Of a DNA stretch of 35,473 bases, positions 1-35,473 are shown piece after piece (the first letter of the stretch is position 1; every line of letters begins with the position of its first letter). The position numbers and the translations under genes are program-made. The notes beneath the pieces were generated by a model, which ran no database searches, had not been told where the DNA came from, and was given only the letters and a program-made list of their open reading frames with translations. Source of the DNA: Thermotogota bacterium (GTDB taxonomy: Bacteria > Thermotogota > Thermotogae > Petrotogales > Petrotogaceae); the NCBI GenBank assembly GCA_051748045.1, contig JBNJGY010000018.1, forward strand, positions 1-35,473, read 5' to 3'.

Positions 1-931
1 AAGTAGCAGTTGCAAAAGCATCTGCATCTAATGATAAATCAACTACATTAGAATTACTAAATGTTTCTTCAAATTCTACTCCACTTGCAGCACTTATTTT
101 TCCATTTGTAATCCCTAATATATCTATAGTAATATCTTCTGAAGTGGATGGAGAACCTGTTGTAGTATTTACTTTGAAAACTGGTTGTAGATTAAAAGTT
201 GATGATAGTGTTTTATCTGTTAAGTCAATACTTAAACTATGAGCATTTCCATCAGAAATATCAACATATCCAGATTCTGCTATAAGCTCATCTGAATTAT
301 TCAAGACTTTTAGTTTAACTTCAACAGTGTCTAAAGGTACTGACATTCCTACATTGACATCAAAAGTTCCTTGAGATAAAGTAATGCTATCAAATCCTGT
401 CGCGGTTATAGATTGTGCTAAAGAAGTCTCATCAATAATTACTTCAGACCCTCCTGTATTTGGGACTTCAACACTTAAAGATAAAGTTTCTGAAACGTCA
501 ACACTAGAGGGAACATCTAAATCATTTACTGTATAATCCACATTTGAATTTTCTGGATCGATAGTTGGTAAACTAATATTTTGTGAAGCTAAACTTGGTA
601 ATTCAGGTATATCAAAACCAAAAGAAACACTCTCTTGAAAATCACTAAAATTTATCTGATCTTTACTGAAAAAATCAGACATGCTTATATTGACCAAGTC
701 TGTAGCAAATCTAAAGGTTAACGGATTATCTTTAACTTTAGTTAACCCACTTAAACTATTTTCTAATTCACTTTCAAAATCGCCTATAAAATCATTTATA
801 ACTATAGAAGTTGCACCTAAAGGTGCTTCTAATTTAGGTGTTCCTTTTACCCTTACCGTTTGTAAATTACAAGAAGACAGTAAGGCAATTAATAATATTA
901 CCGTTAAGGCAAAAAATACTGTTTTTTTCAC
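1..931 (-). CDS. Lipoprotein of unknown function, runs off left edge (absent from ORF track)
   Basis: GGAGGT RBS, GTG at 931; MKKTVFFALTVILLIALLSS-C lipobox; hand translation is in frame and open at both ends (..DLSLDADAFATAT at the edge). Confidence 0.8.
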   Translation of the reverse strand, partial: MKKTVFFALTVILLIALLSSCNLQTVRVKGTPKLEAPLGATSIVINDFIGDFESELENSLSGLTKVKDNPLTFRFATDLVNISMSDFFSKDQINFSDFQESVSFGFDIPELPSLASQNISLPTIDPENSNVDYTVNDLDVPSSVDVSETLSLSVEVPNTGGSEVIIDETSLAQSITATGFDSITLSQGTFDVNVGMSVPLDTVEVKLKVLNNSDELIAESGYVDISDGNAHSLSIDLTDKTLSSTFNLQPVFKVNTTTGSPSTSEDITIDILGITNGKISAASGVEFEETFSNSNVVDLSLDADAFATAT

Positions 932-1003
932 CTCAAACACCTCCCTATTTTTATTTTTATACATTAATATTATATCAAAAAAACACTAAATCTATATTAA
1001 GAA

Positions 1004-2119
1004 TTATTCATCTTTGTCTTTTAAATTCTTTATTGATTCATAAATATCTAATAAATCATTTTTCAAAACAACATAGAATTCACTATCTATTTTCTCCAAC
1101 TCTTTATTTCTTTCAAGAACTTTTAATTTCTTATCAAATATTTTTTCATTAAAATCTTCTTTCATCATTTTTTTTATAAGTCCAATTATATCAACAAGAA
1201 CAGAATTATGCTTTACCGACACCTCGTAAAGATACCCCATTTCATTTAGTGATGATTGTATCCCTTCGTATGTTTCTACTTTATTTTCAATAACATCTTT
1301 TATCTCTCTCAAATAATATCTAAACTCTTCAATATCACTTTCTTCAAAATATTTTAGTTCGTTGTTTGAAATACCTTTTAAAAGATTTATAACAGCTCTT
1401 GAAAACTTCTTTCGCATATAAGAAGATATTATTAAACTGATGGGAATGGACAATAAAAGGATAACTAAAAATATGCTAATGAATAATGACAAGTTATTTA
1501 TAAGTAATTGCTGTAATATAGTCATTCTTCTCATAAAATAGTTTATACCTAAATCTTCAAAATCATAATAAAACATGTAATTTGTATTGAAATTTTGAAT
1601 TTCATTTCTCAATGAAATTTGTGATTCATTCATATTTTGATATAGATCTTTATTTCCTTTTAAAAATTCTCCATTTTGATCAGTAAAAAAGAATTCTTCT
1701 TGTAGTGAATATTCTTCTAATAAATGTTCTATTAATTTCACTTTGTTGAAAGTTAAAATATAATGAATGCCCTCATAAACATAATTAACCTGTATATTAT
1801 CCTCAACTGATTCTATTTCATAGAATAATCCTTGAATTCTTGTTTTGCTATCTACAGTTTTACCCTTCATATCTATTATCGGCCCAATTGGAATTCCGTT
1901 GAAGATAGATCTGTTAACATAATTTTTCATAATCGAATCTATTTTTAAAGATATATTTGATATTATAAGTTTTGAATAGTTATTTGTGTTAAAAATATCT
2001 AGGTTACTTCTAAAAAAGAATAAAATGGTTATAATTATAATGAAGAAAATAATAGTTATAGCTAAATTAAATGATAAAAATATTTTGAAAAAATTCTTTT
2101 TATTGTATTTATTTTTCAT
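1004..2119 (-). CDS. Hypothetical 2-TM membrane protein with extracytoplasmic domain (sensor-like topology)
   Basis: Two hydrophobic stretches flank a soluble loop; AAGGTGGTG RBS favours ATG at 2119. Confidence 0.7.
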   Translation of the reverse strand: MKNKYNKKNFFKIFLSFNLAITIIFFIIIITILFFFRSNLDIFNTNNYSKLIISNISLKIDSIMKNYVNRSIFNGIPIGPIIDMKGKTVDSKTRIQGLFYEIESVEDNIQVNYVYEGIHYILTFNKVKLIEHLLEEYSLQEEFFFTDQNGEFLKGNKDLYQNMNESQISLRNEIQNFNTNYMFYYDFEDLGINYFMRRMTILQQLLINNLSLFISIFLVILLLSIPISLIISSYMRKKFSRAVINLLKGISNNELKYFEESDIEEFRYYLREIKDVIENKVETYEGIQSSLNEMGYLYEVSVKHNSVLVDIIGLIKKMMKEDFNEKIFDKKLKVLERNKELEKIDSEFYVVLKNDLLDIYESIKNLKDKDE

Positions 2120-2168
2120 TAATCGAATCACCACCTTATTACAATTATACCAGCAAAGGAGGTCAATT

Positions 2169-3617
2169 ATGATATTTTATGAATTATTTCTAAGATCATT
2201 TTATGACAGCAATGGAGACGGAATCGGAGACTTTAAAGGGCTTGAAGAAAAGTTAGACTATTTCAAAGAATTAGGTATAGATACAATTTGGTTATTACCT
2301 ATAATGAAATCACCAGCGTTTCATGGGTATACTATTTCAAATTTTTATGAAACAAATCCAGCTTACGGTGAATTATCTGATTTAAAAGCTGCTATAAAAA
2401 AAGGACATGAAATGGGGTTAAAATTTATTTTAGATTTACCAGTTAACCATGTAGCTGTAAACTCTGATTGGTTTCAAAAAGCTTTAAACGGCGAAGAACC
2501 TTATGAAGACTGGTTTACTTGGGCTAATGAAAAAACTAACTTGGCTGAAGAAAGACACTGGGGTAATGATTTAATATGGCATAGAATAGGTGAAAAATAT
2601 TTTTATGGACTTTTTGGGCCAGGAAGTCCTGATCTTAATTTTGAGAATAAAACTCTATGGAAAGAAATTAAAAATGTTTTTAAATTTTGGTTAGAAGTAG
2701 GTTTTGATGGGTTTAGACTGGATGCAGCCAAACATATTTTTGATTATGACGAAAAAAACATGAAATTCAAATATCAACATGATAAAAATATTAAGTTTTG
2801 GAATGAAATGATCGATTATATTTATTCAATAAATAAAAATGCAATAATCGTAAGCGAAGTTTGGGATGACCATAAAATTGTTCAAAAATATGAAGGCGTT
2901 TTTGATATTGGGTTTAATTTTCCTTTAGCTGGAGATATGAAAGATAGCATTAAAAAAGAAAACCCTAAAAATTTTGTTAAAGCCCTAAAAAATAATTTTT
3001 CTAAATATATAGATAAAAAAGAAAATATAAAAACAAAATCAGGAAATTTTTTGACAAATCATGATATGCAAAGATTAATTAGTGAATATGATGATAATGA
3101 AGAAAAAACAAAATTCGCATATACTATACTTTATACTCTTCCTGGGAAACCTTTTATTTTTTATGGTGAAGAACTAGGGTTAAGAGGTGAACTTGTTAGC
3201 GTTAATTATACAGAAGATAGCCAAGAACCATTTCATTGGTATGAAATAGGTTTCGGACCAGGACAAACAGAATGGAAAGGGTATAAGTTTAACCCCCCAT
3301 ATAGTAAAGTTTCATATGAATATCAAAAAAACCAAACTAACTCTATGTTTAATCATATTAAAGATCTTATAGAATTTAGAAAAGATTTTTCCTGGATTGA
3401 TGATGCAAGTATTTCTATATTGAGCCAAAATAACAACATCGTTAAATTAAGGATTAATAATGACTCTCGAACAATTATAGTCATTTACAACTTTAAAACC
3501 TCTAAATCTTTATTAAAAGTTAATAAAAATAAAATAATTAAATGTTATGGTTTATATACAGATAGATGTGACTTAATTGAAATAAACGGTTTCACTACTT
3601 TAATCTTAAAAGAGTGA
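2169..3617 (+). CDS. Cytoplasmic GH13 alpha-amylase/alpha-glucosidase family protein
   Basis: SFYDSNGDGIGD, DLPVNH, DGFRLDAAKH, SEVW, FLTNHD motifs; AAGGAGG RBS before ATG 2169; no signal peptide. Confidence 0.92.
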   Translation: MIFYELFLRSFYDSNGDGIGDFKGLEEKLDYFKELGIDTIWLLPIMKSPAFHGYTISNFYETNPAYGELSDLKAAIKKGHEMGLKFILDLPVNHVAVNSDWFQKALNGEEPYEDWFTWANEKTNLAEERHWGNDLIWHRIGEKYFYGLFGPGSPDLNFENKTLWKEIKNVFKFWLEVGFDGFRLDAAKHIFDYDEKNMKFKYQHDKNIKFWNEMIDYIYSINKNAIIVSEVWDDHKIVQKYEGVFDIGFNFPLAGDMKDSIKKENPKNFVKALKNNFSKYIDKKENIKTKSGNFLTNHDMQRLISEYDDNEEKTKFAYTILYTLPGKPFIFYGEELGLRGELVSVNYTEDSQEPFHWYEIGFGPGQTEWKGYKFNPPYSKVSYEYQKNQTNSMFNHIKDLIEFRKDFSWIDDASISILSQNNNIVKLRINNDSRTIIVIYNFKTSKSLLKVNKNKIIKCYGLYTDRCDLIEINGFTTLILKE

Positions 3618-3626
3618 GGTGATACT

Positions 3627-4229
3627 TTGAAAAAGATTATCATAATAGCTCTGAGTATTATTGTTAGTTCAATAGTTTTTACATTCAACCCCCTAGAAAT
3701 GACAGATGTTAATGATTCAAAAATCGAATTAAAGTACAAAACATTTTTAACAGATTTTGTTGAACAACAGTATTACTTGGCAGCAGGAAAACCCATGTCA
3801 AATGAAAGAAAACAACAAATAGTCAAAGGAATTTTAGAAGCTTCCAGACAATTTGAAATTTCCCCACTTTTGATTGCAGCTATAATAGACACTGAAACGA
3901 ACTTTAGAAATTTGATAGGTACTTTTGGAGAAGTTGGATATATGCAATTACGTCCTAGTACAGCAAAATACATGATTGATAAATATCCAGAAAAGTTCAA
4001 GAGTTTAGGTTACAGTGAAGAAGATTCCTCGTGGATAGAAAAAAGATTACTTACTGATCCAATATACAATATCTTAGTAGGTACAGCATATTTAAATCAT
4101 TTGATGGGAACACACAACGGAGATTTATTTACCGCGATTGGTTGGTATAATGGCGGTGGAAACGAGTATTATGCAAAGAAAGTTATTTTCAAAATTAACG
4201 CAATTAACATTCAATACCCCACAATTTAA
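3627..4229 (+). CDS. Secreted SLT-domain lytic transglycosylase
   Basis: Signal peptide; AIIDTETNF (catalytic E), GYMQL, NILVGTAYL, WYNGG. Confidence 0.9.
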   Translation: MKKIIIIALSIIVSSIVFTFNPLEMTDVNDSKIELKYKTFLTDFVEQQYYLAAGKPMSNERKQQIVKGILEASRQFEISPLLIAAIIDTETNFRNLIGTFGEVGYMQLRPSTAKYMIDKYPEKFKSLGYSEEDSSWIEKRLLTDPIYNILVGTAYLNHLMGTHNGDLFTAIGWYNGGGNEYYAKKVIFKINAINIQYPTI

Positions 4230-4235
4230 AATTTT

Positions 4236-4272
4236 AAAAAATAGAAGACCTTAAGAGGTCTTCTATTTTTTA
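4236..4272. terminator. Bidirectional intrinsic terminator
   Basis: AAAATAGAAGACCT-TAAG-AGGTCTTCTATTTT between convergent genes. Confidence 0.9.
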
Positions 4273-6657
4273 TTCTGTTGTATATAATAGTGGTTTTTGA
4301 ATGTAACCTATTTTATCTTTATATTTTATCTTATAAGCGTCATCTCTCACCCCTAATAACTCTACATTAATTCCTCTAGAAACAACTCCTAATAACCTTC
4401 CTTGTTCGTCTCTAACAGGTGCTTGATTTGATATTACTGTCAATGAGATGTTATCAAAGCTAATTTCAATCTCTTTTTTTACAGTGTTACCAGAATTATC
4501 TATTGCGGTTATAGTAATAATATTATTCTTAAGCTTTTCAATATCAATGGTATAATTTATGTTTAAATAATTGGAGTTTGCTGTATAACTACTTTCATTA
4601 ACTTTCACACTTTTTATTTCTTTGTTGTCTGTAACACTAATCATTATATTTTTATTATTTCTGTTGTACACAAATTTATCTGGTGAATTTATTATAGGTG
4701 GATTATTTTCTTGCAACATTAATTCATCAACTTTTTTATAATTTAAAGTATCAAATAAATTTAAAGGAGGTTTTTTAATAAAATAATTTTTAGTATTATT
4801 TTCGTCAATATTCGAAACATATTCACCACTATCTTGATAAGAAATATATTTTCCATCACCGAAAATCATAAATGAAGCTAATATCTTTTTTTCTTGCAAA
4901 TCCCAAATTCTAATTACGTTAGAATCATCTGCTGTAACAAAAAATCTACTATTTTCACTCCAAGATATGTCAGTTATTTCATTATCTGTTCTTTTTAAAC
5001 TGAAATCTAAACTCAAATTATTTGGGTTCCAAGTATATATAGTACCTTCATTTGTCCCAGATAATATTACAGAATTATCTGGACTCCAACTAACTATATT
5101 AATCGGAGATGTAGATATATTAGACCTTTTTTGTAAAGAAGTAAATACTGGATCCCAAATTTCTATAACTCCCTCAAACCCACCTGTTACAATGTAGTTT
5201 GAATCGCTTGACCAATCTATTGACCATATATTGTAATTAAAATTGTTTAGAATATTTAGATTCTCAAGTACATTAACATTCGTTACTGATATTCTTTTAT
5301 CTAATCCACTTACGGCGAGCATAGTAGAAAATTCGTTAAATTTTATGGATTTAATCCAATTTTTATGAGTGTTTTCAAAAGCTTTTAATATCCGTAAACT
5401 TTCTTTATCTAGAATATATACATTATAGTCCCATCCTCCAACTGAAATGAATCTATTGTCATTAGAGATATCAATATTTGTCAAAGAAGAATCAGATATG
5501 CTTTTCGAAGTTATCATAGAATTATTTTCTAAATCAAATACCTTTAACACTCCATCACCGTCAACTGTATAAAGTATATTTGAATCATCTAGATAAAAAT
5601 CATTAAATTTATAATTTAATTTATAAATTCTCTCAATTCTTCCATTTGATGAGTTTATAAAACCTATATTCGAAGAATCATCTAAATAGATAATTCTATT
5701 ATCTCTCCATAAAACTTTAATAGGAACAATTCCTTTATTATCAAAAGATTTTCTAATAATACCACTAGTAATACTCACATCATAAATATCGTTCCCATCT
5801 GTCAAAAAAACCTTATTCCATTTATTTGTCCAAGATATATCTATAATTTTAAAATTTAATTCTTTTAATTCAAGGGTTTTTATCATAGTAGAGACATTAT
5901 ATACCACTAAATCATTATTAGAAAAATGAACCATAAAATAATCATCATGTGGTGATTTAATAACTTTATTAATAGGACTGCCAGTAAAAATTCTATTTAT
6001 AAGACGAGTTTCATTATATATAGATATTCTACCGTCTAAAGTGAAAACTAAAATCTCATTATTAAATTTCAAAATATCTTTTACAGGAGTTGGACTTACA
6101 GAAATTTTTTCTATTTCAAAGCTCTCATAGTCAATCATATGAATATTGCCATTGTTATCTCCAACAACAAAATCCTCTCCATCAAAAAACATTGATGAGG
6201 GTAAGTCTTCTAGAGAGTATTTAAAAATCAATTTTCTTTTTACTATATTATATAGATAAACATCTCTATTTAAAGATGTAAAAGCAACCATATTATCTGC
6301 TATTTTCAAGTCAACAATACTTTCATCAGAATAATTTATATCAAAGCTAAAAATATCATTATCTAAATTAAAAACATTGACGTTACCTTTATTATCTCCT
6401 GTAATAAAGTATTTCATATCAGCAGACCAATCTGCAACTAAATTGACATTATCTGTTTCAAAATGCTGTTGCATTTCAAATGTTTCAGAATCAAAAATCC
6501 TAATATCTCTTTTATTATTCAAAACAGCAATAGAATTTTCAGGACTAAAATTAAGTCCTGTAATATTATTAGTAAAATATGAAGACACAAAAATGTCATT
6601 TGAAAAAACCAGCGTTACAAAAAGTGAAATAAATAATATAAGTAAACCTTTTTTCAT
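4270..6657 (-). CDS. Secreted WD40-repeat beta-propeller protein with C-terminal Ig-like and SH3-like segments
   Basis: Signal peptide MKKGLLIL..; repeated WS.D..YIVTGG..G.IEIWD blades; AAGGAG RBS before ATG 6657. Confidence 0.85.
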   Translation of the reverse strand: MKKGLLILFISLFVTLVFSNDIFVSSYFTNNITGLNFSPENSIAVLNNKRDIRIFDSETFEMQQHFETDNVNLVADWSADMKYFITGDNKGNVNVFNLDNDIFSFDINYSDESIVDLKIADNMVAFTSLNRDVYLYNIVKRKLIFKYSLEDLPSSMFFDGEDFVVGDNNGNIHMIDYESFEIEKISVSPTPVKDILKFNNEILVFTLDGRISIYNETRLINRIFTGSPINKVIKSPHDDYFMVHFSNNDLVVYNVSTMIKTLELKELNFKIIDISWTNKWNKVFLTDGNDIYDVSITSGIIRKSFDNKGIVPIKVLWRDNRIIYLDDSSNIGFINSSNGRIERIYKLNYKFNDFYLDDSNILYTVDGDGVLKVFDLENNSMITSKSISDSSLTNIDISNDNRFISVGGWDYNVYILDKESLRILKAFENTHKNWIKSIKFNEFSTMLAVSGLDKRISVTNVNVLENLNILNNFNYNIWSIDWSSDSNYIVTGGFEGVIEIWDPVFTSLQKRSNISTSPINIVSWSPDNSVILSGTNEGTIYTWNPNNLSLDFSLKRTDNEITDISWSENSRFFVTADDSNVIRIWDLQEKKILASFMIFGDGKYISYQDSGEYVSNIDENNTKNYFIKKPPLNLFDTLNYKKVDELMLQENNPPIINSPDKFVYNRNNKNIMISVTDNKEIKSVKVNESSYTANSNYLNINYTIDIEKLKNNIITITAIDNSGNTVKKEIEISFDNISLTVISNQAPVRDEQGRLLGVVSRGINVELLGVRDDAYKIKYKDKIGYIQKPLLYTTE

Positions 6658-6788
6658 TCTTATAACTCCTTGCATATTCTTTAATATTATATCATATATA
6701 ATACATTGCTGTATATCTTATTGTTTTTTATTACAATTTAATGTAAAATATAAATATAAGTTAAAAAATGAATTTGGGAGGGATAAAA

Positions 6789-7901
6789 ATGGAGTTCAAA
6801 ATAGAAAAGAAAAAATTGATGACATCTGTAGAATTAGCCTCTAATGCTGTAGCAAAAAAAACCACTAACCCAATTTTGTCTGGTATTTTATTAGAAATCA
6901 AAGAAAATGAATTAAACATATTTGCAACTGATTTACAAACAGGTTTTCATAAAAAAGAAGAAATTAATTATTCTGGAGAAGATTTTTCATTTGTAGTAGA
7001 CCAAAAAGTATTTTCAGATATAATTAGAACTTTACCTGATGGCCCAGTGAATATTATTTTTGACGGAAATTTACAATTGGTATCTGGACATTCAAATTTT
7101 AAAATCCCCACAATGGACTCTGGAGAATTTCCAAATGTAATTCCTTCTGTAACCGGCAACTCAATAGAATTAAACAGAGAGAAAATATTAAAAATGATAG
7201 AAAAAGTTATATTTTGTGCTTTAAAAGACAATGACCCCCTATCAAAAAATCTTAATGGACTATATTGGGATTTCAGAGAAGGTGGATATTTAACTTTAAT
7301 CGCATCAGATAGCTATAGGCTTGCTCTTTCAGAAACAACGATAGGAAACGAAGATCTCCCTTCATCATTCTTGCTTTCTTTGAAAAGTATGGAAGAACTT
7401 AAAATGGTTTTGGCAAACTCTAAAACTGAGAAAATAAATCTGAATTTTGATGGATCTAGAGCTTTATTCACTTTCGCTGAAGAAAATATACAATTAGTAC
7501 TTAATGTTGTAGATGCAAAATATCCAAATTATACAGAAATTATTCCACAAGCATTCAAAACTAAAATTGTTTCAAATTCAAAAGATTTCTTAGATTCTTT
7601 AAAAAGAGTTTCAATAGCCGCAGGTAAAAGTGAACAAGTAAAATTAGAAATTGAAGAAACCAGTATTACTTTAAAAGCTAATTCACCAGATGTTGGAGAA
7701 GCAAAAGAATTAATAGATATAGAAAAAGATGGAGAAGAACTTGTTATTGCATATTCTCCAAGATTTTTAAGAGAAGCTGTTGAAAAAGTAGAAACAACTG
7801 AATTCGAATTCAATATCTCTGGTGAAATTAACCCAACAGTAATTAAACCTATTGATGATAATTCATACATGTATATTGTTATGCCTACAAGGTGGGCTTG
7901 A
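6789..7901 (+). CDS. dnaN: DNA polymerase III beta sliding clamp
   Basis: PILSGILL, ATDL, ASDSYRLA, YPNY, C-terminal IVMP; RBS GGGAGG before ATG 6789. Confidence 0.95.
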   Translation: MEFKIEKKKLMTSVELASNAVAKKTTNPILSGILLEIKENELNIFATDLQTGFHKKEEINYSGEDFSFVVDQKVFSDIIRTLPDGPVNIIFDGNLQLVSGHSNFKIPTMDSGEFPNVIPSVTGNSIELNREKILKMIEKVIFCALKDNDPLSKNLNGLYWDFREGGYLTLIASDSYRLALSETTIGNEDLPSSFLLSLKSMEELKMVLANSKTEKINLNFDGSRALFTFAEENIQLVLNVVDAKYPNYTEIIPQAFKTKIVSNSKDFLDSLKRVSIAAGKSEQVKLEIEETSITLKANSPDVGEAKELIDIEKDGEELVIAYSPRFLREAVEKVETTEFEFNISGEINPTVIKPIDDNSYMYIVMPTRWA

Positions 7902-8383
7902 TGCTAAGAATAGGTTATGGTTATGATGTACATCCTTTTGAAAAAAACAAAAAATTAATAATTGGTGGAATACAAACTAATCATCCGAATGAACTGGGAT
8001 TATCCGGTCATTCGGATGCTGATGTATTAACACACGCAATCATAGACGCACTAATAGGAGCTTTTGGTTATGGATCTATTGGTGAATTTTTTCCTGAAAC
8101 AAAAGAATATAAAGACGCAGATTCTATTCAACTACTGAAAAAAATAGTTGAAATTCTAAATAAAAAAGAAACATACAAAATAAATAATATAGATGCTACT
8201 ATTTTAAGCAGTTCAGTAAGAATATCCTCTTTAAAAGAAAAAATTAAACAAAAAATCTCTAAAACTATTAATTTAGATGAAAAATATATAAATATAAAAG
8301 GAAAAAGCGGAAATACTTTAGGTATAGCAGGTAAGGATGAAGGTATTGAGGTTCATTGTGCTTTACTTGTTGATATAGACTAA
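7901..8383 (+). CDS. ispF: 2-C-methyl-D-erythritol 2,4-cyclodiphosphate synthase
   Basis: RIGYGYDVH, GHSDADVLTHAIIDAL; TGATG overlap with dnaN. Confidence 0.95.
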   Translation: MLRIGYGYDVHPFEKNKKLIIGGIQTNHPNELGLSGHSDADVLTHAIIDALIGAFGYGSIGEFFPETKEYKDADSIQLLKKIVEILNKKETYKINNIDATILSSSVRISSLKEKIKQKISKTINLDEKYINIKGKSGNTLGIAGKDEGIEVHCALLVDID

Positions 8384-8386
8384 GAG

Positions 8387-9526
8387 GTGAGGAATTTGAA
8401 ACAAAATCAAATAAGAGTTTTCGCATTTTTATCAATGATAGTATTTTCACTTTCAGCTAACACTATCGCGCCTTTAATGACATCAATCCAAGAAGGGTTT
8501 GCAATTAGTGTAGGTAAATCTGCGGTAATACCGCTTATTAATACGATTGGAGTAATGAGCGCTAATGTTATAGGTAGTTTTTTAATTGCTCAAATTGGCA
8601 TAAAAAGATATTTGAGTATATCTTTAATAATGGCACTTTTTGGGAGCACTGCTTTTGTTTTTTCAGAAAATTTCTTGATACTATTATTAAGTGTTTTTTT
8701 CATAGGAGCTTCTACAGGCGCTGCTTTCACAAGCCTTTCAACAACAATATCTCATCTGGATAAAAAATACCAAAATTTTGGTATGCTTAATGCCTTTTTT
8801 GGTGTTGGAGGAATTTTAGCTCCAATAATAACATCTTATTTCTTAGCTCAAGAGTTAAATTTCAGAGCTATTTATTTAATATATTTATTCTTGTTTTTAT
8901 TACTCTTGGTTTATTTGAATACATCAAAAATGATGGGAAATATTAAATATGAAGCTATTAAAATCTTAGAAGCTTTTAATATTATAAAAAAAAGGTTGAT
9001 TTTGTTTTCATTATTGATTTTCCTTTTTTATTCGGGTACAGAAATAAGTGTTATAACTTGGGCAGGCAATCTTTTTGTAGATATGTTTGATTATTCGAAA
9101 GAATTATCTTCACTATTATTAAGCTATTTTTGGATAACATTTACAGCAGGAAGATTTCTAACTGATTGGATGAATAAAAAATTTACAGAATTAAGAACGA
9201 TTATATATAGCTCTATTTTATTCTTTATATCTCTAGGGTTTATACTTATTTTCCAATTACCATATTTCTTTATAGTAGTTGGATTGGCATTTGGGCCAAT
9301 ATTTCCATCAATTCAAAAATTTGCTAATCAAAAATTACCTTCAAGAGAAGTAGGATTGTTTAATGGATTATCTTTTGCTTCTACAGGACTCGGAGCGATG
9401 ATTATTTCTACTTCTATGGGAGTAATAGCTGATTTTAATATGATGTTATCATTTTCTGTTCCATATTTAACTTTTTCAATTATTATTATTTTGACTTTGT
9501 TATTGAAAAAAGATTACACAAAATAG
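8387..9526 (+). CDS. MFS transporter (FucP-like)
   Basis: About 12 hydrophobic helices; NAFFGVGGILAP, FTAGRF, GPIFP; start may be TTG 8396. Confidence 0.85.
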   Translation: MRNLKQNQIRVFAFLSMIVFSLSANTIAPLMTSIQEGFAISVGKSAVIPLINTIGVMSANVIGSFLIAQIGIKRYLSISLIMALFGSTAFVFSENFLILLLSVFFIGASTGAAFTSLSTTISHLDKKYQNFGMLNAFFGVGGILAPIITSYFLAQELNFRAIYLIYLFLFLLLLVYLNTSKMMGNIKYEAIKILEAFNIIKKRLILFSLLIFLFYSGTEISVITWAGNLFVDMFDYSKELSSLLLSYFWITFTAGRFLTDWMNKKFTELRTIIYSSILFFISLGFILIFQLPYFFIVVGLAFGPIFPSIQKFANQKLPSREVGLFNGLSFASTGLGAMIISTSMGVIADFNMMLSFSVPYLTFSIIIILTLLLKKDYTK

Positions 9527-9675
9527 AAATCAGTTCAGAGAGAAATCTGAGATTTCTGTTGGAAGTAAAACAAATTGATAAACGTTTAAAATAAACAAAA
9601 ACTAACAACAAAAATTGTAAAGTTTTTTCTATAAAATAATTTGTCAAAGACAAAGAATAAAAGGGGATAAAGTAG

Positions 9676-11163
9676 GTGAAATACTCCAAGATCAAAACAG
9701 GATCTATCTCTGGGTATCACGTAAAAGAAGTTATCGTTGAAATGGACATAAATTCAAGGTCATCATACCAAACTTTTAAAATTGTTGGACTGCCTACTAC
9801 TTCTATCTTAGAAAGCGAAAAAAGAGTTATGAGTTCAACAAGAAATTCAGGGTTCAGTATGCCACATGGTTCCATAGTAGCAAACCTTTCCCCAAGCTCT
9901 TTAAAAAAAGAGGGAACACACTTTGATCTCCCCATAGCTGTTGCTTTATTAGAAGCTGCTTCACAAATTCAAAAACTAGATGAAAATTATTATTATTTTG
10001 GTGAACTGGGATTAAATGGTGAAATCAGACCTGTTAGAGGAATCACTTTATTTTTAATGAGTATAAAAAAGATAAATCCAAAAGCTAAATTTATAATACC
10101 AAGAGAAAATCAGGAAGAAACACTTTTTATTGAAAAATCAGATGTTTTGGTTATTGACCACATAAAGGATTTAATAAAAATATCTGAAGGACAGTTAGAA
10201 AATTATGTGCCAATAAATCAAAAACAAATAGAAAAAAAATTTGATATAGATTTCGCAGAAATAAAAGGACAACTGATGACAAAAAGAGCTGTAGAAATTG
10301 CAGCAAGTGGTTTTCATAATATAATTATGAATGGTTCACCAGGATCTGGGAAAACAATGATTGCAAGAAGAATACCAACAATATTACCTGAAATGACAGA
10401 AGAAGAAATAGTTGAATCTACCAAACTCTATTCTGTTTCTGGTTATATAAATAAAATTGTAACAAAAAGACCCTTTCGTTCACCACATCACACCGCCTCA
10501 AGCGTATCAATAATTGGTGGTGGAAGCGATCCAAAACCGGGAGAAATATCTCTTTCTCACAACGGAGTTCTTTTTATGGATGAGTTTCCTGAATACAAAT
10601 CTGATGTAATAGAAGCATTGAGACAACCTATGGAAGATGGAGAGGTAACAATTACTAGAGCAAAAGCAATGGCTCAATACCCTGCTAAATTCATGTTAGT
10701 CGCTTCAAAAAACCCTTGTCCTTGCGGTTATTATGGGGACAAAGAAAAAGAATGTGTCTGTTCTATGAATCAAATAAATAATTATAATAAAAAAATTTCT
10801 GGCCCTATTCTTGATAGATTCGATATAAGAATTAATGTACCAAGAGTTAAAATTGATGAATTGATGTCAAGAGATGACGCAGAAAGTTCCGAATCTATTA
10901 GAAAAAGAGTTACAAAATCTGCTGATATACAAATAAAAAGACAAGGTAAATTAAATGGAAAACTGAATAATAGAGAACTAAAAAAACATTTGAATCTTGA
11001 AGATTCAACAGAAGATTTCATAAAAAAAGCTTCTAACAATTTAAAACTTACTGCAAGATCAGTAAATAGAGTTTTGAAAGTTTCTAGAACTATTGCAGAT
11101 TTAAATGGTTCAGATAAAGTTGCTATAAATCATATAACAGAAGCTTTGAACTATCGAGGATAA
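9676..11163 (+). CDS. comM: ComM/YifB Mg-chelatase-like AAA+ ATPase
   Basis: IVGLP, HFDLPIA, GSPGSGKT, PFRSPHH, FMDEFPE, NPCPCG, ILDRFD. Confidence 0.93.
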   Translation: MKYSKIKTGSISGYHVKEVIVEMDINSRSSYQTFKIVGLPTTSILESEKRVMSSTRNSGFSMPHGSIVANLSPSSLKKEGTHFDLPIAVALLEAASQIQKLDENYYYFGELGLNGEIRPVRGITLFLMSIKKINPKAKFIIPRENQEETLFIEKSDVLVIDHIKDLIKISEGQLENYVPINQKQIEKKFDIDFAEIKGQLMTKRAVEIAASGFHNIIMNGSPGSGKTMIARRIPTILPEMTEEEIVESTKLYSVSGYINKIVTKRPFRSPHHTASSVSIIGGGSDPKPGEISLSHNGVLFMDEFPEYKSDVIEALRQPMEDGEVTITRAKAMAQYPAKFMLVASKNPCPCGYYGDKEKECVCSMNQINNYNKKISGPILDRFDIRINVPRVKIDELMSRDDAESSESIRKRVTKSADIQIKRQGKLNGKLNNRELKKHLNLEDSTEDFIKKASNNLKLTARSVNRVLKVSRTIADLNGSDKVAINHITEALNYRG

Positions 11164-11224
11164 AAAAATACAAATATATTAAATATAATAAAGTTAATTA
11201 TAATTTTATGGGAGGTTTTTTAAC

Positions 11225-12109
11225 ATGAAAAATTTGGATGATTTAATCAAAAAAGCAAAAGAAACTGGTATGAAAAGAGTTGTAGTTATAGGTGCGGAAG
11301 ACCCAGAAGCATTAGAAGCTGTTTCAGCTGCACATGATGAAGGTTTTGCAGATCCAGTTTTAGTTGGAGACAAAAAAATTATCGAAGAAAACCTTCAAAA
11401 AATTGATAAAGATTTTGACATAATTGACGCTGAAAATTCAAAAGATGCTGCAGAAAAAGGTATTAGATTAGTTAGCTCTGGTGCAGCTGATGTTGTTATG
11501 AAAGGAAATATTAAAACATCAATTCTATTAAAAGCTGCTTTGAATAAGGATTGGGGTTTAAGAACAGGAAACGTTCTTTCTCATTGTGCTGTTTTAGATA
11601 CCCCATATTTAGATAAATTAATTTTTGTAACAGACGGCGGAATGATTATAAGACCAGATCTAAACCAAAAAGTTTCAATAATAAACAATACTGTAAAACT
11701 TGCAAAATCAATCGGAATAGAAACCCCAAAAGTCGGAGTTATTGCAGCTGTTGAAGTTGTTAACCCTGATATGCCAGAAACAAAAGATGCTGCTATATTG
11801 ACACAGATGAACAGAAGAGGGCAAATAAAAGATTGTATTGTTGATGGTCCTCTTGGAATTGACAATGCCCTTGATTTAACAGCTGCAAAAATTAAAAAAG
11901 TCACTGGAGAAGTAGCGGGTCAAGCAGATATTCTGCTAGTTCCCGATATCCATTCTGGTAATTTCCTTGGTAAATCAGCGGTTTACCTTGCAGGGGGTAA
12001 AATAGCTGGCCTTATCCTTGGATGCACAGCACCAATTGTTGTTGTTTCTAGGGCAAATGACGCTAAATCAAAAATGGCTTCACTCGCTCTTGGAGTACTA
12101 AATGCATAA
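11225..12109 (+). CDS. ptb: Phosphate butyryltransferase/acetyltransferase
   Basis: VMKGNIKT, VTDGGM, AAVEVVNP, DGPLGIDNA, PIVVVSRA. Confidence 0.9.
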   Translation: MKNLDDLIKKAKETGMKRVVVIGAEDPEALEAVSAAHDEGFADPVLVGDKKIIEENLQKIDKDFDIIDAENSKDAAEKGIRLVSSGAADVVMKGNIKTSILLKAALNKDWGLRTGNVLSHCAVLDTPYLDKLIFVTDGGMIIRPDLNQKVSIINNTVKLAKSIGIETPKVGVIAAVEVVNPDMPETKDAAILTQMNRRGQIKDCIVDGPLGIDNALDLTAAKIKKVTGEVAGQADILLVPDIHSGNFLGKSAVYLAGGKIAGLILGCTAPIVVVSRANDAKSKMASLALGVLNA

Positions 12110-13355
12110 TAAAGAACCTTTATTTTTATACATCTTTTTAACAAGTATATTATTAATCATAATAACAAAGATAAATTTGGCCGCAGGAGTAATTACTGCG
12201 GTCATTATTTTTACTATTTTTTTATTTTTATTTAAAAAGAAAACTTTTTATCTTTTGTTAGCAATAATACCCTTATTAACAATTAATTATTCTTCTTTTG
12301 AAGGAGATGTAGCAGTTTTAGGAAAAATAATAGATAAAAAATACAGTAATTATAAAGTTCTTTCTGAAAAGATATATTTCAACAACAAATGGGAGAATCA
12401 CAAAGAAATATACAGCTTTAATTATAATAAATTTAGCGTTGAAGAAATTAAAAACGGAAATAATGTTTATATTACAGGTTTTTTGAATAATAATTACTTG
12501 AATGCTGATTACGTAGCTATGTCAGATAATAATTCTTTTCTAGAAATAAAAGACGAAGCTGTTCTAAGATTTAAGAACATAGAAAATTATACTATTAGAG
12601 ATGTCATGATGAGCTCTATAATGGGAGGTCTTTCGAATAAAGATTTGTTTAAAAAAACTGGTACATTACACCTGTTTGCGGTTTCAGGGTTTCACGTTTT
12701 CATTATTTTTGGTATCCTGAAATATCTTTTATTCCCTTTTAATTATAAAGTCAAAAACATTATAATATCTTTAATTATGATTTCATATCTTTCTTTAACC
12801 GGATTTAGCCCTAGTTCTACTAGAGCTGTAAGTTTAATTGTACTAATTATAATTTTTAAAAGTATAGGAATAAATGCTTACTCCATAAACATACTTGGAT
12901 TAATAGGCTTTATAAATATAATCATATTGCCATCTTCAATATTTAATGTTGGTTTTCAAATGAGTTATTCAGCAGCTTTTATGATTTTATTAACTAACGA
13001 TATGGTAAAAAAAGAAAAGTTAAAAACTTTATTGATCCCTATTTCATCTTTTATAGGGATCATGCCTTTTTCTATAATATATTTTAAACAACTTGCACCT
13101 GTTGGTATTTTGATAACCCCTTTATTATCTATAACCATGGGAATAATTATTTTTTTAAGCCTAAGTTATCTATTATTTCACTCTAAATTTATTCTTTTTT
13201 TATCTACTATCATTATTACAGGCACTATTCAACTGACTGAACTTTTTTCTAAATTACCTATGTTGGAAAATTTAACTTTGCTAAGCCTTATTCTTTGGTC
13301 TTTAATTTTTTTATTGTACATTTATATTTTGCAAAAAAATGATAAGTTAATTTAA
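12102..13355 (+). CDS. comEC: ComEC/Rec2 competence membrane protein (no MBL domain)
   Basis: TGTLHLFAVSGFHV, GFSPSSTRA, VGFQMSY motifs. Confidence 0.88.
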   Translation: MHNKEPLFLYIFLTSILLIIITKINLAAGVITAVIIFTIFLFLFKKKTFYLLLAIIPLLTINYSSFEGDVAVLGKIIDKKYSNYKVLSEKIYFNNKWENHKEIYSFNYNKFSVEEIKNGNNVYITGFLNNNYLNADYVAMSDNNSFLEIKDEAVLRFKNIENYTIRDVMMSSIMGGLSNKDLFKKTGTLHLFAVSGFHVFIIFGILKYLLFPFNYKVKNIIISLIMISYLSLTGFSPSSTRAVSLIVLIIIFKSIGINAYSINILGLIGFINIIILPSSIFNVGFQMSYSAAFMILLTNDMVKKEKLKTLLIPISSFIGIMPFSIIYFKQLAPVGILITPLLSITMGIIIFLSLSYLLFHSKFILFLSTIIITGTIQLTELFSKLPMLENLTLLSLILWSLIFLLYIYILQKNDKLI

Positions 13356-13440
13356 TCTTATTATATATATAAATATTTCAATGGTTTTATTGTTCATTTA
13401 ATAAATAATTAATAAATATATTATATAATTGTTTTGTATA

Positions 13441-13461
13441 GTTTTGAAATCGTTTCAAAAC
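13441..13461 (+). promoter_or_regulatory. Palindromic operator (LacI/cre-like) downstream of TATAAT
   Basis: GTTTTGAAA-TCG-TTTCAAAAC; TATAAT at 13423-13428. Confidence 0.65.
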
Positions 13462-13488
13462 ACAAAATATGAAAGGAGATGTTTTATA

Positions 13489-13932
13489 ATGAAAAAAGTT
13501 TTAGTCATAGCTGTTCTGGTTATAGGTTTAATGACTTTTTCAATGAATTATTCTTCAGGGAAAATTGGTCTTGGCTTAACAGGCGGTGAACCATCTGGTA
13601 TATACGGAAGATATAATCTAGAGAATTATAAATTTATAGATGTTACTGCAGCTTGGTCTTTTTCTTCTGATTCTATTTCCTTAGCTACAGATTATAATTT
13701 AATTAGAAACCTAGATGGTGACATTTATTACAGATATGGATTAGGTGCAAAAATTGGATTAGCAAACACAATATCTGTTACTGCAAGAGCTCCTTTAGGT
13801 ATAGAGTATGATTTAACAAACCTAACAGAAATTCCAATCAACTTATTTTTAGAAATAGCTCCAGGATTAGATATTTTGCCTAGTATAAATTTTGATCTAT
13901 CAGGCGGTGCTGGATTTGTTTATTTCTTTTAA
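13489..13932 (+). CDS. Small outer-membrane beta-barrel protein (DUF3996-like), paralog 1
   Basis: Signal peptide; GLGLTGGEPSG, RAPLGIEY, FLEIAPGL, C-terminal YFF; AAGGAG RBS. Confidence 0.75.
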   Translation: MKKVLVIAVLVIGLMTFSMNYSSGKIGLGLTGGEPSGIYGRYNLENYKFIDVTAAWSFSSDSISLATDYNLIRNLDGDIYYRYGLGAKIGLANTISVTARAPLGIEYDLTNLTEIPINLFLEIAPGLDILPSINFDLSGGAGFVYFF

Positions 13933-13953
13933 CAAAAACAAATAAAAATATAC

Positions 13954-13987
13954 AATACCCGAGATATTAATTCTCGGGTATTTTTAT
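13954..13987 (+). terminator. Intrinsic terminator
   Basis: AATACCCGAGA-TATTAAT-TCTCGGGTATT followed by T run. Confidence 0.88.
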
Positions 13988-14089
13988 ATATTGAATATTT
14001 TTATTTGTTTAATATTAAATTAATATTAATATATTATAATTATTAAGAACCGTTTTTAATTTTGACACATACAAAAAGGGGGGAGTCAA

Positions 14090-14536
14090 ATGAAAAAGAT
14101 TTTTATTATTGTTATTCTTGTTGTTGGCTTATTGACCTTTTCTATGAATTATTCTGCTGGCGAGAAAGGAGCTGGAGTAATTGGTGGAGAACCTTCTGGG
14201 GTTTATGGAAGGTACAACATAGGTGATTTTCAATTTCTCGATGCAACTGTAGCATGGTCTTATTCGTACAGTTCAATAGCTGTTACTGCAAATTATAACC
14301 TAGCAAAACATTTAGATGGAGATTTTTATTATCGCTATGGTATTGGAGCAACAGTAGGACTTGGTAACACGATTAGTGTAGCTGCAAGAATACCCGTTGG
14401 AATTGAATTTGATTTAGAAAATATACTCGAACTACCTTTAATCATTTTTGCGGATATTGCACCTGGCCTTGAGATCATTCCTAATATGGCTCAATTACAC
14501 ATCTATGGTGGAGCAGGCTTCGTTTACTTTTTTTAA
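14090..14536 (+). CDS. Small outer-membrane beta-barrel protein (DUF3996-like), paralog 2
   Basis: Colinear with paralog 1 (TFSMNYS, GGEPSG.YGRYN, YYRYG, GGAGFVYFF). Confidence 0.75.
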   Translation: MKKIFIIVILVVGLLTFSMNYSAGEKGAGVIGGEPSGVYGRYNIGDFQFLDATVAWSYSYSSIAVTANYNLAKHLDGDFYYRYGIGATVGLGNTISVAARIPVGIEFDLENILELPLIIFADIAPGLEIIPNMAQLHIYGGAGFVYFF

Positions 14537-14549
14537 GATTATTTAAATT

Positions 14550-14580
14550 ACCCGAGATCAAAAATCTCGGGTTTTATTTT
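14550..14580 (+). terminator. Intrinsic terminator
   Basis: ACCCGAGAT-CAAAA-ATCTCGGGT followed by T run. Confidence 0.85.
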
Positions 14581-14687
14581 ACCAATTTATAGATTTAATA
14601 AAATAATGTTATTTATCGTAAATATTTATTGATTTTATGTTAAAATATAATTGTATCCATTTATATTTAAATCGGGGGATGAATTGA

Positions 14688-15905
14688 ATGTTTTACAAAA
14701 AAATAGATGATGATTTTTCTTTAATTTTAAACAAAATAGAAAATAACAAGATAAGATCTTATTTAAAACAAGGGATCAAAAAAAATTGGTTTATTTTTTA
14801 TAATAACAACATGAATCATGAAACTATTAACAATATATCTTTTATTCAATCATTTCTAAAAAATCAAGAAATGATCTTACCTGTTTTTGAAAAAAAGATA
14901 AAAGAAATGAATTTGAAAAATTATGATGAAGAAATTTCTGCAAAAGATTTTTTCTATCTTTCGCTTTTTTTAAGCATATTATTATTATTTTCTGGCCAAT
15001 TCTATAAAAATTTGTATTTTAATGGAGAATTTGAGAATAATGAAAAAATTCTTTTTGTAGATAATTTTTTGAATATTAAAAAACACATTTTAGGTATTTC
15101 TACCATTAATTTTTTGAGAACAGGAAGAATTTTTGATCCTTTAATGGAAAATAGAAACAATGAATGGTTAATTAAATTCTGGGAATTATTTTCTTCTCAA
15201 GAAAAATATAAAACTTATAAAATGAATATTTTAGATTATTTATTTAGAGATTTTTTCTTTTGTTGTGAATCAAAGTCTGTATCAATATTTAAAGAAAATT
15301 CATTATCAAATAAAACAATAGAATATGATTATAAAAAGATAATTAATCTGGTTCATAAAATAATTAATTTTAATTTATTTTTATGTAGATATGATGAACT
15401 AAATAACGAAAGTATAATTTCGCTACAAAAGAGTTTTAGATACAATTTAATGACATATATATATAAATATCTTAAAAATTATGAAAACTCTATTTTCTAT
15501 GGCTCTTTAAACGAAGCTTATAAATCTTTGCAGTTTTTTGATAAATATGACTTATATGAAAAAATTTATTTATTCAATGATTTAAAAAAACTATCAGACA
15601 AATTATTGAATTATAATTTATCACACATTAAAGACATGTATGAAAGTAAAAATCATAGAATCCTTTATGATCAAAAAGTTGAACTTTTAGATTCTATAGG
15701 ATATTATGCTTCAAAAATGTTTGAAACACATCAAAAAAGTATTTTAACTTCATACTCTATAACTAGTGTTGAATTTAAAGAAAATATATTATATGTTTCA
15801 ACACACTTTACTTTTTCAAGAAAAAATGAACAAATATATGAGAAGATGATAGAAGATTCTATTATAAAACTTAAAAATTTTGGAATCATACTAAACCAGA
15901 GCTAA
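14688..15905 (+). CDS. Hypothetical protein, possibly degenerate HD-domain phosphohydrolase
   Basis: 405-codon ORF in very AT-rich DNA; GGGGG RBS; LDYLFRD motif. Confidence 0.6.
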   Translation: MFYKKIDDDFSLILNKIENNKIRSYLKQGIKKNWFIFYNNNMNHETINNISFIQSFLKNQEMILPVFEKKIKEMNLKNYDEEISAKDFFYLSLFLSILLLFSGQFYKNLYFNGEFENNEKILFVDNFLNIKKHILGISTINFLRTGRIFDPLMENRNNEWLIKFWELFSSQEKYKTYKMNILDYLFRDFFFCCESKSVSIFKENSLSNKTIEYDYKKIINLVHKIINFNLFLCRYDELNNESIISLQKSFRYNLMTYIYKYLKNYENSIFYGSLNEAYKSLQFFDKYDLYEKIYLFNDLKKLSDKLLNYNLSHIKDMYESKNHRILYDQKVELLDSIGYYASKMFETHQKSILTSYSITSVEFKENILYVSTHFTFSRKNEQIYEKMIEDSIIKLKNFGIILNQS

Positions 15906-15922
15906 TTATTAGTTCTGGTTTT
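15893..15922 (+). terminator. Probable intrinsic terminator overlapping stop codon
   Basis: AAACCAGAGCTAA-TTA-TTAGTTCTGGTTT. Confidence 0.7.
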
Positions 15923-16077
15923 AATTTATCGTTAAATAATATGTAATAGCTATTCCACTATTATTATTTGAGAAGAATATAACTTATTAACCATTTTGTT
16001 ATTTTTTGTTTATTTTTATTTAATAATCTATGTATAGAATAATAACTGTATAACGATTTGGTTAACTTGTTGTCAGG

Positions 16078-16234
16078 TTGTGAAATTTGTTATTTGAAAA
16101 TTTAGTTACTTTGTGAATTTTGTGATTAAATCATTAATTTTTTTATATTTATATTTTACGTTTACCAAGTCATTATATATTTGAAAATTATAATTCATAT
16201 TTTATATTGTGAAATAATTCTTATAAAATCACAA
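16078..16234 (+). promoter_or_regulatory. Cluster of TTGTGAW half-sites (Rex-like) upstream of tusA
   Basis: TTGTGAA at 16078, 16111, 16207; TTGTGAT at 16120; ATCACAA at 16228. Confidence 0.5.
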
Positions 16235-16255
16235 AACCTTATGGAGGTGTTTTTC

Positions 16256-16495
16256 ATGGCTAAATATGAAGTTACAAAAACATTGGATGTTATGGGAGAA
16301 GTTTGTCCAGTACCAGACGTTGACACAAAAAGAGCTCTTAAAAAAATGAACTCTGGAGAAATCTTGGAAGTATTGATTGACTACCCTATGTCTAAAGAAA
16401 GAATACCTGAAACAGTAGAAAAAATGGGACACGAAGTTTTAGAAGTAGAAGAAGTAGGAAACTCAGAATGGAAAATATACATCAAGGTTAAATAA
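16256..16495 (+). CDS. tusA: TusA/YeeD-family sulfurtransferase
   Basis: LDVMGEVCPVP motif; GGAGGTG RBS before ATG 16256. Confidence 0.92.
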   Translation: MAKYEVTKTLDVMGEVCPVPDVDTKRALKKMNSGEILEVLIDYPMSKERIPETVEKMGHEVLEVEEVGNSEWKIYIKVK

Positions 16496-16524
16496 AATAA
16501 TCTAAAATTACGGGGGTAATTGTT

Positions 16525-17517
16525 ATGGCTTGGACAGGATTATTAATGGGATTGATTTTTGGTGTTTTATTACAAAGAGGAAGAGTTTGTTTTAACTCTG
16601 CTTTCAGAGACATCAAATTAATGAAAGATAACTATTTGTTCAAAATTGCTGTTTTTTCTGTAGCTTTGTCTACAATTTTATTTCACTTATCTGCTCAATT
16701 TGGATGGATAAGAATGAATCCAGCTGCATTTAACTGGGTTTCAACCATACTAGGTGCTTTCATATTCGGTATGGGTATGGTTCTAGCTGGAGGTTGTGCT
16801 TCTGGAGTTACTTATAGAATTGGGGAAGGTATGACAACAGCTTGGATGGCTGCGATATCATACGGTTTAACTGCTTTTGCAACTAAAAAAGGTGCTTTAA
16901 ATTGGGTAATAAGTGGTTTAAAACCTTTAGATGTAACTGTGCAAAACGAAAGTGCTATGTATGCAGATACAACAGGCGTTAATATAGCTTCTATATTAGG
17001 AGTAAATCCTTGGATTCCAGCTATAATATTCACTGCTTTATTATTATGGTATGTTTTTGGAACAAAAACAACGCAAAGAAAATCAACTATGAATTGGAAA
17101 ACTTTGGCTATTCTTTTGGCTATAGTATCAACAGTTGCTTATATTCTTTCTTATGCAGCGGGTAGAAACTACGGATTCGGAATAACAGGACCATGGGTAG
17201 CACTATGGGATAGCTTCTTAACAGGCGCTCCTTTAAATTGGGGTTCATTCTCAATCATTGGTATAGTAGTTGGTGCGACAATAGCTGCAATAGTAAAGAA
17301 AGAATTCAAATTAAGAATGCCTAAAAAACCTTCAACATATGCAATGGTTCTTTTAGGTGGAGCTATGATGGGATTTGGAGCTTCAATAGACTATGGTTGT
17401 AATATTGGACATTTCTTTGTTGGATTACCAATGCTTGGTATTTCATCACTAGTAGCTTCTTTATTCTTTATTTTAGGTAACTGGGCAATGACATGGTTCT
17501 TATATGAAAGAGACTGA
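16525..17517 (+). CDS. YeeE/YedE-family sulfur-compound (thiosulfate) transporter
   Basis: Three conserved Cys motifs GRVCFN, AGGCASG, GCNIGH; polytopic. Confidence 0.92.
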   Translation: MAWTGLLMGLIFGVLLQRGRVCFNSAFRDIKLMKDNYLFKIAVFSVALSTILFHLSAQFGWIRMNPAAFNWVSTILGAFIFGMGMVLAGGCASGVTYRIGEGMTTAWMAAISYGLTAFATKKGALNWVISGLKPLDVTVQNESAMYADTTGVNIASILGVNPWIPAIIFTALLLWYVFGTKTTQRKSTMNWKTLAILLAIVSTVAYILSYAAGRNYGFGITGPWVALWDSFLTGAPLNWGSFSIIGIVVGATIAAIVKKEFKLRMPKKPSTYAMVLLGGAMMGFGASIDYGCNIGHFFVGLPMLGISSLVASLFFILGNWAMTWFLYERD

Positions 17518-17534
17518 TCGGGAGGTTTTTCCTT

Positions 17535-17891
17535 ATGAAAATAACTATTCAAGTAATGGCTCAACCATATACTTATCAGGATCTTGATTCTGCGATTAAA
17601 ATTGCAGATGCTGCCTTAGAAAAAGGGCATGAAGTTGGAATTTTCTTATTCTGTGATTCAGTTTTAGCTATTAATAAATTGGTTAAACCTGTAAGAAACG
17701 ATAGAAATATTCCTCAAATACTTGAAACAATGATCGCTGAAAAAGGTTTGAAGGTTGACATATGTGGTATTTGTATGGACTACAGAGGTGTAAACAAAGA
17801 TATGATTATTGAAGGTGCAAGACCAAGTGGACTACCTGAACTCGCAGAATTAATATATGAGTCAGATAGATTCATTAGCTTTATGGCGTGA
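17535..17891 (+). CDS. DsrE/TusD-like sulfur relay protein
   Basis: GHEVGIFLFCDSV, ICGICMDYRG, GLPELAELI. Confidence 0.88.
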   Translation: MKITIQVMAQPYTYQDLDSAIKIADAALEKGHEVGIFLFCDSVLAINKLVKPVRNDRNIPQILETMIAEKGLKVDICGICMDYRGVNKDMIIEGARPSGLPELAELIYESDRFISFMA

Positions 17892-17901
17892 GGTGAATTT
17901 T

Positions 17902-18258
17902 ATGGATAAAAAAGTTCTATTCGTTGTTTACCAGGCACCTGTAGGAGCTATTTGGACTAATGAAGTCTACAGAACTGCTTTTGGTATGTACGGAGAAGAT
18001 ATAGAACCTGCTGTACTTGTTATGGATGAAGCTTCAATTGGTTTATCTGAAAATACAAAACCTGAATCATTGAAACTTCTACCAATAAAAATTGTTCAGA
18101 GGTTCATAAAAAAATATGAAACAGAAGTTTTTGGTGTTCAAGAACATTTAGAAAAATTTAATGTGAAAAACATAGATGAAAAGTTTGGAATGAAAACTCT
18201 GAAAGAAGAGGATCTTTCTGATTTCTTTCATTCATATGATCTAGTAATTTATATGTGA
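17902..18258 (+). CDS. DsrF/TusC-like protein
   Basis: VLFVVYQAPVG..EVYRTA; lies between DsrE and DsrH; GAGGTGA RBS. Confidence 0.8.
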   Translation: MDKKVLFVVYQAPVGAIWTNEVYRTAFGMYGEDIEPAVLVMDEASIGLSENTKPESLKLLPIKIVQRFIKKYETEVFGVQEHLEKFNVKNIDEKFGMKTLKEEDLSDFFHSYDLVIYM

Positions 18259-18268
18259 GGTGTTGTGT

Positions 18269-18538
18269 ATGGCACTCGTATTAGTAAAATATGGTTTGGG
18301 TAACTCAGCTGAAAAGATAAAACTACAAACAGCAAAAGATTCAGACAGTATAGTTTTAATTCAAGATGGAGTTTTCTGGGCTTTAAATGATGAGTTAAAA
18401 GATTTTCAAGGTAATATAAATGTTGTTAAAGAAGATTACTTAGCAAGAGGTTATTCAGAAAAAGATTGCAAACACACTCTATTAGATTATTCAGAATTAA
18501 TTGATTTAATAGAAAAAGAAGAAAAATTTATTGGATAA
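18269..18538 (+). CDS. DsrH/TusB-like protein
   Basis: VLIQDGVFWA, EDYLARG, DYSELIDLI. Confidence 0.88.
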   Translation: MALVLVKYGLGNSAEKIKLQTAKDSDSIVLIQDGVFWALNDELKDFQGNINVVKEDYLARGYSEKDCKHTLLDYSELIDLIEKEEKFIG

Positions 18539-18545
18539 TAAATTT

Positions 18546-18574
18546 GGGGAAGAGCTCAGCTCTTTCCCTTTTTC
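18546..18574 (+). terminator. Intrinsic terminator ending tusA-yeeE-dsrEFH
   Basis: GGGGAAGAGC-TCA-GCTCTTTCCC followed by T run. Confidence 0.85.
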
Positions 18575-18596
18575 CATAGTAAAATTCAATAGTTTT

Positions 18597-18624
18597 TGTT
18601 ATAATAAGAGTGTTATTGTTATAA
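18597..18624 (+). promoter_or_regulatory. Extended -10 promoter with overlapping imperfect inverted repeat
   Basis: TGTTATAAT 18597-18605; TTATAATAA-N8-TTGTTATAA. Confidence 0.55.
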
Positions 18625-18648
18625 ACTAAAAAACCGGAGGAAAAAATA

Positions 18649-19242
18649 GTGAAAATTTTTGATGGGAAAGCTCAATCAATCAACTTACCATTGATTTTTA
18701 AAACTTTATCTAATCAAACGAGACTCGAAATATTAATATCTTTACAAGATAATTGTTCAACTGCTGGAGATATCTCCAAAAGATTGGACATGGATATTTC
18801 TACCGTTTATAGACATTTAAAATTTTTAAAAAATAAAAGCTTAATAACTTCTTTCATGCAAAAGGGTATTGAAAGATATGATTTAGCTTCCGAACACGTT
18901 TATAACCTTATAGAGTCAGCAATTAATACTCTTTCTTCAATAAAACAAACAAAAGCTGTTGAGGCAGAAGTGTTGAAAATATTCTCTGATGATATCCACT
19001 ACATCAGTGATATTACAGTAAATAAAGTGCTGGATGTAAGAGGAGAAATGTGTCCAGTTCCAGATATACAAACAAGAAAACAATTGGAATTAATGGAAAT
19101 AAATGAAGTTCTTTTGGTGATTATAGACTATCCGTTATCCAAAGAAAGAATCCCAAAAGTAATAGAAGATGAAGGACACGAAATGCTAGCTCTTTACGAA
19201 GATAAATTAGGAGACACTAAAATTTACATCAGGAGGAGATAA
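18649..19242 (+). CDS. ArsR-family wHTH regulator fused to C-terminal TusA domain
   Basis: N-terminal FKTLSNQTRLEIL..STVYRHLKFL; C-terminal LDVRGEMCPVP..IDYPLSKERIP. Confidence 0.9.
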   Translation: MKIFDGKAQSINLPLIFKTLSNQTRLEILISLQDNCSTAGDISKRLDMDISTVYRHLKFLKNKSLITSFMQKGIERYDLASEHVYNLIESAINTLSSIKQTKAVEAEVLKIFSDDIHYISDITVNKVLDVRGEMCPVPDIQTRKQLELMEINEVLLVIIDYPLSKERIPKVIEDEGHEMLALYEDKLGDTKIYIRRR

Positions 19243-19244
19243 TA

Positions 19245-20600
19245 TTGTATAATACAGTTGTAATAGGCGGTGGACCTGGTGGTTATGTTGCTGCTATTAG
19301 ATTGGCTCAATTAGGTAAAAAAGTAGCTGTAATTGAAAAAGATAACGTTGGTGGAACTTGTACAAATTGGGGTTGTATCCCAACAAAAGCAATGTTGACT
19401 GCCGCTCATTTATATACAGATATCATTACTAAATCAAAAAAGATGGGAATAAAAGTAGACAGCGTAGATTACGACATAGCTGGAATCATGAAACACATGA
19501 AAAAATCAATAACCATGTCAAGAAAAGGTATCGAATTTTTGTTTAACAAAAATAAAATCGATTTGTTCAAAGAAACTGCAGTTATTGTTGACAAAAACCA
19601 TGTAAAAGCAGGAGAAGATACTCTTGAGACTGAAAACATAATATTAGCACATGGTTCTGAACCAGTTATGTTCTCCCCATTTAATGAAATAGACGGTATA
19701 TGGACAAGTAACGAAGTTTTCCAAATGAAAGAAGCTCCTGAATCAATTCTTATCATTGGTGGTGGAGTAATTGGACTTGAATTTTCTAACTTCTTCGCAA
19801 GTTTAGGTAAAAAAGTTTATTTAGTTGAATTGTTTGACCACATCCTTCCTTATGAAGATGAAGATGTTGCAAAAGAAATTAAAAAAACACTAAAGAAAAA
19901 AGGTGTAGAAGTTCTTGAGAAACATAAAGTTTCTGATGTTCAAATTTCTGAAAAAGGATATATATCAAAAATTGAAAATGATGATAAAATAAAGGAAATA
20001 GAAACAGAAAAAGTTCTTCTCGCAGTTGGAAGAAAACCAGTAATTCCTGAAGACGTTAAAAATTTAGGTGTTGAAATAGAAAAAGGTGTTAAAACAGATT
20101 CCAAAATGAAAACAAATATAGATAATGTTTACGCTATAGGAGATATCAGATCCCAAATTATGCTTGCCCATGTTGCAAGTTTTGAAGGTATAACAGCTGC
20201 GCACAATATCGCTGGCGAAGAAAAAGAAATGGATTATTCAGCTGTTCCATCCATTATTTTTTCGACACCCGAAGTAGCTTCGACTGGAGTTAAAGAAAAA
20301 GATGTTGACACAGATAAAGTTATTATCTCTAAATTTCCAGTTTCTGCAAATGGTAGAGCCAGAACAATGGAAGAAAAAGACGGATTTGCAAAAGTTATTG
20401 CAGATAAAGAATCTGGAAAAGTCCTTGGATTTTCTATAGTATCACCTAGTGCGACAGATATGATTATGGAAGGTGTTTTAGCTGTTAAGCATGGTTTAAC
20501 AATAGAGCAACTCGCTGATTCAATTCATCCTCACCCAACTCTAACAGAAACATTGTTAGGCGCTATTGAAGGTGCAGAAGGAATGGCAATACATATTTAA
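19245..20600 (+). CDS. lpdA: Dihydrolipoamide dehydrogenase
   Basis: GGGPGGY, GGTCTNWGCIP, GGGVIGLE, LAHVA, HPHPTLTE; AGGAGG RBS within preceding gene. Confidence 0.95.
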   Translation: MYNTVVIGGGPGGYVAAIRLAQLGKKVAVIEKDNVGGTCTNWGCIPTKAMLTAAHLYTDIITKSKKMGIKVDSVDYDIAGIMKHMKKSITMSRKGIEFLFNKNKIDLFKETAVIVDKNHVKAGEDTLETENIILAHGSEPVMFSPFNEIDGIWTSNEVFQMKEAPESILIIGGGVIGLEFSNFFASLGKKVYLVELFDHILPYEDEDVAKEIKKTLKKKGVEVLEKHKVSDVQISEKGYISKIENDDKIKEIETEKVLLAVGRKPVIPEDVKNLGVEIEKGVKTDSKMKTNIDNVYAIGDIRSQIMLAHVASFEGITAAHNIAGEEKEMDYSAVPSIIFSTPEVASTGVKEKDVDTDKVIISKFPVSANGRARTMEEKDGFAKVIADKESGKVLGFSIVSPSATDMIMEGVLAVKHGLTIEQLADSIHPHPTLTETLLGAIEGAEGMAIHI

Positions 20601-20623
20601 TTTATATATCGGGAGGTAATAAA

Positions 20624-20968
20624 ATGAAAAAGTACGCTGAATCTCATGAATACGTAATTAAAGAAGGAAACATTGGTATTATAGGAATCTCAGCTAACGC
20701 AGCTGATGAACTAGGAGATATCACTTACGTTGATCTTCCTGAAGAAGGAAAAGAAGTAAAAAAAGGTGACGCAATTTGTTCAGTAGAATCAGTTAAATCA
20801 GCTGGCGATGTATACGCTCCAGTAAGCGGAAAAATCGTAGAAGTTAACTCAGCTTTAGAAGATGCTCCTGAAACAATAAACGATGACGCAGAAGGCGAAG
20901 GTTGGATCTGTAAAATCGAAATGTCAGATGAATCAGAATTAGAAGATTTAAACGACGATGATGAATAA
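20624..20968 (+). CDS. gcvH: Glycine cleavage H-type lipoyl carrier protein
   Basis: SHEY, LGDITYVDLP, VESVKSA (lipoyl Lys), PETIN, EGWI. Confidence 0.93.
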   Translation: MKKYAESHEYVIKEGNIGIIGISANAADELGDITYVDLPEEGKEVKKGDAICSVESVKSAGDVYAPVSGKIVEVNSALEDAPETINDDAEGEGWICKIEMSDESELEDLNDDDE

Positions 20969-20973
20969 TTATT

Positions 20974-21005
20974 AAGCTCGGATATTAATCCGAGCTTTTA
21001 TTTTT
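20974..21005. terminator. Bidirectional intrinsic terminator
   Basis: AAGCTCGGAT-ATTA-ATCCGAGCTT between convergent genes. Confidence 0.88.
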
Positions 21006-21360
21006 CTAAAATATGCTCCATACCCATATTAAATATTTGATTTATATGTTCATCGTCCAAAGAATAGAAAACTGTTTTTCCTTCTTTTCTGTATTTCACC
21101 AAATTAGCTCCTCTTAAAACCCTCAACTGATGAGAAACTGCTGATTGTGTCATACCTAAAGCTTCTGAAATATCACATACGCATAGTTCTGAATGAAAAA
21201 GAACATTCAGTATTTTAATTCTAGTAGTATCTCCAAAAATCTTAAAAAAATCAGCTAATTCATATAAAATCTCATCTTTCGGTATTTTCCCTTTTATCTC
21301 TTTAAGTTTATCTTCATGTATTACCGTTTTTTTACAAACTTCTATTTTATCTTTTTTCAT
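20998..21360 (-). CDS. ArsR/SmtB metal-sensing repressor (CadC/SmtB-like)
   Basis: FKIFGDTTRIKIL, ELCVCD, SAVSHQLR, LDDEH..MEH; GAGGAG RBS before ATG 21360. Confidence 0.92.
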   Translation of the reverse strand: MKKDKIEVCKKTVIHEDKLKEIKGKIPKDEILYELADFFKIFGDTTRIKILNVLFHSELCVCDISEALGMTQSAVSHQLRVLRGANLVKYRKEGKTVFYSLDDEHINQIFNMGMEHILEK

Positions 21361-21382
21361 AATTTCACTCCTCAAAAAATAA

Positions 21383-22216
21383 TTAATATAAAAAATCAAC
21401 AAGCATTTTCTTTATTTCGTTATTTTTTTCGTAATACAACAAATGTCCTCCTGGTAATTTTTTATATATTTTATTCAAAAATTTTTCTCCAAAATAGTGG
21501 TTGGGTCCTATTGAATAATCTTTATCTCCAACTAATAAAAGAACTGGAATTTCAATTTCTGAGGATAAATAATAATGATCTTTCATATATTCATCATCTC
21601 TAAAAACATATCTCAGAAAATTTTGTCCTTTTCCAATCTTCAAATGCTTGTCTACACTATTTAACTTATTATAATCCTCTCTTGAACAACCTAAAAGTTC
21701 ATGATGTTTTTCTTTAGAGGATAATATGGAAATAGTTTTAAAAAGCTTATTTACTAGATCATCTTCTTGTTCAAAAATTTCTTTATAACTAACATCTAAA
21801 ATTTCCAAAGATTTTTTCACTTGTACATTCAAAGACCTTCTAATACTGAAGCTACTATTTAAAAAAATAGCTTTATTAACATTTTCTGGATATTTATATA
21901 AATAATTAATTAGAAGAATTCCACCAAAAGAATGGGCTATAATATTCAAGTCTTCAATAACCAAATACTCTCTAAGTTCCTCAATATCTTTGACCACTCT
22001 ATCTAAAGAATAATTATTATCCGCTGGAAAGTCTGACCTACCACAACCTCTTTGGTCTAAATAAATCATTCTAAAAGAATCTTCAAAGTTTTTTCCTCCT
22101 AGTTCTTCAAAACTTCTGCTCCAAGCACCAGGACCTCCGTGTAAAAACAAAAGAGGTTTGCCTCTTCCAGATATTTTATACCATAAATCTACATTATCAC
22201 TTGTTGTAAAAATCAT
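21383..22216 (-). CDS. Alpha/beta hydrolase, proline-iminopeptidase-like
   Basis: LHGGPG, DQRGCGRS, AHSFGG, GGH; AGGAG RBS favours ATG 22216. Confidence 0.88.
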   Translation of the reverse strand: MIFTTSDNVDLWYKISGRGKPLLFLHGGPGAWSRSFEELGGKNFEDSFRMIYLDQRGCGRSDFPADNNYSLDRVVKDIEELREYLVIEDLNIIAHSFGGILLINYLYKYPENVNKAIFLNSSFSIRRSLNVQVKKSLEILDVSYKEIFEQEDDLVNKLFKTISILSSKEKHHELLGCSREDYNKLNSVDKHLKIGKGQNFLRYVFRDDEYMKDHYYLSSEIEIPVLLLVGDKDYSIGPNHYFGEKFLNKIYKKLPGGHLLYYEKNNEIKKMLVDFLY

Positions 22217-22301
22217 TTCTTTACTCCTATTCATAAAAAGTTCTATATTTTGGTTGTTGGTTAGAGGTTGGAGATTGTTGGAATTAAAAAATTATATACT
22301 T

Positions 22302-22441
22302 TGTCATTTCGACTAAGATGCATAGCATCGCATGGAGGAATCTATTCAGTAAATTTCACAGAGTGAAATTAAGATTTTATAACCATTCAATTTGCTTTGC
22401 AAATTTACTGAAGAGATGCCTCGACCCTGCTCGACATGACA
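22302..22441. repeat. Nested palindromic REP/MITE-like element
   Basis: Arms TGTCATTTCGA/TCGACATGACA, GAGGAATCT/AGATGCCTC, TTCAGTAAATTT/AAATTTACTGAA plus three internal hairpins. Confidence 0.75.
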
Positions 22442-22540
22442 TACGCAAACATTTTCAACAATGTATTTTCTTCCAACTTCCAATCATAAACCTTCAACAG
22501 AAATCTCTAATATCTTGTATCCATTTTAATTATATAATAA

Positions 22541-22565
22541 AAACCTCCACACAAAGTGAAGGTTT
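22541..22565 (-). terminator. Probable intrinsic terminator of ArsR-DUF2087 unit
   Basis: AAACCTCCAC-ACAAA-GTGAAGGTTT with A tract on the left. Confidence 0.65.
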
Positions 22566-22581
22566 ATTTATAATTATTTTT

Positions 22582-23157
22582 TCAATAGGGATTTTTTGGT
22601 ATATCTTTAACCCTCCAATATATTCCAGGAGTTCTATCTAACAATTTTTCTTCTACCATATATCTTCTCAAAGCCGCTACATCATCATTGTATTTCACCA
22701 AAATGGCGTTTACTTCATCTTCTGTGTACTTTTTATCGAAATCAAAATCTTTTACCAATTCTTTTAAAATAATGTATCTTTTTTTGTTGGACATGGGAAT
22801 TTGTTTGAGCTTTCCGTATTCAAAAAATGCTTTAAAAACTTTATTCTTATATTCTTCCATTCTTTGCTTTTGCGCTGCTTCATCTGGGTTCTTTATATAG
22901 ATAATATCTTTAAGGTTTTGATTCAATATTTCGTCTTTAACGTTATACACAATATAATACTGGCTTCTCTCAGAATAAATAATTCCAGCTTTTTCTAATT
23001 TTTTTAAATGAAAAGATACTGTTGATTCAGCGAGATCAAGCAAATTGGATATTTCTTCAACATACATTGGTTTTTTCATAAGGGCATTTATAATCAATAT
23101 CCTTGATTTATCAGCGAAAGCTTTTAATAAATTTAATTTTTTTTGAACTTCATTCAT
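22582..23157 (-). CDS. ArsR-type wHTH regulator with C-terminal DUF2087 domain
   Basis: KAFADKSRILI..STVSFHLKKL; GKLKQIP..KKR..YTEDEVN..LRRYMVE..LLDR. Confidence 0.88.
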   Translation of the reverse strand: MNEVQKKLNLLKAFADKSRILIINALMKKPMYVEEISNLLDLAESTVSFHLKKLEKAGIIYSERSQYYIVYNVKDEILNQNLKDIIYIKNPDEAAQKQRMEEYKNKVFKAFFEYGKLKQIPMSNKKRYIILKELVKDFDFDKKYTEDEVNAILVKYNDDVAALRRYMVEEKLLDRTPGIYWRVKDIPKNPY

Positions 23158-23353
23158 TTTCTATCTCCCTATATTTTGCCAAAAAAACTTTTTCTAAAAC
23201 GTGTGTAACCTGGATTTTGATTTGCCCTTTGACATAATTATCTTGGTCACCATTTTCTTTTGCATAATCAGCCTTTTCTTCCCATTCAGTTCTCAATTTA
23301 TGCACAAAATCAACATATTCTTTCTTCAATTTTTCCATCTTATCCATATTCAT
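23150..23353 (-). CDS. Small hypothetical protein
   Basis: GAGGTGG RBS, 8-nt overlap with downstream gene, follows consensus promoter. Confidence 0.7.
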   Translation of the reverse strand: MNMDKMEKLKKEYVDFVHKLRTEWEEKADYAKENGDQDNYVKGQIKIQVTHVLEKVFLAKYREIENE

Positions 23354-23399
23354 CCACCTCTCGTATATAATTCTATCGAAATAAATATATTTTTAATGT

Positions 23400-23447
23400 T
23401 TCGATGTTTATCGAATTAATTATATCATTCTTTTTTTGACTTGTCAA
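23400..23447 (-). promoter_or_regulatory. Consensus sigma70 promoter with operator over the start site
   Basis: TTGACA (23447-23442), 17 bp, TGn-TATAAT (23424-23419); TTCGAT-N4-ATCGAA at 23400-23415. Confidence 0.85.
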
Positions 23448-23464
23448 ACTATTTCGATAAATAT

Positions 23465-23495
23465 AAAAAAGATACTCCCCTTCGGGAGTATCCTT
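23465..23495 (-). terminator. Intrinsic terminator
   Basis: GATACTCCC-CTTC-GGGAGTATC with A run on the left. Confidence 0.88.
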
Positions 23496-24163
23496 TACAT
23501 TTTTTCTTTTATTAAACTAGCTCTTTCTTCTCTATTTCTTCTTTTATTTATGTTATATAATAATTTTATTTCTGGAACTGGTATAGTTTTTTCATTAATA
23601 TCTATATTATTTAGATGTTTCCAGGCATATGGACCACAATCTATTGGATCTGGTTTGTCTAAATCTTCTGACACTTCAAAAACAAAATCCACAGGAATTT
23701 CATCGAACATAATCCCATAGCCTTTTGCTATCCAGTCTTCACATATTTCTACAGGAATGATTATCTTTTCTTTAAATAAATCTTGTATTTTTTCTAAATC
23801 TTTCAAATCTACTACTATATTTATGTCTTTTGGATTTATTTCAACGCCATAAATCTTAGCTGCAGTGCTACCACTTAAAAACCAGTTTATTTCATTTCTG
23901 TTTAATATTTCAGCAACCTCTAAAAGTTTTTTCATCGGATTTTTTCTTTCACTACCTAAATAATATTCGTACATTTCACATCCATTTCTTTCAAAGTTCT
24001 TAGCTGTAGTTTCAATGTTTTTTAATTTGTTTGAAAACTTTTTTGTGTAATAATCCCCATTTTTCTCAAAAAGTTCTCCTTTAAAAAATTTTTGCTCTTC
24101 TTGACTTAATTCTCCTACGCAAAATAATAAATCTTGTTCAGTTTCTTTTATAAAACATTTCAT
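23495..24163 (-). CDS. Pol-beta-like nucleotidyltransferase-fold protein
   Basis: WFLSGSTAAKIYG...PKDINIVV; GGAGGTGG RBS. Confidence 0.65.
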   Translation of the reverse strand: MKCFIKETEQDLLFCVGELSQEEQKFFKGELFEKNGDYYTKKFSNKLKNIETTAKNFERNGCEMYEYYLGSERKNPMKKLLEVAEILNRNEINWFLSGSTAAKIYGVEINPKDINIVVDLKDLEKIQDLFKEKIIIPVEICEDWIAKGYGIMFDEIPVDFVFEVSEDLDKPDPIDCGPYAWKHLNNIDINEKTIPVPEIKLLYNINKRRNREERASLIKEKM

Positions 24164-24191
24164 TTTACCACCTCCATGAATTTGTAAATAA

Positions 24192-24222
24192 ATAATACCA
24201 AAAAAATCAAGGGTGGTGTAGA
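24192..24222 (-). promoter_or_regulatory. MerR-type promoter/operator (19-bp spacer)
   Basis: TCTACA, 19 bp, TATTAT with TGn; dyad ACCA-N13-TGGT. Confidence 0.55.
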
Positions 24223-24971
24223 AGTGTAGGGTTTGATTTAATATTATTAATTATTTTAAAAACTTTTGATACAGATTCAATTGCTTTTTCCAAATTCAAA
24301 ACCCAATTATCTCCTGTTATAATAAGTATTTTCTCCTCTGTATCATCTTTCAGTTCATCAGAAATTTTTCCTTTCAAACCATTTTCATAGGCCTGCATAC
24401 TCCTAAAAATAGATGATATTGTAAATTTTGATTTTCTCAACATGTATATTATCTTCAACCTTTCTATTTCTTTCTCAGTAAAATATCTTTCATTGTTTTT
24501 TCCTTTTCTGGGTATTTCTAATAACTTGTTTCTCTCCCAATTTCTTATTGATTCTTTTGAAACCCCTATTAAAATACTTGTTTCTTCATAAGAATATGTT
24601 TTTGTATTATCCTCTTTTTTTTCATCATTACTCCATAAATCTAAAATTTCAACAGTATTTTTTGCTTTTCTTAATTCTTTTTTCAATGAAGCCTGATGGA
24701 TTTTAACGTTTTTAATAGCAGAATCTATATCCCAATCAACCATAGAAAATATAATGTTATTAGCTGTTTTTCTGAGCTCCTTTCCAAACCATCCATCTTT
24801 ATATAATAATTTTATAATTTTTATTTGAAAATAATGTTTTTCAGTAAAAATTCTATAGTTATTCTTTTCTCTCTTCACTGGAGAAATGAATTTGATCTTC
24901 TCATAAAATCTAACTGTGTTTGCGTGTATATTTAATTTTTTAGCAAGCTCTGATGTTTGATAAGTTTTCAT
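24207..24971 (-). CDS. MerR-family regulator with two MerR HTH domains
   Basis: HANTVRFYE..NNYRIF and SKESIRNWER..NNERYF; GAGGG RBS before ATG 24971. Confidence 0.9.
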   Translation of the reverse strand: MKTYQTSELAKKLNIHANTVRFYEKIKFISPVKREKNNYRIFTEKHYFQIKIIKLLYKDGWFGKELRKTANNIIFSMVDWDIDSAIKNVKIHQASLKKELRKAKNTVEILDLWSNDEKKEDNTKTYSYEETSILIGVSKESIRNWERNKLLEIPRKGKNNERYFTEKEIERLKIIYMLRKSKFTISSIFRSMQAYENGLKGKISDELKDDTEEKILIITGDNWVLNLEKAIESVSKVFKIINNIKSNPTLLHHP

Positions 24972-25107
24972 AATTAATACCCTCACTATTAATAGTCTTA
25001 TTTTTATTAAATTATATAATATTTCAATATCATATGACAAAAGAAACAAAAAAAATAAATGTATTTTATGTATAATTTAAAGGGATTACAAATAAGGGGG
25101 GGATTTT

Positions 25108-25494
25108 ATGGGTAAAAAACATGGTTTTTTTATCGTAATAATTATTTTATTTGTAGTTATTTTTTCTATAACAGTTATTTCATCAAAAGATAGAGTTTGG
25201 AAAGGAAAAACATATTTTTTTGATGAATACACCAAGATAGTTTTTGAAGAAAATCTGGAACAAGGGGATAATTTGACTATTAGGTTAGATTCAAAAATAT
25301 TAAAAGATACAGATGTTTTTTTAGAACTTCATACACCAGAAGATATCATCAGATGGGATAAAAAATTCAAAGAAACAAGAGAAAATCTTAATTATGAAGT
25401 TAAAAAGAATGGAAAATATTCTTTATTAATAATTTTCACCAATAAGAATTCAGAAAACGCTGAAGCAGAAGTCGAAGTTAATTGGAAATTTTAA
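25108..25494 (+). CDS. Membrane-anchored/secreted hypothetical protein
   Basis: N-terminal hydrophobic helix, AAGGGGGG RBS, downstream terminator. Confidence 0.7.
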   Translation: MGKKHGFFIVIIILFVVIFSITVISSKDRVWKGKTYFFDEYTKIVFEENLEQGDNLTIRLDSKILKDTDVFLELHTPEDIIRWDKKFKETRENLNYEVKKNGKYSLLIIFTNKNSENAEAEVEVNWKF

Positions 25495-25533
25495 AATAAA
25501 GACCTATTCCTGAGAGAATAGGTCTTTATTTTT
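25495..25533. terminator. Bidirectional intrinsic terminator
   Basis: AATAAAGACCTATTC-CTGAGA-GAATAGGTCTTTATT. Confidence 0.9.
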
Positions 25534-26373
25534 TTATCCTTTGAGTCCTGTACTAACAAGACTTTTCACAAATAGATTTTGTATTAAAAAGAAAATTATT
25601 AGTGTTGGAATAAGAGCTAGGTTTGTACCAGCCATTATAACTCCCCAATTGTTTAATCCTTCAGAATCCATAAGCATTTTAACCCCGATTTGGACTGTTT
25701 TCATTCTATCATCCATTGTTATAATTAGAGGCCATAAATACATGTTCCATGCATAAACAAAATTAATCAAAGCAGCCCCACCAAGCATTGGTTTTGATAA
25801 TGGAATGAGTACTTTGAAAAAATATTGTAAAGGACTTGCACCATCTATTTTCGAAGCATCTTCTAATTCTTTTGGAATAGTCATAAAATGCTGTCTGAAT
25901 AAAAACGCGTTTGTTGCTGATGCTGTAAAAGGAATAATAAGGGCCCAATAAGTATTGACCCAGCCTAAATCCCTCATTAGCATAAATAGTGGTAAAACCA
26001 TAACTGTTTCTGCTGGTAAAAATAAAGTTATAAATAAAATCCCAAATAATAATTTTCTACCTTTAAATTTAAAGTTAGCAAAAGCATAACCTGCCAAAGT
26101 ACCTGTAACTAATTTACCAAAAGTTACTGCTAAACCTATTATAGCAGAGTTTAGAAGAAGTCTATCCAACTTTACTCTTCTTAATGCAGTCATATAATTA
26201 TCAAAATTAAAAGAAGAAGGTACAATTTTTGGTGGATAAGAAAACACTTCTCCTTGAGTCATAAAACTCATTGAAAAAGATAATAATATAGGCAACATAA
26301 CTATTATGGCTATTGTAATTAAAAGTATTTCTGAAATTATTAAATTTGTTCTTTTTCTAGTACTTATTTTCAT
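25534..26373 (-). CDS. CUT1 ABC permease (UgpE-like)
   Basis: FRQHFMTIPKELEDASKIDGA EAA loop; FVYAWNMYLWPL. Confidence 0.9.
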   Translation of the reverse strand: MKISTRKRTNLIISEILLITIAIIVMLPILLSFSMSFMTQGEVFSYPPKIVPSSFNFDNYMTALRRVKLDRLLLNSAIIGLAVTFGKLVTGTLAGYAFANFKFKGRKLLFGILFITLFLPAETVMVLPLFMLMRDLGWVNTYWALIIPFTASATNAFLFRQHFMTIPKELEDASKIDGASPLQYFFKVLIPLSKPMLGGAALINFVYAWNMYLWPLIITMDDRMKTVQIGVKMLMDSEGLNNWGVIMAGTNLALIPTLIIFFLIQNLFVKSLVSTGLKG

Positions 26374-26387
26374 ATATAAACAACTCC

Positions 26388-27254
26388 TTATTGATAATGT
26401 ACTTTTCTTTCTACGTTTTTAAAATAGAAGAAAGTAACTACACCCATTATGATGAACATTATTATACTTTGCGATGCAGCAGAACCTGTTTTTTGATAAA
26501 TAAAAGCATCTAAATATAATTTATAAATCAGAGTTGTTGTATCTCCAGTTGGGCCACCTTTTGTCATGACATCTATTATACCAAAAGCATTAAACATTGC
26601 ATTAGTTATAGTCATAATAATTAGATAGAAAGTTATTGGCGACAAAAGAGGAAATTTAATCTTCCACATACGTTGCCAAAGGCTAGCACCATCTATAAAA
26701 GAACTTTCAACCAATGAATCAGGTATAGATTGAAGTCCAGCAATATAAAAGATTAAAGCAAAAGGAACCATTTTCCAAACGCTAGCAAACATAATTGCTA
26801 TCAGAGCGTATGGTGATGAAGTTAAAAAATCAACATTTAATCCAAAAATAGAATTAAAGAAATAATTTAAATGCCCTACTATAGGATTTAATAAAAATGA
26901 CCATAACGTACCCGCGATAGCAGGGGATATTGCGTATGGAGCGAATATAAATAGTCTAAACCATCTAGTACCAGGAATATCTTGATTCAACAATTGCGCT
27001 AATAAAAAAGAAATCATTATAGTAAAAAAAACAGTTACTCCAACATATATTACTGTTGTGAGCATTGCTTGTAAGTATTCTGAGCTTTGAAAAAGCCTCA
27101 TGAAATTTTGAAATCCTACATATATTTCTCTATTCCCAAAAGGCGCGACTCTAAACGCGCTCAATCTAAAAGACAATCCTGCTGGCCAATAAATAAAAAT
27201 ACCTATAACCAAAAATGTAGGTATTAATAATATATAAGGCAAAATCTTTCGCAT
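26388..27254 (-). CDS. CUT1 ABC permease (UgpA-like)
   Basis: AGLQSIPDSLVESSFIDGA, PLLSP, MTKGGP. Confidence 0.9.
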   Translation of the reverse strand: MRKILPYILLIPTFLVIGIFIYWPAGLSFRLSAFRVAPFGNREIYVGFQNFMRLFQSSEYLQAMLTTVIYVGVTVFFTIMISFLLAQLLNQDIPGTRWFRLFIFAPYAISPAIAGTLWSFLLNPIVGHLNYFFNSIFGLNVDFLTSSPYALIAIMFASVWKMVPFALIFYIAGLQSIPDSLVESSFIDGASLWQRMWKIKFPLLSPITFYLIIMTITNAMFNAFGIIDVMTKGGPTGDTTTLIYKLYLDAFIYQKTGSAASQSIIMFIIMGVVTFFYFKNVERKVHYQ

Positions 27255-27271
27255 AAATTATCATACCCCCT

Positions 27272-27303
27272 ATAAAAAAGGGCGGCTTAACCGCCCCTTT
27301 TAT
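27272..27303 (-). terminator. Intercistronic hairpin after the binding-protein gene
   Basis: AAAGGGCGG-CTTAA-CCGCCCCTTT with A/T tracts. Confidence 0.7.
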
Positions 27304-27312
27304 AAAAAATTA

Positions 27313-28620
27313 TTAATTATATAATTCGTTGTAATCTTCAATTAATTCTGTTATTTCTTCTTCTGCCCAAGCAAGTGCTTCTTCTGGGGTCATTTGATTT
27401 GAATTCATTCTTTGAATAGCATCTTCTATTCTATCTCTAGCTTCTGGGAAAACTCCCATAACTGCACCATTTGTATTTTGTGTTTGTTTTGATAACAATA
27501 ATTGCATAACAGCAGTTAAATAATTAGAATTTTCTGAATAAAATCCTTCATACATTAATTCTTCAACAGCATCTTTTCTAACAGGGAAATAACCTGTGTC
27601 TAAATGCCATTTCATTTGTTCTTCTTTAGAATTTACAAATTTTAAGAATTTCCATGCTGCTTGAGTTTCTTCTTCTGAATGTCCGTCAACCATCCATAAA
27701 CTAGCTCCACCGATTATTGCTCCACCTGATGGTGCGCCTACTGGTGTTGGAATGAAAGCTGTTCCTATTTCATAACCATTTTTTTCGCCTTCAACTGTAA
27801 AAGAAGTAACGTCTGATGTAGAGAATAAAACCATAGCTGCTTTACCTGATAAGAAAATTTGTCTAGCAGCTGACCAGTCTTCTTTTTGAGTATTTAGCAT
27901 CAAATCATTTGATGTCATTTCATATAAAAATTCAAAAACTTCTCTTCCAGCTTCATGATTAAATACTGCTTCTGTTGCTACGCCTTCTCTACCATTTCCA
28001 TTATTTACTAGAGGTGCATCTTGTGCAGCAAGCATTTGTTCAAAAATCCAAGAATGAGTTGGCCATGTTAAACCTGTTCTTTCTATATTTCCGTTAGAAT
28101 CTTTTTTAAGTAATTGTTTTGAATATTCCATTACCTCTGCTAAAGTTCTTGGTGGTTTATCTGGATCCAATCCTGCTTCTTCAAACAATGTTTTATTATA
28201 GAATAAAATAGCATTTGATGAATTAAATGGCATTGAATATAATGTTCCATCCATTCTATAATAGTTTAATACAGAATCAAGATAAACAGCACTGTCAAAA
28301 TCTGGATCTTGGTCTATTAAATCTTGAATAGGTAACATAATTCCGCCATCAACCATTTGTCTTGTACCTATTTCATAAACCTGTACGATTTGTGGGGCTG
28401 TACCTGATCTCACACCTGCGATTAATTTGTTTAATGTTTCATTATAACTACCTGTATATTGAGGTACTACCTCTATATCTGGATTTTCATCCATAAATCT
28501 ATCAGCTATGTTTTGAATAACCTCTATTCTTTCTCCACTCATAGCATGCCAAAAATCTACTCTTACAGAAACACCGATAATTGAAACAAGCACTAATAAA
28601 ACAACAAGCATCTTTTTCAC
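27313..28620 (-). CDS. ABC substrate-binding protein (UgpB-like, glycerol-3-phosphate/glycerophosphodiester type)
   Basis: FWHAMSG, QVYEIGT, SMPFNSS, IIGGASLW, WHLDTGYFP. Confidence 0.88.
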   Translation of the reverse strand: MKKMLVVLLVLVSIIGVSVRVDFWHAMSGERIEVIQNIADRFMDENPDIEVVPQYTGSYNETLNKLIAGVRSGTAPQIVQVYEIGTRQMVDGGIMLPIQDLIDQDPDFDSAVYLDSVLNYYRMDGTLYSMPFNSSNAILFYNKTLFEEAGLDPDKPPRTLAEVMEYSKQLLKKDSNGNIERTGLTWPTHSWIFEQMLAAQDAPLVNNGNGREGVATEAVFNHEAGREVFEFLYEMTSNDLMLNTQKEDWSAARQIFLSGKAAMVLFSTSDVTSFTVEGEKNGYEIGTAFIPTPVGAPSGGAIIGGASLWMVDGHSEEETQAAWKFLKFVNSKEEQMKWHLDTGYFPVRKDAVEELMYEGFYSENSNYLTAVMQLLLSKQTQNTNGAVMGVFPEARDRIEDAIQRMNSNQMTPEEALAWAEEEITELIEDYNELYN

Positions 28621-28710
28621 TTTAATTCCCCCTTTTTTAAGTGATGAAACGATATATATTATAAGTTCGAAATATTAGGAAATTATTAACTTTATTTAAT
28701 TATGGTTTTT

Positions 28711-28761
28711 TAAAACGTTTTATAATGTAACTATTTGTTAATTGTAAATAAAATTATATCA
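28711..28761 (-). promoter_or_regulatory. Extended -10 promoter and downstream palindrome for ABC operon
   Basis: TGATATAAT (28761-28753); TAAAACGTTTTA at 28711-28722. Confidence 0.5.
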
Positions 28762-28875
28762 CAACAAATACTTTACTTAAAATCTACTTAAAATTATTTA
28801 GGGGCAAAAATCTCTCATAATTTATGATTAACTTGAAATATTGGTTATTTTTTCATTGTGAAAATTAACTTTTAA

Positions 28876-28907
28876 AATAAAAAAGGCCTTTAAGGCCTTT
28901 TTTATTA
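28876..28907 (-). terminator. Intrinsic terminator
   Basis: AAAAAAGGCCTT-T-AAGGCCTTTTTT inverted repeat. Confidence 0.85.
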
Positions 28908-28912
28908 GATTT

Positions 28913-29542
28913 CTATAATTTTTTATACCAAATTAATTGTACTTCTCCATCGCATTCTCCATAGTATGCATATTCATCCATCTTTCCCAAAATAGAGCCT
29001 TGATTTTTATAAAACTCGCATGCTTTGGAATTTATATTCTGCGTTTCAATTTTCATTTGAACACATTTTCTTTCTTTTGACCATTCAACAGCCTTTTTAA
29101 AAAGTTTAGATCCAATTCCTTTTCCCTTATAACTATCTTCAACTCTAATATCCCAAAGCACTGTCATATCTTTTCTTCCAGATAACATATTAACCCCTTT
29201 TGTGTTAAAAGCAATAGTTGCTCCACCGACAGGTTTTTCATTATCATAAGCTATTAGAACCCCCCAGTTTTCCATACCAAAATCTTTTTTCCATTTAAAT
29301 ACATTTTCTTCCATGTCATAATTTTTAATATATTTTGAGCTTTGTTCATCCCAATAGAGAGATTTGTTCTCGATAATATTTTTATCTTCTCTACCCTCTA
29401 TTTTGCATTTTTCCAAGAATATGCCTCCCAATCCATCATTTATTTTTTTCACTTGATAGATATAATCAATATAAAAATAAGATGGAATTTTAGCATAATC
29501 TTCTAATTTTTCTAAACCAACGTCTTCAATTCTTATGTTCAT
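28913..29542 (-). CDS. GNAT acetyltransferase (streptothricin-acetyltransferase-like)
   Basis: LWDIRV..YKGKGIGSKL, KIETQNINSKACEFY. Confidence 0.88.
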   Translation of the reverse strand: MNIRIEDVGLEKLEDYAKIPSYFYIDYIYQVKKINDGLGGIFLEKCKIEGREDKNIIENKSLYWDEQSSKYIKNYDMEENVFKWKKDFGMENWGVLIAYDNEKPVGGATIAFNTKGVNMLSGRKDMTVLWDIRVEDSYKGKGIGSKLFKKAVEWSKERKCVQMKIETQNINSKACEFYKNQGSILGKMDEYAYYGECDGEVQLIWYKKL

Positions 29543-29579
29543 TTTAAATCCCCCCGTAAGTATTATAAAAAATTATATC

Positions 29580-29606
29580 AAAAAAGGAGTGGCTTTCGCC
29601 ACTCCA
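29580..29606 (-). terminator. Intrinsic terminator of pullulanase
   Basis: AAAAAA-GGAGTGGC-TTTC-GCCACTCC. Confidence 0.9.
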
Positions 29607-29620
29607 AATAACTCAACTAA

Positions 29621-32600
29621 TTATTTAATTTTTAATACTGTTGGAGTTAATGCATCTAAAATGATTGTGTTTCCATCTACGGCAACCCCAGAGATATCTG
29701 ATACTTCTTCTGTACCAGCCTCATCTGAATCTACCAATATTGTTCTAGAAGCTAAGTTAATATCTGTAGTAATTTTTCTTTCTTTGCTATCTGCATTTAT
29801 AAAGACCACATATTCTTCTCCACTTGTTGAAGTAACTTTATAACCAATTACTAAATCTTCTTCTTTTATATCTTCACTTTCAATTAGTTCAACATTAGAG
29901 TCTACCATTTCTTCAGTTGGTAATCTAAATGCGTCAGAAGATTTTCTCAAAGAGATTAAACCTTTAGTAAATTCCATAGTCTCTTTATGCATTCCTTCTT
30001 CTGTAACTTTTTCCCAATCAAACATATTTATCGCATCTGAAGAATCATATGAATCATGAATAAAATAAGGATTTTCAAATAGTTCTCCCTCTTCATTTTC
30101 AAGAGTGTGGTATTTTTGTTCAGGTTTTCCTTCTGCTAACCACTGTTTTGTTCTTCCATATTCTTGTCCTGCATGAATAAAAGAAATCCCTTGAGAGGTT
30201 AATATAACTGTATTTCCCAATCTAATTCTTTTTTGAATTTCTTCTTCGTGTTTTGCAGGATCTTTCTTTATTGATTGTGCTATAACATCGTGAAGAGTCA
30301 TATTATCATGAGCTGCAATATATTGTAAAACATCACCTGGATCATCTTGGGCTATATTGGTAGGTCTTGCGATAATATTTTTGAAAATTAAATCAATAGG
30401 TCTTGCTCCATCAGTTATGAATCTAGGTTGTCCTTCAATCCCAAATCCAGATTTCATTTCATTTCTCATTTCATCAGAGAATACAGCAACAGCACTTGTT
30501 TCGTCCATCCAATCTTGATCAGCAGGAACTAAGTCAGGATTTTCAACATGTCCTTTGAAAGTTCTCCATCCTTCTCCCACAAATAAAATATTCGGATTCA
30601 TTTTTTTAGCTTCATCGTATGCTTTTTGTACAGAATCTGCTGTAGCATCTCCCATCATGTCCCATCTCATACCATCTATTTTATATTCATCTACCCAGTA
30701 TTTAACTGAATCAACCATCAATTTTTCTGCCATCTTATGAGTTGTAGCTAAATTATTTCCAAAATCTCCAACAAAGTTTCCATTAGCGTCTTGGAAGAAA
30801 TAATAATCAGGAACAATATCGTTTAAATGGCTAGCTTTTGCCATATGTGTATAAACAACATCTAAAATAACTCCCATACCTTCATCATGTATAGCATCAA
30901 TTAATGTTTTTAGTTCTCTAATTCTCTCTTCAGGATCTCCTGGGTTTTCTGAATAAGCTCCATCTGGTGAAAAATAACCATGTGGATCGTATCCCCAGTT
31001 GTATGAATTATTTTGGGCTGAATATTCGAGTTCTCTTTCTCCCATTGCTGTTTCGTCACCATAATACCAAGCCATAACTGGTAACAATTGTACATGGGTT
31101 ACTCCTAAACTCTTAATATAGTCTAATTTATCTATAAATGCTGTATAACTTCCCCATCTTGAATTTAATTCGCCTTCGATTGAAGGATCTGATGTGAAGT
31201 CTCTTATATGAATTTCCCAAATAATAGCATCTTCTTTTTTGTCAAAACCTTCTATTTCAGCATAATCTAATTTTGGTCCTACTGTTTTTGGTTCAACTAT
31301 GGCAGCTTTACCAACTTTATCCTCTACAGTTTCTCCATCAACTACGTACTCAGAGCCACCTTGACCTGCAGAATTAACTGTAAAAGTAGCCATTGATTTT
31401 GCATATGGATCTAAAACCCTTCTTGTTACTCCATCATTTGTAACTGAATATTGATAATAATATCCTTTAACGTCTAATAGTCCTAAATCATAAGGACTAA
31501 TCCATTTTTCCCATACACCAGTTCTTTCATTAAAAGTTAATTCAATAGAACCAATTTCTCTTGACTGATCATGTTTATCATAAAAGTGAGCCACTACATT
31601 AGTTGCCTTAGGAGCCCATAGCCTTAAAGTAACTCCACCAGCAAAATATTTCGCACCTAATTCACCATCATATGAATACATGTTGTCTATCAATCTCCAA
31701 CCTGTAGTTACTGATCTTTCTTTATTTGCGTATTTAACATTTAACGGAACCATATTTAAATCAAATTCAGCTGTAACTTCTGCTGTTGATTCACTAATAA
31801 CTTCTATATCATTAACTCTTACTCTGTCACCATCTTTATTTGTTATTCTTAACTCAGAGCTATCTAATTCTTTTGTAGAAGTGAAATTCAGCATAACTTT
31901 TTCTTTAGAAATGATTTCACCATTCAATAAACCTGTTGCAGTATCTTTGTTTTCTGAAATATATACTTTGCTATCCCCTTCAAAAACATAAACTTGATTA
32001 TATTCATCTAACATATTAAATCCTTTATCTTCTTCTCCATCTTTGGTTTGTGTTTTTTCATTAACAATTAAAAATCCTAAATTTGAAGCTTCTTCAATTA
32101 AAGGAACATCCCAATATACTCCGAATTCATCTTTTCCAGTTGGTTCCATTCCATCTGGCCATCCTGATTCTGATTCCCATGTTGTATCATTCCATATCCA
32201 AAGAACCCAATCATCATAATCATCATCTTTCCTTTGATAATGAACTCTCAAAGTATTTTCAGGAATATCAACTGGTTTATTTGTCATTATTTCGTCAGAA
32301 CCCTGTTCTGTCCATAATTCATTTGTCGAAACTGTGAAATTAAAAACTTTATCTCCACCGTCTTTTGTTTCTGTTTCTTGATTAACCATTAAAAAGCCTA
32401 AGCTTGCAGCGCCTTCTTTTATAGGTACATCCCAATATGCTCCATAGTCATCGAACCCAGTGACTTCCATTCCATTTGGCCATCCTGATTCTGATTCCCA
32501 TGTTGTATCATTCCATATCCAAAGAACCCAATCATCATAATTCCCATCTTCCCTTTGATAATGAATTCTCATAGTATTTTCAGGAATTTCTTCTCCGTTA

Positions 32601-32692
32601 GCTGCAAAAACAGATGTGTTGAAAAAAGCTATTACGGAAACCATCAAAAGAAATACTAATCCTTTTGTTAGTAAACTATTCTTTTTAAGCAC
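29621..32692 (-). CDS. pulA: Secreted type I pullulanase (GH13) with two N-terminal CBM41 and a CBM48
   Basis: Signal peptide; two copies of HYQR..YDDWVLWIW; LWAPKA; YNWGYDP, RWDMMG, GEGW, AHDN; AGGAGAGGTG RBS before GTG 32692. Confidence 0.92.
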   Translation of the reverse strand: MLKKNSLLTKGLVFLLMVSVIAFFNTSVFAANGEEIPENTMRIHYQREDGNYDDWVLWIWNDTTWESESGWPNGMEVTGFDDYGAYWDVPIKEGAASLGFLMVNQETETKDGGDKVFNFTVSTNELWTEQGSDEIMTNKPVDIPENTLRVHYQRKDDDYDDWVLWIWNDTTWESESGWPDGMEPTGKDEFGVYWDVPLIEEASNLGFLIVNEKTQTKDGEEDKGFNMLDEYNQVYVFEGDSKVYISENKDTATGLLNGEIISKEKVMLNFTSTKELDSSELRITNKDGDRVRVNDIEVISESTAEVTAEFDLNMVPLNVKYANKERSVTTGWRLIDNMYSYDGELGAKYFAGGVTLRLWAPKATNVVAHFYDKHDQSREIGSIELTFNERTGVWEKWISPYDLGLLDVKGYYYQYSVTNDGVTRRVLDPYAKSMATFTVNSAGQGGSEYVVDGETVEDKVGKAAIVEPKTVGPKLDYAEIEGFDKKEDAIIWEIHIRDFTSDPSIEGELNSRWGSYTAFIDKLDYIKSLGVTHVQLLPVMAWYYGDETAMGERELEYSAQNNSYNWGYDPHGYFSPDGAYSENPGDPEERIRELKTLIDAIHDEGMGVILDVVYTHMAKASHLNDIVPDYYFFQDANGNFVGDFGNNLATTHKMAEKLMVDSVKYWVDEYKIDGMRWDMMGDATADSVQKAYDEAKKMNPNILFVGEGWRTFKGHVENPDLVPADQDWMDETSAVAVFSDEMRNEMKSGFGIEGQPRFITDGARPIDLIFKNIIARPTNIAQDDPGDVLQYIAAHDNMTLHDVIAQSIKKDPAKHEEEIQKRIRLGNTVILTSQGISFIHAGQEYGRTKQWLAEGKPEQKYHTLENEEGELFENPYFIHDSYDSSDAINMFDWEKVTEEGMHKETMEFTKGLISLRKSSDAFRLPTEEMVDSNVELIESEDIKEEDLVIGYKVTSTSGEEYVVFINADSKERKITTDINLASRTILVDSDEAGTEEVSDISGVAVDGNTIILDALTPTVLKIK
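32156..32541. repeat. Intragenic direct repeat with 65-nt identical core, 321-nt offset
   Basis: 32156-32220 equals 32477-32541. Confidence 0.9.
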
Positions 32693-32728
32693 TTTTTGTT
32701 CACCTCTCCTGATATTAGTTTTTATTAC

Positions 32729-32798
32729 TGGAAGCGTTTTCACGCTTATGTAAAAAAATATAAACCAGACAACTGATTTATCTATTAAAATTATAACA
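32729..32798 (-). promoter_or_regulatory. Pullulanase promoter and LacI/cre-type operator
   Basis: TGTTATAAT (32798-32790); TGAAAACGCTTCCA (32742-32729). Confidence 0.7.
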
Positions 32799-32929
32799 TA
32801 AAACAATTCATTTTTATAACAATTTGTTAAGAAAATTAAATTAAATTTCTATACCTAATGTTTACCTCAATATTTTAATCATGATACAAAGTTAACTATT
32901 TATTTACATATCAAGTGATATATTATTTA

Positions 32930-33007
32930 TGAAAGGTAATAGCGAGTAACAATAGTAAGCCCCTCAATAATTTATTGGAAGACCGTTTATGGTCTTCCAC
33001 TTTTTTA
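32930..33007 (+). ncRNA. Candidate small RNA ending in orphan terminator
   Basis: TGATATATT -10-like at 32916-32924; TGGAAGACC-GTTTAT-GGTCTTCCA-CTTTTTT with no + strand gene upstream. Confidence 0.45.
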
Positions 33008-33074
33008 TTTTATTTTAAGAATTTGGTATAATAATTAATGTGATTAGTTAACTAAATTTAAGGGCGTGATTTTG

Positions 33075-34508
33075 TTGAGCAAAAAAATTGTATTTTTTAT
33101 CATTTTTATAATTATTTTAATAGCTGCAGTATCTGTTTTTATAATGTATAGAAAAAATAATTCTATGTTAATGGAGATTAATTCTACCAACTTAAAAGTT
33201 TCAGGTGATTTAGATAGAGAATATAAGATAGGTAATTTAGATAGATTATACAACAACAGTGTTCAGTTTAACGGAAATGACATTAAAACAGTAAATTTGA
33301 AAAATGTATTTTCTCACATAGGTTTGAATATAGAAAACATGGAGAATTATAAAATTCAAATATCTGATGATAAAAAAGTAATCGAAACAAAATTAGTAAA
33401 TATGGAAAATTATTTCTTGACAGAAAATGAAGAAGATTTTACACTTTTTGATTATAACGGAAATCTATTAATTGAAAAGGTAGAAAATGTTTTTGTAGTA
33501 AATACTAAAGAAAACTGGTCTTCAGGACTTAATATAATTGATCCTGAGACAAACCTAGTTAACCTTGTCCCTTCTGATTTTGGTATTTCTAATTATAAAA
33601 TAAAAAGTTTTAAAACTAACAGCGTTGCTATCTCAGAAGGGGAAAATGTATTTCAAGAAATTCAATATGAAAAGAAAAAAATTATAAATTTAGAAGATTT
33701 TGTTGAATTTCCTCAAGTAAGAACTACAGTTATAGACAAAAACGGTGAAAAGACTGATTTTAAAAGTGGCTATATAGAAGTTGATGGAAATGAATTCAAT
33801 CTCTTAGATGATTACGGAGATTTATCACTTGAAAATATAAAAGGAATTATTTTAAACACACCTGTCTACAATATTAATGATGTTTACCTAGACTCTATGC
33901 ATTATTTGAAGAAAAATGAACAAGTATTAATTATCGTTATTAACGGCCTTGGATATCATCAATATGTAAACGCATACAATGATGGTGATATACCTTATTT
34001 GCAAGGTCAAAATATAGCCAACCGATCATTAACTGTTTACGAGCCTAATACTTTGAATGCTTTCAAATCAATGTTTAATTATGAAAAAGAAAATCTATTT
34101 GATCAAATGAAGGCTATAAATAATGATTCTGTATATATCTCCAATGAAAAATATATAGAAAATCAAAACCTTGAAATTATTACTGTAGAAGATATAAATC
34201 AAGATCACTTTTTTGATGATGATACATTCAAAGAAATTAATGAAATAATTGAGAGTAATATTTCATTAGTTGTTAGTGATTTTACTGATTATGAAAAAAA
34301 TGCATTAGCTTTTGGCCCAAATTCAGAAGAAGCTTTGAAAACTTTAAATGATTTCGATAATTACATCTCTAAAATCGCTGAAAAATGGCCGGGCAATATT
34401 ATTATTACTTCCGACCACGGAATTCATGAAACTCCTTCAGGAGAAGGCGCCAATGGAGAATTTAGATTTGAAGATATGTTTGTTCCTTATATAATAATCG
34501 AAAAATAA
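33075..34508 (+). CDS. Membrane-anchored protein with degenerate alkaline-phosphatase-superfamily C-terminal domain
   Basis: N-terminal TM; IIVINGLG, AFGP, IITSDHG, DMFVPYII; start could be 33066, 33072 or 33075. Confidence 0.75.
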   Translation: MSKKIVFFIIFIIILIAAVSVFIMYRKNNSMLMEINSTNLKVSGDLDREYKIGNLDRLYNNSVQFNGNDIKTVNLKNVFSHIGLNIENMENYKIQISDDKKVIETKLVNMENYFLTENEEDFTLFDYNGNLLIEKVENVFVVNTKENWSSGLNIIDPETNLVNLVPSDFGISNYKIKSFKTNSVAISEGENVFQEIQYEKKKIINLEDFVEFPQVRTTVIDKNGEKTDFKSGYIEVDGNEFNLLDDYGDLSLENIKGIILNTPVYNINDVYLDSMHYLKKNEQVLIIVINGLGYHQYVNAYNDGDIPYLQGQNIANRSLTVYEPNTLNAFKSMFNYEKENLFDQMKAINNDSVYISNEKYIENQNLEIITVEDINQDHFFDDDTFKEINEIIESNISLVVSDFTDYEKNALAFGPNSEEALKTLNDFDNYISKIAEKWPGNIIITSDHGIHETPSGEGANGEFRFEDMFVPYIIIEK

Positions 34509-34549
34509 AAAAAGACCTTGATTAATTTTAATCAAGGTCTTTTATTTTT
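34505..34549. terminator. Bidirectional intrinsic terminator
   Basis: AAAAGACCTTGATTA-ATTT-TAATCAAGGTCTTTT between convergent genes. Confidence 0.9.
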
Positions 34550-35473
34550 TCTACATATTTATCTATATCAAATTTTCTTTTTAAACCATTAGCATTCATA
34601 TATCTTGTTTTCCCAAATACTTTTCTTTCTGTCCAAGCTCTATCATGTTTCCCAAAAGTCCACGCAACACCAGTATATCCGTTTTCTTCTCTTCCATCTA
34701 ATTCATATTTATCATTCAACTTTATTAAATAATCATAAGCAGTACTTATATCCTCTGTCCATTCAAGAACTTTTTTTGCCCAATACATCCTCATATAACC
34801 ATGCATCTTACCTGTTTTAATCATTTCTAGTTGAGCTGCGTTCCAGTATTCATCATGAGTTTTAGCTTCTTCAAATTCTTCAAATGTATAAATATATTCT
34901 CTCTCGTCATTTTCATGCTCTTTTAATGTATCTCTAGCCCAACCAGTTATACAATCAAAATTATCATAATTCTTATTGTAATAGCAGAAGTTTTTTGCCA
35001 ACTCTCTCCTGACAAAAGCCTCTTCGAAAAAATCGTCTTTCCCTTCGCCAGAATAATTTTTCAACAAATCGTTTATTTCTATTGGTGAAATCATACCAAA
35101 ATGTAGATAAGGACTTATATTAGACTGATAATCAAAAACTGGGTCGTTTCTCATATCTGAATATTTTTCTAACTTATTTTTTAAAAAATCCTGAATTATT
35201 TTTAAACCTTTATCATGTCCTCCCTGGAATTCTACAGGTTTCACAGATTCATCTAACTTCAAATATTTTTTATAATCAGATAAATCTATTTCATCAAAAT
35301 CATCTTCAATATAACTTCCTTTATAATCTTGAAATTTAAATTCTTCATCAAACTCTTCTAATTTTTTATTGTATTTTCTTCTCAAAGTTGCAGCGGAATA
35401 TTCTTCTTTATCACTAACCATTTCAACAGGCAAAAGAACGTTATCCTCTATTTGTACAAAAGGAATATTAATT
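34528..35473 (-). CDS. phr: Class II CPD photolyase, 5' end beyond right edge
   Basis: SPYLHFGMIS, RRELAKNF, THDEYWNAAQ, GKMHGYMRMYWAKK, DGR..NGY; frame open to the edge. Confidence 0.93.
   Translation of the reverse strand, partial: INIPFVQIEDNVLLPVEMVSDKEEYSAATLRRKYNKKLEEFDEEFKFQDYKGSYIEDDFDEIDLSDYKKYLKLDESVKPVEFQGGHDKGLKIIQDFLKNKLEKYSDMRNDPVFDYQSNISPYLHFGMISPIEINDLLKNYSGEGKDDFFEEAFVRRELAKNFCYYNKNYDNFDCITGWARDTLKEHENDEREYIYTFEEFEEAKTHDEYWNAAQLEMIKTGKMHGYMRMYWAKKVLEWTEDISTAYDYLIKLNDKYELDGREENGYTGVAWTFGKHDRAWTERKVFGKTRYMNANGLKRKFDIDKYVEKIKDLD

Follow-up and report, generated by a model that had tools for sequence, protein, structure and literature searches.

Genes for dihydrolipoyl dehydrogenase (lpdA) and the lipoyl carrier H protein (gcvH) were found in or beside a tusA-yeeE-dsrEFH sulfur relay cluster in 28 of the 49 Thermotogota genomes that have a cluster-type YeeE. 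Such recurrent pairing in many heat-loving fermenting bacteria hints that the lipoyl pair also helps to turn imported sulfur into sulfide. In the genome analysed here, lpdA and gcvH are certainly housekeeping parts of glycine cleavage that serve gcvT-gcvPAB, and not a dedicated module; their dual use, as an NADH-LpdA-lipoyl-GcvH reductant for TusA- or DsrE-bound sulfur, is plausible from the sequences, with the chances evenly balanced.

The sequence-only reading had described eight co-oriented genes at this locus, and all eight ORFs were found in the window (the whole stretch of 35 473 nt that was analysed) at the positions and with the domains it had named. Its treatment of the eight as a single unit did not hold: a terminator-like hairpin (18546-18568) and, downstream of it, an extended -10 box split dsrH from arsR-tusA, and the genes therefore form two transcription units, tusA-yeeE-dsrEFH (unit 1), which has its own conserved operator and its own terminator, and arsR-tusA/lpdA/gcvH (unit 2), which has its own promoter and terminator. 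The features are, in order:

16181-16208, plus strand: promoter-like site upstream of tusA (from sequence)
16208-16233, plus strand: TGTGA-N16-TCACA palindrome, an operator within the promoter region of tusA (from sequence)
16256-16495, plus strand: tusA, sulfur carrier of the YeeD/TsuB kind, Cys17 in a CPVP motif (PF01206, 88 bits)
16525-17517, plus strand: yeeE/tsuA, thiosulfate or sulfane-sulfur membrane channel (NF052577, 524 bits, cut-off 400; PF04143, full-profile match, 273 bits)
17535-17891, plus strand: dsrE, TusD-like (PF02635, 84.6 bits)
17902-18258, plus strand: dsrF/tusC-like subunit (AlphaFold2 pLDDT 89; Foldseek best match 2hy5_B)
18260-18538, plus strand: dsrH/tusB-like subunit (PF04077, 45 bits; TIGR03011, 51.9 bits, cut-off 49.2)
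18546-18575, plus strand: intrinsic-terminator-like hairpin with T-run at the end of unit 1 (10-bp stem, then TTTTT)
18597-18605, plus strand: extended -10 box TGTTATAAT, promoter of unit 2 (from sequence reading)
18649-19242, plus strand: arsR-tusA fusion, winged-helix DNA-binding domain (HTH_5, residues 22-67) and TusA sulfur-carrier domain (residues 126-196)
19245-20600, plus strand: lpdA, dihydrolipoyl dehydrogenase (TIGR01350, 523.5 bits, cut-off 408.8; CTNWGC and HPHPTLTE visible)
20624-20968, plus strand: gcvH, lipoyl carrier (H protein), lipoyl-Lys58 (TIGR00527, 135.8 bits, cut-off 115.85)
20974-20997, no strand assigned: bidirectional terminator-like hairpin ending unit 2 and a convergent arsR gene (from sequence)

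As had been noted earlier, lpdA begins 2 nt past the stop of arsR-tusA, with its ribosome-binding site inside that gene, and a terminator (the hairpin after gcvH) closes the lpdA-gcvH end; the start codon is TTG, the stop TAA, and AGGAGG lies within the last codons of arsR-tusA. Hairpins were also read, from upstream regions, at the equivalent place 3' of dsrH in four relatives (L045, L047, L049 and L050). Of 32 loci from across the phylum, 29 have an operator half-site (TGTGA[AT] or [AT]TCACA) no more than 160 nt ahead of tusA; the corresponding counts for the other genes are 3/30 (yeeE), 2/32 (dsrE), 6/40 (lpdA) and 8/37 (gcvH). The genome holds only three other operator sites with N16-17 spacing, one of which (contig C9) falls where a gene for an endonuclease III-like protein ends.

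The TusA protein is 66-92% identical to the product of the first cluster gene in other loci where that gene is intact, and Cys77 and Cys80 of DsrE are invariant in 31 of 31 homologues. No Pfam match was obtained for the DsrF-like protein and its match to the TusC profile is weak (E 0.003); when its AlphaFold2 model was compared with the PDB, the best Foldseek match was 2hy5_B (E 1.1e-7, TM 0.76; entry 'Crystal structure of DsrEFH'), with 2d1p_B (entry 'heterohexameric TusBCD proteins') also among the best. We take chain B of 2hy5 to be DsrF, the subunit identity of both chains being our assumption. DsrH matches PDB 1rhx/1x9a (TM0979; E 6e-27), and the ATG at 18269 is probably its real start, as judged from the homologue alignment, whose consensus begins at MAL. 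Lys58 of GcvH is invariant in a 33-row alignment, and the lipoyl-lysine is kept in all 39 rows of a second comparison.

All 29 homologues compared keep the CPxP cysteine in the TusA domain of the fusion protein, whereas just 14 of them have the one in the HTH domain; the TusA domain matches TM0983, and the nearest solved relatives of the ArsR part are HlyU-type proteins, which presumably are not metal sensors. Only about eight near-full-length arsR-tusA clusters were found among 1.84 billion representatives. Across the phylum the gene goes with the sulfur cluster, including where lpdA is absent, and its product is a candidate sulfur-sensing regulator of that cluster. In this it resembles the ArsR-type sulfane-sulfur sensors SqrR, BigR, sHdrR and SoxR, which reportedly (PMC12423496 and PMC10451225) likewise have an ArsR/SmtB winged helix and adjoin sulfur genes; unlike theirs, sensing here would depend on the single invariant cysteine of a fused TusA domain.

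Absence of gcvP and gcvT from the window had been reported and was confirmed: gcvT-gcvPA-gcvPB lie on another contig (C65), without an H gene, and nowhere else in the genome (completeness 99.65%). The lpdA gene of unit 2 is the sole TIGR01350 match above cut-off and its gcvH the single PF01597 match. Sister genome G001 has lost tusA-dsrH and arsR-tusA and keeps lpdA-gcvH, with the stretch 18561-18615 retained directly upstream of lpdA. Because these are the only L and H genes, gcvT-gcvPAB stands elsewhere without H, and G001 keeps the pair without the sulfur genes, lpdA and gcvH were assigned to glycine cleavage, an outcome that the earlier reading had itself named as one that would speak against it. 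Both proteins are indeed like the usual L and H proteins in scoring above equivalog cut-offs and in having the lipoyl-lysine and the redox-active CxxxxC; they differ in being encoded apart from gcvT/gcvP, behind a regulator with a sulfur-carrier domain and beside a sulfur relay. GcvH is likely the only lipoyl protein of this genome, in which one LplA-like ligase was found and no LipA above cut-off. Profile searches of the whole genome turned up neither a 2-oxoacid dehydrogenase E2 nor a NIR_SIR sulfite reductase, and likewise no CCG/HdrB domain; for DsrC/TusE, nothing scored above cut-off.

The synteny survey showed the proposed linkage to be strongly conserved, with several gene orders and unrelated LpdA lineages, although related genomes are non-independent samples and the counts overstate the support. 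The 28 linked genomes span six of the seven families having the cluster; of the remainder of the 49, 15 are unlinked and 6 have the cluster at contig ends. At least five architectures occur: (i) dsrH-fusion-lpdA-gcvH, (ii) dsrH-fusion-lpdA, (iii) fusion-gcvH, (iv) dsrH-lpdA-gcvH with a convergent fusion gene and (v) dsrH-gcvH-lpdA, where dsrH and gcvH are 20 nt apart or overlap. Metagenomes gave 80 loci that have a relative of DsrF: in 41, lpdA and/or gcvH is adjacent; in 18 neither is, although the sequence runs on for 1.5 kb or more past the cluster; and 21 are not assessable, leaving 59 that are. Adjacent metagenome LpdAs may be only 36-41% identical to that of the window yet score 500-554 bits on TIGR01350; the nearest named relatives of one are from Thermoanaerobacter and Thermoanaerobacterium (73-82% identity), and by sequence some of these loci carry a Bacillota-type LpdA, of a lineage unrelated to the window's. 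In the LpdA tree, cluster-linked and unlinked proteins are mixed and form no specialised clade.

Thirteen genomes have two gcvH genes, and in ten of these one copy is in or beside the cluster (loci examined: G006, G020, G022, G072, G073, G124, G125, G128, G134, G136 and G145; in G124 the cluster-side gcvH adjoins the fusion gene at a contig start). The other copy adjoins gcvT/gcvP in eight of the ten (G020, G022, G072, G073, G134, G136, G145 and kin) and stands alone in the f9 genomes and G006. In the f7 and f10 genomes the second gcvH follows dsrH directly and another lies beside gcvP or gcvT; their cluster copies sit on long branches of a GcvH tree whose backbone is without resolution, and one f10-type relative from a metagenome falls below the GcvH cut-offs. 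Matches to gcvT/gcvP were found only around the other gcvH copies, with none in cluster loci, including 0 of the 80 metagenome loci.

The hosts are fermenters. We propose a scheme in which the sulfur-transfer and electron-transfer steps and the regulator-operator pairing are inferred, beside the observed gene identities, copy numbers, synteny, and operator and terminator conservation. Unit 1 is the yeeE/tusA/dsrEFH ('YTD') cluster for sulfur import and relay in its Thermotogota version: YeeE would admit thiosulfate or polysulfide, Cys17 of TusA would accept the sulfur as persulfide or thiosulfonate, and Cys77/Cys80 of DsrE would receive it next. LpdA and GcvH, besides their part in glycine cleavage, would most likely supply the acceptor and reductant that the relay lacks, the dihydrolipoyl-Lys58 of GcvH attacking the TusA or DsrE persulfide to give H2S and NADH re-reducing the lipoyl disulfide via LpdA. 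ArsR-TusA would sense sulfur loading by its CPxP cysteine and control unit 1 via the TGTGA-N16-TCACA operator. The literature search found no paper describing this NADH-LpdA-lipoyl-GcvH reduction of relay-bound sulfur. Of the lipoate-mediated, NADH-driven sulfur reduction system put forward in the sequence-only reading, the conserved linkage stands and the dedicated system does not. The idea of an electron sink from thiosulfate is weakened, because the thiosulfate couple (-402 mV) lies below NADH (-320 mV; from extracts of bioRxiv 10.1101/322537) and lipoamide (-290 mV; from extracts of PMC6067878) and the genome has no sulfite reductase in profile searches; on these published values, cleaving thiosulfate with NADH or dihydrolipoamide would cost energy under standard conditions. 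Reduction of sulfane sulfur is still feasible.

In favour of dual use, the cluster has gained the redox pair and no other part of glycine cleavage, L and H forming an NADH:dithiol couple that GcvT and GcvP never join; the canonical acceptors sought in the window genome (DsrC/TusE, sulfite reductase, CCG/Hdr, E2) were not found; and the linkage extends to genomes and metagenomes, with extra cluster gcvH copies. The thiol requirement of YeeD, the thiosulfate response of the T. maritima cluster and the closeness of lpdA to nsr in a g45 genome, all given below, count on this side too. Against it are the single-copy housekeeping status of the pair and its retention in G001, the cluster without lpdA/gcvH in 15/49 genomes and 18/59 assessable metagenome loci (among them g45 genomes, one of which bears the nsr primer site published for T. 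maritima), the terminator of unit 1, the lack of half-site enrichment upstream of lpdA, the energetics of thiosulfate cleavage, and the trees. The copy numbers, the lack of an H gene at gcvT-gcvPAB, G001, the terminator of unit 1 and the 15 unlinked genomes also speak for the view that lpdA-gcvH is glycine-cleavage L/H only, placed here because the gene order was inherited or, at the most, because a regulator is shared, the lipoyl arm taking no part in sulfur chemistry; the cluster LpdA is an ordinary phylum ortholog and unit 2 has its separate promoter. We consider this rather unlikely, as it leaves unexplained why the linkage persists through the rearranged architectures, why a lipoyl-lysine-bearing second gcvH follows dsrH in f7 and f10, why unrelated Bacillota-type LpdAs occupy the same place and why gcvT/gcvP never join.

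It is improbable that LpdA alone acts, as an NADH:persulfide/polysulfide reductase on TusA/DsrE-bound or free sulfane sulfur with GcvH as passenger: lpdA alone does join the cluster in the g15 genomes, G109, G112, G130, G137 and G149, but in the g3 genomes and in L136 and L155, two high-GC metagenome loci, it is gcvH alone that does so, there are dedicated gcvH paralogs that keep the lipoyl-lysine, and LpdA has not diverged from ordinary L proteins. Related pyridine-nucleotide disulfide oxidoreductases such as NSR are described in parts of PMC9431562 as reducing S0, polysulfide and thiosulfate; NSR-like proteins of the window genome are only 28-31% identical. A relay that feeds sulfur to the lipoyl cofactor, for synthesis or repair on GcvH, would suit a genome with GcvH as its only likely lipoyl protein, one ligase and no LipA above cut-off; yet no lipoyl synthase or ligase gene was seen among the 30 window ORFs covered by the Pfam scan (43 ORFs of at least 100 aa were listed) or among genes identified in the cluster loci, which were screened with the window's proteins only, and LpdA is not called for, so that we hold this to be very improbable. 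Slighter still are the chances of an oxidative direction, in which the lipoyl arm would receive electrons from the oxidation of sulfane sulfur and LpdA would use them to form NADH: the hosts ferment, and the genome shows no CCG/Hdr-like protein or sulfite-forming or -oxidising enzyme in the searches made, though such a direction has been published as the model for sHdr-LbpA (PMC6067878).

The proposed dual use is close to that sHdr-LbpA system (Cao et al. 2018, PMC6067878), in extracts of which a GcvH-like lipoyl protein is tied genetically to TusA, DsrE-type transferases and a YeeE-type importer, as here, dihydrolipoyl dehydrogenase is the proposed connection between the lipoyl arm and NAD(H), and archaeal clusters have linked lpdA; by comparison, the window genome has no Hdr-like complex and no dedicated lipoate ligase or LipS genes nearby, its host is a fermenter, the proposed direction is reductive and the lipoyl protein is an ordinary sole GcvH above cut-off. 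YeeE/YeeD (TsuA/TsuB) thiosulfate uptake shares the full-length YeeE above the TsuA cut-off and a TusA-like partner with the catalytic cysteine, DsrEFH, the fusion, LpdA and GcvH being added here; parts of PMC11073785 describe an assimilatory role for the systems of E. coli and Spirochaeta, state the downstream acceptor to be unknown and report that YeeD-catalysed H2S release from thiosulfate required a thiol reductant in vitro. The YTD cluster (yeeE-tusA-dsrEFH type II; extracts of PMC13293266) has the same content, a yeeE-like gene, tusA, dsrE and two small proteins left nameless by annotation, and occurs with DsrAB/DsrC in Desulfobacterota and Nitrospirota, whereas DsrC/DsrAB were not found here; in the main-text extracts, lipoyl genes and Thermotogota are not mentioned. 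The yeeE/dsrE/tusA cluster of Thermotoga maritima is an ortholog by the DsrH and TusA-domain matches, and parts of PMC9431562 report it up 42.6-fold with thiosulfate and attribute the documented thiosulfate reduction to NSR. In the g45 genomes, lpdA lies outside the cluster and adjoins nsr, in one case about 400 nt downstream of this characterised sulfur reductase gene. Dihydrolipoate reportedly acts with rhodanese/MST as a dithiol, freeing H2S from enzyme-bound sulfane sulfur (work ascribed to Villarejo and Westley in 1963 and Mikami in 2011); there free dihydrolipoate meets rhodanese-fold enzymes, whereas here a protein-bound lipoyl-GcvH would meet TusA/DsrEFH.

The sulfur genes of the window and the lpdA and gcvH genes that follow them are laid out as listed here.

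16208–16233: palindrome TGTGA-N16-TCACA, upstream of tusA
16256–18538 (+): unit 1, tusA-yeeE-dsrEFH
18546–18568: hairpin with a 10-bp GC-rich stem and a T-run, between dsrH and arsR-tusA
18597–18605: perfect extended -10 box TGTTATAAT, 3' of that hairpin
18649–20968 (+): unit 2, arsR-tusA/lpdA/gcvH

All eight co-oriented ORFs of the sequence-only reading were found with the domains it had claimed (ORF listing and Pfam/NCBIfam profiles; the fourth by structure). YeeE is full-length, since it aligns over positions 1–310 of the 310 of PF04143 (Sulf_transp), and it scores 524.1 bits on the curated TsuA profile NF052577 (cut-off 400); 29 nt separate it from the end of tusA, whose product has a CPVP motif with the catalytic Cys17. 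YeeE is predicted to be a thiosulfate transporter, solely on homology and on induction data from T. maritima, where the orthologous yeeE/dsrE/tusA unit is reported to rise 42.6-fold with thiosulfate (PMC9431562). DsrE (PF02635, 84.6 bits) has the active-site cysteine, with C77 and C80 invariant in 31 of 31 homologues, and is adjoined by genes for a DsrF/TusC-fold and a DsrH/TusB subunit, as expected of DsrEFH/TusBCD. DsrH passes the cut-off of TIGR03011 (51.9 against 49.2 bits). The DsrF-like product of the fourth gene had no match in Pfam, nor by phmmer among PDB sequences, and hhalign comparisons with DsrE and DsrH alignments were non-significant; its fold was therefore settled by structure prediction. 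The AlphaFold2 model (pLDDT 89) best matched 2hy5 chain B (E 1e-7, TM 0.76), from a solved structure of DsrEFH, followed by chain B of the TusBCD entry 2d1p.

The genes of the block stood as claimed; their description as a single unit did not, since the hairpin and the extended -10 box between dsrH and arsR-tusA divide the block into two transcription units. Hairpins were also found at the matching place after dsrH when the printed upstream regions of related genomes were read. Other details held: lpdA starts 2 nt past the arsR-tusA stop codon with its Shine-Dalgarno sequence within arsR-tusA, and a hairpin of the kind claimed as a terminator lies 3' of gcvH. RNA-library contigs identical to the window cover the genes from tusA to dsrH in full and lpdA in part, with no coverage of gcvH or the arsR-tusA ORF; being contigs, they say nothing of expression levels, and libraries of this kind may contain carried-over DNA. 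One of them (18327–18639) extends across the unit 1 terminator, which hints at read-through weakly at best.

Of 32 loci, 29 have a half-site of the palindrome (TGTGA[AT]/[AT]TCACA) in the 160 nt 5' of tusA; the corresponding counts are 3 of 30 for yeeE, 2 of 32 for dsrE, 6 of 40 for lpdA, 8 of 37 for gcvH and 13 of 29 for the gene of the ArsR-TusA fusion. As half-sites are not enriched upstream of lpdA or gcvH, they provide no evidence for co-regulation of the two units through a shared operator. In the window genome (G000) the palindrome is almost unique, and the few other sites examined gave no indication of a wider regulon: they adjoin unrelated genes, namely one for endonuclease III, two genes away from a GGDEF gene, and one for HamA (Hachiman-type defence). 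The latter, next to a HEPN RiboL-PSP gene, has a perfect TGTGA-N6-TCACA palindrome upstream (contig C91:1880, locus L115).

The fusion has an ArsR HTH domain (PF01022, 37.7 bits, residues 22–67). ArsR/SmtB sensors of sulfane sulfur of the SqrR/BigR type have a conserved cysteine pair in this domain. In contrast, the fusion lacks such a pair: its single HTH-domain cysteine is kept in only 14 of 29 homologues, whereas the CPxP cysteine of its TusA domain is invariant (29 of 29). The protein is rare: 1.84 billion representatives yielded about 8 near-full-length clusters, and a search of genome contigs returned one match only, a near-identical MAG; named relatives are from Tepiditoga and Oceanotoga. 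Among 41 genomes of the order, 16 have it at full or nearly full length, and in most lineages it travels with the yeeE/tusA/dsrEFH cluster, also where lpdA is not nearby. The fusion is the obvious candidate for a repressor of unit 1 acting through the palindrome at 16208–16233, a pairing that we infer; together with the conserved operator it would represent a new type of candidate sulfur sensor.

The genome to which the window belongs (2.41 Mb, 99.65% complete, ~28% G+C; the window is contig C18) yielded a single GcvH match and a single LpdA that passes the cut-off, both encoded by the window genes. LpdA scores 523.5 bits on TIGR01350 (cut-off 408.8) and its translation contains CTNWGC and HPHPTLTE, which we take to be the redox-active CxxxxC and the C-terminal His-Glu motif that define the family. 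GcvH scores 135.8 bits on TIGR00527 (cut-off 115.85) and its lipoyl-lysine, K58, is invariant. It is not encoded with its glycine cleavage partners: contig C65 carries gcvT, gcvPA and gcvPB as a group, and the few nt between gcvT and gcvPA leave no space for an H gene. An Rfam search of the window and of the gcvT locus found no RNA family, glycine riboswitches included. One LplA-like ligase (contig C14) and one BirA are encoded in the genome, with no LipA above cut-off. No 2-oxoacid dehydrogenase E2 was found in it either, which makes GcvH the sole likely lipoyl protein and glycine cleavage the sole classical client of LpdA. The same genome yielded no sirohaem sulfite reductase domain or DsrAB, no CCG (HdrB) domain (PF02754) and no DsrC/TusE (best PF04358 match 22.9 bits, below the cut-off of 24.9), so that DsrEFH is without any textbook partner.

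The sister genome G001 (same genus, 99% complete) is collinear with the window on both flanks and lacks the segments corresponding to 15922–18561 (tusA to dsrH) and 18615–19205 (the arsR-tusA ORF). Relay and regulator are thus both lost, and the 55-nt promoter stretch 18561–18615 is retained directly 5' of lpdA-gcvH, whose products are 93% identical to those of the window. It follows that lpdA-gcvH are independent of the sulfur genes. The sequence-only reading had proposed a lipoyl-linked sulfur reduction system; in this genome the two genes are not a dedicated module, being the sole L and H copies and kept in G001 without the cluster, and their being the only housekeeping copies is among the findings which that reading itself had named as counting against it. 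A second YeeE paralog (38% identical) lies elsewhere in the window genome (contig C98:449–1465, locus L120), beside a DUF2834 gene and with no TusA or DsrE adjoining; G001 retains a paralog of this type without the cluster copy.

Linkage was scored from gene coordinates and tblastn maps of fetched loci in 151 Thermotogota genomes, 49 of which have a cluster-type YeeE (G001, whose only YeeE match is the 36%-identical paralog, was left out). The synteny survey that had been suggested as a check found the linkage NEVERTHELESS conserved: lpdA and/or gcvH lie within or right beside the cluster in 28 of the 49 genomes and in 6 of the 7 cluster-bearing families, in at least five architectures. Fifteen genomes are unlinked (G009, four of group g45 and ten of group f8) and in a further 6 the clusters end at contig ends. 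G009 has a fusion-lpdA-gcvH module and tusA-yeeE-dsrEFH on separate contigs.

Architectures of linked clusters in Thermotogota (g and f numbers denote groups of related genomes)
dsrH-fusion-lpdA-gcvH: own genus, g4, g5
dsrH-fusion-lpdA: g15, f11
fusion-gcvH: g3
dsrH-lpdA-gcvH, fusion convergent: g9, f9
dsrH-gcvH-lpdA: f7, f10 (dsrH-gcvH gap 20 nt or overlap)

Three clusters are decaying: one retains truncated tusA and dsrE genes after deletion of yeeE (L058, genome G020), another retains tusA, a remnant of the fusion TusA domain, lpdA and only a remnant of yeeE, with dsrEFH gone (L059, G031), and in the third the lpdA reading frame is split (L092, G089). In a tree of LpdA, cluster-linked and unlinked copies are intermixed and form no specialised clade.

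GcvH, GcvT and LpdA are near-universal in Thermotogota. Two gcvH copies were found in 13 genomes, in 10 of which one copy is in or beside the cluster (loci examined: G006, G020, G022, G072, G073, G124, G125, G128, G134, G136 and G145; the G124 copy is beside the fusion gene, at a contig start). The other copy adjoins gcvT and/or gcvP in 8 of these 10; in G006 and the f9 genomes it is solitary. No cluster locus contains a GcvT or GcvP match, matches of this kind being confined to the loci around the other gcvH copies. What joins the sulfur relay is exactly the NADH:dithiol pair (L and H), not the glycine-specific enzymes. The lipoyl-lysine is kept in all 39 GcvH rows compared, including divergent cluster copies with ExxK variants, and the f7 and f10 cluster copies are on long branches of the GcvH tree (0.83 and 0.73). 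The window GcvH groups with other sole-copy Petrotogaceae proteins; the backbone of the tree is too poorly resolved to choose between its descent from a cluster paralog and from a gcvT-linked copy.

Beyond these genomes, metagenome contigs scanned with an alignment of DsrF yielded 80 loci (G+C 0.29–0.65). In 41 of them lpdA, gcvH or both are adjacent, in 18 neither is although the contig continues for 1.5 kb or more past the cluster, and the remaining 21 are too short to judge; linkage counts include related sequences and are not independent trials. The weight of the linkage argument is in the different architectures and LpdA lineages, not in the counts. GcvT and GcvP had no match in any of the 80 loci. 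Even the adjacent LpdAs that diverge most, 36–41% identical to that of the window, score 500–554 bits on TIGR01350. In locus L196 the nearest named relatives of LpdA are those of Thermoanaerobacter and Thermoanaerobacterium (73–82% identity), which indicates that the pairing also occurs with a Bacillota-type L protein. Two high-GC clusters (L136 and L155; G+C 0.61–0.65, presumably high for Thermotogota) have gcvH directly 3' of dsrH.

Neither DsrAB nor Phs accounts for the reduction of S0 or thiosulfate by many Thermotogota and by Thermoanaerobacter species. Which enzymes are responsible is debated, with NSR, Mbx and SudAB among those proposed (PMC9431562; bioRxiv 10.1101/322537). The CoADR-type NSR of T. 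maritima (TM0379) is reported to use NAD(P)H for the reduction of thiosulfate, polysulfide and S0 (PMC9431562); NSR-like proteins of the window genome are only 28–31% identical. The published nsr primer (PMC9431562) matches exactly in a g45 genome (G138, locus L121), where the gene of this biochemically characterised sulfur reductase (nsr, 4316–5647) is followed ~400 nt downstream on the same strand by lpdA (6052–7401). This places lpdA beside sulfur reduction a second time, in a separate neighbourhood; the adjacency was not seen in two f8 loci checked.

Lipoyl proteins are established in sulfur oxidation by the sHdr-LbpA system, for which dihydrolipoyl dehydrogenase has been proposed as the link to NAD (PMC6067878). 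Unlike that system, the window genome has no Hdr-like complex (no PF02754 match) and no lipoate ligase or LipS gene beside gcvH, the only LplA-like gene being on C14. In gene content (a yeeE-like gene, tusA, dsrE and two small unnamed genes) unit 1 can be likened to the yeeE-tusA-dsrEFH YTD/type II cluster known from Desulfobacterota and Nitrospirota (PMC13293266). However, the latter co-occurs with DsrAB/DsrC, neither of which was found in the window genome, and the main text of that paper has no mention of lipoyl genes or Thermotogota (PMC13293266). A full-text search that covered main texts found no paper in which lipoamide dehydrogenase or GcvH of fermenters is tied to yeeE-dsrEFH/YTD clusters.

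The model that we favour for the window genome is dual use, in which LpdA and GcvH run glycine cleavage and would also act as an NADH-driven dithiol for the sulfur relay. Sulfur imported by YeeE would pass to TusA and on to DsrEFH, the dihydrolipoyl arm of a GcvH-type protein would unload the sulfane sulfur of TusA/DsrEFH as H2S, and LpdA would re-reduce the arm with NADH. This step may serve sulfide supply for biosynthesis or as an electron sink. Release of H2S from thiosulfate by YeeD is reported to require a thiol reductant in vitro, and the YeeE/YeeD study states that the cellular acceptors of YeeD sulfur remain to be identified (PMC11073785). Against dual use, lpdA and gcvH are housekeeping genes and survive in G001 without the cluster; a third of clusters are without lpdA or gcvH, and the two units have separate signals. 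Energetics also weigh against it, as, at the standard potentials cited, neither NADH (−320 mV) nor lipoamide (−290 mV) is low enough for the cleavage of thiosulfate (−402 mV) to run downhill (10.1101/322537; PMC6067878). Only the sulfane atom could be reduced, because the genome has no sulfite reductase. A complex prediction of DsrE, DsrF and DsrH with GcvH as partner scored 0.00 and is uninformative either way.

The lipoyl-sulfur link of the sequence-only reading is thus partly supported, by a conserved cross-phylum association and not by a dedicated module in this genome; on that association, a lipoyl-dependent step in sulfur processing is a well-founded and testable hypothesis. That anaerobic thermophilic fermenters (Thermotogota and Thermoanaerobacter-like Bacillota) have an undescribed, widespread cytoplasmic pathway of sulfur reduction from YeeE-TusA-DsrEFH to lipoyl-GcvH/LpdA, in which GcvH may moonlight (window genome) or have spawned LbpA-like paralogs (other lineages), is a serious possibility that we would place somewhat short of an even chance. 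If it exists, lipoyl-GcvH/LpdA would be the physiological acceptor and reductant missing in the YeeE/YeeD field, a glycine cleavage protein would have a second job, sulfur and thiosulfate reduction would have a route independent of Dsr, Phs and Hdr, and the role of lipoate in sulfur metabolism would extend from sHdr-type oxidisers to fermentative sulfur reducers. Through the conserved genetic tie of the import/relay cluster to the NADH-LpdA-lipoyl-GcvH couple, the hypothesis is concrete and open to in vitro testing.

Several flanking genes were also recorded. Convergent with gcvH, and with a bidirectional hairpin in common, is the gene of a second ArsR/SmtB regulator (20998–21402, −), whose product has a metal-site motif of the ELCVCD type; the gene is syntenic in G001 and in genome G002 and therefore part of the flank, not of the sulfur genes. 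Just 5' of the sulfur cluster is a very AT-rich ORF of 405 aa (14688–15905, +), collinear in G001 and with zero Pfam or NCBIfam matches. It is preceded by genes for tandem paralogous small proteins (13429–13932 and 14090–14536, +) with a signal-peptide-like N-terminus and a C-terminal GGAGFVYFF in both, which may be small outer-envelope (toga) proteins. Further upstream, an 801-aa protein of WD40-type beta-propeller repeats is encoded at 4270–6675 (−). On the other side, genes for an ArsR-HTH/DUF2087 protein (22582–23157, −) and a MerR protein that has two HTH domains of the MerR type (24207–25049, −) form, with two nearby ArsR-type genes, a dense patch of small regulators.
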